A DNA stretch of 64,000 bases from Blasia pusilla (lineage: Eukaryota). The stretch spans positions 25,482,001 through 25,546,000 of the forward strand of contig CM114271.1 in NCBI GenBank assembly GCA_050084515.1. Reading direction: 5' to 3'. Position numbers and translations under genes: made by a program. Below are positions 1 to 64,000 of the stretch, piece after piece. Each line of letters begins with the position of its first letter. Within the stretch, counting starts at the first letter, position 1. The notes beneath the pieces were generated by a model. The model ran no database searches. It worked only from the letters and a program-made list of their open reading frames with translations, and was not told the origin of the DNA.

Positions 1-369
1 GTCTAGCACCCAATCTAACAATCCGTCGCCCCTTTTTTGCCACCCGTTTTATAGCCCGCACCATGCATGCAAAGGCTCACATCAAGCTTGCCTGACCCAC
101 ATGATCACTCTAGCTTGCGATAGGCCTTACCCACACGGGCTTAGTGTGGGCCACGCGTAGGCTTGATTTGGGCGTGGCAAGGGCTCATAATCTACATGCA
201 TGTTTGATCCTTGCTTGCACTCGTTCACACGTCCTAAGCTCGCGAGAGCAACTAGGGTACCAAGAAAACCTGGGCAGAGGATTTGTTGGGCATGTCCATC
301 CCATGGAGGGACATGTTTGTTTCAATATGACCTTGCTCCTTTATGAGCACAACAAGACATTGAAGGAAA

Positions 370-1215
370 GCATATTAATTCACCCTAACTCAGCATTTAG
401 GGCCCCTTCCCTTTTCATCTCAAGAAAATATGGCTCCATGCGATGATAAATCATTCAAAAAATACCACTAAGAAAAAATATACATTATCTTTAAAAAAAC
501 CACTTATTCGATGCAATTGCACGATCCAAGTAATTTTCCAAGATCAAACTAAGATAAATTATTACCGAATGTGAATAATAGAAGGTGATGAATACAAGAT
601 TGGAATATGGATAACATTTGGATCCTATGAATTTCTAGTGATACCCTTTGGAGATACCAATGAGCACACTCTTTTATGACCCTCATGAATTCAATCTTTC
701 ACAATTGAAAGATTGAATTCATGTGGATAGGAGATTAGTGACGTTCTTGAATAACTTTCTTATCTATTCGATTATTTGAAAAGAGCACAAAGTTCTCCTC
801 AAAGAAATCTTGGGATGATTGAGGAAGAGCAAGTTGTTCGCCAAGCCTTCTAAGTGTCGCTTCATGATCCAAGAAGTGGAGTTTTTGGGACATATCTAGA
901 CACCTAAAAGGATATACAAGGTTGCACATAGATAAAGTTCATGTCCAAAGACTTATATCCATCCAAGGGACACATATTTTCCACATTCCGCACCCATGTC
1001 CACCCTCATCTTGCATCCTTGCCAACTTGTCCCAACGCCCCGATCCATGTCTTTGCACCTACGCCCCGTCCCTAAACCCTGCCATCCCGCTTCCCCCCTA
1101 CCGTAAGAAGGCGGTAGAGAGCGTTCATCCCTCTACCGCTTTCAAGCACCCCATCCTGCTCCCGTGCCTCATCCTTGTTTAGGCAACCCGAGTGAGGGAT
1201 ATGATGGCATGTCTG

Positions 1216-1289
<74 letters not shown>

Positions 1290-2170
1290 CATAGCCCTGT
1301 GGGTCCCCGTTGGACAATAAATCTATTCATTCATTCATTCTCTCTTCCAAAGCCCTCTCCTTAGTGGCCGATGCATCTGGGTCACCTCCTTGAACCTAAA
1401 CTTGCAATGGTGAGTCAAGAGTCACTTTCAAAAAATAGAAAATCATCTCTCCCAATAAAGGGAACTCACCTGAAATTTTCAGTTCCTAAAATAGGCTCTA
1501 AATAAGCCCAAAAAAAGGGAAAACTTGTACTTGCAGATTTCTCTCCGCATGACACTCCGAGGGAGACCGACGGTCAAATTTTCCCAAACCAAGGGAAGAC
1601 CTCTACTTAAAGGCTATTCTCCGCTCCACTCCAAAAGACATTAGAGGTGAAACCTAGGCATGACAAGCTTGAGGCTATCAAATTGTGGCCAACACCAAGG
1701 AACTTTACTAGGAGGCAATTTTTTTGGGATCTTTAATCTTTTTTCCGAAGGCATATCCAAGACTTTGCCAAGATCACCCAATGACTCTATGATTTGATGC
1801 GGAAAGCGATTATATCCCAATGTTTTGAGGAGTGCCAAGAGGGTTTTGAACAACTAAAGTTTTTATTAGTAATTCCGGAAGTTGGGGTTGCATTCAAAGT
1901 TTGGAACCATGCGTTAAACTTTGCAATTGGGGATTGTTGAACCAATCGGTTCGATTGGTCTATTATGAATCAACCAAATTTGATAAAAATTGACCAACTC
2001 ATAAGAGGGAAAAGTATGTGGTGGTTCATTGCCTTCAGAAGTGGCATGTGTACTTGCTACATAGTACGTGCTTCAAAGTTTATACTCATCACAACTCTTG
2101 CGAATATTTTGCAAGTTAGGACAAGTTATCACCTACTCTATCTGCAAGAGAACTTAGCAACAAGATAAAA
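370..2170 (+). pseudogene. Degenerate Ty3/gypsy pol remnant (RT and RNase H), split by a ~730-bp insertion at ~897-1629
   Basis: Hand translation gives decayed RT motifs (LFDAIARSK*FSKI, GSYEFLVIPFG, FLNNFLIYS for YLDD, KLFAKPSKCRFMIQEVEFLGHI to 896). The protein resumes at ~1630 with KLEAIKLWPTPRN..IQDFAKI..EECQEGFEQLK. Many stops and frameshifts. Confidence 0.85.
1220..1287. repeat. (CT)n microsatellite
   Basis: Perfect CT dinucleotide run. Confidence 0.98.
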
Positions 2171-4104
2171 AACAAAATCGTTCATGAGCCAAAAGAAAAA
2201 GAGACCGGGACAACTTGTCAAAATCTAAAATTTCTTTGTACGGCCCCTACATACACCCTCTTTTTCCTTCCTTTCCATTTGGGTCATCCAACAGTCCTCC
2301 GCATTTACTAATTACTCTCTCTCAAACAAATTTTTTGGCATAACTTTCCACGTTATTTGTATCACAGAACTTTCCGGAATCGAGTAAGTCTCAAATTTTA
2401 CCGTGAAATAATAGTTAAAAAACTACCCGGACGCAACATACTAAAAAGGGGGGGTTTTTACACCCCTATTATCGATTTCTTAAAAATGTAACAACCAATT
2501 GTATTTGTTTGTCGACCTGTTTCACTGCAAACGGTACTCATCTCCCGTACGGAATAGTCTGGTCACCACATGACCACCGAATAAATAAATAAATGACCAC
2601 GAGATATTGATTACCGCGAAACATTCTTAATACCATTCGTTATCAAGACACGGATCATAAGTATCCTCGTCCACAAATCGGCATGAGAAGAAGAAGCACA
2701 GAATTAGGACACCGAAAGCGCTACTTAGCCCCTCCTCTCCTCTCTTAATGGCCCCGAACATCCTCAGGAGTCAGGAGTCAGGACTTGCCTTCCTTCCCGG
2801 AGAAAAGAAATGGGCGTACGGGCGCTCCTCAGCTTTGTCTGTGGCCAAAGCCGACGCCTTTGTTTGTTTATTTATTTTTTCATTTATTTATTGAGCACGA
2901 GCGGTGCTCCTTGGGCTTTATTGCGAGTGTTGGGGACCGTTATTTATGTTTGCCACCGACTGCTTTTCGTAGGTACCGGCCATTTGGGCATTCATGCCAC
3001 GAGTTTCTTAGTTCCCTCACGTGTCGCTTTTCTTGTCGTCTGGTTAGGGCTTTTGCACTCTTTCCACGCCAACTGATGTTTGTCGAGGGCTTTCTCGGCC
3101 ACAAAATTATGTTTTGCATTCTTGGCCCCGAGAGATAGAATGCGACATAGTGTTATGAAAGTTTTTGCACCGGAGTTTTTCTCGGCGATATTTTTTTCTT
3201 TTGCCTTTTCACTCTATTTATATTTAATTCTCTTGTGTCGACATCTGTCAGCGGTGGAAAAGCCCGGAGAGGGTAGGTGTTCTCTCCGTTGATAGTAAAG
3301 ATAGGAAAATTGAAGCAGTGGATGGGTTTAAGAAATGTAAAATGTTGGATGGATGAAATATAAATCTATGTTGTTCATGGGGCTAAGCAATGTAAAATGC
3401 CATATGGATAACTTATCTTTTAAAATTTTTTTCAAGCGTCAAAGTTTTCATTAGAATTTTTGTGATTTAATTATATATGCATATTTCTGCATGAAAAATG
3501 TTTATGTAGTAATTAATTATGAGTCCTAAATGCCGTTAGACTAATTTTATCAATTTTCCAAATTTATCACGCCAAAATTTCTAATGATAGGGAGGTTCTT
3601 TATTTCATTAGTATCCCTCTTGGTAAATGTTAGCCAAAGAAAATGAAAAAAATATTATAAAACTTTTAATAATAATGCCCCCTAGATAGTTGAAGAAAAA
3701 TGGAAAAAAAAACTTGCTTAGCATGATTATTCAAGAAAAATCCTTTGTCATGCTCGTTTTTAAAATTATATCATTTAGTTTTAAAATTGATTATTGATAT
3801 ATGATTTCCAATTTTTTGATTTATATTAATGATGACAACAATACATCTTAACTATGAATTTTTTTTTACAAAATGACTATCCATATATGAGATTGTGAAA
3901 GTAGGATATCACATAACTTAGAACATTTTCACAAAATAATAACAAAAGAAATCAGATGTTTTTTAATCAATTGTCCTATCATTAGTATGGCAACTTTGTT
4001 TTACCCATGTGGTGAATGAAACCTAAATACTTCATACTTCTTTTCCAAAAAATTGGTCATAGACATGGGAACCATGTGTAGAAGCTATCCAATAATTTAA
4101 TGTG

Positions 4105-4396
4105 TGTAAGTGGAGTAGGGTTGAAGGCCACAATGAGGGGCCCGACCTCCTTTTCCAAAGGGGGGGGGGGGGTTATTGGAGAACCCCATAAGTACTAGTA
4201 AGGGGGAAGGTCTCCGAGAGTGTTTGGAATCCAAACCCCACTTTGGGCGCCGCGGGGCGGCTCAAGCGTATGGAACGGAACGCGAGTTTGGGGGTTGGGT
4301 TGGAAAACCTGCACCAAGTCCATTGAGGCGATATTAGACATCCCTCTTGGATTTCACGCCGTGACTCAATTACTTGGGTCTCGATTCGGAACTCAC
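4105..4396 (+). mobile_element. Internal fragment of LTR family A
   Basis: Closely matches the reverse complement of ~60591-60880 (tgtaagtggag...gaactcac). ORFs 4220..4444 and 60460..60768 give near-identical peptides. Confidence 0.9.
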
Positions 4397-5664
4397 AAGG
4401 AGATTGTCCTAAGATGGGAATTTTACAAGACGTCATTTTCATGAGGTCGACCAAATATGAAGATGACTTGTGACATGGCATCTTCCGAAGTGGAGCAACT
4501 CAAATTTGTTGTCATTCTTGATGGGATGATAATAAACCGAATCATCACAACTATACACTTTGGTCCTATGGTTGAAGCTCACATGTTTAGCATGATGTTC
4601 TAACTTCCATGGATGAAATTAAGGATATAAATCTTTTTCCATGCTACTCCAAAGTATGACTTGTGCCTACTATGGGAGGTGCTTTGAGTAGCCCTATTCT
4701 AATACAAGTCCCTTTGATGAGACCGGCAAGATACTTAGATTGTTGAGTAGTGCGAAAACATGAAAATGTGAGAACTACCAAAATGAAAATTTGATAGGAT
4801 AAACCAAATCTATATTATTATTAGAGAGTGCCTTGACTTGCAAACACATAAAAAAAATTTCTCCTTTGCGATAACAATGAAAAAATGTTATGTCCACCAA
4901 TTAGTCCAACTGGTATGAACTATACACCCTCAGATCGTGGGAGCTACCACTACAGAACCTGCTTTTACTCTACAACACCTCATTTTACTGGGATTGACCA
5001 CATGTACATGAAACTCACGAAATAAAATTTTCCAAATATCTGGGAGGAGGCTGGTACAACCACAACACGACCTCTTCATGAGACCCGACGACAATGAAAC
5101 TTGGGGAACTCGCGAGAAAGTGTTCGACTGCCTAACGTGACAACACTTCATGAGGCGGATCAGGGAACGGCGATTGCGTGGGTAGAGGTGTTCAGCGTCC
5201 GTTAGTCATAAATGATGAAGAGTCGCGATCGCGCGTCGAGTGATGTGAAAATTGGAGATGCGCAGCGGATTTTCGAAGAGATCGGAGCGGAGCAAGAGGA
5301 GAGCATCCTCTTGCTCTCCTCTTGACTGACCGACACTGAGAAGACACGGTGAAAGCGCAGGGACGGATCTCATTGAGGGTCGTAGAGGGACAGGAGGAAC
5401 AGGCGATGCTTCATTGCACATCATTGCCGCTCACATGATTTGAATCCTTTAATGTAGAGTACATTGCAGATGATCGAGAGCCGAGTTTCCCGCGACAAAT
5501 ATATTTAGGGGCGATGGTTGCAAAGCGTGTGTGTGTGTGTGTGTGTGGAGGGCACCCCTATCTGCTGTTCAAGGAAGCAAGCCGAATTCGAACTCGGGTG
5601 AGATTTACAATCAAATGTCCGTGTGCTTCGTGAAGATTATTGATGTGTTGAGGAGGTTGAACCA

Positions 5665-8600
5665 TCAGCTCAAGACTCTGGTACCTCCCTCCGATTCTTG
5701 GAGAGCCCACATTCGTGCGTATACTCCTGACTTTCCTAGGAGATCCAGATGTGTGCCCTCCTCGATGATCTTCCCGGCATCCATGACCTACAGGGTTCAC
5801 ACATTACAATAGAGAGGTGTGAGGGCGAGTCCCAAGGCTAATTGGCTCTGCTGTTTCCATGCGCTCCATGTCGCTTTGGAAACGCTCTCTTGCTCATGCG
5901 AAGACAGCCCGCGGCGGACGCGATGGCGCCGGAACTCTAATCGCCATGGCAGACAAGAAGCTCAATCAAACAAATCAACTGCACGCTCTACGTAGAAACA
6001 AAATGCCTCGTTGACCGAGGTCGTAGGCTAACTCACCAGAATTCGATCACAATGCTTGATTGTGCTCAAGCGGTGCGCGATAAACACACAAGTCCGACCC
6101 GCTGCCAATTCCTTCAATGACCTCAATATTGCGGCCTGCAAGGAGTACACTCGCAGAGTATCAAGAAGCTTCTTGTGATATGTGCAGCATGGATACCTAC
6201 CAAAAAAAAACCTCTGCTGCCAAAACGACGTCTTGACTGTATATCCTTAGAATCCTGCTCAACACTCTGAGAAACAACAAACCTAAAGGTTTCATACACT
6301 CGAATCTGCAGCGGGATCCACGACATCACTGGAAGGTGATAGATATATTGATCTACCGATGCAGGGAACGCAAGCTTCACGCGAACACATGTTGGAAAGA
6401 TGTTTCCAAAAGGCATCACAATTGAGACAAGGGGTGATCTCACGAGACTGCGCAGACGCTTCTTGTTGTCTGGTGTTTACCTCTGTACCAGAATCGAGCG
6501 CACTGGTGGCTTCATCACAAATCAGCAAGCGTGGTGACTGCACGTACAACCACAGATTGGGATCGTTGATCCGTCAAGTTCATGTTTCTTGAGGTTTGCA
6601 AATTTTCAAAACATCTCGCGCTTGTTAATGACTGGAATAGCCGCGTCTCCTCAAGATCCGCAGTTGCAAGAATGTGCGTAGACGAGGGCAATGATCTTTT
6701 TTTCCTTTCAAACCAACGAGGAAAAGTTTACTAGATCGTCAACTCCCATCCTTTCGAGCGTCCATTCGGCGTCGCAAGGCAACTAACAGACCTTTCTCGA
6801 CTGCAGTATGAGAAAGAAAAACCAAGTTCATCTCCTACAAGTCACTGAGGGCTCCACCTCAAATGTGCTGGCATTGCAAACAGAAGCACACCTTCAAGAA
6901 AGCCCTCGCTATTGCCACTCGCTGCTTCTCCCCACCGCTCAGCTGCGGAACAAATATTATCCAAATGTTGAGAACATCATAGAACTTGGCCACGCAATGA
7001 GGGTTCGAGTAACTCCAAAGTTTCGACTCTTACGGTACTCTTGAATACCAGAAGGACGGCAATCAAGCGCAGCTCAAAAAATAGAGGCAACTGCCATTTG
7101 TTCATTTTTATCTCTCTTCGATTTCATTCTCTCGAAAAATTTCCTTTCACTCGGGGGAAGAAGAACAGCACACTTTTTCGCATGCACATGCAAGAAAAGG
7201 TCTTAGGGATACACAGTAGAGTAGTACTATGACTAGTGGAGCTCACCTTCAAGCCACGCTCACCAACAACCGTAGCATAACCATCAGGCATTCGCTTCAC
7301 TGCATCGTGAAGACGCTGTCACAGAAAAGCGACGCAGAAAGCACCGAGATGTCAATTCTTCGACCTTTCGCAGGGATTCTTCCCGACAGAAGGAACAGCA
7401 GCCGATTTTACTTCGACGTCATCGACTGTGAATAGAATGTCATAGATTTTTAGTTTTGATTGTATACACACTATTTAACAAGACGAGAATGCCTGTTCAC
7501 CTGCTAGTAGCAACTAATCAAGTAGAGGCCGATCACTTGGCCATAACGTTCCACAAATATCGTGATAACAATTCTACGGTGGGATTTGTTTTGCCTTCTA
7601 GAAAAACTGGTGGAAATGTGCTGACAGATAGTCAACGCACCGCCTGTTTGGAAGCATGATATACTTCTTCCTCTGTTGCACCTGGTCGCCCGTATGCTAC
7701 GTTGTGATAGATAGTGTCATTAAATAACACCTGCATCCCATAAATGGCGAATCAGATGGTGCGATTTTCGCCTACAATGGTCGGGAAAACAACTCTACGA
7801 CATGAAACTGATCATTCTATCCCTCTCAAGGTCAAAGCGATACCGTATCTTGAGGGACGACGGCCACAGTATTCCGCAAAGATACCTGCATCACCAAAAC
7901 ATTTCTATTTTCATTAGTGGGCATCTGAGCAAGCGTCAGAAGATGGTCTTCTGATACTTGAAATTACCCACTCTGACTTGAACTGCCACGATTCCGCTCG
8001 TCACGGAACATGGTGATTCAAATCTCCTTCAAGCATAATGCTTTAAGCATATTAAATGACAGGCAAAAATACTCAAGCACTTGTCAAACTATGTCTTTCC
8101 GCAGATAGACGCTCTGTTATTAAAGTCTCAGCTGTACCAATCGATGTTAGAAGCGGCTGAGTAGCTTGGGAAACACGATTGACAGGTGAAAACGTAGAAA
8201 CGCGTGAGATTGGGTGGCGACATGATTCAGAGGACTAGCTCCGCTTTGTTCGTGTAGTGCGCTGTGTTCTGAGCAGTAGTCTCCGTGGACGTTAGAATCG
8301 CTTCTAGTCTTATTTGGACCCATAAACTTTTGATCACCCCCTCTCATGCTACTGACCACCAGCCAGCCATGATCCTCCAAGCTCAATTTAATGAGGAGGG
8401 GAAGAAGAATCAGAGTAGCAAAAATCATGAAATGAGGAGAAGTAGACCCAAGACCAGTACCTGTGATAAAGAGCGCAGGTCATGGTCGTCAATATAGAGG
8501 CAACCTGAATCTGGATCATACAGGCGCAACAGCAGCTTCACAATTGTGGACTTTCCGGAACCGGATGTTCCAACAATCGCAATGCTCTGCCCTGGACTTG

Positions 8601-11600
8601 CTGAGAAAGACACACCTCCCAAAACCTGGAAAAGAATCTCCCACGCTCAAGATATGATGAACATCAGTTGCATACTCACACGACGTCCTGCCTCTCGCTC
8701 ATGAATTCGTAACAGAAATTCCTTCATGCCAAATGCAAGACCTGATTCTCCGAAGTCGACCCAATTGCGGTTACTTCGAGGAACTTTTTACACGGTTCGC
8801 ACAAAACACAGTTCTGATGAGTATAAACCACTAAATGGTAAGAAAGAGAATCACCTCACGTGCAGGTGTATAACCAAAACGGATATGCTTGACCCAGAGT
8901 TTAACACCCTTAATTGAGGGCTTGAGGGCCAACGTCCCGTCGGCTAGTCGTGGTTTGGTGCTGTCATCGAGCCACACATGAAAACAAAATAGTCAGCAAA
9001 GTGCAACTACTTCGAACACGTAAAATTCGTGCTATCCTTAGTCTTGCAAGCTGAGATGCGTGATGGTAACCCATCGTGAGAAAATAGCTGAATCGACAGA
9101 GTGTAACTTCATCTTTACCTGAGAATACTGAACAAAGATTCCAAATCCACCAGTGACTGCCTCAGATCCCTGTACAGATATCCCAAAAACTGACATCCAT
9201 TCATGAACCCGTCGTCAGTTTTCATGGTACATAACCAGCCATGAGGGAGTGTACTATTGCGAATAAGTTGCTAGAACACTTACCTGCAAAGGTCCAGATA
9301 TTTGGAGAATGAGACCATTAGCAAGAACAAGGTCACCGATCGTCATAGTGCCGCGAGCTACATTCATTCCTGTCAAGGCCATGACAGCAGCCACACCCAA
9401 TGCCAGAATCAGGGCCTGCCCCGCATTCAGTGCTGCCGAGAGTCGCTCTGCATCCAGCTGTTGTCTTTGCGTTAGGTTCAAGTGTTACTGGATCTAACAA
9501 GCGTCTAGAAACCAACTCTCTTCTGTTCAAGTCCCATCTCGTCGTTCAGTTTATGAATGAGCGACTTGGCATCAGCATACATATCCTGGGCTGAAGGAAG
9601 GGCTATTGTGCATACGACTGATCGTTAGAGGGCTCTTGTACCTCTGTTATAATTGATTGGTTCACTGTGGTTGAGGATTTTATCGGGTGAGATCCATGAT
9701 GACAATTAGCTGTGTTCCTAAGGAGGAAACAGGTCGTCCACCTCTCATATAATATCACATACAATGGCCGACTCTGTGTTTCTCAAAACGCAGTACATGT
9801 CACTGAACAATCTTTTACAATTCAGAGACTTATGTTCGTCAGAGAAAATATCAATCTCAAGAACCCAAAGGTACATACCGAAGTCTTCTGATATTTCCGT
9901 AGAAGTTCATTGTACTGAGTGACTTCCAGCTTTTGATTATTAAACTGAAAAAGTCAGACACTCCGGCGTCAGATCCCACAGTTCTAAAAAAAGGACAGCA
10001 GTTTTCATTGCTAAAGCATGAGAAGAGATACCGACCGTGATCGGCATCTCAAACAAACATTGCACAGACATTGGAAGTATTGCAGTGAAAGTAAAAGGCA
10101 AGTAATCGAGGTTAGAACATGGGAAGGTCATGATTCACCCTTGGACTAAAAAACTCAGACAGTTACCATGAACTCCAAACATGAGAAGAAACGTTCAAAT
10201 ATCAAAGGAAAGAGAAAGACCTGCACAACTGTCTCATAATTGAGTAGAGCATCCACAGCTTTCCCAGTGGCCAAGTTCTCCAGCTTATTCACCTGCAAGG
10301 GCGCCGAAAGCTTCTCAGATCTTGAAGCTCGTTCATATGACATTGATGGGCTTCTGTCTACTAGCATATGGGTACGACACATGACAGAAACCCAAATTTC
10401 TAAATCCCACCTCTTTGCGACTGGCTGCAGCAGCTGAAGTGATCACTACTGTGAACGCCACGTACGCCATAAAAGTGATGAAGACAATCCCAGCCACCAG
10501 TCCACTAACTTGCTGAGCCAATAGCAGACATACTAACCCCAGCTCCACCGCCGTTGGTACAAATGTAAACACTACATCCCACCAATCATCCCAAAACAAG
10601 CGATGAGATAGTTCGTTGAGTACACTAAACACAAAGATGGCCGTGACGCTTATAACCACGACTCAATTCCAGCTCCACCATTTGACTCTAGTTTTAAGAC
10701 TTCAGTAAGTACATGGAAGCCCAACGTAAACAGGAGGAGAGGTCCGTTCAAAGTCCGAGTAACCACCCAAAGTGGACTACGCGAGACCGGGGCTCTTTAA
10801 CGTTCACTGCCATCAGGCCCGAATGATTCTACAAAGGACGTAATAAAAACGAGAATAACCAAGACATACAGATCACTATGATATGACTCTTCATCTGTGT
10901 TTTAATTCATCGACAGTGCAACGTCTTGACTGGGCACAATCAGCCCAGATGTCAATGATTTCTCCTTAAAATTGGGACATGAGATTCTAATAAAGATCTG
11001 TCAACGATAGCTGAGCAGAAGTGGTTTGATGTATGAACCTCGTAGGAGATTAGTGGAAGTCATGAGGTCACAGACACCCAATGAAGGAAAAAAGTTGGCA
11101 TCGCCAGAGAATTGTTAAACATAAGAATTCAGAAGCCCAGCTAAGCGAAGCTTTCATTGCGAACAGCGAGACCAGCAAAACAAATTGGTGATCGGGATGT
11201 CATTATATGGCAAAGAAGAAATTGGGTTGCCTTGCTTCAGATGGATTTACGGAATCCGGATTAAGCAGCACAGTTCACAGGATCTGGTACTTGCAGTCGT
11301 GGCCGAACGCATAGCACTTGCTCTGACCAAAATTCACTAAGTCAAAGAAAACTGAGGCCATCAGTTGATTCGTGTACCAACTGCTCGGAAGATATTCACC
11401 ACACTCCGCTGCGCTCGATCGAGAATGCGTGTTAGGGCACCGGTTTTCCGCTCCAGATGAAACGCTAAATCCAGATAGAGAATGTGTTCTAAGAGCTGCA
11501 CACCTACTCGCCTGCCAGTCGATTGACCCAAGGGTGCAAAAACCAGATACCGTAGCTCATTTAGACCTGCACTTACCGCCTGGCGCACGGTATCAACCAG

Positions 11601-12623
11601 TCAATGGCAAATCAGCTCAGCAGCACATTTTCTGGAACCTTTTCATCTTCCCAAACTAGTGGCCTCAATTCGTATGTACAGCTAGCAATCACCTCGGTCC
11701 CCTGGCACTGGATGTTCATGAACTACTCAAAAGTAGTCCAAACGCTCAGATTAGCAATACCTACTTTACTGAGTGCAGCCAGGACAAGTTTGAGAACGGC
11801 AGACTGCATGCTTTGTGAAGAGAAAACTGCTCCAGCGGGCTGTGCAAGAGTGTCCATAGCACGTTTGAAAAATACTGGTCCGACGAGCCCTGCTGCCTGT
11901 TTCAGATTGAGTTAATATCAGCATCGGAGAAGGAGACGAGACCGATCGGAAGGTTCTGACCACGTTTTGCGAAGCGTACTTAAATAATGGGAATCGTTCC
12001 CTCCACAAACTTCGGCACTTATCCTCCCCCCAACCCCAACTCAACCTTGAGCGGGTTTACTTTCTCAATTGTGAGTTTCTCAGAGTCCAGGAAGTAGAAG
12101 CGGTGCAAATTCGATTCTACTTTCCTGCGACCATGCCATTGATCAATTCATAACCTAATGAATCTAGCTAACGTCACAAATTCTACAACGTCTCAATTAG
12201 TCTTCTTCGCTCGTATATTTCCTCAGCAATTACATCCACTACAGGGGCACCCACGTCTTGAACTTGGAGAAGCGATGCTCCCCAGTTTCAGGGCGGGATA
12301 AGTCCAGCAATTCAGAGCACAACCTCGATCGACCTGGCAGCCTTGTTCGGCAATGCATATGCTCCAGCGCTTATAATAAATTTGAACCGAATTGCCATGT
12401 ATCCAATGTACCCTACAGCCGTCTTTGCTCGTATCTGTGCTCACCGAATTACATGCTATTCAAAGTCTCTCAATCCTCCTCACTGTGTAGTTTGTTGATA
12501 CGGCCGCTATGGAAATTGCAAGCATTTGTTCTCGTAAGGTGAACGATCCACCGAATTGTACAATTTGCCATCTACCCTACAGACTTATTTGCCTCACGCA
12601 ATTCCATGCCATTCGAAGTCCCC

Positions 12624-12673
<50 letters not shown>

Positions 12674-13208
12674 ATTCTGTCCCGCTATGAATGCGGAAGA
12701 TTACGAACCTTGCTGACGACCAGCAGAACCAGGGCCACCGCCAAGCGCCAGCTGAGTGTGGCGTCTCCAGCAGCAAGATTCCATACATAAGGCAAAACCT
12801 GTCCCAAGCCAGAATTGGGCCACGTTTCTTCAGTTCAATCGATAACAGGGACGCTTTGAAAAGAGTGAGCATTCTTTGAATTAGGGGAGCAGAGGGAGGT
12901 CTTTGAATTAGGGGAGCAGAGAGAGGACTCACAGTTTTAAGATTCGCATCAGCGGGTGGCTCCGGCAGGACAGAGCGATTTCCTTCAGCATTAGATGGCG
13001 CTTGCACAGCCCGTGCGCGAATCGACAAATGCTGACGTTTGGGGCTGAATTGACGAAGCACAGGCAGACCGAAAGCAGACGAAAGCCAAGGCGGAGCACG
13101 CGGAGAACGAAAATTGGCAATCTGCGGCTTCTGCAAACGCAGCTGCGAAAGAGGCTGCGCCACCAGAAGCCGAGGTTCGCATAGCCTCCTCAGCACGCAG
13201 TGCTGCAT
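5665..13208 (-). CDS. ABC transporter B family half-transporter, ATM/ABCB25-like, ~681 aa, with N-terminal organellar transit peptide
   Basis: 18 GT-AG exons in consistent phase: 13208-12933, 12798-12709, 11896-11765, 11579-11378, 10571-10411, 10292-10221, 9944-9879, 9457-9284, 9189-9119, 8960-8855, 8625-8461, 7885-7844, 7730-7641, 7315-7247, 6942-6892, 6537-6481, 6135-6037, 5787-5665 (2046 nt). Motifs: [21 protein letters not shown], Walker [23 protein letters not shown], signature [14 protein letters not shown], Walker [13 protein letters not shown]-loop IAHRLST. Confidence 0.93.
12627..12671. repeat. (CT)n microsatellite in ABC intron 2
   Basis: Perfect CT run. Confidence 0.98.
12873..12926. 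repeat. 27-bp tandem duplication in ABC intron 1
   Basis: tctttgaattaggggagcagag(g/a)gagg twice, 1 mismatch. Confidence 0.95.
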
Positions 13209-13801
13209 TTCTCCAGAATTTCGCAACACAGGTACAAATGTCTACCCCAATACTCTTCTCATGTGCTTTATTTTACCCATTTCATCGTACTCAAAGCTCC
13301 AACCTCTCCCCTGCCTCCCTCCCACCCTTCCTGGATTCCGCTTTCTTTCTTCTTCACTTACTTATTTCTTCAACTGTAGATCTCTATCTTTCTCTGTCCT
13401 CTTCAACTGCTCATCTCTTCCGTTCTGTCTTCCTCAGCTGCGCACCTAGGTCGTCATCTATATTCTTCACCTGCTAGCATCGTTCGTCCGCAGCTTTTCC
13501 AAGCGCTCTCTGAGTCCTGAGGCGCTAAGTAGAGTACTATCTCTTCGTCCCACATCCCCAGTCCACCTCCAACACCGCTCTGCTCGCTACTCGGCAGTGC
13601 AAATGGTAGAATTCCTCACTCTTCAAGTCTGTACGAGGGAGATCCTGCCTACGATTTCTCGATCAACCGGAAGAATTCCCCAATCCCCACGACACTGATG
13701 CCGTCTACCGTTTCTAGATGCATGCGGGAATGATGACGTTGACATTGGAAGGCTTTGGAGATGTGGAGCTATGATACACACCATTGCTAGGGGAGACGCA
13801 C

Positions 13802-13871
13802 ACTCTGGTGATGAGAGACCGAAGATTCCTTGTCCTACTCTGGTGATGAGAGACCGACACTTCCTTGTCCT
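13802..13871. repeat. 35-bp tandem duplication upstream of the ABC gene
   Basis: actctggtgatgagagaccga(aga/cac)ttccttgtcct twice. Confidence 0.95.
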
Positions 13872-14993
13872 GCTTGGTGGCGTTCTGGCAGCCACGCTCC
13901 ATTTACATTCAAAGGACCTTGAAGGTCGGTCTCTAAAAATAGCAGCTCGACACCGCTAGCCTCTGGTCCACACCATTCACTTTCTTCCTTTCTTCACCTA
14001 TTCCACAATGTTGTAATCGTGGTAGGGGCCGACGATTCGCCTGTCCTTACCTTCGTCCAAGAAGTGTTCCCAATTCATAGGTCTCCCGGGCCTGTGCCAG
14101 CTAACCAGGCGAGTTCAGCTACAATATAATCGGACGAATCTGGACTTCATTTGACATCTCCCGGGTGAGAAAACAGGATGAATTCGGAGGAGATGGCAGT
14201 GCATAGTTTATCTATGACGCAGACCGTTATGGCATTCCCAGCCGGGAGCAGAAGCCACACCAGGAATATCTCAAGGGGAGCATACGTTGTTTATTGCAGG
14301 GGACACTAGATAAGAAGTGGAAGGGAGTTCTGTGCTTTCGATTGAGTGTTGCAAATGCAAGGGAGCACAAGACTTGCCATCCTGTCGACAAATAGTTTAT
14401 GATCGCGGTGAACACCACAGGTTTTTTTCTTGTGAGCATTTTCCTGTCCTCGCTGCTCATCATTGAGCGGCAAAGTTTTGGGGGTCATGCGTGGAAATTT
14501 TCAGTAACAGGCAGATCGGCAAAATGTAGAAACCGTGAACTCACGACATTGAGACTTCTACCCGTGTCACTTCAGTTTCCCTTCCCACAATCGGACTCCC
14601 ACCCTTCTCGATCACTTGCTGCCTTTTTCAAGAATGCATGTCGTCGTCCTCCTCAACAACCTTCTTCCATCTTTCCCATGGTGCATCACAAACTCGGGCA
14701 TCGCCATAGATACAAATCTTTTCTTCCCTGTGTTATAGTACTATGCCATCCAGCACGCGTGTAGTAAGAACTGGGATCGATTGCATGCGCCACTAGGAAC
14801 TGAGCTTGGTGGGATGCGCATCTATGCCAACCGCACTAAGTTATTTCCAAGTCAGGTTTTAAGAACCTCTTCGCGTCAACCTTGTTCAACTTTAATTGTG
14901 GAGTTTTCTTTTTATTTCTTAGCTAGCTAATATCATATTCTAGAAGTGCCAAATCACTCGGTGTCGATACGGTGCGCACTTTAGGCAAGGTTT

Positions 14994-17605
14994 CTAATCG
15001 TTATTGATTTCATGAAAGCCTCGTACGAAGGTCTCTGGAGGTTGAGCACCAGAAAGTTGTAAGCGGCCATTGATCTGCAGTGAGACAACTCCGTCATCAA
15101 ATTTCACAGTCTAAGCATCGTAATAGCCAAAAAAGCAGCTTGCAAATGTGAAAAAGACTTGCCGAGGAGAAACATACGCCTCGAAAAGCAGGAAAGCCAA
15201 CACTTACAGTGAAGTTTGGTACTCCAGTTATTCCCTTCGCGTATTTGCGCATTTCCTCTTGCAGCTGATACAGGCACACGATAAGATCACTTTCGAATCC
15301 TCAACAAATCTGCAATCTACGGTGGGCTATTTATTGAACTGTCTACAGTTGTGCACATAGAACATTCTCAACCTGGGCTCTCTTCTCGTATGTCGAGCAT
15401 CATATTCACCTGCATTCACTCTTTATTGTGTGTACTGGAATATATTGCAAAAACAATGAACTAACCTCGTTCAGCCCAGCGGTTGGATCATCGAGAAGTT
15501 CTTGTGCACCCGTTACTCCCACCTTTTGTGCAGCGCTTAGAAGTACCTGCCTGAAATATTGGCACTTTTAACTGTGATTCTGATGTTTACAATCTAACTT
15601 CGTTGAACTAGGTAGACGCCATGGACCCGGACAATTGTGAAGCACTGCCTCGTGTAATGAGGAGGAATACTAAGTGCGCCAAATTTGTGAATCGGCTTAT
15701 AAATTTAGGGTATTCGAGTCACTAAGAAGACCTTCCCGCCACAGTTATCAGAAAGAGCACTCATCTTTAGGAGGGGAAAGCCCAAGCCGAGCAGCAGCAG
15801 CGTGTATATAGGACTCCAATTAACATACCTATAGCAAGAACTCACCTGTCACCAATATATTTCTCTTCTGTGAAATAGTTGATCATGAGCTCGCCAACTA
15901 GCTCATTCTGCTTGTCAAGTCCTTGGCGCCCAGCCAGCTGGATCAACCGATGGCTATCAAGCGTGTTTCCACTGCATAGATCAAGGAAACGCAACAATTA
16001 TTGGTTCACACATCCCAAGAATACTACTTGTTCGTGAATCCTCATCTGCCAATAGGAACCCTTGCGAGCATTGAGAGACCACCATGAGACTTGCCGCAGA
16101 GCACGTATTTTGGATTTTGTGCCGCCCAGACCTTGTGGAAGGGCTGCACAAAATTCCAACATCCTGAACGAAAGGACATAAGAAGAGGAGTGAAAAGCAG
16201 CTTACGTTTCGCCACCAAGCGAGTATTGCACTCCCAGATCTGCGAACAACTGTAAGAACAATTTCTGAATGAGTTCGATTATACTAGAAAATCCGCATAC
16301 ATCTAGGGAAGTAGGCGCCCAAACTATGTTGCAGTCAGTTTCAGACAAACCATGAATACTTATGACCTTGTTGATTGAGATCACACATACCTTTGACATG
16401 CGATCCAGCATCGGCTTCATACGTGCTTCACCAAATTTTTCTTTATAGTACTGCAACTTATTCACTCCTTCATTTGGCGCACTGGGGTTCAACATATAAG
16501 GGTGCCATTTGACCTGAACTCGGACCGTTAAAGTCAATAAAGAGTATGAAGTACAAAAATTCTAATAACATCCATGTCTCCTTCCTCGGACCCTAAAGCA
16601 TTTGCCATTTTTCTTGTGTAGAAGAGGTGATTTTTGCCAGAAATTAAAACAGGACTTTGAATACGTTGCTCAAAACACAACCCAGATCGATCGTTTTTCC
16701 CGTCATGAGAATCTTCCAAAAAATATATTGCTAGGAGCCACGACCAAGCCGCCCTCGAACCCAGACAATAGAATTGATTAAATAAAGCACTCTGATTGTG
16801 AAGGTACCACGGTGGCTCCTAATTCTTCCGGAATTGTTTAGTGTTCTATGGTCCGACTTGCCAAGTCGCCACGGAATTGTTCAGATAAGCAGCCGACGTC
16901 AAGCTAATGCAGAGAATAGGATTGCTTAAATACACCACTCTAATGGGATATTTTAAATGTACCATTTTCATTGTAAGGTAAGAACATGGCTCCTAATTCT
17001 GCCGGGATTGTTTCACGTTCTATGTTCCTACTCACTAAGTCGCAATGGAATTCTTCGAACAAGCAGCCGACGCCAAGCTAATGCAGACGATAGGATTGCT
17101 CAAATACATCACTCTAATTGTAAAGTTACCAACGTGGCTCCTACTTCCGGAATTGTTTCGTCTTCTATGTTCCGACTTACTAAGTCGCCATGGAATTGTT
17201 CAGATGATCAGCTAAGCTAATTGAGACAATAGGATTGTTTAAATAAACCATTCTAATTGCAACGTATGAACATGGCTCCTAATTCTTCCCGTATTGTTTC
17301 ATGTTCTATGTTCCTACTCACTAAGTCGACATGCAATTCTTCAAACAAGCAGCCGACACCAAGCTAATGCAGACAATGGGATTGTTCAAATCTACCACTC
17401 TAATTGTTAAGGTACCAACATGGCTCCTAGTACTCAACATGGCTCACAACTTGAAACCTGGACTGGCGGTTCAGAGAACAAGTACCTCAAAGTCATAGAA
17501 ATCTTTGCAAGACTCCATTGCCTTCTCCAGATACTTTTTCCCAATGAAGCACCATGGACAAACTGTGTCTGAGACAATATCGATCCGTATAACCTTTTTG
17601 CCCAT
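14994..17605 (-). CDS. DsbA-like thioredoxin-fold oxidoreductase (FrnE subfamily), ~211 aa
   Basis: 7 GT-AG exons: 17605-17486, 16513-16391, 16249-16206, 15971-15846, 15550-15466, 15264-15208, 15074-14994 (636 nt). IDIVSDTVCPWCFIGK (CxxC), WHPYMLNP, GNTLDSHRL, cis-Pro GITGVPNFTING, LSGAQPPETF. Confidence 0.93.
16788..17430. repeat. Tandem array of ~4.3 units of ~140-175 bp in intron 1 of the DsbA-like gene
   Basis: Anchor tggctcct recurs at 16813, 16987, 17135, 17273, 17421. Shared blocks include ttctatg, aagtcg, aagctaat and ggattg. Confidence 0.93.
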
Positions 17606-18338
17606 CGTCACCTCCTCGCCTAGAAACGTCAGGCAATTATCCAGTCAGAGCTTCAATACACAGTTATCACCTCACCGCACATTTATTATCAATCAGGCTT
17701 CAGCGGCATTCTTCCTATCTGACCCATTCCTCGGCCGCAATCTATCGGATTCTCGAGTCATGTAGATACATCGGACAACCTTTCATCCCCAGGCTGACTT
17801 TCAGGGTTAACAACTACATCCCATCGCTCCACCAATTATCGACCTCCAATCTATCTTTACTCCCTGCATGGCTATGCACCCAGGACACGCACGCACACAC
17901 CTGCCAAGACTCCAAGCGCGACATTACCTTGACAACCGCCCGCTCACTGCCACAGGAGAAACTCTTCCGCTAGTTCTTCCTTTCAAACAATCACACTGGC
18001 AACCACATCTCGCGCGATGTCGGGATATCGGGGAGAAACTGCGCGATTTCCTCTCACTAGAATCGTACGCGTATCCATAGCCAACATGAGAGCCTACTGC
18101 ACGACCGACGATCCTTCCCTTGCAGCTTCCAACTAGCTTTCGCAAATCTGCGAATTTGACTCTACACTTTCTTTTCAAGCTCCATCGCAGATTCGCTCCT
18201 CTTCCTTCGCTCCAAGCATTGAGTCCACTTTTGCTTCCATTTCTTCCGACGTTTCTTTTCTTTTTCAACCCTTTCTAGAAGGAACTAGCGGCCAGTCATA
18301 GTCATTTAGAAACTACTAGTAAGATGTTTGAAGAGTTT

Positions 18339-18377
18339 TTGTTACTGTATAACCCTTGAAGGGTTATATACTAACAA
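18339..18377 (-). other. 39-nt hairpin, candidate 3' terminal stem-loop of Helitron copy 1
   Basis: ttgtta-c-tgtataaccctt-g-aagggttatata-c-taacaa. On the minus strand it is followed ~19 nt later by CTAG|T (18319-18316). Confidence 0.55.
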
Positions 18378-19195
18378 GTATGAGGCCCTAAGCCGTGTAG
18401 AAAAATATTGTTGCTGGATTGGAATAGGCGGCGAGAATTAGAGTGAACATAGGCAGATTAGAATCATGGGTATGCTATGGTACTCAAATAAAGTGGTGTA
18501 TTTTGATAGTGGGGTACCATATGTAATTGGTTTATTATTAACAAGAACAGATTAATAGGCAGGACAAAGTCACATGAAGTCAAAGGTAAAAATAATGTTG
18601 TTTAAAGTTTAGTAGGAAGTTCACTATTGAGTTATATATAATGTTATGAGTGAAAGGGAGTTAGATGCATAGTAAAAATGCAACGAAGAGATGATCATAT
18701 GTAGGGGTAAATGTGGGTGCGAACATTTTGGTGTGCACTTTATACTCTAGGTTGAAATTTTTAGAGATGCAAATGAAGTGATGGCATTAAGTGGGGTAGG
18801 ATGAAATCATCTATATGTGAGAGTGCTGCAAATTGTGTGTTTGTTCTAAGGTTGTGGGGCATACATCGAAAGTCAGGTACTAGGTACTGAAAACACCTAC
18901 TCAAGATCAGGTTAACTTAGCTACGGCACAAATAAAATGTACTACGACAGGAATTAAACATGTGGTTGGGATGGGACATGTAATAAGTATAAACATAAGC
19001 TGAAACAAAAACAAGAAGTAGTCATACAAATATTGAGACATAGTGAAACAAGGTGTAGCGAAGTAGATATATAAAAATTTTGGCAGTATACAAGTAACTA
19101 ACAAGTATGAGACAATGAGACTCCATGTTGAAAATTTTTAGAAATGCAAATACACAAGTCGATACGATGTGCACTAAAGTATAAAAATCTGTAAT

Positions 19196-20220
19196 CTACA
19201 ATAGATTGTTCATATCCAAAAGTGCCTGGAGGGCCGAAAGCTCAGCAACAACAGTTGCATTATCGGGGCAGTTATCCAGAATGTATTTGCCTAAGCTAAG
19301 AACCCGGACAGAAATGGCACTGAGTTGTTCATTGAGCTTTCCAACCATAGTGATTGCATCATACTCAATCTGGTCGAGATATCCCAACACATCAACCAAT
19401 GCCTTGTAGCGCACTTCAGACTAAGTCAATTGAGATTTCGCAGAGTCAATAGCCTGGAGTGTTGCATCAAAAATATGAAGTGGAATGCCTGGGACACGAC
19501 TCATATATACCAACATAGTGTCGGTAACTATTCCCACGTGCATCAACTGCTCCTTTCATCTTCTTGTTTTGGTGCCTGTGGATAGAAGTGGTGGTAGTTT
19601 TCAACGATGTACAGTAATCGCTAATTGTCGAGTGGGCAACCTACGTCCATTTCTCCACATTACAATCTAAGCATAGAATATAACTATAATTGCTGATGAA
19701 GTATAGGAAACATTATGAAGCAGTGAAAGAATGTAAAAAACGTAAATGCAGATACAAATAGTAAAAAGTGGCGACAATAGATTATATGGTGAATTGATAG
19801 AGTAAGAATGGTGGTGTTGTATCAATTGTGGAGGATATAATCACAATGCACATACACTCTTAGTATATTATTGTCATTAAGAAGTGTTCATGAGATGGAA
19901 AAACTTGTATTACAGCACAAAACTGCGACAACCCATAAGCAGGGAACAGTAAGAGACAAAATTGTACTTTTAGATGGAGTCTTAGTCGACAAAATTTAAA
20001 CTGACTTAGGCTTGAGTCTTCATAACGCAAGTGATCTAACGTAAAATGCTAGGTCGGTATAAGTCAATGACACAACAAAGTGTGGTATTGTTGTTGTTGT
20101 GGCAACAACTTCTGTGTATTCGCATTATGGGTTGCTCCGCCATTAAAGCAAGAAACTTGACAAGGCATTAAAAAATAGGCAAAGCAATAAGTACATGAGA
20201 AAATAAGGAGAAGAAGATAA
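19196..20220 (-). pseudogene. Helitron accessory gene B remnant (predicted helical protein)
   Basis: HIFDATLQAIDSAKSQLT*SEVRYKALVDVLGYLDQIEYDAITMVGKLNEQL aligns without gaps to the translation of ~41938-42093 in copy 2. Confidence 0.5.
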
Positions 20221-20222
20221 AG

Positions 20223-21041
20223 TGTCGCGACCCTCATAACCAAACAAACAGCAAGCAAATGTCAAGCGAAACATCAAAACTTTAGTGGGCTCACACTACG
20301 ATGATTGCGCTTTGGAGAGGTCTCTTGGAAAAGTCCAAGAGACAAAACGCACATTAGAGTTTGTGCGTTTTATGCATTTAAGGTCGCGATCAGAAAACCG
20401 CGACCAAACGTGAACCAAGACTTGAGATGAGTTGAATCTAGGAAGATTGGTTTCCAAAGAGGTGAGAACCAGATTTGGAACGCGACTAGCGTTTGGGGAT
20501 TTAGTCCCAAGATGCATTTGGGACAAGTAAGGTGGCATTGGAAATCTTATGCAAAGATAATTGCAACCCACCAAATATCTTAGAGAACGCTTAAGTAGAG
20601 GTTCAGATATTTTCCGAAAACAACGGTAAGAGGAGTTTGGTTGAGGGCCAAAATGAGGGGCCCAAGTGTCTTTCCCCAAAGTTAGGGGGAGGGCGGAGAT
20701 GCCCATAAGTACTAGTAAAGGGGAGTGTCTCCAAGTATTCTTGGAACCCAAACCCCACTTTAAGCGCCAAGCGGTATCTCAAGGGCACGGGATAGAACGG
20801 GAGTTTGGCATTGGAACTCGAAACCTTGTAAGACTTGCCTGTATTATAAACTGCGAAACTAGGAAGATTGATCTTGATGAGAGGCCGAGTCGAGAACTCT
20901 AAAAGTTAGAATGATGATTGATCCAGACCCGACTAACGTGAGTGTGTGTTTGGGTGCAAATCAGCATTGAGAGTCTATCCTACTAAACGCACGCTTCGGC
21001 AAAACTAAAGATTTACGTTTAAGGAGAGTATACGTACGACA
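20223..21041 (+). mobile_element. Solo LTR, family A (internal ~190-bp deletion)
   Basis: TGTCGCGACC...TACGACA termini; perfect 5-bp TSD TAAAG (20218-20222 and 21042-21046); homologous to 38118-39128. Confidence 0.93.
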
Positions 21042-21049
21042 TAAAGTGT

Positions 21050-22030
21050 AATACATTGTGGATTACAAAGCAGTGATACTTGGACTCTGGTGATTTAAGT
21101 ACACTTGCGCTTTTTTGGAGATTATGGGAGTGGATGTCCATCATAGGAGGGGCTATTACTTTGGAAATGGACAGAGCTAGATCCAGTGGGAGGATGACCC
21201 TCAGAGTTGAATGCGTCGTCAGGATTGTGGATGGCTTGAGAAGTGTTGTGTTGATTGGCATTTGGTAACTCTGAGATTATCCCTCTTCTTTAGTTGTCTT
21301 AAAGTGAGAAAATAGGTGTGATGCCTTAGCAGAGATTAGGTCCACCAGGATATTAAGAGGGAGCTTCATGATAACTCTCAACTCTTGAAATTGATCAAGA
21401 TTTACTCCACCTGTAAGCCGTGTAAAATGGGCAGTTGTCTGTTGCCTTGTGAGTTCCAACTCATTGAACGGAACCCCTTTGTGAACCATGACCTCCTTCT
21501 GGATACATGATTGCACGAAGAATGCAAATAGAAATTAGATGTAGTATAACACAGAAAAGACAAGAACAAAAAATGTAATTGGTAAAACAATAAGTGTAGG
21601 GAATTATCCGTAGCAAGTGGCTATTTTTTGAGTTCTCTGAAGGACGCCACCTAGGCTTTCCTCAGGATAATAAGTCGGCTCATTTTTCGGCTTGAGATAT
21701 CGCCACCATTGTAGGATTGATCTAAGCCTAAGCTATTAGCATACCTCAACTGCGCATCAGTTGGAGGAACCACTTAGGGGCGGTTTTCGTGAGGTAGATC
21801 GGGCATATCATTTAAAATCATCTCGAAAAATTCAACGTAGGACCTTGGTACCTAAGAGCACTGTAGTCAATAATAGAGCATAACATTTGTAATATCTAAG
21901 AGCAAAATTTGCTATGCACAAACTTGAGTAGCTTGTTGACCTCGTTGGTCATCCCGATTCGGTACTGGTTTTGTTGTGTTTAGAGCATGCTCGTGCTTTG
22001 ATCCATCTCCAGTTGCCATACTAGTGTAAA
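21050..22030 (-). pseudogene. Helitron accessory gene A remnant (DUF3072-like repeats)
   Basis: PPTDAQLRYANSLGL...ISSRKMSRLI, IQKEVMVHKGVPFNELELTRQQTT and LVDLISAKASHLF, homologous to 40472-41025. Confidence 0.65.
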
Positions 22031-22074
22031 ATTTCGGTTGGACATAGTCAATTAATAAAGTGAATGCAAATATA

Positions 22075-25000
22075 CTATGTTTGAGTGAACACATGAAAAT
22101 TTGAAGAGCATAGGGACCCTAAAATGCACAATTGAGATGTATTCTTAACCCTAGAGAGCATACCATATACGAGGCCAGGTGCAAAAGCCAATTTTTATTA
22201 CCAACAAGCATCTCCCATCAATTGTAAGGCCTTGACTTTTATGGCCAGTCCTAGCGTAGCCAAGGACGATAGGAAATGTCTTCTTATGGTATTTCTAGTT
22301 TGGACCAAAGCGCAAGGTTAAGAAGTTTGTGCGCGTGACACTGATGATCTTGCTATTGGAATGTAGCTTGACAACAATAGCTACAATCTGGTCGGCAACA
22401 TAAATGCATTCAATAACAGTGACAAAGGCATCGTTGACTGCCTTATTAGTGATGTCAATACTTGAAGTTAATCGCACCTTGCAGCCAAGGGCTAGATAGT
22501 GAATTTGATGGAAATTGTTGTCCTCAAGCCATTGATGAAATTGTGGTATCACTGGGTGCATCACAAGAAACATGCATAGGAAAATTTTCAGCACAACCAT
22601 TGTCTTCTTAGTGCAATCAAGTTGAAAAGTTGCACATCGGGACGATGAGAACAAATGATCTGTGTATCCTCATGTACAAAGTCAATAGCACTCTTTTCAT
22701 CCACAAAGCAGTGGGCCAGATGTAAGTTTATTTCATCTTGGCTCGGTCTTGTAACCCTAACGCGTAACAAAAAATTGAGGAATGAAGGGTCACCACTATG
22801 CCTTCTTTCTATCGATTTTTGATATTTAGTCATAGCATCGTAAAAAGGTGAGGATGAGATGTGACATAGTAAGCAAAGTTAAGATGATTTATGATGACAC
22901 ACTAAGGGGAGTTGAGAAAGATCACCCACCAATGTAAGGAGTTTCTCTGAAAAGGGATTCAAGTTTGGCTATGAAGATACTTAATGTAACCTCTTAACAA
23001 CAATTTCCCATAAACAGGGTGTGAGCATAGAACACTCGTCTATAACTACAACCTTGGATGTCTTAAGCCGGATGTACTGATCAGAGGTAGTGTGCATAGA
23101 TGGGAGATACCCCTTAATCGGTATAGCAAAGGAAGAGTGAACAATAACGACACTAACATGCAAGCGTACAGCATCAATAGTTGTGGTGGCAGTGAAGAGT
23201 GAGTTGACAAAAATAGAAGTCCAATATTTTTGCATGAAATGCATAAAGAATGTCTTACCATGCTGACTTGTCAACATGATGAGACCGGATCTGAGAGTTT
23301 AAATGACGTGAAGAAGACTTACTTGCTGTGAATTGAGGGGACTGGTAGATGTAGCAACCTGGGAGGGATAGTCTACTCTGATAGAACCTATAGTCTGGTT
23401 GATCTGTGAAGAACACATTTTAGAGGAAATTTGTAACTGCAGTTGTGAGCGAATCAAGTCTAAAGCTTTGGATATGCTTTCCCTTGCATGAACTTCAACC
23501 CATATATTGGCGATTGCGTGCTCTCTGATCTCATCTACAATTTATGATTAGTCTGTAAGTATACCACAAAATATACACTCATCGAGATAAGACACTAAAC
23601 AAGTTTGCCTCAGACCTGAAAGAAACATTTTGCAATAAGGTAGTGTAGAAGAATTCATTCCATTGGTGCAAGGGATTAAATTATGTGAACTAGACTAGAC
23701 GATCAAGTTAATTTGTAGATGAGGCTACCAAGCAAGTCGTGGCCGAGAAATAAAATGCCTTACTAATTTTGCTATGTGTTTAAAGAATCTCATAGCATGA
23801 CCATAGCTGAAGAAAAAAAGGTTAATGTAGATAGGGAATCTGGCTGATGATAATACAATATTGTTGGGTGTATGCAAAGAACTGTAGTATTTTTATAAAG
23901 ATGAGTTCTCCTATGCACAGGGCTAGAATCAATATACTCAACAGACGGGGATCTAGATATAATAGGAATCTTGAGAGATGTGAGTGTTGCTTCTGTGGAT
24001 GACACAGTTCTATTTAGTACAAGTCCAGATATCAATTTTAGTCTAACTTCATTTATGACTTCAAGCCCTAAACACCTAATCCGCTGCGAGCTGATACGGC
24101 CCAATTCTTGGCCGTATCAAGAATTTGGGACTTAGATAGTATATAATTACTAAAGAAGGTTTTTAGTCTCGTGTGAAACAAGACTGCGCTCTTGACTGGA
24201 GCGTCCCTCCACCAGAAGTTAGGATTAAACCTTTGTACTAAAGGCTCGATGTCGCTGATCTCTTGCCATCTTGTGTTAGATACTTTGTCAGAGACAAGGG
24301 TAAGGAACATATTAGGCATCCCCCATTTAGCGATCATGGTTTTCCATTCTCTTAGGTGACGACGATGCTACGATGGCCTTTCTAGCATGTGGGCACTGAA
24401 ACTATACCTAGAAAGCCATGAATAAATTTCTTCGTTCAACATATCAATGTTATTGGGTTTTAGTTGCTCAACCTCTTTATTGAGGATACATCTGTAGCTT
24501 GAAGATGTTAAGCTAATAGATTGTTGCAATTGATGCATGATGAGTATATGTGGTTTATAAAGTGTGAAAACAGTGAACAACTCTCTAACTTGGTTGCGCA
24601 TATAGTCAATAAAGGATGACTAAACTGTGAAGTATCCCCTCATGTAGTTAAAAAGGAATGGAAAGATCCTTGTTTCAATGGTGAGACGAAAATCTGGTGA
24701 GATCCCATACCGGTCACTAAGAAAGTGATTCCTTGATTGGGCAGCATCTCTGAAAAACACACTTCTATTGTGGAAGATATCATAAGATTTACGCCTTTTC
24801 ATCGACAAGGAGTACTTGACATCTTGAAGAACATTAAGTTCTGCGCTATACGGGTCGGCTACCATACTATGAGTAAGCTGACCTTTATTTTATGATGCCT
24901 TAAGTATGGCCCTCAACTAAGGATGAAGGTAGAACTACAAGACCACATTGAGGATGAGGAAGTTCAATCAATGGCATATATTGTAGATATAGCTCGCTTA

Positions 25001-25450
25001 CCTACATATTAACCAATAGAACTTTTTTGACCTACCTGTAAATGAGGTTAGGTTGTAAAGGGGTTGCATCACAGGCGTTCCAGGATATCAATGGGCAATC
25101 GATAAGGGATTCTACCCGAAAAAGACTCTATGAAAGCCAATGTACTAAGCTTCAATACCCAACCTAGAATCAACAAGAGAGAGCATCTAAAGGTGTAAGG
25201 GATTTATTTCTAACACATCTCAAATATACGCTCGTGTCATATAAACATTACATTCAGTGCTCCCGCCGCTTGTTGCACAATGGTACGTGGCAAATGTAAA
25301 AGCAACCACGCGTTGGAATGATGTAGTTGATCATGTATCCATTACACAAGGCATACGGAGGGTAAATATGTGAGGTAATGATTGTCATCCCTGAATGCGC
25401 GGAATGGTAACATACATACCCACAACAGCTGGAACACTTCATTTGGTTAA
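22075..25450 (-). pseudogene. Helitron Rep-PIF1 helicase remnant, copy 1 (HUH/Y2 core deleted)
   Basis: LTIETRIFPFLF; MIAKWGMPNMFLTLVSDKVSNTRWQEI (Rep motif I); LNRTVSSTEATL; degenerate Walker A (HGKTFF); VIDECSML; LALGCKVRLTSSID; TFPIVLGYARTGHKSQG; YGMLSRV. Confidence 0.9.
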
Positions 25451-25464
25451 TTAGTGATATTTTA

Positions 25465-25890
25465 CATTTTTGGCAAATATCTCAACCTCTGCTTAAGCAT
25501 TTTATGAGATCTTTGGTGCATTGAAATCACCTTTTCCTAAGCTTTCCAACGCCATCTTACATATCCCAAACACATCTTGAGACTAAACATCATGGTCCAA
25601 AATAAAGTCAAAATCCCCAAACACTAGTTGCGTTCCAAATCTTGTTCTCACCTCTTTGGCAACCAACCTTCCTAGACTCAACTCATCTCAAGTCTTTGTT
25701 CACATTTGGTCCAGGTTTCCTAGTTGCAACCATAAACTCATGAAACACAAAAACTCTATTGCGTGTTTCGTCTCTTGGAATTTTCCAACAGACCCCTCCA
25801 AATCGCAATCCTCGCAGCGTAAACCCACTAAAGTTTTGATGTTTCGATTGGCGTTTGTTTGGTGTTCGTTTGGTTATGAGGGTCGTGACA
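25465..25890 (-). mobile_element. 5' part of a family A LTR inserted in Helitron copy 1
   Basis: Minus strand begins TGTCACGACCCTCATAACCAAAC and follows the 38118 LTR for ~425 bp, then is truncated. Confidence 0.88.
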
Positions 25891-28800
25891 TAGCTAGTCT
25901 TTCCTTTGCATGAGTCCTGCACATACGTAATCTCTGTCTACGAAGTAAATTGGAACTCTGCACCCTCCTCGCAGTAGTATTCCTTGCCATAACACAACTT
26001 CCACAGCATGGTGCAACAGGAATAAGTATTTTGATAGCTAATTATATAGTGACGTGCCTACTACAACAAAGTTTTCAGGTAACTAATTTTTGTATCTGGA
26101 TGTAGATATATAAATGCATTTGGTTAAAAGGAGACAACAAGAGCCTAGAGCTATAAAACATTTATGATGTGCAATAGTGCAATAGGTATTACACAACTGT
26201 TAACTCTTTGTCACACAACTTCTTAATGAATAGGCTAAGCCTCTACCTCATCTGCAATTCTGGTATATTAAGCCATAAGCTAAGAACTATGCGTTTACAT
26301 GACTGATTTGAGTGAAGCTCCACATTGGCCTATAAAAATGAGACGTGTGTATTAATACTCTTGCACAAAGACATATCATGGACTTATGAGAAGTAGTTGC
26401 ACGCGAAGAGAGTGGCACTAGGAATGGTATGAAGAATCTATCCTAAATCATGAATAACTTGTAAGTTACAAGTAAGATGGTAGAACAATCCGAGAAAGCT
26501 TTGGTTGTGCGGAACAAGAATTTTGGAAGGAAGAAGTCCCTAATTCTGATAGGTACAAACATTTCTGAAAATGCGGATGTATGCAACCTTCTCAAAAGAG
26601 CCATAAGAAATTGGATCGGATGGAACGATACTAGAAATCTGCACCAAGTGGCAACTCGCACGTCGAGATAACTATAGGGTAGAGCATTGAGCCAAGAGTA
26701 AGGATGTGACCGGCAACATTCAAGGAGAGCAGCAGTAAAGGGGATCCGCCTGTGGATGCAGATAGTGAAGGGGTCGTAGCAACATGCATGCGCTACTCTA
26801 AAGCATACTTTAGCTATATATTATTGTCGTAGCCCCCTCAAACTGTTGGAGATAAGGTCAAGATGGCTTGTATAGTAAATAGCAGTTGCCTCAAAAGAAT
26901 TCCACTATCTGTGTCCTAGAGGTTGAGGTAGAGGTGCAAAAGGAAGGTGTGGACATGCTGGCGAGTTCGTATTTTCTTAAGTGTCTACTTATCGGCTTGT
27001 TGCAAGTCAAATCCTTATTCTAGAGTCAGTGATGGAACTATGCCGGCTGGTTGGATACAAGAAGGTAAGCACAGTAGATGTTCATGGTGCACATATCTTC
27101 ATCAACATCATTTATTGTAAATGGCTAAGATTGGGTAGGTGAAGATACAAGTGATAGCCATTGTTACAAATTGCTGCAACTTTCTTTGATACGGTTGATA
27201 CAATCACTATGAAAGTGGAGGGGAGGTATCAATAAAAATGTATATTTGCTGCTCTAATCAACGATCAGAAAAAAGGTGAGACACAAAGAAGCGGGTTGAA
27301 AAAAAGTGCAAAAGTAGGGAAAGGAGATAAGAACCAGAACCCTCTCCCTCTCGAGCAAAAGATAGATTGTTGCAACTATGGATACCATACTAAACATGTA
27401 TAAAAAAAAGTCGGAGTACAAACAGTAAAATGGTAGGATCAAAAGTCAGCCACAGGCATCAGAAGGACTCATGGATGAGGTACGTGATTTCTTTGCTCAC
27501 TACTTTACTATACCCGAAAATAGGACTACATACAAGAGGGCATGAATCAGTTGTAAATCACAAAGAAAAATGCTTTCTGATGAGCATCGTAAAGATCTTA
27601 ACCAAAGAATTTTAAATGCAAGGATAGACGCCAAGAGGTAGGTTAATAGATGCCAATAGACACTAGGTTGATGCAAGGCACACAACAAGAGGTGTTGAAT
27701 CTCACCAAAGTGGGATTCAGTACCTAAGCATGACCATGGGACAAGCTTGGCTTGGGATATTACCTGACCATCAAAAAAAAGGTTGAGGTCTTATTGTAGA
27801 GGGGTGTCCAAAACCACTCCAACAACCAGCCTAGCATGCTTTTGTGCCTTGTTACGGATCAGGTCCTTCTGCCTTAGTCGGGCTGACCATTTCTTTGCAT
27901 TCTCCTTAGAAACAAAGGATCCCCTGTAATCAGTGGCACTGATTGTCACATCGTGAGGCTATGTACATGGTTGTCGTGCATCCATTTCGAGGGGGAACAA
28001 TTCCCTCTATCCATAAAACGTTCTGATTTCCTTAGCTTACCATACTAACCCTTTCAAGCCGAGAACATTTTGTTAAAGTTCTCAGGAGTGAATAGTATAT
28101 GAAATAACCTTTGCACCCCACACAATGGGTAGGCACCCAAGACAAGACAAAATCCGTTCCTTGTTGTTGTTAGACAAAAGAAGGTTGAAACTATGCCGTA
28201 TGGACATGACTAGCTACATTAGGAAATTGGCAGCAAAGCCTATCTGTAGGGTATGGCCAGGTGTTGATTAGTTGCTAAAAATGAGGTGGGGCCACTGCTC
28301 AAGTTTCATTAAAAATATAGTGTTATGGATATTGCTGCACAATAGTACTTTACTATAGAACTTCTCGAATGCACTTTACTGCCATGGGTATTTCTATGAC
28401 GAATCGAGGATGGATTGTCATCCAAAATGGATATCTATGAGAGTAGTATATTGGGAATCAAGATAGGTGATGGCATATTCTTCTTTATGAAGGATGCCCC
28501 TTTTGGTAGCGAGGGAGTTGAGTGGAAATTTTCAATTGATTGTTGGGAGGAGCAAAATATTGTATGCTCAATTGAGGAGAGTATAAGTAGGATATAAGAT
28601 TGAGTGGCAATTCGTAAATTAGCTCCTTATTATTCGTATTGTCATTCCAAGAAGGCCACTTAGATTCATCTTGATGATTAACATTGGGTACTAATTTTGA
28701 TTCAAACTTAATTTAATGGTACTTTTGGAAATTAATGGTACCCCAAGTAAAAATCCTTAAAATAATTTAAGAATATTGAAACCACACATTTAAAGTTAAT

Positions 28801-28893
28801 ACTTTAAGTTTTTAAAATAGTAAAATTTTATATTCAATTTTAAAATTCATGAAATATTTTCAAACTAAAATTTATCAAAAAGAAACAAGAAAT

Positions 28894-31800
28894 TTAGCAC
28901 TTGTACTACGTACCAACGGCAAGAGATGGGATGCTTTGTATTAGCATGTTTTTTATTAGCTTCAAACATGGTATTAAAAATAGTTAAAAAGACCCACTAT
29001 CCCTTTCTTAAATTTTCTCTCTTATGGTTTCATAATGAAGTAATACACCATATTCTTTTATTTAATTTCTATAGATTCTCATCTCAAGCTTTCAAGTACT
29101 TCATAGTAAGATTAATTAATTTTCTAAAATTGTGCATGTGAAATATGTTGCAAGAGAAAAAATTAGGAAAAATTAGCAATGAAAACTCCCATGACAATCA
29201 TATGAGGAGTGAAAAACCCAATTTTGAGAAAACATTCAAACCTGAAAATTGCGGCACGAGACTTTCACTCATCGAAAGAGATGAAAATTTCAATGATGAA
29301 AAGCATAAAAGAAGATTTTTATGGAAGAGAAGGCACATTGCATTTTGTAATAAGGTCCTACAGTAGGTTTTTTTAATGAGAAATGCAAGGGCACAATAAC
29401 AATATATTGTGCCCTTTCAATGATTGTCATTGTCCATCACAATGATTGTCATTGTCCATCACAATGACAATCATTGTTGTGATGGAAATTTCAAAAATGC
29501 TATGTTGTTGCATGCTTCATTCAACTCACCTTTTCATATTGTTAATGGATGTATGTAGGAGTTCACTCATACCCAAGGCTCTACAATATCATTGGCTTAT
29601 TTACAAGTATTTTTTCAAATAAGTGACGACTCTTGCATTGCCATTTTCTAAAAGTATAATATTACCATATATATGTTATTTTTGTACAACTTTAACAATA
29701 GCTACTTATGTAGATCAGCAGTGCATGATACTGCACTTCACTGGCAGCACATAACCACTTGCTAAAACTTGGATGCCCCTCACACGAAGGTTTGCTCCTG
29801 AAGGATGCTTGGGTGTTCTAGCCCCTGTAAAGAAAGTGTATATTTTGTAAGACACATGCAAAGTCATATTGATAGAAAACACTACATCCAATATGCACTA
29901 GGTGTGACATGCATTTGACAGAGACCAATCGTCTAGGGTTACAAACCATCATGTATACCATCATCAATCATCGCTCGGTGTGTCGACCTTGTGGTCCTTC
30001 TCTTTCTTCCCTTTATTTTTAGTCGGCAGTCAAGAATTACCAAGGATTGGCAACAAGCAATGCATGCGGAGGTGCAAGTTGAAGACTTTAGGTATGCATG
30101 CATATTCAATGCATTTAGGACTTAAGAAAACCCATTGGTCTTGCTCTACATTGTAACAAAGACATTTCCACTTGACAGGAGAGGAAAAGGATGCATTTTT
30201 TTGGTGGGATACATCCTTAGGACCGAAATAGCTCTTAAAAAATGAAGCAAACATGATCAAGATCCAATAAATTAATGAAAGCAGTAGAAAATTAATCATA
30301 AGGCATAAACGCGCGCCTTGTGATGGCCACCTACTCTACCTTGCTCGTATGAATGAAGTCACATTCTCCCTCAATACTTGTTACTTCTGGCGTCCGGTTT
30401 CCCTCTTGAGGAACGTATTTGACAAACACTCATACTATATGGTTAGAGATACTCAACTTCATTCACAAATAAAAGAACCTAAACGGCATGCAAAATAAAA
30501 ATATGCATAGAGAACCTTACTTGTAAGCTTCATGGCGGCTATAGAATTGATCACCTCCAACAAGTCCAATATTGTGGGAGGAGTAAATCCGTCATTGTGC
30601 TCATGAATGTTAGTTTCCTTAATCATGTATATTTGTTTGAGTATCAACCTAAGCACCCACGGGAGTGACCTTGAGGAATCCCCCAACAAAACCCTCCTTT
30701 TCAATCTGGGTGAACTAATAACCTTGGCTAAATAGTTTTTCTCTGCCCTATTGAAGGCCTTCTTGATGTCTAGGATAATTTTGGCTTTGTATGAGCCGTG
30801 ATATTTAGAAACCACTATGACTTTTTTCCTACATTATTTCTGGAAGTAACAATCTAGCCATACTTTACCACTTTTTTCTTGCCTTGGTCGAGAATTGTAT
30901 TTGATAACCAAGTCTATCTAAAGCAACGTACAAGGAGTCCTACACACCTAAAGGGATCCCCAAAATAATCCGGTCTTGGAGGTAAGAGTCATTGTGGCCA
31001 TGACTACGTTTACAAATTATATCTTTCAAGCAGAAATCAAGGTCTCCGTTGTTGTGGAAAATGTTGTTCACCCACGTATCGACATTACCTACCCCACCGG
31101 AAAAGTACTTATTGATGTTTTTCAGACCCCTAATTAAACCCAATCTGTAAGTCTTTGAATTGCCCTACATCCAAGAATTTGGTACCTGGGATGCTCATAG
31201 CCACCCTACAACCTACCGAATGCACCCTAAAACAATATTGGATGCTACTGAAATCTTGGAACCATGCCACACATTCATCAAGAGTAAGAAAATTCAATGT
31301 CGGATTTGAGTGTGTGAAAGTAATCTATTCCATCTTCATTTACACTTAGGTGTCATCCGGCATCATAATATCTGCTTGGGATTTCTATTAACCATCCCTT
31401 TCTATGCCATGATATGTAAGTCTCTGAACTGCCCTACATCCAAGTAATCACGGTGATAGGTTGGAGAGGGATTATGTTGCGCACGTACATACTGCATGGT
31501 CCAGCGATTTGGCCTAGTCTTTGCATCAAAATCTCACAAACTTTCCAAAATAGTTTCTGTTTGGTCGTGAATGTGAATATCTAAAAGGCTGTTGTGAGTT
31601 TGAGCGCAAGCAGTATTGGCTCTAGCGATGAATTAAGTACGATTAATTGATAGCCATTTCCCATAAACCAGATTTGAGAAAAAAATGTACACATACAAAG
31701 CATACAACTATTTCTAGATTGGAATTGCACCAAAGGTAACATCCAAGATAAGCCTTCATAGTTTAAACCAGTCAAGAGATTGAAGGTTTAAGGAAACAAG

Positions 31801-32809
31801 ATTAGTATGAAAAAGAAACGGATTTGGCAAGTTTCAGGAAACATATTCATGGATGCCAAGATTCAATTTCATGGATTCCACCAAAGACCAAAGAATTGAG
31901 TTTTATCAAGGTTTAACATTTCCAATTTTAAGCATTCAAATCGAATCATGTCGCACTATCACTATACGAAGAATTTCCTATCAACAAATTTTTCATGGAA
32001 AAACATACCAATAATCCCCGCAGCTTCGATCTTGCACTTTAAAAAAATGCTCCTAAAAACCCTCAATTTGGTTATATCAGCCGGTAGCCGCGAGCTTCTC
32101 TTTGTCTTGCACCTCAATCGCTTGTTGGTCCACTCTCGCTGTTCTAGCTCTCACCGTAGTTTGATCGAATATATCGCTCAGTTGCCCATCATATCCAAAA
32201 TGAATAGATCGCCGCAACTTTTGTAAGCACCTTGCTCTAATCAAAATCTACATCGGTGAGCCTAGCCGATCAATCCGCTTGAAAAACACAGCTCGATAGC
32301 CACATCTCTAGAATTCCATCCGATTGACCAACTCGATGAACTACGGTCAAGCGCCGCCGCTCCCAAAGCCCACCTAATCAACCGCAACTCGCACAACTCA
32401 CAAAGCTAAGATCCACGAGAGCAAAGACCGCATCTCCATTTGCCCACCCAATCCGCTACCTCCGTGCTTAGGGCTTTCGTGCCCTTTCTACTCAAACTCG
32501 CTACCCACTACATTTTCAGTTCCCGCTAATGTAACAGGTATTGTACTCTGTTCATCTGTTAGGTTCCGTCCATCCTCGGGCCTAAACAAGGTGCACACGT
32601 GGCGCGTTTAAGCGGCTTCATCCCCCGAGGGAAATAAAATCCTGCCCTTGGATGCTTATGGCTTTCAAGATTTTTGACATCATTTAAATTTGGTTATGTT
32701 AATTTCATCATTCCCTTAATTTGACACTTGTCAACACCAAAAGAGATTTGAAAAAACATGTGTTTAAAGGTTTTCTCTAATCCAATCCTCTTTTAATTAT
32801 TATTAGTAG
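28894..32809 (-). mobile_element. Candidate non-autonomous Helitron1-type element carrying a decayed minus-strand gene
   Basis: 32768-32809 resembles the 5' end of the mini-Helitron (atcctcttttaat shared with ~53577-53589). A possible degraded 3' end lies at ~28894-28920. Protein-like minus-strand ORF pieces occur at 30030-31143. Confidence 0.3.
29387..29486. repeat. Two adjacent hairpins plus a 22-bp tandem duplication
   Basis: aagggcacaata/tattgtgccctt forms a 12-bp stem (29387-29416). caatgattgtcattgtccatca occurs twice (29418-29461) and folds back onto 29462-29486. Confidence 0.9.
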
Positions 32810-35800
32810 CACAAGTGATATTTAAATTTTTTTATTACGGCCCCAGCTTAGAGCCCTTAAAATGCGATTCGCTTGGAGGTTGGTGCAGAACCAAATAGTT
32901 TCTGCATTTGCACCAGGATGAACCAACGACTCATCTTAGTGACATGTCGTAAGATCATTGGCGTATTCTATATAGGGTTATGCTTTCGCCGCCGTTTTGG
33001 TAAGCCTCGCGGGTTCGTATTCAATATTTCTTGTGAACCCATCGAGCGTCGAGTTGTACTAACGTTGAACTCTATGTATTCAAGACTCTGTATGGAAGTC
33101 TCCAATGCAATGAATGAGGTCTAGCTCCGTTGCTACCCACTTCGGTTGTGGATTTCATGTACACGAATTATCGTCGATACAACCATTCAATGTCAACCTA
33201 TCAATTTCACATGTTTACTATGCGCTAGCCATTGTATTTGGCAACGATCCTCTCCACAATGTATATTACCCATTAGGGCTTTAGCTTGTGTCACAAGGAA
33301 TTCAATTATGAGCTAACAATCATATGTGAATGTAAGCTTGGATATTCATGGAGCCTCTGCGTATATATACCGTTTTGGTGCCCAATATGAGCATGTTGTA
33401 TCGCTTGCTTGGTTGCTTGACCTATTTCGAGCTTTGTCATTACACATTCTAGTTAGACGTAATGTCTTTCTTATGCTCAAGTTGTTAACATCCCCTTCAA
33501 CCGCACCTTGTACTTCATTGTAGATTGTATCAGAGTTACGACAGAATCCACTTGGTGTTTGGATGTATTCGTGAAGAGCCATTTTATTACTATTTAAACA
33601 TCCAACATCATTGTAATCAGCAATGTCACCAACATCACCAACCATTTTTTTGTGTCAGACTGTATCACAACATTACCTGATGAGGGTCTCCACCCTCGAT
33701 TTGATTTAGTTCAGTTGTTTATTAGACTATTTGGTCAAAGCCTTAAACACATCCGCCATACAGATACTCTGTGGCGGTTCTCCAGCGACATTTTTTGTTT
33801 CCTTTTCCTCACATATTCATGGTAGATAATTACAATTAATTTCTTCAGCCTCCATGATCCACGGATCGTAGCTTGCAAGGTTCTATACTCTATTTACGCA
33901 TTCATCCAACCGCACTATGTTTGATAGCACATAAGCTTCCTTAGTCTCCTGATTGCTTTGCACTTGGATTCTTATTTGCTCCACCAAAGTTCTTCCGTCA
34001 AACATTCTGTCCTCAAATCCTTCTCAATACGGATTTTTCCCCTTTGTTAAGTTTGATTGGACCTATTATCTTTGGTATGTGCTACCTCTGAACACTTCAC
34101 CTTTGTAGAATAGTCTCAATTTTGTCAAATTTTGTACTGCCAATAAGTATGTTTGTTGGATTATATATGGATTTCTTGCTGGCATGTGATGATATTCCAA
34201 TAGTTTATTGTAATGTTCACGCTTGTTCCTAAAGGTAATGTTAGTGTCTTTAACATCTTTAGTGTGGTGTTGCATCAGAGTCCCATCGGCAAGCTTCACT
34301 TCCAGGACCAGACCGTTTGGACACATAGCTTCCAGGTATGTCGAGAGCTTATGATTCATTAACTTCGTCACATCTCACAATAAGCAAACGAATTCGTATG
34401 AAGAGGCTCGCTGCACCAAAAAGATGTTTAGGTAGACAGCCAAATTGCCCAATTTGATATGACATAGAAGTACTCATGGACGAGTGGGTATCACTACGCT
34501 GATCATTTTTTGGTTCGATGCAATGATGTGGTATGTGCGGGTTTGTTCATTCAGGAAACTCATCCCGCCTTAAGTTTCAATTCGTAGCTTCTATTTTCTA
34601 TCCATCTTATGCACTTTGCAACGCTTTTATGATAGACTTCATAATTCCACGTAGTGGATTCCACTACGAGAGTAGTCGGTGTTCTTCCACAGCTAAAATT
34701 GAGGCATTCAATGTATATATGACCCCAGCATGTATATAAGGCATTTTGTCGTGTAACCCACTCTATTTACAACTCCTATCCTTGATCGATTCTAGAGTAG
34801 GGATAACCTCCAAATACAATGGATTCCATAATGGTTTTTTTACAGTCAAAAGTTTATTAGATAACCCTTTGGTACACTGGAATATGACCACTTACAAATA
34901 TGAGAATGTTGCTGCTATATACGGTCAAGTTTGACGTATAATGCTTGTAAACTTGCATATAAATCCACTCTACAAGGATTGTTTAATACTGATTGAACTC
35001 CCAAGTCCTTCATGTGGTTTGGTAATTTTACCTCTGTTGACAAGATTTTCAAAGCCTCACAGGACAAGGGTCTTGTGACACACACAATGAACATTGATCC
35101 ATATAAATGTGATCTGAATATCATTCATGACATTCAATATTCTATTCCTGTAAAAAAAAAAGGTCAGGATAAATTTTTTATAATGGAAGTATGTATTGCA
35201 GACAACGATCATCTCTGCGTACCAACCTCATAACTGACTTTTGGGGGATTGAGTGATTATAGAAGGCTCACATTGGAGACTAGCATATTTCCATTTTTGT
35301 TTCCTTACCTTCGTGGATATTTCAAAGGAAACATTTCTTTTGTTGATTATATGAAAGGAAGAGCTTCACAGTTATTCTCTGTATTTACCCTTTACAAACC
35401 TTATTTACTTTTGATGTATAAATTAAAACAATCGATAGCACTTGCAACCTCAAAAAAATCATGCATTCTCAACAAGGAATTAGACACACTCCGTATCACA
35501 AATCGTGAGATGTCAGAGGATGACCTATTCCATACCTTACCAAAGCATTCGTTAAGTCCTCAAATTTTGGGCAGCCCCGATTGGCATAGAAGGCACTAAA
35601 AGATCTTAAAGCTATGGTGAACAAATGGGGAATGCCCCATTTTTTTCTGACATCGACATTAGATGAGTTATTTGAAACAAGGTGATAGGAAAACTCACAG
35701 CTTGAGTTATTACTCAAAAAAATGAACCCTAGTTTTGTTTGGAGAGATGCACCAGCAGAGTATGACGTCCTATTCCATGTCAGGTTGCACTCATTTTTTT

Positions 35801-36867
35801 AAAATTATTTTTGGTGGTCACCAAATATTGGGCCAGGTTCTACATTATGTAATAAGGTATGAATTAAAAGGTTGAGGTAGCTTACATAGTCATCTTATTT
35901 TATGGTGTGTTGAAAGTGGTGTTGATATTACGACCTCCGAGATAGCCTCCTTTGTCCCTGCCCCCATAGACAATACCACAAATTCTTTTATACACCATGT
36001 TGATAAGTCTATTGATGAACAGTTATTGAATCTAGTTTTGCATAAACAATTACACGTTTGCAAGCCTTTTGCATGCTCCCATGTTAGCAAGTCCATGAAC
36101 ACTCGATTCTGCAAACTAGGTTTCTATGCAAATACTTATCCTCTCTTAACTCCTTCAGTAGATCTAGAAAACCATAAATGGAGATATTACAGACCTTCAT
36201 GGCTTGACAAGGATGTTGTTCCAAACCACCCAATTTTCCTTATTCTTTGGGCTGCACATATGAATTTGCAGCTAGTGACAAATGTAGATTGGTCTTTTTA
36301 TCTAATAAAATATGCATTGAAAAGTGAACCACTTGGTGCCCTAAACATTGATACCGAGACAACAATGAATCTTGGTCTTGAAGGTTTGGAAGATATCCAA
36401 CTCAAATTGGTTTCTGGTGTTGTTTCAAATAGATCCGTTTGTTCAACAGAGGCAACCCTCTCTTCTCTACAAATTCCTGTTATAACTCGTTCCAACTCAC
36501 TGACATATATAGATTTCAATCCACCTTCAAGAAGGACTTCTCCGTATCGTAAGTCATCACTTGTTTGCCTCCATCCCATTCAGATTTACTGCCATAGATC
36601 TGCTAGCTTATCACACATTACATTTACTGATTATTGGGAAAATTTTGAAGTGGCAAAAATAGAAAAGAAGACAAAAGATTTTTTTGGCATGAATTCACTT
36701 GATGGATTTGTATTCAGACGATCTAAACTTGTAAGGTTTACAAACTTTAGCCTTTTGCATCACCTGGATGAATTTTTTTATAATTTGCTCTTATCGATGA
36801 CAGCCTCCACGTCAGAGTCTCAGCTTACATCAATGTGCGGTAAGAGTTGGACTTATTTGCACGAATG

Positions 36868-37490
36868 TGTCACGACTGTTAGGATATATCGGTGTGATCT
36901 AGCAAATCGTCTGCAAGAGTAGTGGAGGACATGCCCAAGAGGTCAAGGATGACATGTTGAGGCCCCGGGAAACCCGAGAGAGCAAGTTTCCCCTTCGTTT
37001 CGGCTCATTTGGAGCCAGATAGAGAAACTTACTATTTCAGGTAAGTTTCCATATTGGGGATAGTTGACTTTCCACTTTGGGAAGTGGCCCTTGACCCGCT
37101 ACAGCATGTCAAGAGCCAAGGAGGTGATTTGCGAGCATAGGTTACCGTTGAGAGTGCTTGGGAGGGGGAATATACCTCCAAGAGAGAGTGCTTGAGAGTT
37201 CATTCTCTCTTTGTTGAACCTCTTCGCATAAGGCGGCGGAGCTACGGTCCCTTGCCTTGTGAGTGCAACCCAAGCCTCTCATTAGGAGAGTGGGTTTGGT
37301 TTGACATGAGACAGAGTGCACACCTTTGAGAGCTATGGTGTGAGATGGTGTTGAGAGAGATTGGATCTTACTTTATTGGAGATATTTTGGTACTTCTGGC
37401 CTCTGTGTATGGATGCCATGAGTTAGCATGGGATCGTGTGTGTTTGATGACAGCGGTGTATGTTGTGTAACAATGTGTATGCGCATGACA
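36868..37490 (+). mobile_element. Solo LTR, family B (623 bp)
   Basis: TGTCACG...GCATGACA with 4-bp TSD AATG. Removing it restores the Helitron frame YLHECVHRNI. Homologous to the reverse complement of 59192-59825. Confidence 0.93.
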
Positions 37491-38117
37491 AATGTGTTCA
37501 TAGAAATATAGTTAGCTCTATTGATAACATTCAGGATCTAGTTAGTGATTATGCAACTAAAAATATGTGGAGTCATATATAGGCTACTAAAACTATTACC
37601 AAAATGGATGCTTTGCTAACTGAGGCAAAGTCCTCAAAATCTATATTATTACTACCGGTTCCTGATCCTTGTCAAAAAATAACATTATCCATTGATTTTG
37701 GAAGTAGTAGTAGAAGCATCTTCTCACCCTCAAACTTAACAGCAGACCAGTTTGGCATGTTTTTGATATTGAAGACACCGGAAAAAGGAATCCATTTGAT
37801 AAGTGGAGCTCCAGGGACAGGTAAGTCTTACTTCATGAATTATATGGCAACTTATTGGCAGCAACTAGGTGTGTGTGTGTAATAATGCTAATTGCTACTA
37901 GATGAGTCGCAACAGTCAGACTAAATCCATTTGCAACCACTCTCCACTCTACATTCAACATCCACTGAAAGATGATCTACCATGTCTTCTGTCAACATCT
38001 GATGTGTTTCAGAGAATAAGAAACACAGATGTTGTGAGTATTGACAAATGTTCAATGATGACATCTAAATTACTACAGATTGTTGCAATGCGACTTACTG
38101 ATATTTCACCCACACGT

Positions 38118-39128
38118 TGTCGCGACCTTCATAACCAAACAACACCAAATAGGTGCCAAGCGGATCATCAGAATTCAAGTGGACTCACGCTGCGATGTTT
38201 GCGCTTTGGAGAGGAGTTTGGAAAGGTCTCTTGGAAAAGTCCAAGAGACGAAACGCGGAACAAAGTTGTGCATTTCATGCGTTAGTGGTTGCGACCAAGA
38301 AACCTAGACCAAACGCGAGCCAAGACTTGAGATGAGTTGAGTCTTGGAAGGTTGGTTGCCAAGGAGGTGAGAACCAGTTTGGGGAATTTGACTGTGTTTT
38401 GGACCATAACGTTTAGCCCCAAGATGCATTCGGGACAAGTAAGGACGCGTTGGAAATCTTATTTTGAGATGCTTCCAATGCACCAAAGAACTTAGCAAAC
38501 GCATAAGTAAAAACTAAGATATTGGCCAAAAACGACTATGAGAGCAATCGGGTCGAGGGCCAATTGGAGAGGCCCGGGTGTCTTTCCCTAAAGGTAGGGG
38601 GACGCCGGAGATCCCCAAAAGTACTAGTAAGGGAGGAGTCTCTCCAAGATGTCTTGGAAGATGAATCTCCACTTTGAGCGCCAAACGATGTCTTAGAGGC
38701 ACAGGATGGAACGGGAGTTTGGCATTGGAACTCAAAACCTAAACCTGATCCAAGGGAGTGGACTTTGTACGCCACACTTGGATTCCAACCCGAGATTCAC
38801 TTTGTGCGAGTCTCGGTTAGGGACTCATTGGATGTCCATCTGACAGTTGGAATCGCCAAGCGCGAAACGCCGTTTGAGGTTCTTGAACCAACCATAAAGT
38901 CTGTCCCAAGTCTTGCAAGACTTGCCCATGTTGTAAACCGCGAAACTAGGAAGATTGAGCTTGATGAGAGACCAAGACGAGAACTCAAAAAGTTAGCCCG
39001 CCGATTGATCCAAGAACCAACTAACCAGAGTGTGTGTTTGGATGCAGATCAGTGTTGAGAGCGTGACCTACTAAATGCACGCTTCCGCAACAACAAGACT
39101 AACGTTCAAGGAGAGTAAGCGCACGACA
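38118..39128 (+). mobile_element. Solo LTR, family A (1011 bp)
   Basis: TGTCGCGACC...GCACGACA; 5-bp TSD CACGT/CATGT (one CpG transition); splits the helicase. Confidence 0.93.
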
Positions 39129-40074
39129 CATGTGGTCATAATCCATTTGACAATAAGGTTGTTGTCCTTCTTGGAGATCTGTGTCAGCTTCTACCAGTTT
39201 GCACCCACTCCTGTATTAGTGGATGCAAACATTGTAACACATCTTGTTCCCCTTTTTTGACACGTATGTCTAAGCATTATCTCACTACTGCTATGAGGCA
39301 AGCTCTTGATCCAACATTTTTGTCATTTCTTAACTCCATTCATCTTAGATTTCCAACTTAATAGGCTATTGATAATTGTTTGGGTATATGCATGGTTAGC
39401 ACTAACCAAGCATTGGACTTCATTAACAACACAACCATAGTAATATGCTCTCACATAGTTGACGTGAAGTTGTTCAACACTATTTGTTTACGCCGATTTT
39501 TGGGTGAAGAAAGTATAATATTAGTCTTTGTTGATTTGGATGCATGTCATGTAGAGGATTTGCAGAGTTGGATTCAGGAGGGTGACTTCCACAAAATTCC
39601 ATTTCTAGCTATAGGTTGTAAAGTTTTTCTCATTGCAAACCTCAATGTAAGTAAAGGTGCAACAAATGGATGCCTAAGAATTGTAAAGGAAATATTGGTG
39701 TATAACATTTGCATTAAAAAAAATGTTGTTCAATTAACTACTAATGATTCTATCATAAAAGTTAGCAGATCTGCATCTGAGTTTATATACACAAAGAACA
39801 TAGAAAAGTATTATAAACGTACTTTTCCATTCATGCTCTCTTATGCTATAACAAGTCATAAATCTCAAGGTAGCATTGTGCCTAGCACATGCCTTGTGGT
39901 ATTGAAGAGTGCATTCACTTATGGTTTAACATATGTTGTGTTGTCTAGAGTTTCATGCAGATCAAACTTGAGAATTTTAGGCAAACTAGCCCCATCAGAT
40001 TTCTTGGTACATGGTCAAGAGCCAGCAAGTTAAGTCTAACAACCAACAGTACTTGAATCTTTCAGATTTCATCA

Positions 40075-41220
40075 ATGACAACCAATGGAAAGTCTCTAGC
40101 ACGTCCTCTTTACTTCTCTGACAATGATGACAAGACTAATCATATTTCAAGTGTCTGTGGACCTGGGAGTTCATCCAGCTACTAATTATTAGGCACCAAA
40201 GATGTCCAATCGACTACAAGTCAGCTTCAAAATTCCACATTGGATAAGCTTTTAGCCAGTATACGACGGCCTTCAATAACAAGTCTTCCTACTTGTATAG
40301 TAAGCATTCCTATCAGATCTCCTACCTTTTTCATTTTGTACAGTTCAACCTTACTTCCTTTCCAATTTCAGTAATCCTTTTTTCTTGTCAATTTACTTCA
40401 TCCACACTACTGGGAGTAGCCAACATGCCCCTTCCTATCTTCATTTAGTGTCTTGTCTTTGTATTTTGCAGGCCCCACCACAGAGTGATGAGTTTGCTAA
40501 ACTATTGCTACAAGAGATTCCTAGAGACACAGAGCCACAACAAGTTGTGCTCACATAGCCTTCTTTGTTGCAAATGAGATACGCTAACAATATGGGTATC
40601 CTTCCCACATGGCAAGATGGCATTACAAAGAGGGGAATTTTTCAAGATGATAGATAACCAAAAGTCATGGGATGCAATGTTCAGGGATGAACACAATGCT
40701 CCTCCAACAAGTGGTAAGAGTTGTTAACTTCTTCTTTTTTGCTTGTTGATTCCATTCTTGTGAAACTGCAGCTTAAACTCTCTCTGTCATGTATTGCAAG
40801 AATTCAGAAGGAAGCTTTGGAATTGAAAGGAATACAATTCAATGAACAAAATCTTACAAAAGCTCAGACCACTAAGGAGCTTGCTCCAGTGATAGAGAGT
40901 ATCAGGCTTCCACAACTTACAGAACTCAGACACATTTTTTTATACCCATGGATGTTATTATAGACTTAACATCAGCCCAAGCAATGATTCTGCTTTAAAA
41001 AATACATGAAGCAAAAAGAAATGGCTTGTTGCTGAATATCCAGCCACACAATGTGATTAATCTTGATGACTTAGAAGATCTTGGTCCAGACACAAAGCCC
41101 ATTAGTTCTCCTTTACAACCTCGTACCAATGATTATACTGTTAGACTTAGTTCACAGTCGGCACCATTCACTACATCTGATTCGTTTCTATCACCAACCA
41201 AATGTCAGAGAGAATTTTGA
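40075..41220 (+). pseudogene. Helitron accessory gene A remnant (spliced; three DUF3072-like repeats)
   Basis: Acceptor ttttgcag at ~40471 and donor gtaag at ~40714. Peptides PSLLQMRYANNMGI...ITK, PPTSA*..LSCIARIQKEALELKGIQFNEQNLTKAQTT and DLTSAQAMILL. Confidence 0.65.
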
Positions 41221-41499
41221 TTTATTCCATGATAGTAATGTAGTAAAGCTCTTTCGGAGTGCTATGACATACCAATGTTTGTTTCTCATAGTGTTTCGTG
41301 TTAAGTTTTTTGAAATCATCTGAATCAGTTCATATATTTTCATTTTCAACTTGATCAAATTCACATTCAATTTCTTGGATCTCATTTTGAGTCCTGGAGT
41401 TCGATAATTATAATGGCCTCAACCTTGTATTGAGTTCAGCTAGGCTATGTCTTTTTCCTACTGGGTAGTTTCACTACCCAGTTCTTCTGCTGATAGATT

Positions 41500-42270
41500 T
41501 AATCATGTCCGTTCACGACTAAGGCTGACCTAATCTCGAACATATAAATGCTTGATGCGCCTACGCTTGTATCACTTTTGTGCCACTCTTTTTGTGATTG
41601 CCGTCATCTGTTCGTCAGCAGCTATGTTTGCTTTTCAGTCGCGCAATCTGTAGAAGCCATGGTACTTCCTCTAGTCAATGTGAGTCTTCTTTGTCCGACT
41701 TTCATTTGATTCAATTTATTTCCTTAACATTACAATGTGATGTCTTCACTTTTTATTGGATTTATTTTTTTTCTGTTTAGAACGTGCAGGGTTAGGAGGC
41801 GGATGCCCAATCCACGCAGCAAGAGCACAATCATTCCATCGATGCGGCTACGCGGCAACATTCATCTTCAAGTGTTGCAGGTTCTAGCAGCCCTCCTGCC
41901 TCGTGAAAGAGAAGATGGACTCAAGATTTGGAGTTCACATATAGGTCGTTATTTATATGCCTTCACAAGCTAGGTAGAGGCGGAGTTGAGGAATTTGTGA
42001 AACTCCACAAAGGCACTTGTCGAAATCCTTGACAAGACCCCTTCACTTAGCAAAGAGACTCTAGCAGTTGTAAATCATGTTAGAAGAGATTTACCTTGGA
42101 TGAGGATTAGTTCCATGGTATATCTTTATGACACAGTAACTCAGAATTTTGATCCGAACACAAGAGCGCAGCACTCTTGCATGGATACTTTGGTAAGTTT
42201 GCATAAATCTAGGATCTCATATGGACAGTTAAGCTTTTTGTACAGTTGGACTTCTTTCATCACAGCGTAA
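41500..42270 (+). pseudogene. Helitron accessory gene B remnant
   Basis: HIGRYLYAFTS*VEAELRNL*NSTKALVEILDKTPSLSKETLAVVNHVRRDL gives a gapless match to the copy 1 peptide at ~19320-19480. Confidence 0.5.
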
Positions 42271-45200
42271 TACAACGTGAGCATTTCATTGATCGGTTAC
42301 ATGTTGTTGTGATGCACCACACATTTCTGTTGTGTCGATTATGTTCATAATTGTCACCACATTATTTGTAGAGAGAGGTTTAACCGTACTCTTCCTTCAT
42401 TGTATGCTCGTATCCTTGTTCTAATGCTGTTCAGATTGGGAATTATGTACCGGCTGCTACCTGTTAGTTTGTTGGGAGCTTTTATCTCCTCGATTGCTTT
42501 TCTCTGGTGTTCAATTTTTTTATCTACTCTATACCCAGCCTTTCCTCAAAGAACCACCTTACACACATATGTGCTTTCTATCAATCCTATTACTAGATCT
42601 GAATGCAGAGCTTGCACCAGCCTTGTAGTTACATCTGTGATTATTATCGTGACAAGGCAAGAAACATCACAAGAGTTTCCTGTTGTAACCCGTTTGAATC
42701 ATCTTCATTGTTAGCAATTCAGATCACTGTCTTCATTCATTAAACTCAAATCTATTAAGCACAACACCACTCTAACAACTCTTCAGTAATTCGAAAATAG
42801 ACATGGCCACTTAAACTCATTTATGTGTCTATCAGCAACAACAAAAATGGTGCCGTTCCATCTTTGATCTTTCACATGAATCAACAACGCTGCATTTTTC
42901 TACCTAAAACTCTTTCGAAAAGACAAACTGCATTACTTTGTAATTACAGGTTCATCCACTTAGGATCACTAAACATGATGACCTACGTATGATATGAACT
43001 TCTTTTCATCCAAAAAATTAGATGCAAAATCCATCACGAGACCCCCACACTAGTTATCTCTCTATAATTCAACTCCCTCTCTCAAAATTACACATGTCCA
43101 CGTCATAGGAACCCTCGGGGGAAAAATGATCTCTAAAAGCTCCTATGATGTCCCTGTCCTCTTAATTATGTTGATATGTGAAAAAAATACATAAATTTAA
43201 TGTATCACAGCGGGACTGCGTCCCATAGTTAGCGGTGGGGCTCTCTCATTCTTTCTCTCTTTCTGCAGACCGGCGGTCGTACTGACAAGCACAGCCAATA
43301 ACTCCGGCACTAAATGATTAGTTAGCATCCGAAGGATGCGCTCGCTCGTTTTCGCGGAGCAAAGCAGAGCGAGAGGACAGGCGTCGTTTCGTGAGCGTGT
43401 ACGCCGTCTACGCATTCGTAGCGCGACGTGTGTTCGGCATACGGACATGGCGGGATCGCGCGGGGTTGCAGCTGAAGCGGACACGTCGAAGGGTGTGAAG
43501 AGTCCGGCGAGCGGCGAGCGAGGAGAAAAATGGCGCTCTGCCGAATGCGCTCGACTCGTGGCGGCCCGGACGACTCGCGTGTGAGTGAACCCTGGAGCCG
43601 ACTGACAGCGCAACATCGGAGCTCCAATAGTCGACTGTGGTAGCCATTAGAGTTCTTTCTCGCGCGCCGGGATGTTCCTGCCCTTTTATTGTAAGCAACG
43701 GGTTTCCATAGGTTTCAGCGTGCCCAGACAAATGCGTTTCAGGCCCGTTTGCCCTAAACGCTAATGCTAAAGGTACATAGTTTTCTAAGTGTTACTAATA
43801 ATATGGTGATTTTAGTAGTCGTCGAATCGGCCTCTTTTGTATCGCGATGAATTTCCCATCCTTTTCGTATATATATTTTTATTTTTATTTTTATTTTTAT
43901 TTTGGAGCGAAACGAACCGACTGTCGACGTGCCGACCGACGACTCCCATGAGCCGTTCCGTGTCCTTGATGGCTGGCGGGCTGACAAAGACCAGACGGAG
44001 TGACTTTGAAAGCCCTCTCCTCCTACTCCGACGAGTTGATGATCAGTTAAAACCTGAATCGTCCGATCCACCTCTGTCCTCCAGTTTCACGTGAGACGTC
44101 TCCGTACACGAAGAGAGAGAGAAGTAGAGATAGACTACAGTAAGGACTCCGGAGTAATGCGTGCACGGTTGGAAACATGGCGATCTTCTGGTGGAGGACT
44201 AAGTTAGCGGTCGATACGGACGGAGGACGGACAGACGGAGAGAGTGAATGTGTCTGTGCACTATGAAGAGCAGTGTCAGGTCTGCTGATCGCTGTAACTA
44301 GGTTCGGTGGGTGGAACCGGGCTGGGCTCTGCCAGCAGTGTGGACATCTCTCGAGAAAAGGAGTAATTGCCAGCCCTTGATGAGCTCCATGAGACCTTCA
44401 CTTGAATGCGTGTCTGGTGCGGATTGCTTTGGCGCAACAAACAAACCGCGGAATGAGAGCTCGTGCTGCACTGCTGGTGGCATTGTGGTAATTGATCACC
44501 TTCGCTACGACCTCCCACTAGCGGAAGAAGCGACAGCTCGATTTCCATTCTCACCGATCTCCTCCTGGCACCGGATGCCAGAAGATAACTGCAGCGCATT
44601 ACGCGATCGTACTATTTTCCGCAGCCACACCTCACTCGGCTAATCTAGGACCCCAGCGAGAGTCCGCCAGGCCCACGTTTGATGAACATAGCCACTCCTT
44701 ATTAAAACGCTCGCGCCAACATTCTCGGGCGAGGCAGGCGTACCACTGTATTCGCCCGCCTTGCACATACATCCATGTCCCGTGTGCAATTGCATTCCTC
44801 GACAACTCCGCTAGGTGCGCTTGAATGGCTGGCGTATTCTGAAATACTCTGGGCGACATCGTCTGGAATCCTCGGTCCGCGGATTCCCACCGCTCCTTCT
44901 TTTATCCTCGAGGATTTGGTGTCAGCTTGGCTTCCCGGGCCACACGGGAAAGTAAAGATCTGCTTGTGTTTACATCTCCGTACTTGTGAGGGATAGTTTG
45001 CCTTGGAATTAAATAATCCATGGGCACTACCTTAAGTGTATGCCTGTAACCCTGCGGAATTTAAGAGAGGATTTATCGTGCACCCGAAAAGAGTTGCGAG
45101 CGACTTGATTACCAACGACAATGGGGGGAATTGTGGTCGACAGAGGAAGCAGGAGCAGTGGATTTTCAGAATCAAGTTTCGTTCGACGGTACTGTGACTC

Positions 45201-46863
45201 GGCACTTTATCCGATTTCCTCTTGGTGCTCACACGAGTGACGTACCGGTGAGTCCAGCCATCTGAAGGGAGGTGGACTTTTGGACTCGAAAAAGGCACAT
45301 TCAATTAGGGAATATTGGGGAATTCCGACCACACCTTTGTCAGGGAATCTTTTATTTGCGGACTTCCAATCCGACACTCCTTAGGTTCAGCTCTGGCTGG
45401 TCTCGTTGAAAAATTTTGTGACCCTTTGGTTTCAACACCCCAAGCTTGAAAGTTTAGGGCCGCACCATTTTCTTAAGTTCTTTACATGACGTGGTTCGAT
45501 TACGTGGAATTTACAGCTCACGAGCTGGTGTTCGACAGCCCACTTGAGAGGTTCTCGCATGCACTGGTACCCTTGCTTCAACACTCGCCAAAGTACACCA
45601 AATTGATTACTTTGGTGAGGACAAACCTCGTAAAAGCCAGTTCACACCACAAGTTCAGAGCAACAACTTGCTGCCAAATCATGACCACCACAACTTCGTT
45701 CCAACGAACACGACGGACGCCCAGTTGCCAGCAATTACTGGATTCTTAATTTCATGAGCTGTGATTAATACCTGGTCTGATAAACTCAATACATAGACTT
45801 GAGCCATCCCATATGATTACAACTCAGTGGAGTCAAAAGAATGCACATTCTTGGCAGACTTGAAAGGCCTGTGTCGTCCAACCCCAGTTGGACGGGTAGA
45901 ATGAAAACCAGGCGCATGATCAACTAGCTCATGTTCAGGACACTTCTATGCCTCTACATTTCTTCCATGAGTGTGTCAGTCCACCACCTGTCCATATGCC
46001 AGACGATCTCAATATCTGTAGTATGTCAGATTTGGTACTTGAGTTCAGAGATTCAGACAAAAGTTCATGTTGTGATGTACCCGCACATCACAAACATCCA
46101 GCTGGAAGGTCCCTATTTCTTGATAATCTTTGGTAGAGAGGTTTGGAGATCAGACTTCACCCCAGGTGGACACACTCTTGTTTCTCCCGCAACCTGTCCT
46201 CCACAGCTTCACTGGTTGCAACACCAATTGTGCCCTCTTCTGCAACTTCACACAAGCACACATGCAGATTGAATCACAGAGGTAGTCCTCTCCATTGCCT
46301 GGCCAACCGCAATTTGAGTCTACTACCTCAAAATTCACCCACACCTGTTGAAGGTGCATGACATTCACCAATCTTTAGGTCCACAGGCATGAGCTACATC
46401 AGGATGGCACTGCAGCTGGGAGTAAGACTTGAAGCAAGTACAGAGGTCATCCGTGATTCTCCCGCTTTCCACACTTCACCTGTGCTGAGGATAATTACAA
46501 GAACTAGCTAACAACTGTGGGGTAATCTAGAGAAGCAGTGCCATGAGTTGGAAATCCACCATTTGATGGAGCTAAAAAGGGTCCTGTACAAGCAGTATAA
46601 ACATTCGTCCAGGGCAGCCACAGCCATATGCAGGCGTACATTAGAGTTCTCACTGCTTGACCCACTTAAAAAAATTGCAGATACTTTTAAATGAATGATA
46701 CAGGGAAGAAAAAATGCAAGTGGCATTTCAAGCACAAAAGATACCAAGAATTGGCAATTTCGGAAAGGACCAAAGTTGGTCCTTGGCAACGCCGTTTTCC
46801 ACAGGCAGTTTGCATAAGGACCAATTTTGGTCCACCCGATTGCTCAGAAAGACAATGTGAACT

Positions 46864-49800
46864 CTAATAAGCTTCTCGTCCGTGCACACGGTTGTGTAAT
46901 TCCAATGTATCCTGATGATTAGGATCCATTGACAAGACTGCACGACAGTCACGGAGACTTGCTAGGAGATCCCCAATACACTCATGGAAGGCTGCACGTA
47001 GGTGCAGAACTTGCAGATCGGCTTTGAAAGCAATTGCTTTAGAAAGTTCTGCAATTGCATCCTTCTCTTTGTGGCTGTCCATCAAAACTGTATCACAAAC
47101 AACAAGTGAATGAATGTCAATCCACAAGTGTGAAGCTTGATGAAGCGTAGCATCAGTCACTGCTAGTATAGGAGTTCGATCCTAGAAATTAGACATTTCA
47201 TAGGCCTTCTTGGGTGATAAGATTTCAGATCATGACTAAGAAGAAACTGAGAAGGGTCTGCCGAGAATGCCGTTCACAGTAGGATATCAGGGAGCCAAAA
47301 CAACCAACCACTTCAGCACTTTCCATTTTGTGAATTTCTTTTCAGTGCAATTAGCATTTTGCAATGCTCCTAACTACCACCTGTGAGAGCACCCTCCCTG
47401 ATTCATTACCCAGGCCATAACATCACCAAAGATAACAGAAAAATTTGGTACACTTGCCTGCAGCTCGGTACCGATAGGGATATGTTCGCAGTGGATCTAA
47501 TTGGGTCACTTTGGTAAGATCCGCCATTGTCATTTCTCTTTCCCCATACTCTGACCTCTTCTCATACGCAGATGCATTATTCTGGGCCTTTTCTATGAGC
47601 TTGGTCATCTCCTCATGTGCAGACTTTCGGTCACCTTGCAAATGGTGTACCCGAGCCAACCCTTGATGAGCTCGGGTGTGACGAATTTTGAGAGCACTCA
47701 CATATCGGTCTGCAGCAAGCTTAAGTTCACGGCAGTCCACATACACACTCCCCAGGTTGTTCAATGCCTGTGAAAACATTGAAGACAGATTTCGTTGGTT
47801 AGCTGGAAAAGAATTTGCCTCAGCACGTTCCCTCAGAGAAAAGGTGAATGCCAGAAGATGTACCTGTCCCTTGCGCAGTCCATCTGATGGGCACTTCAGT
47901 GCCTCCTCCAGCAGCTCCACCACTTTAGCTGATGATCCAGAATCTAGACTCGTGTCAGCCAAAGCATAAGCCTTGAGGAAAAATGCTTCAAAAGACCGTT
48001 GGATTGCTACAGATTCCTCGGCCTTCTTCAGGGCTTCTTCCCTATGACCTGTGTCATAGAGTATCCACCCTTCATAAACCAGCTTTTCATGCTCACTACT
48101 AGCATGCTCACGAGCCAGTCTCAAACTGCGCATGGCAGCTTTCGGACAATTTAATCTGGGGATGCAAGAAAAAAACAGTCATGAGTTGCCTTGATGATAA
48201 GAAGACACTGTGAATTAAACACGAAAACACAACAATCTTGATCAAAAAGTGCATGGTTCATTCTCATAAGATCCAATCATGCTTCTCAGGAGAAACCACT
48301 CTCGACTTGTGCAGTATTTCACTGTGCAGATCTACCCGTAAAGTGTGTACCACACAAAGCTGGCAAGACGTAGTAAGCTCTAAATTATGGATTTTGAGTT
48401 CACCTTAGGAGAAGCAGTGATTGCCTGAAAAATAGTAAACCCTTTCCAGGATCAGACTCTAGCATTTGGTGGACCACAGCAAGTGACCCAATGTCATCAA
48501 CAGATGACCAATGATCATACAGCTGCATCCAGCAATCTGCTTTAGTCCACTGATCTACGTGCTGGCTTAATAATCTTAGCAATTGCACAGCAGGAACCCG
48601 GCCAGAATACATCATGAAGGAGGGGTCCAGTGTCAGCAAAGCTCGCACATCCCTGGTCGCTCCCTGGTAGTCTTGAAGAGCAAGACAAAAGTACGCCCGC
48701 AACTCTAGACAATCAGGAGTAACCTTAAACCCCAACACCCGATTGATTTCTAAAATGGCTGCCTCAACCTTGTGCTCATCCATGAGAGAAGCAGATCTGT
48801 ATTTATATGGATACAGGAGAGTGGGGTCCAGCTCTGTCGCCTTGTTCAAATCCGCCATCTTCTCTTTACCATCACAATACAAAGACCTTTCTTGATACAT
48901 CCATCCGACAGATTTATCAGTAGATAGGACAGATGAGGCCTCTGCATACGCCGCAAGTTTGAGACCACGCTTTGACTTGGCTCTGGCAATACCAGCTCGT
49001 GAATAAACGTGACCTTCTGCAGCAGCTCCCACAAAGTACTCTTGCGCTTCACTATACTGTTTCCTGCAGAGTGTCACACAACCAAGCTGATGAAGAGCCA
49101 ATGCTTTCTGTCTGGGAGACGACGCACAATCCACCGCTCGTTCTATGAGAGCGACCGAAAGTTCTGACTTCATATCCTCCTCCATGGCAACTTGACTAAG
49201 GAGAGAGTATAATGCGAATGAAGTGTGTCCTACCATCGCAAACCTCTTCATCCCATCTGACCGGTACAGCAAAGACACAATCTGGGAATTTTGCAAAGAC
49301 CCAGGAAGTTCCCTGAGAAACACTTGTAAACATGTGGCAACAAGTGCTTGTGCACCTTCTTCTAGGGCGTACTCGAGGAAGGTCACTGCATCTTGAGTAG
49401 TATGCACCAATGCCGCAAGCCTAGTGTCACAAGCCTCTTTCAATAGTTCACAGCAAAATCTGTTGGCAAAAGCTAAAATTTCGAGTATCAACTCGGGAGC
49501 CAAGATCCCCAGCCTACCAAATTTGCTAAACTCATCCACGGCCCTCATACCAACGGAAGTGATGCCATTATCGGTGAACTCTATCTCAGCAGCTCGCGCT
49601 TCTGCAAAGCAACCGTTTAACATGGCATGAAATGGACCGGAAAGACGAGCTATCCGCTGCCTGTTGCAATACACTCTGTCATTGTCGATGAGGAAAACTA
49701 CGTCGTTGCTTACAGGGCCTGAGGTCGAGCATTCATCGACCAGAAGGCCACCATTTACATCTGTCTTCGAACAGGCACATGGTTCCAGTGCCAGCTTGGG

Positions 49801-50488
49801 GGCAAACCCAGGAATCATTGTCAACCGCGGACACTCTAACTTCCGTCCTGTGCACACGGTGGGAGACCTTTCATGGAGCTCTTCACAACGCTTCTCAAAT
49901 TTAAGCCAAGCCGCAAAAACCAGCTTTTCATGCACTGTGATAGAATGTTGCCGGGCCGAGCGCAAACTGCGACGCAACATCTTGCTTTCACCCAAACCAC
50001 GAAACACAAATGACTGCTCCATATACAAGCGCGCCTTATCGTCATCTGCTGCAAGCTCTAGCTCCTCATGAATCTCGGCCAGAGATTCCACGTAGTCCAC
50101 CGGCCTGAAGTAAGGCTGTAGAGTGGGATCCACCAGTTGGGCGACAGTGCAACTGCATCACCACAAGGCAAACTCAGAACAGAAGTCAACACGATCTACT
50201 TTCAAACCAATCTGAGACTCGCTGGTGCTCCACATTGCACTATCTGCGACGATACGAGAGGTACCTGGTATGACTGCCCTCACCTACACCGGACTTAAAA
50301 CGGGAAAACAAGAGAAAGAAAGAAAACAGAAGAATCTCGCAGACAGACCTTGTGGAGGGAGCAGACTCGGTGTAAGTTGTCTTGCAGTGCTTTCCGTGCC
50401 CGGCTCCCACCGATATGCTGGTTTCTAATGAGTTCACTCCGTGCACATGGCTATTCTTAAATCCCTCGGCCATCCGCAAACTTCTCAT
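46864..50488 (-). CDS. ETO1: ETHYLENE OVERPRODUCER 1 / ETO1-like BTB-TPR protein, ~904 aa
   Basis: Exons 50488-50349, 50152-48404, 48155-47864, 47767-47458, 47087-46864 (2715 nt, in frame). N-terminus MRSLRMAEG; PVDYVESLA; BTB region (CNRQRIARLSGPFHAMLNG..FANRFCCE); TPRs; WMQLYDHWSSVDDIGSLAVVHQML; LNCPKAAMRSLR. Last intron is GC-AG. Confidence 0.93.
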
Positions 50489-51366
50489 CTTGAAAAAATA
50501 CCCGAAGATCGATTACTGTCAATACAAGTAATCCCCTGCGCAAATATGGCCTATTGTCTAACCATCCTAAATGTCGCCGATACGATGTTCTTAGCACACC
50601 TCCATCAGGGTTCTCCTTCCAAGTACGCATGCTTCAAACGAAACCTGCCTACCTTCTTGCCCCTGAGGTTCGGAGCCCATCCTAAGTTGCTCACTTGCAA
50701 TTGCACCCTCTTCATCATCACATGTCGAACAAAACCAGAAGCGGAAGAGAGACAACATCGAGAATGGGACCTGGAACCATACGTCAAGGTCTCATCGCTC
50801 CATTCAGAGCACCTGTGTGCCTTGCAGCCTACTAATGGACCTAGATTATGAAAGATGATGGGCTAGGGACATCCACCAGCTTTCTCGGATTCCTCCGAGT
50901 CCTGCATCTTGATCTGCTGCTTTCCACATCGATCCACAGGCTTCCGCGCACTACATTATCGGCTGACAGTTCCTGCAAACCCTCTTGACGACCAATTATT
51001 CTAGTTTAGCTACCTTTCATGTTACTCATATCACCGACAGCCAGCTTTGTCTATATGGTCACGCTCCACAGCATCGACGCAGACCCTAAATAGCTTCATC
51101 ACAAGGCCGCCGAGCCCCAAACACCCTCGCTCGCTCTCACTACCTCCGCAGGCATCAACATCACACTACACTCCACCGTTGCAACTCCTGCTGCTGCTCC
51201 TGCGCTTCCGCCACCTGAGCAATTCCACGGATTCTCATCCTCTCCTCTCAACAGTCCGCCCCATAATCTTACACCTGAAACACCAAACCGCGAACGGAAC
51301 ACCAGCCCGCCCTCCTTCCCCTCCAGATCCAAACCTCCACACCTGCCCTCCTGTCACCTCGATCCC

Positions 51367-51405
51367 TCCTTCCTTCCTTCCTTCCTTCCTTCCTTCCTTC
51401 CTTCC
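51367..51405. repeat. (CCTT)n tetranucleotide repeat in the probable ETO1 5' leader
   Basis: Direct observation. Confidence 0.95.
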
Positions 51406-53456
51406 TACCCTCCCCCGCACTCTCGACGCACTCAGACCGGTGCTCTCCACCGCAGAGCTCCAACCCTCACGAAACTGGAATAAAACATAGACGCTCTGCG
51501 ATCTGACCCGATCCTAGGGCGCCCCTCCTCTCTTCTGTCTCCGAGTCTCTTCCCCGCTCCCCTCACTGTCGATCTGTCTGTCCATGCCTCATCCCCGAAT
51601 CGGCTGTCTCTCCCAGATTGCAGGCGAGAGGGGGACGGGGCGGGCGGGCCACCCCATCCCACGAGGCTGCAACAAACACGGTCAACTTGCCTCGCTTCAC
51701 GATGGGGGGATGCGACGGGGACGGAATGAGGTAACGGAGGAACGGAGGGACGGAGGGGACGGAAGGGAAGGGGTCGCAGTAGGGTCGGTAGGAGGGACCC
51801 CTGGCGCGAGGGACCGTTGGATGGCGGGTCGAGCGCGGAGATGGCACGGATGAAGGGAGGAGAGCGCAGACAGCGTTCATGCATTGATTGATCGATTGAT
51901 GGGCATGCAAATCGGGCAGCTTAAAACGTCTGAACGAGTCGCAGAATTCCCGCCTGAACCTCATGGTGGTGGCTCCTGTTTTCCTCGGCTCATAAATGGC
52001 GAGGTTTTTTATTATTCCATTGGAGGTAGGAATATTGCGCACCCTCGCCTTTATTTTTATTTTATTTTGTTTTGTTTATTATTATCAGAGACCTTCCGCC
52101 TGAGCTCCGCCTTCTGGGTGTTTTGTAGTCGCACAAATCCGGAGTAATTTGTTGGACGATTTCCGCCTCATTCGGGCAGCATATCGTAGCCAATCCTATG
52201 CGGTGCAGCGCCGTCCGGATTCCGTCCATCCGGATGTACACACATTCACGCTAGATCAGGGCAAGAGTGATGAGAGAACGACGTCAATGCTCGAGGGAAG
52301 TCGCCGTTACACAAACTTCATCCACCCCATAATTTCCGCATTTAATTAATGGTGGGTCAAACAGTGACTCCTGTCCGCGACCATCAGAAAAGAAAAGATA
52401 CGTATTCACATGTAGGGCCCGTCATTACTGACCTCACTAAGCTACTCCTTAACCCGATTTGGGACCTCCTTCCATCTCCTGGCGAACCGCATCCATCCAT
52501 CCATCCAATAGGGACAGCGCTGTCCTTCCTGGCGAACGTGGTGCAGGTGCCTTCCTTGTCCTTTTGCGGCTCCTCCGCCCTCTTCCGAAATCCACCTCGC
52601 AGATATTAATCTCAATTGTTGATTTCTCATACTTTCAAAAAAGGCATTCTTTTCGTTACGGACAAAATAGAGACAACAAACAAGTTGATAAATTTAAACG
52701 GATTATTTTACCCCACAATCTTTTTTAATTAGAAAGGAATAAAATATGATAATATAAAATATAATATTCTCTTTAAAAAATTAAGCACAAATCAAATCTT
52801 CAATAGAGTATTTCCATACTTGACACCTGTCAAAACACCCTAAAGCCCTACATCCGGTCTTGTGTTTGGCCTCTCTAAAAGTCCCACCAACATAAGCAGC
52901 ACTCCTCAGTCGAAGGGGCTATGAGCTCCTACTATTGGCTCCTCCTGTTTAGCCGATGGATCGTGAGGGAAAAGGCTGTATCTAAATGTTTTTAGTAGTA
53001 AGGTGCTAGTCTATTGACAAAGATTAGTAGATGCAATTCGAATAGATCAGAATTATCTAAAATTAATTTCATAGCTGGATCTCTTTCTTATTGCCCGTTT
53101 TGCCAAGTTCGTGCGACTTCGGTGTTAAAAATTCAAATTAGTTCTATTATTATAGTAGAGATTTGCCTCAATCTGCCACAATCTACGCCCACACCATTAA
53201 CTTCCTAAACTATAATATAGTATTTCTTTGCCTTGGCCTTTGGAAATATATTATCCTAAACCCTCCCCGTTTGGAAATCCGTGGATTCTCTTCTAGAAAA
53301 TTTTAGGACGTTTCTAGCGGAAAAAAAATACATTTTCCTTGTTTTCTAGTGAAGAAGGTCTTACCAATTGTGGGGATCAATTTTAGATGAAAAAACAAAT
53401 TCAAGACACAACATGTTGTGAGGAAAATTGATCATAGTGCCCCATGATTCTCTATA

Positions 53457-53597
53457 CTAGTACACCCTCGTGCCCTTGTGATGCACACATGAAAAAATAT
53501 ATGAAAAACAGGTTATTTGTTTTTGTAAGTTATTAATTCCTCTTGTACACGTGGCGAGGAGGGGTTCCTAAACCCCATCCTCTTTTAATAATATAGA
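53457..53597 (-). mobile_element. 141-bp non-autonomous Helitron1-type element
   Basis: Minus strand reads A|TCTATATTATTAAAAGAG...GTGC-ATCACAAGG-GCAC (hairpin)-GAGGGTGTA-CTAG|T, i.e. canonical TC/CTRR termini in an AT target. Confidence 0.75.
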
Positions 53598-56500
53598 TTA
53601 GGTTACGGTGTCGAACTTTTATGTTGCAAATATCGGCCTCTCAAAGAATTGAAACCATGAATGAATGCATCCTCCGAGTTAATATGTAGATAGATAGTGC
53701 CCCATGAGTACCATTGTTGATCTACATCCAGGTACAATAAGAGTTGTGAGTTAAAGTAGTACATTAAAATTCAAAAAAACAAAAATTTGCTAGCCTAGAA
53801 ATCATGAATTCCAAAATGAATGTGTCCCTCAAACATACCCTATGCCAAGGGAAACATGAAACTTTGAGAAAGTACGATATTTAAAATGGAATATATCTAT
53901 TATTTTAAGCATCTAATTTTGTACATGACACCGTACCCTGCCGGGCCTGGCAACAATGAAATTTAATGGTTCGAATTGAGAAATATATTTATTATATATA
54001 ATCTAAAATAAACCCTTGAAGTCATCAAAGTAACGGCGCCATTTGAAGAGGCAATATCCTTGGGATCCCGTCTAAAATAATATTATCATGTTTCATCTAA
54101 GCCCCTTAAATTTCCAACATACAAACACTCAATAATAACTTCACACCGAAAAGGTTGAAGAAACTAAAGATGGGAAAAGCAAGAGAAGATTACGTTGCAA
54201 CAAATAATTATTTAAAAATTGTGATGATAACTGGGAGATCGATACTACCCATACTAAGGATAACGCTTGCTATAAATTTGGGATATGGATGACCCCCTCT
54301 TCATGTCGAGGAGGTCATATTATGGCGATCATTCCATCGCCTCCAACAAAAGACCACATACGTAGGAACAAGCTAAAGACACAAAGTTAGGAAGGGAATC
54401 TCCCATGACTTTATTTCCCCATTCGATATGCTTAAAATAAATAAAATATTTGTGAACTTCGGCGTCTTAAAAGATTCCGGTTAAAATAGTATTATTGTGA
54501 TTCGGAATTATTTACCTTCCATTCCATTGGCCGTGCAAAACGGCGCTTCTGTTTTCTTAATCGGATGTCGCCAATTTTGATGTTTTTAATATCTTTGGAA
54601 ACTAGAAAATTCCAAAGTTTCTTTTGCTAGGAGAGGGTGGATCGCATTTTTGTTATTCCCCATATTGATTTGCTTCATGTTCCCTCTTTTTGTTTTCGTT
54701 CTACTTTCCCATGATTTTGGTGAATCGTCTTGTGTTCTAGACGGGTGTTGTTTAGCCCATACTAAACTCAATATGTATGGATGTTGTTGTGGAATAATAT
54801 CAGAAATCCAAAATCTCCATTCATGGGTTTTTTCTTATTATTATTATTAGAGTGTAAGGTTGTGTTTGTATACGTGAGTAGTCCTCTTTATGACTTTTTT
54901 AATAACATTTTTCGGTTGAGTCACAACACCCCTTAAAAAGGAACGCAGATGAGAGGGTTGCACACTAGTTTAATAACTCTTGAGCTATTTCTTTTCCACA
55001 CAACAACAACTCATACCAATGTCAAAATGTATCTTTTGAGCACATATCTTTTGAGTCATAATAGGGTAACTCACATCTAGGCCAAGTTAGGAGGCCCCCA
55101 TATGTCTTGGTTATGGTGAAGCCCTGTCTATAGAAGCGGTAGCTAAAATTGGTGTGCCGTTCTTCTAAACAGAAATTTTTAGGAACCTCTAGAAAAAAGG
55201 TTTTTTGTCCTCCTTCGGATCATGTCATTTTTTAATAATGATAATTAGTAAAAAAAACTCACTCGTGTGAAGTGAGCAGCCAATCTTCTCTGCCTGGACA
55301 TACTCCCCGCGGGGGAAAATTGAGTTACCCTAGCCAATTAGGGATATGTGGAAATACTCTACAAATAAAATTTTCCCATTTTAATAAATGTATATAATAC
55401 ATATTTTATTCTAAAAATATTCCTAATCTATGTGTGTTAGAAAATATGTGTTTCCTTTTTACTCAAAATTAAGGTATTGACTCACGTAGAATATGTTCAT
55501 ACATTTCTTACTCATATTCCAAACGTTGTCCGAATGAAGATAAATAAGGGAAATGAAGTTAACTATATATAGTCCTCTAAACTAAATGTGGTTAAATTTT
55601 AATAACTAATACACTAACTAAGTACATGATGTGTAAAAACTAATAAGAATGATAAATTAATTAATATTTAACAAATAAATACATAAATTATGTGGAAATA
55701 AAAGTACTAGTTTTAATCAAAATCCCAATATGAAATTGAAAATAATGTTACTAGAAAGAAGAGAAGATCCATGTGGCCGATGCCTTGTAAAAATACGCGA
55801 GAGTCCAAATATGTGCAAATACAAAAGTTTCAAAGAAGAGGCTTATTGTGACCGTTTGAACAAACCCTACATGCGCAACATATTTTCCTTCTCCTTGCCT
55901 CCTCTTATGTACTCTCGCTTGTCTACTCGTGCTCCTTGAGCAAATCCGCTACGCTTGTTCATTTTTCAGAAGTGAGGTGTTTATTTGTATCAAGGAGGGA
56001 GGATGTGATGAAGTTTGAATTCATATAAGCTGTCTTGGATGTATTTGAATAGCTTTATGGCAAGTGTGTTTGTTACCGACGCTATTGCAACGCTTAGAAT
56101 GAAAGAAATGGTATGAGTTTGAGCATTTTGCGTTGTGAAAAATTGAAGGCTACGACACAAAGAGTTCTTGTCTCAAATGAGTGTATATTGTCAAGATAGG
56201 TGCGACTCGTCATTGTGGAAAATAGACTCATGTAAGGCTCACGTAGCTTTGGTTGTAAGCTACTTCCAAAACATATTATATTATCAAATTTGTGGAAGAA
56301 AATGTGAGGTCGCGTAGTAGAATGACCACCCTCATAGGGCAAATACTACATATGTTTGATGTTTTGCACTTTGTTTTTCTTTTTTTTTTAATGTGAGTCT
56401 GCCCTTATCTCATAACTAGAAAGACTACGCTTGTTTGGCCTTCCTTCATCCGCCCTCTCCAGTCTAGACACTTTTCATCTCCCGGTCATCGGTGCCTGTC

Positions 56501-57352
56501 TGCATTTTTGCTCTTGAGTATGTTCCACGGTTGAAGTTTATGTATTTTAGTAGATGGTCTTTTAGTCTTCTTTTTCAATTCCTTTGTCTTTTCCCTTCGC
56601 TCTTCTTTTTGCCTACCACTAGGACCATTGGATGACGTCCAATCGGAGATTAGTGTGGTATCTTTCTTTCACCACTTGTTGTGAGAAAAGAGAGGTAGGA
56701 GTATATTGGTTCGTCAAATTTGTCGGATCCATAGTCTTACAATTTCTTTGTCTTTCTTCTTCTTTACTTGTTTGTGTGGGAGGAGGATTTGCATAGGAAT
56801 TTGAATGGAAAGTGGCATTGAATGTTATAGTGATCAACATCTTCCACAAATTACGACTTTGGGGAATTGGGAGCTTGCTCGATCGATACGCAATCGATTT
56901 AAGAGTTTTCTTGTTGCCAGCATGGGGAGAGGTGTGGCGCTATGTAGCTGAGATTTTGGAATGGAAAAAAATATTGGGTGGTTGAAGAATCTGAATACAT
57001 CTTGTCCTCACTGTATTAGCATCAACACAAGCTTCATCCACTTTTTGATCCGACAAGTTTGCTTCAAAAGGTAAATGCGGTCTAATTCAAGGGTGAGGTG
57101 GAGTGGGCAAGGCAGTAGCGGGGTATACCACAGGACGCAATCCTTCAATTCTTTGATTTCACTTAGGGCCTCTATTTCTCTAAGCTTGTCCGATCCTCAA
57201 TCTCCTTCCCTCCCTCCGATTTCCTACAGCATCCGCTGATTTGACAGAGAGGCAATCAGCTGATTGATTTCTCTCTTACTGAGGCCGGCCTCTTTGATCA
57301 AATTTTCATTCATTAGCATCTCTAGTAATGTAAATTCATCCGTATATTTGCA

Positions 57353-57355
<3 letters not shown>

Positions 57356-57420
<65 letters not shown>
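57356..57420. repeat. (CT)n microsatellite
   Basis: Perfect CT run. Confidence 0.98.
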
Positions 57421-57422
<2 letters not shown>

Positions 57423-58419
57423 AAGATGCTTGAGAGTAGGATGGATGTAAAGAGAGATGCAAGGTAGAGAACGAACTCCTCAGGTTGTGGACTTGCAAGC
57501 ATGGATCCCGCACCTTGGTTGGACGGTGCTTGAGACGTTGCAAGATAGAGAGATAGAGAAAGAGGGAGAGAGTCTCACTCATTCATATCAAGTATCTATT
57601 CTACCTGATTGTGATCTCCAATATACATTTCTTACCAATAAAATATATTTTAATATGTGTCATAATTTTGATGTTACTAAAATTTCATATATCATCACAT
57701 GTTGTTTCTTTATTTTAATTGTGGAGGAGACTTATATATAATTTTGACAATCTTTGTCCTTGCACTTTACAGGTACCCTTCTTTCATAGAGGCAATTATG
57801 CCTCATAGGTTCTCGTAGTCCAAAGCTTGTGGAGGTTATGGATTTTGCACTCTCAAAGAGCTACTCTTTGTCATGAGAAATTCTCTTTAGAGTTGAGACT
57901 TTAGGGCATGTAATGACTAAACCTTTAACACACGGAGATGGGTCATTTGTTATTCTCACAACACCTTGTATTTGATAAGTTTATTTTTCAGAGGGTTTAT
58001 TTTGGTATTTTTTGTCAATAAGTATCATATCAATGTTGAACCCCCTAGAAAATGCAATAGGTTTGAGGAATGAATGTAGGATGTTGATTGTGTCAAACAC
58101 TTATGGTGTTACTAACTAGCTACATCAAAAAAATGCTCTTACTCCATTCTCTTTCTAATTAATGTTCAAAATATATATTTATATGTATGGCAAGTGGTTG
58201 GACTAGAGCAAGGAGCACTTAATAAGACACATTGATTACAGGAGTCGCATTTGCTCTTGGTAAGTAGCACAAGTCATAAAAGAAATCTTCCAAGTCAAAT
58301 TTTTGGTCATAAAATGCAAACAATAGGAAATTATCGAGATAGAGCCCACACCAATCCAATGTGCTAAAGAAGAGTCTCACTAACCCACAACAAATCGCAT
58401 CGCATGATAATAAGTTGTG

Positions 58420-59191
58420 GCAAAGAGAGAAGGAGGCAAAAAATATCCTTGGGTTGAAAAAAACTTAGATGTCTGTGTAATGAATGCAAAGGGATGAGAA
58501 TGAGAATGCTACATGTTATAGAGAAGCACCTTATAATGTATAATAGGTGATCTCCAAATGGAATATAGAAGAACATTAATGAATATGATTCATCAGATGA
58601 TGAGTGGAGGTCTGTTTTTTCAAGACACGAGAATATAAACATAGATGAGACTACTCGAGATCCTGGTGTTAATTGTAATATCAAGATATCCATCCCATCT
58701 GCCATAGATCTTGATGAAAATATAGAGATGCATAAGATGATCAATGAAGCCTTTCATCAATATGACTATGAACACATAGAGGAACCCCGTGATGAAGACG
58801 AACCAATTGCTGACATAAATGAAGATGGAACTCCTTTTGAGATAGAAGATGATGAACAAGAATTAGGATGTAACGAGGAAGATTGGGTAGTTGATGTTAA
58901 GACATTATATTAGGTTTTTCGCTCTTTATTCACGGGAAGTAGGAGTATGAAATTAGCGTTCAAAATGGTATTCTTGAATATTTGTGGCACCCACAACATT
59001 CCAAATGTTGTTGTTAATGATATTTGAAATTCTTGAGTTTACAAATCCTTCCTAGTAATAACCATATCCCTAAGAACCACTATTCATCGATGAAACTCAT
59101 TAGAAATCTTGGACTTAATTATATCCAAATCCACGCTTGGCCCAGAGGTTGTATGTTGTTTCAAGATGCATACAAAGGACTAATTGCATGT
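58420..59191 (+). pseudogene. CACTA (En/Spm) transposase N-terminal remnant, cut by the gypsy insertion
   Basis: LRCLCNECK...IEKHL (transposase-associated domain), an acidic linker, then ILPSNNHIPKNHYSSMKLIRNLGLNYIQIHAWPRGCMLF..YKGLIAC, matching the TnpD 'LGL.Y.KIHAC.N.C.L' motif. Confidence 0.85.
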
Positions 59192-59825
59192 TGTCGTGCG
59201 TATACACATCGCTACACAACATACATCGCTGTCACCGAACACACACACAAATACGCACGATCCCATGCTAACTCGTGGCATCCAAACAACGAGACAAGAA
59301 GTACCAATATAAAGTAATATCCAATCTCTCTCTACACAATCTCACACCATAGCTCTCAAAGGTGTGCTCTCTCTCTCATGTCAAACCAAACCCACTCTCC
59401 TAATGAGAGGCTTGGATTACACTCACAAGGCAAGGGACCATAGCTCCGCCGCCTCATGCCAAGAGGTTCAACAAAGAGAGAATGAGCTCTCAAGCTCTCT
59501 CTCCTTGGGATATATACCCTTCCCCTCTCCCAAGCTCTCTCCATGGTAACCTATTCTCCCAAGTCACCTCCTTGGCTCTTGACCTGATGTAGGAGGTCAA
59601 GGGCCACTTACCAAAAATAGAAAGTCGATCATATACTCAAAATGATACTTACCTAAAATATTAAGTTCCTCAATATGGCTCCAAATGAGCCAAAACGAGG
59701 GGAAAACCTGCTCTCTCAGGTTTCCCAGGGCCTCAGTAGGTCATCCTCGGCCTCCTAGGCCTGTCCTCCACTACTCTTGAAGACGCTCTACTAGATCTCA
59801 TCGATCTATCCTAAAGGACGTGACA
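59192..59825 (-). repeat. LTR family B, full copy (634 bp)
   Basis: TGTCACG...GCACGACA on the minus strand; homologous to 36868-37490. Confidence 0.92.
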
Positions 59826-59827
59826 AC

Positions 59828-59955
59828 TGTCGTGCGCATACACATTGCTACACAACATACACCGTTGTCACCAAACACACACACAAATACGCACGATCCC
59901 ATGCTAACTCATGGCATCCAAACAATGAGACAAGAAGTACCAAAATATCTCCAAT
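59828..59955 (-). repeat. Partial LTR B (3' 128 bp) directly after the PPT
   Basis: Duplicates 59192-~59320; separated from the full LTR by 2 nt. Confidence 0.88.
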
Positions 59956-60141
59956 CGCCCCCCTAGCTGGTGGTTAGGTCCCTCTAACTCCAGATAGCCA
60001 TCTATCCCTACCTACCATGACATACATCTCTTGGACGCTAAGAGCACGAAGGCCGGATGCTCATTTGGCCCCATCGTTAGTCGCCTTCCTGTCATCCATG
60101 TCAGAGAAAAAGTCGGGATCGAAACCTACCTAGTATCTCCT

Positions 60142-63100
60142 CTATGTACATTTGAGACACATCCATCGTCCCCGAGGAACCCTAGTGACAGGTGGTGTCA
60201 GACATGCCAGATGCCAACTTCTTGAACAACCATCATAGACTAGCATCGTGACCGCGCCACGGGCAGAACCACACAACATACAATGCAAGTGTCGCGCCCC
60301 TACTCTCCTTGAACGTCAATCTTTAGTGTTGCGGAAGCGTACGTTCAGTAGGTCACGAACTCATCGCTGATCTGCACCCAAACACGCACTCTCATTAGTC
60401 GGGTTTGGGCCAACCAGCGTTCCAACCCACCGAGTCCTCAACTCGGCGTCTCATCAAGCTCAACCTTCCTTAGTTCCTAGTTTCCAAAACATGGCAAGTC
60501 CTTCAAGACTTGGAACAGACTTCATGGTTAGTCCAGGGATCTGAGACGGCACTTGCGCGCCTAGCGATCCCAACTGTTCAACGGTCCTCGGGTGAGTTCC
60601 GAACCGAGACCCAAGTAATTGATTCGCGGGGTGGAATCCAAGAGGGATGTCTAAAATCGCCTCAATGGACTTGGTGCAGGTTTTCCAACCCAACCCCCAA
60701 ACTCGCGTTTCGTTCCATGCCCTTGAGCCGCCCTGCGGCGCCCAAAGTGGGGTTTGGGTTCCAAGCACTCTCGGAGACCTCCCCCCTTTCTAGTACTTCT
60801 GGGGTTCTCCAATAACCCCTCCCCTTTGGGAAAAGAGGGTCGGGCCCTTCATTGTGGCCCTCAACCCGACTCCACTTACAATCTTTTTCGGGTTTTATCT
60901 CGGCCGCTGCTTATGCGTTTGCAGCGATCTTTAGTGCGTTTGGACTGGCTCTCCATAAGCTTTCCAACGCATCCTTATTTTCTCCAAACGCATCTTGGCG
61001 CTAAAAGTTATGGCCATAAATACAGTCGGAAACTCTCAAACGCTAGTGGCGTTCCAAATCCGGATCTTTCCTTTGGCAACCCACTTCCTAGACTCGACTT
61101 CTTTCAAGTCTCATTCTACGTTTGGTCCAGGTTTCTTAGTCACGACCATAACATCTGAAATGTGACTCCTCGCTCGCGTCTCGTCTCTTGTCTCCTCTTT
61201 GAGACAACTCCAACGCGCAAACCATCTTAGCGTGAGCCCGCTAATGTTCCGATGTTCCGCTTGGCACTTGTTTGGTCATGAGGGTCGCGACACTGCAAGC
61301 CTACAGGAACTACTGCTGAGCTCGGATCCACTGTACGATCAATTTTAGGAAGGTGACATGGTGCACAATTACGCACATGGTCCTTCCATACCATACCATC
61401 GCGTTCCTCCACCAAGAGAACACCGGATGGCAAAACGTCACGCACTCTCAAGATAGTGCGCCCTGTAGTCACATCCAACGTCGACGGTGTTGTCTGTTGC
61501 AAGTAGACATAATCTCCCTGATGAAACCTCCGAATAGTTGGTTTGATAACCACCAGCCCGAATAGTCGCATACCTCAACGTATCCCGATGTTGTGCAATC
61601 GCCAAGTTCTCGAACGCCATGGGCATCACTCTCGAAACAACTCAGCCCTCTGAGAACATGCTCGCATCCATACATCTGGGTCATCAAGGTCCATCACCTC
61701 ACCAGTATCTCGACGAATGGCCGCAGGTAAATCTGGCTCTCGGCCATAAAGTAGCAAGTACGGTGAGAAAGACGCTAAGGATGCCTACCTGCTGAATGTG
61801 TATCCCATCGCCAACCAGGGAAACTGGAGGTCCTAATCTCCTAGGTGACCTCTTTGCAAGCCATACTTGCGTAAAACCCTCTTCACCGTCTACACAACTC
61901 TCTCCGCTAATCCATCCGCCTCGGGATGATCTCACAAAGTCGTACGATGGTCGATGAGCGCCTGATCACACAAGGCCTGGAACTCACCGCGAAACTCGGT
62001 ACCCTGGTCTATCAACACCTCAGCCGGTGCGCCATAATGACTCAGCACTCTGTCAAGGAAGGCATAAGCTACTCCCTCACTCTCTTTGTCAGGAAATACA
62101 ACCAACTCGATTCAATTCGAGAAGTGCTCGACCATCACCAACACATAACGACTATGACGCTCGTCAAAGGCAAAGGTCTTGCAAAATCCAAACTCCATCT
62201 ATACCCTAAGCCCATGATTGATAATGGATGCAATTGTGGAGTCGGAGTATTGAACGATGCTCGGACCCGATCACACACCATGCACTTGGCAACAAACTGC
62301 TGAACGTCATTCTGCATGCCTCGCCACCAATATTGAATCTGGAGCAAGCAATACCTCCGCTTCATCCCAAAGTCACCCAACTCCTCGTGGGCATGTTGCA
62401 CTAGTCGTGCTCTTAGCGAAGGATGTGGCACTACGCGTACTCTGCCATCCTCCCAAACCCTCAAAATATGTGTCACCTCCCAATGGAACCGTCTGGCCCG
62501 CTGTAGGATCCGATATCGCTCTCTAGCACCCACAGTGCTTGCAACGCTTCCAGTACAAAGGTACTCTAAGACTACTCCATCATCATGAATATCTCGGCCA
62601 CTTGTCGTCTCCTCACTTGCCTCGGGATCCAAGGACTCTCTACTAGACCTCGCCATCGAAGTCTCCACACTCTAGCTCTCCATAGCCAACATGCCTAAAT
62701 AGGCTGACGCGTGCCATCCTGGCACTGACTCCTCATCACTCTCTCCATGCCATCGAGCTCCAATCGCATCTCGTTGACTCGGGCATGGGTTAAGACTCAA
62801 CCCATCTACATCCTGGTTGAGCGTCCTAGGTCTTTGTACCACCTGAAAATCATATTCTTGCAACAATAGAGCCCATCTTGCAAGCTTCACTGTAAGCTTG
62901 TCGGACTCCATCAATCACTTCAGTGGTTGATGATCAGTGATGATGGTAAAGGGGTTGGCGAATAAGTAACACCTGAAATGTGCGAGAGCCCACACGGCAG
63001 CCAAGCACTCACCCTCATACGAGATGTACTTCGCCTCTGCAGCATTGTTCGAGCGGCTAGCATAAGCCACCACGAACTCTCTACCCTCATCATCATGTTG

Positions 63101-63993
63101 GGTGAGCACCGCTCCAAGCCCCAACATGCTCCAATCTGTGTGCAACTGGAAAGGACGCCCCCTGATCGGTCTCCTCAAGATGGGCGCGGACATCAACCTG
63201 TCCTTGAGCAACTGAAATGCTCGCTCCTGCTCATCCCCCCAATGCCACTCGTGATCCACCTTGGTCAACAAGGTCAGCGGCTTTGCAATCGAACTGAATC
63301 CCTTGACGTATTGCTGATAGAAGTTCGCCAATCCCATGAATGCGCGAACACGACTCACATCTGTAGGGCGTGGAATGTGTGAGATAGCCTCTACCTTCAT
63401 CTGCTGAACACCAAGGTCCCCTGGATATATCGTATGACCCAAGTACTCAATCTGGTCATAGAAGAACTTGCACTTGCCTGCATGTAGCTTCAGCCCATGT
63501 AATTACAATCGTCGAAACACCTCCTCTAGATGTCGCTCATGCTCCTCAACCGTGGCGCTAAAGACTATGATGTCATCAATATAACACCTAGAAAAATCCA
63601 GACCAGCCAAGATCCTATCCATGACCCTTTGAAACTCAGCCGGGAGTTCTTTAACCCAAATGGTAAGAACCGCCACTAGTACAAACAATCCTTCCCGTGA
63701 GGATCGATGCCCCAAAATTCCGTCTTCTACCTGTCCTCCAATTTGATAGGCAGCTGATGATATCCGGCTCGCAAATCCAATGATCTGAAGACCTTTACAT
63801 GACCAATCACATAAAAGATCTCCTCAAGGGTGGGCATGGCATACCTATAAGACTTTGTTTGTCGATTGATAGGTCGGTAATCCCCACACATCCGCCTATT
63901 CGTCCAGTTGCCATGCACATCCTTCTTGGCAGGCATAACATTGGCAGATGCATACTCCCCATACGACATCTCCACTAGTCCTGCTCCGACCAA
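60142..63993 (-). pseudogene. Gypsy pol (RT-RNase H-integrase-PHD), frameshifted and interrupted by a solo LTR A
   Basis: RMCGDYRPIN, LDLRAGYHQ, YIDDIIVFS, LHTDWSMLGLGAVL, SYEGECLAAVWAL, TDHQPLK, HAHEELG..CMVC, WSLDF. PHD at 60142-60288: CMLC...(C>Y)DGC...WHLAC...WMCLKC. Confidence 0.93.
60290..61292 (-). mobile_element. Solo LTR, family A (1003 bp), inserted at the start of the PHD finger
   Basis: TGTCGCGACC...GCGCGACA on the minus strand; flanks share TGCAAG; removing it restores VPVGLHCMLC. Confidence 0.92.
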
Positions 63994-64000
63994 GTCCAGG

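Follow-up and report, generated by a model that had tools for sequence, protein, structure and literature searches.

The 64,000 nucleotides of Blasia pusilla DNA analysed here (the window) contain two degenerate Helitron-like elements, each with a second gene, gene A, lying directly behind its helicase. The question that this locus raises is whether gene A belongs to the elements or is host DNA that they carry, and what its product might do. What the HLE2-type lineage carries is almost certainly a three-exon gene with a product of about 300 amino acids, which stands directly behind an apparently intronless RepHel (HUH Rep plus Pif1 helicase), was under purifying selection and has been co-inherited through at least three deeply split families. 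The explanation as a whole, in which gene A belongs to the element as an accessory gene, is expressed by splicing and acts as a helper, is evenly balanced between right and wrong.

Two elements and the gene behind their helicases

Once oriented, copy 1 (family I) and copy 2 (family II) are colinear, with 26-60% identity per block in RepHel and 32-38% in gene A (TBLASTX). The gene A regions of the two copies are homologous three-exon genes, at 22019-21095 on the minus strand and 40075-41220 on the plus strand (Table 1). An earlier, sequence-only reading of this DNA had proposed an accessory gene conserved behind the helicase across diverged Helitron families, and the proposal holds and now extends to at least three families. 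The extent given for the gene in copy 1, 21277..21860, was too short. The claim that the two copies agree in position and intron placement stands. The same strand had also been claimed, which is not the case: copy 1 is on the minus and copy 2 on the plus strand, and only the orientation relative to the helicase is common. The three pairs of peptides quoted from the two copies, DLISAKAS and DLTSAQAM among them, are all present in the sequence.

TBLASTX of 21277-21860 against 40472-41025, the comparison proposed in that reading, yields one significant match over the IQKE.. exon (E=4e-11, 27/75 identical), so that the outcome named there as a refutation did not arise. At the DNA level, BLASTN aligns no more than 16/17 nt (E=0.003), in line with the little DNA identity noted before. 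The PPTDAQ/PSLLQM pair is missing from the narrow TBLASTX and scores 24 bits in a wider comparison of the two copies. Profiles built from family-I rows only find copy 2 exon 2 at E=7e-5 (20 rows of exon 2) and copy 2 exon 3 at E=5e-10 (23 rows of exon 3), and they match nothing in the 64-kb window beyond the two copies. Likeness confined to the protein level is not proof of an element gene, however, because the same picture would result if diverged host paralogues had been captured twice.

Both window copies of gene A are pseudogenes and the elements are dead relics. Exon 2 of copy 1 has three in-frame stops and is followed by AT, not GT, at the donor; exon 3 is preceded by AT, not AG, at the acceptor and contains a frameshift near 21280 and one more stop. 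The 5' part of RepHel in copy 1 is interrupted by a repeat insertion at 25467-25890, and the 5' end of this copy was searched for and not found. Copy 2 spans about 32834-43055. Since the closest relatives found are only 72% identical to copy 1 and 89% identical to copy 2, both families look long inactive in the Blasia pusilla genome, in which no intact copy of gene A was seen.

Table 1. Positions in the window of the parts of the two elements
Feature	Position	Strand	Remarks
Copy 1, 3' terminus	18373..18389	-	subterminal inverted repeat, CTTG, TT
Copy 1, exon B, second downstream coding exon (family I)	19211..19501	-	helical, heptad-like; profile E=4e-29, 103 matches
Solo-LTR-like insertion in copy 1, downstream of gene A	20223..21041	.	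TG...CA; 5-bp duplication TAAAG
Copy 1, gene A exon 3	21095..21506	-	second half of core, linker, C-terminal SPKKRKCT-stop; profile E=1e-39
Copy 1, gene A exon 2	21608..21851	-	first half of helical core; profile E=2e-38
Copy 1, exon 1 donor	21923	-	GT, phase 0; GT in 26/27 aligned family-I loci
Copy 1, gene A exon 1	21924..22019	-	ATG at 22019; low-complexity; shortened by internal deletion
Copy 1, spacer, helicase stop to gene A ATG	22020..22074	-	55 nt; acceptor-like TAG ends one base before ATG
Copy 1, RepHel (HUH Rep + Pif1 helicase)	22075..25436	-	degenerate; TBLASTX colinear with copy 2
Copy 2, 5' terminus	32834..32844	+	follows T run; 5' motif as in family I; homology to sister copy begins at 32832
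Copy 2, RepHel	34527..40033	+	split by insertions at ~36870-37490 and 38118-39127
Copy 2, gene A exon 1	40075..40299	+	ATG 41 nt past helicase stop; CAG 9 nt before ATG
Copy 2, gene A exon 2	40472..40713	+	one stop, one frameshift
Copy 2, gene A exon 3	40800..41220	+	acceptor AA; frameshift and stop; family end SPTKR..EF-stop
Copy 2, 3' terminus	43030..43055	+	degenerate inverted repeat, CTAG, TT

One LTR-like repeat recurs, in versions 68-91% identical, at 20223-21041 and 25467-25890 (copy 1), 38118-39127 (copy 2), 60286-61294 and 4105-4396, and at 60.3-61.3 kb it adjoins RT-RNase H and integrase-zinc fragments. The insertion at about 36870-37490 in RepHel of copy 2 is related to 59191-59955 and 1346-1541, and a relative of it occupies a different place in a sister copy. 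About 770 nt past the 3' end of copy 1 begins a spliced host gene (17605 to about 15400, minus strand), whose start resembles a DSBA-like thioredoxin (E=4.5e-5) and whose first intron contains tandem repeats (16762-17429). Two long ORFs, of 251 amino acids (TPR repeats) and 585 amino acids (no Pfam match), are located at 47426-50157 on the minus strand.

The elements are HLE2/Helitron2-like, a placement given by their short asymmetric inverted ends and the GRGS motif of Rep. Sister copies, colinear with both window copies, match Helitron_like_N (E=5e-16 to 6e-18) and PIF1 (E=6e-15) in Pfam. Rep motif 2 reads IRYELQ[GN]RGS in the four elements matched and in others, the IRYELQGRGS form having been seen, and the F/Y-x-R signature upstream of it is partly present, as LIR. 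A serine after RG in this motif marks Helentron-type proteins, according to PMC4067079. The 5' ends read ATTAYGGCCCC after T runs; the 3' ends are GGGCCGCATWCTTG-TT in family I and GGGGCCGCCACACTAG-TT in family II. In the terminal inverted repeats, 5' ATTAYGGCCCCT pairs with 3' AGGGCCGCATA. The 16-base 3' motif of family I has 117 exact matches in the genome, against none for its reversed control.

As described in PMC3627910 and PMC11417382, HLE2/Helitron2 elements likewise have a RepHel without AP endonuclease, short asymmetric inverted repeats, T-rich flanks and the serine in Rep motif 2. Helitron2 elements insert between T and T; here T runs precede most 5' ends and TT is constant at the 3' end, TT having been part of the search pattern. 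The 3' repeat of Helitron2, in the description of PMC3627910, is positioned 20-30 bp from the end and is followed by a hairpin, whereas here about 6 nt separate it from the end and no hairpin is apparent beyond it; six nucleotides past the inverted repeat the flanks are random (30 loci). Helitron2 also has a 5' hairpin that uses the 5' repeat; in family I a 4-bp CCCT/AGGG stem was spotted by eye. The canonical Helitron, HLE1, has a 5' TC, a 3' hairpin plus CTRR and an A^T target, whereas the present elements start with ATTAYGGCCCC and family I ends in CTTG-TT; family II, unlike family I, does end in CTAG-TT. The Helentron has an AP endonuclease fused after the helicase, whereas here the helicase ORF is closed by a stop and no Exo_endo_phos match is found in gene A. 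The RepHel ORFs of sister copies are 295-481 amino acids long, and RepHel appears, from the DNA, to be intronless. HLE2 is known from Sphagnum, Ceratodon and Physcomitrium, and 20 captured Pfam domains are known (PMC11417382).

In some family-I elements the 5' terminal motif recurs about 800-900 nt inside (L033:2689 and 3496; L146). At G000:C7:12103769-12106736 (L144, L057) a 5' end and exon B are 2.7 kb apart, and this is probably an internally deleted non-autonomous derivative.

Linkage to RepHel and selection

Gene A occurs in at least three diverged families. A family-I query gave at least 141 matches, from 136 of the 1395 candidates scored, and a query with a foreign homologue at least 156 (150 of 926 candidates scored), mostly in new places and with the third family included. 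In 40 of the 48 testable loci (five more had too little DNA) the helicase ends 227-459 bp ahead of exon 2, and the helicase is upstream in 20/25 loci picked with the foreign query. Three of the eight exceptions have RepHel pieces further upstream and five have no RepHel within 10 kb. The best preserved of these five, the one examined in detail, is a frameshifted, 5'-truncated element with exon B, and another of the five is 89% identical to copy 2, with about 17 kb separating its parts. No intact free-standing gene A was present among the loci examined. The trees of helicase and gene A have their main clades in common, with Mantel r=0.56 for 24 family-I loci and r=0.80 for 52 copies (0/2000 permutations). 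Identity between families is 0.28-0.36 in the core of gene A and 0.37-0.44 in the helicase.

The core exons are under purifying selection comparable to that on the helicase. Identity at codon positions 1, 2 and 3 is 0.74, 0.83 and 0.46 in exon 2 and 0.68, 0.81 and 0.41 in the exon 3 core (29 loci each); the helicase-end control has 0.75, 0.80 and 0.46 (20 loci), and both introns are flat at 0.36-0.45. Family II has the same bias as family I. Pooled dN/dS among genomic copies, a calculation that the sequence-only reading had suggested, is rough because synonymous sites are near saturation and copy pairs, having shared ancestry, are not independent; it amounts to 0.10 for exon 2, 0.25 for the exon 3 tail, 0.45 for exon 1 and 0.17 for the helicase. 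For the exon 3 core it is undefined, as synonymous sites are saturated (pN 0.24 vs pS 0.77). The controls give 0.64-0.80 for frame 0 of the introns and 0.78-2.2 when the core exons are read in shifted or reverse frames. Copy 1 compared with other copies has dN/dS of 0.07-0.18 in the 12 of 27 pairs that are unsaturated. The codon-position bias, the dN/dS values, the fixed position, the trees matching those of the helicase and the lack of an intact free-standing copy among the loci examined thus support the earlier suggestion of a selected element gene as opposed to a recent host capture.

PMC11417382 portrays the extra domains of Helitrons, namely RPA, OTU, endonuclease and other Pfam domains, as patchy and probably not essential. 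Unlike these, gene A has the same place, the same introns and helicase-level constraint across families whose helicases are about 40% identical.

Structure of gene A and its product

The gene structure was derived from alignments of 30 family-I and 17 family-II loci, and the counts of splice sites, starts and stops omit loci unaligned at the given site. Both families have three exons and the same two introns, one in phase 0 before the core and one in phase 1 within PxTG-IQKE. In family I the ATG is present in 27/27 loci, GT at the first donor in 26/27 and at the second in 25/30, and AG at the first acceptor in 18/28 and at the second in 19/29. The stop codon is at one position in 23/25 loci (TGA in 14, TAA in 6 and TAG in 3). 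A T|GT near the end of exon 3 was considered as a donor and rejected; it is a Cys codon (TGT/TGC) before the real stop.

The product has a low-complexity N-terminus, an all-helical core of about 155 residues, a linker and a C-terminal SPxKRK motif. This motif occurs in 16/25 loci, compared with 1/25 for the control, and an SP-basic motif is found in seven of the ten homologues checked. We take the SPxKRK end to be, probably, a nuclear signal beside a CDK site. The pI of the core ranges from 6.1 to 10.1, so that the core is not consistently basic and DNA binding by it is unsupported. The models contain helices and no strands; that of exon 3 has five helices and a pLDDT of 84.5. Fold searches gave no match, the best Z for the exon 3 model being 4.3, with no viral match. 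The fold rows obtained for the exon 2+3 model are artefactual long-helix matches, and that model contains translated intron. The idea of three repeats of a DUF3072-like motif in the core found no support for repeat 1, and repeats 2 and 3 are weakly alike (E=0.016, 0/40 column shuffles as high). A homodimer prediction of the P0001 core in which the alignment was not used scored 0.00, which is evidence neither way.

Gene A has no match above cut-off in Pfam, PHROGs or PDB sequences, and it is a new protein family, set apart by the absent Pfam, PHROG, PDB and fold matches. Without a Pfam match, it is not among the Pfam domains that HELIANO (PMC11417382) lists as captured. A profile search gave 21 proteins, 18 of them plausible; two fish repeat proteins and one tandem-repeat protein were discarded as spurious. 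In a word-indexed protein search the profile found two proteins, both already known, and the read-through ORF nothing; among longer proteins, a weak test, nothing was found either. The named homologues are R1sor_004433, 009880, 007730, 005165 and 015997 of the liverwort Riccia sorocarpa, all annotated as 'hypothetical'. Two Riccia homologues on different contigs, R1sor_004433 and R1sor_009880, are identical at 193/196 positions over their shared part, and one is fused to an endonuclease-type fragment; both observations fit mobile DNA. The spliced homologues P0001 and P0002 continue across the predicted exon junction, and it is there that most of the short matches start or stop, which suggests that the same intron may be present elsewhere. 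A metagenome scan for the DNA context of P0001 confirmed no relative.

A further exon, exon B (about 160 codons, heptad-like), follows gene A at a distance of about 600-850 nt in most family-I loci (L053-L082). Its phase-0 acceptor is conserved, it lacks an ATG, and it has 103 matches. Family I also has a conserved donor 15-20 nt past the gene A stop, and exon 1 joined to exon B would be in phase. No counterpart of exon B was detectable in family II, which may have a downstream exon of its own at about 41790-42195 (plus strand), with acceptor-like and donor-like ends and no detectable relation to exon B. Seven near-identical exon B matches within 275 kb, at G000:C6:2474288-2749627, suggest a tandem segmental duplication.

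Expression and possible function

The spacer between the helicase stop and the gene A ATG, 55 nt in copy 1 and 41 nt in copy 2, would be too short to hold a promoter. Family I has AG at -3/-2 of the ATG in 21/27 loci, near the rate of the real acceptors (18/28 and 19/29). The spacer resembles the 3' end of an intron: 60% pyrimidine, it has an AG frequency of 0.024, compared with 0.012-0.025 in introns and 0.064-0.074 in exons. In family II an AG is positioned 9 nt upstream of the ATG in 9/15 loci (two of the 17 were dropped as unaligned). Because of this acceptor-like AG, gene A is probably made by splicing, like TnpA of En/Spm. The A at -3 is, however, compatible with a Kozak context too, which counts against the acceptor reading. 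Ahead of the RepHel ATG, the 30 loci have no conserved leader donor; a perfect one occurs only in two close copies. Two RNA runs compared with copy 2 contributed one 39-nt piece, evidence neither way on expression.

En/Spm produces TnpD and TnpA by alternative splicing (PMC13547354). By analogy, it is fairly probable that gene A is made as a separate protein, its transcript being spliced to an acceptor that precedes the ATG by 0-9 nt, with RepHel and gene A as the alternative outputs of a single unit. TnpA of En/Spm (CACTA) resembles gene A, in the account of PMC13547354, as an accessory beside the transposase, made by alternative splicing or from a tandem gene and modelled as the transposase's partner. 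It belongs to a different superfamily, however, and no link in sequence or fold was found; a shared transcript for gene A is an analogy only.

The function that we infer, tentatively, is that of a putative nuclear helper of RepHel, and we prefer it to an anti-silencing role. One unit would give RepHel and, by alternative splicing, the gene A protein. The protein would enter the nucleus, phosphorylation of the SP site by CDK possibly gating the basic signal, and would there aid transposition, its binding partner being RepHel, the ends of the element or the single strand that is displaced. This nuclear, possibly CDK-gated helper is plausible while falling short of probable. The role proposed is the one that RPA-like genes are thought to fill in HLE1 of seed plants. 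RPA has an OB fold that binds single-stranded DNA, whereas the gene A models are all-helical and gene A has no RPA match in Pfam. Like gene A, the RPA-like second genes of plant HLE1 are described as separate conserved genes downstream of RepHel (PMC11417382).

A rather unlikely alternative, although the strongest, is an anti-silencing or transcriptional regulator that would bind the DNA or chromatin of its own element and, like VANC in VANDAL elements, counter methylation by the host, without acting directly in strand transfer. The same anatomy and the nuclear-signal-like tail would suit such a factor, and anti-silencing factors are among the lineage-restricted accessory genes of plant DNA transposons treated in PMC13547354. 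VANC of the VANDAL Mutator elements is one such gene; no homology between it and gene A was found. Weak bHLH-like fold rows (Z 2.7-4.0) point the same way, but they are at background level. Furthermore, the core identity between families tracks that of the helicase and dN/dS is low, which is less like a fast arms-race factor.

The helper reading has a bolder form, quite unlikely as it stands. Transposition of bryophyte HLE2 would be driven by a two-protein rolling-circle machine, in which the intronless RepHel is placed inside the leader intron of a required, cell-cycle-gated nuclear partner whose core may descend from a prokaryotic tether domain for annealing single-stranded DNA. If true, this would provide a required second factor for a Helitron together with a new protein family.

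That gene A is a spliced C-terminal extension of RepHel, like the endonuclease in Helentrons, is improbable. The spacers in the window are short, and in family II the AG and the ATG share a reading frame and the last helicase codons contain a GT. This GT is, however, part of a Val/Gly codon whose third base is variable, and it is missing in several copies. The ATG is retained in every one of the 27 family-I loci, and a search, weak in itself, found no longer fused homologue. Finally, the AG-to-ATG offsets of 1 nt in family I and 9 nt in family II need different phases, so that an acceptor in the 5'UTR is likelier than a fusion.

It is similarly doubtful that the core is a relic of the C-terminal domain of a phage or plasmid SSAP (Red-beta/Sak/Erf type), which tethers partners on single-stranded DNA. 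For exon 3, the closest Atlas clusters that carry a Pfam family are Sak and ERF (0.79), and the C-terminal domain of lambda Red-beta superimposes with Z 3.3 and an rmsd of 3.2 over 48 residues, at 21% identity, the highest among the matches listed. The Atlas scores are below 0.9, however, the spliced core has no usable Atlas match, no PHROG matches, and hhalign to the Red-beta domain is below significance (E=0.16, probability 0.4%).

A host gene fragment, captured once or several times and passively carried, is highly improbable: Helitrons do capture host fragments (PMC6431247) and gene A has spliceosomal introns whereas RepHel apparently has none, but the purifying selection among copies largely refutes this origin, the trees are congruent, the position is fixed, the best locus without RepHel is a decayed, truncated element, and no named host protein matches. 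An ancient host capture followed by selection is possible and would fall under the preferred reading of an element gene.

An extra gene with introns inside Helitron2 ends has a precedent in Fanzor1 of the Chlamydomonas elements CRe-1,2,3, as PMC3627910 describes them. Fanzor1 is a TnpB-like protein in non-autonomous elements, whereas gene A has no such match and is found in elements of autonomous type. No description of gene A was found in the literature searched; Repbase, Dfam and subscription papers were outside the search, so a consensus entry may exist. Surveys based on Pfam do not see the gene, and in Riccia its homologues have been entered as host genes with the label 'hypothetical'. As a cofactor or regulator of rolling-circle transposition encoded by the element itself, it is a concrete candidate.

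Follow-up and report, generated by a model that had tools for sequence, protein, structure and literature searches.

A decayed gene behind RepHel in two Helitron relics of Blasia pusilla appears to represent an undescribed accessory family

Introduction

Helitrons often carry captured genes, and the RPA-like gene found in plant Helitrons is presumed to be a helper in handling the single-stranded intermediate; OTU and endonuclease genes also recur as extras. An RPA domain is reported to be enriched downstream of RepHel in HLE1-type elements (PMC11417382, PMC4683698), and the HELIANO survey gives 20 extra Pfam domains as stably carried in Helitron-like elements (PMC11417382).

The locus described here lies in a window of 64 kb (the whole stretch of Blasia pusilla DNA analysed, positions 25,482,001 to 25,546,000 of contig CM114271.1, renumbered from 1). 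It has in common with the RPA-like genes that it is an extra open reading frame carried with RepHel; in contrast to them, its predicted product has no OB fold and would be a small, all-helical protein of three units. Neither the family nor any occurrence of DUF3072, the bacterial domain family (PF11272) compared with it below, is found in the accessible portions of the HELIANO paper and its 20-domain list (PMC11417382); this list is Pfam-based and therefore blind to the accessory family. Searches of the Helitron literature on moss, liverwort and Marchantia brought up no description of such a gene among the papers listed. The family appears to be real and so far undescribed in Helitrons, and we hold with moderate confidence that the region is the decayed remnant of a real accessory gene from an old Helitron lineage in a bryophyte-type genome.

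Results and discussion

Two RepHel relics on opposite strands of the window (Table 1) share the domain order Rep to helicase on one strand and are 32–54% identical per segment in tblastx. Helitron_like_N (Rep/HUH) was identified by Pfam in copy 2 at 24071–24367 on the minus strand (E 1.8e-7, 32.0 bits against a cut-off of 28.9); the Rep region of copy 1 is homologous to it by tblastx, and the single copy 1 Rep-region fragment scanned gave no Pfam match. Helicase fragments matched AAA_30 (E 1.3e-4), PIF1 (E 3.3e-4) and Pif1_2B (E 0.0088) in copy 1 and PIF1 (E 3e-5) in copy 2, all of them below the curated Pfam cut-offs because the RepHel frames are broken into short pieces. Copy 1 is further interrupted by two nested high-copy repeats. 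DNA read depth over the first is ~400–1100x per strand column, compared with ~0–3x on the remaining element; the second, at ~195–475x, also matches 20223–21041, 25467–25890 and 60286–61292 in blastn, and the helicase segments pick up again past it at 39140. Both elements are long-dead Helitrons, and both copies are single-copy fossils in this genome. Helitron termini comprise a 5' TC and a 3' hairpin followed by CTRR, with insertion between A and T: a candidate hairpin stands 240 nt past the accessory gene of copy 1, and no CTRR end was recognised in that element.

Table 1. Positions of the Helitron relics, accessory gene copies and neighbouring features in the window
Feature	Position	Strand	Remarks
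RepHel relic copy 1	34527..40033	+	Pif1-type helicase after Rep; frame broken by many frameshifts and stops; RepHel stop at 40031-40033
Nested high-copy repeat inside RepHel copy 1	36859..37491	.	blastn to 59191-59955
Second nested high-copy repeat, ~1 kb, splitting copy 1 helicase	38118..39132	.	blastn
Copy 1 accessory gene	40075-41220	+	ATG 40075, stop 41218-41220
Copy 1 exon 1	40075..40299	+	Poorly conserved N-terminus; in-frame TAA 40183-40185
Copy 1 intron 1	40300..40471	+	GTAAGC...TTTGCAG, phase 0, read from sequence
Copy 1 exon 2	40472..40714	+	Leader LLLQEIPRD.., unit 1 (40559-40655), unit 2 start (PPTS)
Copy 1 unit 1: PSLLQMRYANNMGILPTWQDGITK..	40559-40655	+	
Copy 1 unit 2: PPTS, intron, ..SCIARIQKEALELKGIQFNEQNLTKAQTT	40701-40900	+	
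Copy 1 intron 2	40715..40771	+	GTAAGA...CTGCAG; phase now misfits by 1 nt
Copy 1 exon 3	40772..41220	+	Unit 2 (to 40900), unit 3 (40901-41022), then tail; profile matches, tblastn
Copy 1 unit 3: QLTELRHIF.. / IPMDVIIDLTSAQAMILL	40901-41022	+	
Candidate 3' terminal hairpin, perfect 10-bp	41460..41482	+	Inverted-repeat search
RepHel relic copy 2	22075..25436	-	Stop codon 22077-22075; Helitron_like_N, PIF1, tblastx
Copy 2 accessory gene	21122..22019	-	Exon 1 22019-21924, intron 21923-21852
Copy 2 unit 1: PPTDAQLRYANSLGLDQSYNGGDISSRKMSRLI	21767-21654	-	
Copy 2 units 2-3: CIQKEVMVHKGVPFNELELTRQQTT...QFQELRVIMKLPLNILVDLISAKASHLF	21510-21280	-	
Copy 2 frameshifted tail GIISELP...	to 21122	-	

Both elements carry the accessory gene behind RepHel, on the same strand, with its reading frame starting past the RepHel stop by 41 nt in copy 1 and by 55 nt in copy 2. 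Within this window the association is complete in both directions (2 of 2 relics, 2 of 2 gene copies), and the 6 family proteins used as tblastn queries matched nowhere else in the 64 kb. The ATG stands at a matching place (MTTNGKS in copy 1, MATGDGS in copy 2), and the first intron is bounded by GT..AG, lies in phase 0 and falls at an equivalent protein position in both. The second intron of copy 1 no longer fits its phase, a misfit which indicates a 1-nt indel in the dead copy; the P0006 and P0008 proteins run unbroken across this point, and residues 1–118 of P0006 align onto 40502–40948 in tblastn. After unit 3, exon 3 continues through a G-LL-x-I motif, an acidic linker and a tail. All 6 family proteins match copy 2 at 21504–21280 (tblastn, E 8e-11 to 1.4e-6). 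The initial annotation, which placed a spliced gene with three motifs directly 3' of RepHel in both elements, agrees with this layout: the motifs of units 1–3 were recovered in both copies where it had put them, and introns of the GT..AG kind are present by sequence criteria. It had also proposed an element of RepHel and two further genes, A and B, which did not survive comparison, as tblastx and blastn showed nothing in common to the two elements on either side beyond RepHel and the one downstream gene.

Both copies of the accessory gene are pseudogenes. In-frame stops occur at 40183–40185, 40556–40558 and 40996–40998 in copy 1, with frameshifts near 40636 and 40940 in addition to the phase mismatch at intron 2, and at 21776–21774, 21653–21651 and 21279–21277 in copy 2, which has also lost the start of unit 2. 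In three RNA-seq runs carrying the species label of the window and sampled at 6–12%, 23 of 30 bins, all accessory-gene bins included, held no reads, and the reads obtained were confined to the two nested repeats. Because the window copies are dead, we do not count this absence as evidence on expression of the family.

The accessory genes have diverged about as much as RepHel itself. They are joined by tblastx at 36% identity and are 33–44% identical over the module (44% over units 2–3 in a MAFFT alignment), which, set against the 32–54% of RepHel, argues for co-inheritance and not for recent capture. A host gene, whole or in part, taken up by the ancestral Helitron and carried along without a role in transposition would fit the frequency of captured genes in Helitrons, to which the 20 extra Pfam domains of HELIANO attest, and the annotation of the Riccia relatives described below as ordinary stand-alone genes. 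Such an origin is nevertheless unlikely, given that place and strand are equal in both copies despite the divergence of RepHel, that divergence of the module is of equal extent, and that other annotated plant proteomes among 1.84 billion protein representatives, where a conserved host gene would be expected, yielded no relative.

A profile of the two window fragments retrieved 6 true relatives from those 1.84 billion representatives (E 5.8e-9 to 1.3e-4), and a near-neighbour word-index protein search added P0008. A seventh profile match, P0001, is a tandem-repeat protein and was discarded as spurious. P0002, P0005 and P0008 come from the liverwort Riccia sorocarpa, where they are annotated as hypothetical proteins; no other named proteome contributed a match, a patchy picture of the kind expected of a transposon gene. 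Intact relatives span 114–205 residues, with conserved columns identical across all members, and the three units lie in a single chain in P0006 and in P0008, as expected of one gene and not two. That the similarity arose by chance in non-coding Helitron tail DNA, with no gene at all, would accord with the stops and frameshifts that fill both copies; we give this next to no credence, as it is ruled out by the profile matches (lowest E 5.8e-9 among 1.84 billion proteins), by the intact relatives with their shared columns and by the tblastn matches back onto the window. Searches further afield returned nothing: P0006 as a lone word-index query retrieved only itself, none of its 117 pattern matches in metagenome contigs was confirmed, and tblastn against 50,697 phage and 72,556 plasmid records gave no match at E ≤ 1.

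The close spacing of the two frames raises the question of whether the 3' exons were instead spliced around the RepHel stop to form a C-terminal extension of the transposase. A start just 41–55 nt past that stop with no evident promoter, the rarity of second cistrons in eukaryotes and the poor conservation of exon 1 all speak for an extension. Yet the RepHel stop occupies a homologous C-terminal position in both copies, the ATG is equally placed, and four of the relatives are complete short open reading frames on contigs of 578–1491 nt, encoding proteins without helicase sequence. In P0005 (545 aa) the module is fused to a LINE-like endonuclease region and not to RepHel. A word-index search found no longer fused forms, which is weak evidence, the search being insensitive enough to have missed P0005. 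We therefore regard an extension as very improbable and treat the region as a separate gene.

The product of this gene consists of three tandem helix-loop-helix units of ~40 residues with a basic core (pI 8.7–10.2 in 6 of 6 members), sharing the pattern P-x-(T/S)-x-x-Q...(F-D-E)-x-x-L-T-K-x-Q-A-x-x-L-I-x-x-L and followed by a conserved G-(L/I)-L-x-(D/E)-(V/I/L)-P motif and an acidic linker. Basic clusters resembling nuclear localisation signals stand near the C-terminus in 4 of 6 members; in P0002 and P0008 the cluster, SKK(R/H)ER, is internal and the end is acidic. The kinship of the three helical units, as first annotated, is borne out by this common pattern and, in hhalign, by the comparison of unit 2 with unit 3 (P 0.0019, in the expected register), with weak internal-repeat support for unit 1 (P 0.064 and 0.39). 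The AF2 model of P0008, of moderate overall confidence (pLDDT 65) and built on 8 sequences, places helices at residues 103–115, 127–137, 143–152 and 165–180, with pLDDT of 72–93 over residues 101–180.

No database named the module. Pfam gave nothing relevant to it in 7 family proteins and 11 window fragments; Rep_fac-A/OB, OTU and Exo_endo_phos domains were absent from the window fragments and from 6 of the 7 proteins, the Exo_endo_phos domain of P0005 belonging to its separate LINE-like N-terminal part, outside the module. PHROGs and NCBIfam returned noise only (E ≥ 0.05), and a sequence profile search of the PDB and a named-cluster search returned nothing. Comparison of the predicted model by Foldseek with the PDB (best E 1.4), by VIA-align with 48,161 chains (best Z 4.8, a designed repeat protein) and with BFVD (best E 0.041 at TM 0.13) was equally uninformative, and the best ESM Atlas feature score (0.86, clusters without names) and structural matches (TM 0.29–0.44 to phage proteins) fell below the bar of that tool. 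A structural check suggested at the outset thus ended with a helical model to which fold searches put no name; a new fold does not follow from such predictions.

The closest likeness of the units is to DUF3072. The pattern given for this family in the initial annotation is genuine, being borne out by the consensus of 30 real domains (EKDPxDWVTGDEPMTGPQxSYLxTLAxEAGExxPxDLTKAEASxxIDELQ). The likeness itself held in part. In hmmscan, PF11272 matched none of the 7 family proteins and none of the 11 window fragments, even at E ≤ 10 (gathering score 27.5 bits, with real members scoring 85–113 bits). In contrast, against a profile of 34 real domains each unit aligned in one register to positions 14–55 of 56, unit 3 with an HHalign Prob of 85% (P 5.9e-6, score 28.0), unit 2 with a score of 16.9 (P 0.0027) and unit 1 with 16.0 (P 0.006); shuffles equalled these matches in 0, 0 and 2 of 150 trials, respectively, and the whole family gave Prob 39–41% (P 3.1e-4). 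In the reverse direction, an HMM of the units run against 3087 bacterial frames, 34 of them with DUF3072, ranked DUF3072 frames at the head of the list, with 21 of 21 and 31 of 33 matches; these were individually weak (best E 0.0032) and mainly covered one helix of 16–17 residues. Most of the likeness thus resides in a single LTKxQAxxLIxxL helix.

Other helical families were weaker as likenesses. In hhalign, a merged-unit profile scored 25.6 with DUF3072, ahead of GemA (19.0), Rho_N (11.7) and SAP (6.2), the last two profiles being small and home-made (30 Rho_N and 9 bacterial SAP sequences). With phage Mu GemA (PF06252), in its C-terminal helix, the units share a second helix of the L-(S/T)-x-x-Q-A-x-x-(V/L)-I-E-x-L-K type (score 18.7 against unit 3, 17.3 against unit 1), and this similar but weaker likeness means that the LTKxQA-type motif may be a common helical solution. 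Unit 1 scored about equally against Rho_N (14.9) and SAP (14.0), unit 3 scored 7.4 and 8.9, and the MANF SAP domain resembled unit 2 in VIA-align (Z 3.1, rmsd 2.4 over 37 residues); family proteins gave no SAP or Rho_N match in Pfam.

A true, tripled homologue of the bacterial and phage DUF3072, acting as a dedicated cofactor that binds single-stranded or hairpin DNA in a RepHel + A + B element, would account for the single register of the profile matches, the order of the reverse search, the lead over GemA, Rho_N and SAP, the basic core, and the helix, ~10-residue loop and helix that the AF2 models of DUF3072 and the Helitron protein have in common. The DUF3072 motif, P-x-T-G-x-Q-x-S-Y-L...(F-D)-x-x-L-T-K-A-E-A-S-x-x-I-D-x-L, is however preceded by an invariant KDPxDW..GDEP head that the Helitron units lack, and DUF3072 is small, single-unit and bacterial chromosomal, with a strongly acidic composition (median net charge −7, pI 4.3, n = 34), whereas the Helitron protein has a basic core, is tripled and belongs to a eukaryotic transposon. 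DUF3072 was found in 1 of 5, 5 of 201, 3 of 201 and 39 of 201 bacterial genomes sampled; all 10 frames inspected were single-domain. The notion that it is appended to nucleic-acid enzymes found no echo there, as none of 5 frames scanned bore a second Pfam domain and the 90 adjacent frames were miscellaneous, with no recurrent partner or nucleic-acid neighbour. The silence of PF11272, the empty phage and plasmid searches and the lack of a second shared gene beside RepHel also weigh against this interpretation, which we judge improbable. DUF3072 had no mention in the literature searched. Since the DUF3072 proteins of the sampled bacteria are acidic, carry one unit and stand alone, we do not claim membership; the Helitron units resemble it at the level of motif and profile, and common descent is possible.

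For the DUF3072 model, the best match among solved structures was, in two programs, the C-terminal domain of Red beta from phage lambda (Foldseek prob 0.98, TM 0.66, rmsd 2.4, E 0.2; VIA-align Z 5.4, rmsd 1.7, 47 of 55 residues), although a Z-score in this range, with the next unrelated match at 4.5, is common among small helical models by the tool's own account. Titles of the structure entries describe the domain as binding lambda exonuclease and the C-terminal peptide of SSB. The domain is accordingly a small helical adaptor for the metabolism of single-stranded DNA, and this protein-binding best match counts against a DNA-binding cofactor. No sequence link accompanies it, a PDB search with DUF3072 giving one noise match (E 1.2). 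The Red beta domain is two steps removed from the Helitron protein, whose own model did not retrieve it among the Foldseek and VIA-align matches listed.

Returning to a real accessory gene, the ancestral form would have begun ~40–55 nt past the end of RepHel and on its strand, with a separate ATG and a pair of short GT-AG introns. Its product, of ~190–200 residues, would have comprised a variable N-terminus, the three units, the G-motif, the acidic linker and a short, basic end resembling a nuclear localisation signal. We infer that the gene was kept by selection as part of the element and that its product was a nuclear cofactor of rolling-circle transposition, which may have acted in either of two ways: (i) by holding DNA through its basic core; (ii) by linking RepHel with a partner, for example the single-strand-binding complex of the host. 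A cofactor of this sort would replace the RPA-like genes of angiosperm Helitrons. More specifically, and with low probability, the protein could be a tripled bacterial-type adaptor of the DUF3072 or Red beta C-terminal kind, tethering RepHel or the excised strand to host single-strand-binding machinery.

Conclusions

The case presented here is limited to a pair of dead copies within one window and a few relatives from databases. Because accessory genes of Helitrons have been surveyed with Pfam, a family that lacks a Pfam model escapes notice. The retention of this gene behind RepHel, while the two fell below 50% identity, suggests that some lineages needed another helper, which would differ from RPA, OTU or endonuclease and would extend the known set of Helitron accessory genes by one; the family supplies a defined candidate protein of ~190 residues. 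For DUF3072, the comparison offers a first hint of context, as a helix-loop-helix module whose predicted fold is nearest to a phage recombination adaptor. If the product were indeed a tripled adaptor, it would take over the function that the RPA-like gene has in angiosperm Helitrons and, besides the Pif1 helicase, would count as another trace of prokaryotic ancestry in these elements.

Two Helitron relics with one shared downstream gene

Two decayed copies of RepHel, the Helitron transposase gene (Rep plus a Pif1-type helicase), lie on opposite strands of this stretch of eukaryotic DNA (GC ~34–54%) and match each other segment by segment at 32–54% protein identity in tblastx. Pfam recognised PIF1, AAA_30 and Pif1_2B on fragments from both copies, and Helitron_like_N on copy 2 (E = 1.8e-7, over the cut-off). 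The C-terminal stops of the two RepHel frames are positionally homologous (..LRILGKLAPSDFLVHGQEPAS and ..LCILGSLCSSNFHVFTQT), and the start codon of a small accessory gene follows 41 nt (copy 1) or 55 nt (copy 2) further on. The sequence motifs listed for this gene in the initial annotation were found in their expected places in both copies, which share 44% identity across the second and third of three ~40-residue helix-loop-helix units (units 1–3) and 33% across unit 1. The two elements hold a conserved gene for a small protein, co-linear and co-diverged with RepHel, and both copies are now pseudogenes, each with several stops and frameshifts. No sequence common to both elements beyond RepHel and the accessory gene was found on either flank, so there is one downstream gene and not the two of the proposed RepHel + A + B arrangement.

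Features of the two Helitron relics and associated repeats
Feature	Position	Strand	Basis or detail
RepHel copy 1, decayed	~34527 to stop 40031-40033	+	tblastx, Pfam
RepHel copy 2, decayed	~25436 to stop 22077-22075	-	tblastx, Pfam
Accessory gene, copy 1	40075-41220	+	ATG 40075, end 41218-41220
Accessory gene, copy 2	22019-21122	-	ATG 22019
Intron 1, copy 1	40300-40471	+	GT..AG, phase 0
Intron 1, copy 2	21923-21852	-	GT..AG, phase 0
Intron 2, copy 1	40715-40771	+	GTAAGA..CAG
Nested repeat splitting RepHel copy 1	36859-37491
Stretches related to it	59191-59955, 1346-1542
Nested ~1 kb repeat splitting RepHel copy 1 helicase	38118-39132
Other copies of the ~1 kb repeat	20223-21041, 25467-25890, 60286-61292
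Perfect 10-bp inverted repeat	41460-41482		ACTGGGTAGT ttc ACTACCCAGT

The accessory gene appears to be spliced, with intron 1 at an identical protein position in both copies, directly before (P)xS.(E)F..L(L/I)..(I/M)P. Intron 2 of copy 1 breaks a stretch that runs unbroken in the related proteins P0006 and P0008, and its phase, one base off, fits with decay. Three RNA-seq runs placed no reads on the accessory gene, a result with no bearing on its intact relatives. The inverted repeat, 240 nt 3' of the gene, may be a candidate Helitron 3' hairpin; no CTRR terminus was found after it.

In one DNA run carrying the same species label (reads at ≥88% identity), bins within the nested repeats reached ~195–1140x per strand column compared with ~0–3x for the rest of Helitron copy 1, identifying the element as a single-copy fossil. 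The ~1 kb repeat, present four times in the window, was covered at ~195–475x per strand column against ~0–3x for unique sequence; two oppositely oriented copies of it adjoin both ends of Helitron copy 2, and it is covered by RNA-seq reads, with many molecules starting at 38607. The other nested repeat (~400–1140x per strand column) showed strong strand bias in its RNA reads, to ~88x in sampled reads, and joints leading back from ~37443–37495 to 36868–36917 suggest that the repeat also exists in tandem or as circles at other places in the genome.

A protein family with relatives in a liverwort

A profile built from the two window fragments alone, searched against 1.84 billion representative proteins, returned seven matches, six of them clear relatives (E = 5.8e-9 to 1.3e-4); a seventh relative, P0008, was added by a further search. 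The top match, P0001 (E = 1.9e-10 over eight stretches), is a 954-residue protein of ~16 near-identical ~60-residue tandem repeats, and was rejected as an unrelated, repeat-driven false positive. The liverwort Riccia sorocarpa supplies P0002, P0005 and P0008, all annotated as hypothetical proteins, and P0003, P0004, P0006 and P0007 are encoded on contigs of 578–1491 nt. All three units occur in a single chain in P0006 (191 aa) and P0008 (205 aa), whose match to the window copies starts at the leader (ILDELPSDDVP.. against LLQEIPRDTEP.. and ILNDMPDLPHE..) and extends to a G-(L/I)-L-x-(D/E)-(V/I/L)-P motif past unit 3. In P0005 (545 aa) the module is C-terminal to a LINE-like front part, in which an RRM-like ORF1 region precedes Exo_endo_phos, and the protein is probably a gene model merged across nested transposons. 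Reverse tblastn of the six relatives matched only two loci in the 64 kb, both behind RepHel. The accessory gene represents a real gene family.

An AlphaFold2 model of P0008, built on an eight-row alignment, was confident over units 2–3 only (pLDDT 72–93), where predicted helices 103–115, 127–137, 143–152 and 165–180 form two units of helix, ~11-residue loop and helix. The proposal of three related repeats stood for units 2 and 3, which aligned in the expected register (hhalign P = 0.0019), and was weaker for unit 1 (P = 0.064 against unit 3; 0.39 against unit 2). The core is basic in six of six members (pI 8.7–10.2) and is followed by an acidic linker. Basic clusters, near the C-terminus in four of six (PAKRR, PGKRK, PPKKGK, PAKQK) and internal in P0002 and P0008 (SKK(R/H)ER, then an acidic end), suggest a putative nuclear localisation signal. 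Neither Pfam, PHROGs, NCBIfam and PDB sequences nor, for the fold, Foldseek (PDB, BFVD), VIA-align (48,161 chains) and ESM Atlas put a name to the protein.

A short likeness to DUF3072

The initial annotation had likened the protein to DUF3072 (PF11272), a bacterial domain family. Membership fell at the family's own criterion, hmmscan listing no PF11272 match, yet the proposed pattern captured a likeness that is short but real and fairly specific. Against a profile of 34 DUF3072 sequences, gathered in 1/5, 5/201, 3/201 and 39/201 bacterial genomes with four loci from unpublished genomes left out, HHalign scored unit 3 at 28.0 (Prob 85%, P = 5.9e-6, 35 columns), unit 2 at 16.9 (P = 0.0027) and unit 1 at 16.0 (P = 0.006), with 0, 0 and 2 of 150 shuffles, respectively, scoring as well. 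All three share one register (DUF3072 positions 14–55). Reversed profiles scored ~8, and the whole family gave Prob 39% (P = 3.1e-4). Unit 3 scored lower against other helical-hairpin families (Rho_N 7.4, SAP 8.9, Mu GemA 18.7), whereas unit 1 was non-specific, at 14–17 against every one of these. In reverse, an HMM of the pooled units searched against 3087 bacterial open frames (34 with DUF3072) ranked DUF3072 frames as its top 21 matches and as 31 of its 33 matches at E ≤ 10, although the best E was only 0.0032 and the aligned part was mainly one 16–17-residue helix (dLTKaqAskLIerL). Unit scores, shuffles and reverse search together point to the short, fairly specific likeness; distant shared ancestry could explain it, and so could a helical arrangement that arises repeatedly.

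The two families also differ. DUF3072 is the one, terminal domain of a small protein (10 frames inspected) and is acidic (median net charge −7, pI 4.3), in contrast to the basic accessory core. Among 90 frames scanned, neighbouring genes were miscellaneous and none of five DUF3072-bearing frames held a second Pfam domain; the idea of a module appended to nucleic-acid enzymes found no support in this bacterial sample. For an AlphaFold2 model of DUF3072 (pLDDT 83; helices 16–29 and 39–53), both Foldseek (prob 0.98, TM 0.66, E = 0.2) and VIA-align (Z 5.4, rmsd 1.7, 47 residues; next unrelated Z 4.5) gave the lambda Red beta C-terminal domain as the nearest structure. The titles of its structure entries describe this domain as binding lambda exonuclease and the SSB tail; it was not among the matches listed for the Helitron accessory model. 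We regard this model-based likeness as a lead rather than a finding; it may give DUF3072 its first functional hint.

Possible role in Helitron transposition

The accessory gene would have been kept as part of the element, its product acting in the nucleus to help rolling-circle transposition. Two mechanisms would fit the predicted anatomy, and we hold them equally tentative: (i) the three basic helix-loop-helix units might bind DNA directly, for example at the terminal hairpin or displaced strand; (ii) the protein might be an adaptor, much like the Red beta C-terminal domain, that links RepHel with host RPA or another partner. The remaining probability falls to another function or none.

RPA-like, OTU and endonuclease genes are recurrent Helitron extras in the consulted portions of PMC11417382 and PMC4683698. 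HELIANO, in the same portions of PMC11417382, lists 20 Pfam domains, from which DUF3072 is absent, and the word 'DUF3072' was not found in the literature searched. A Pfam-based survey could not have detected the accessory family. Linkage to RepHel is documented in one window, whose two Helitrons carry an apparently undescribed accessory gene.
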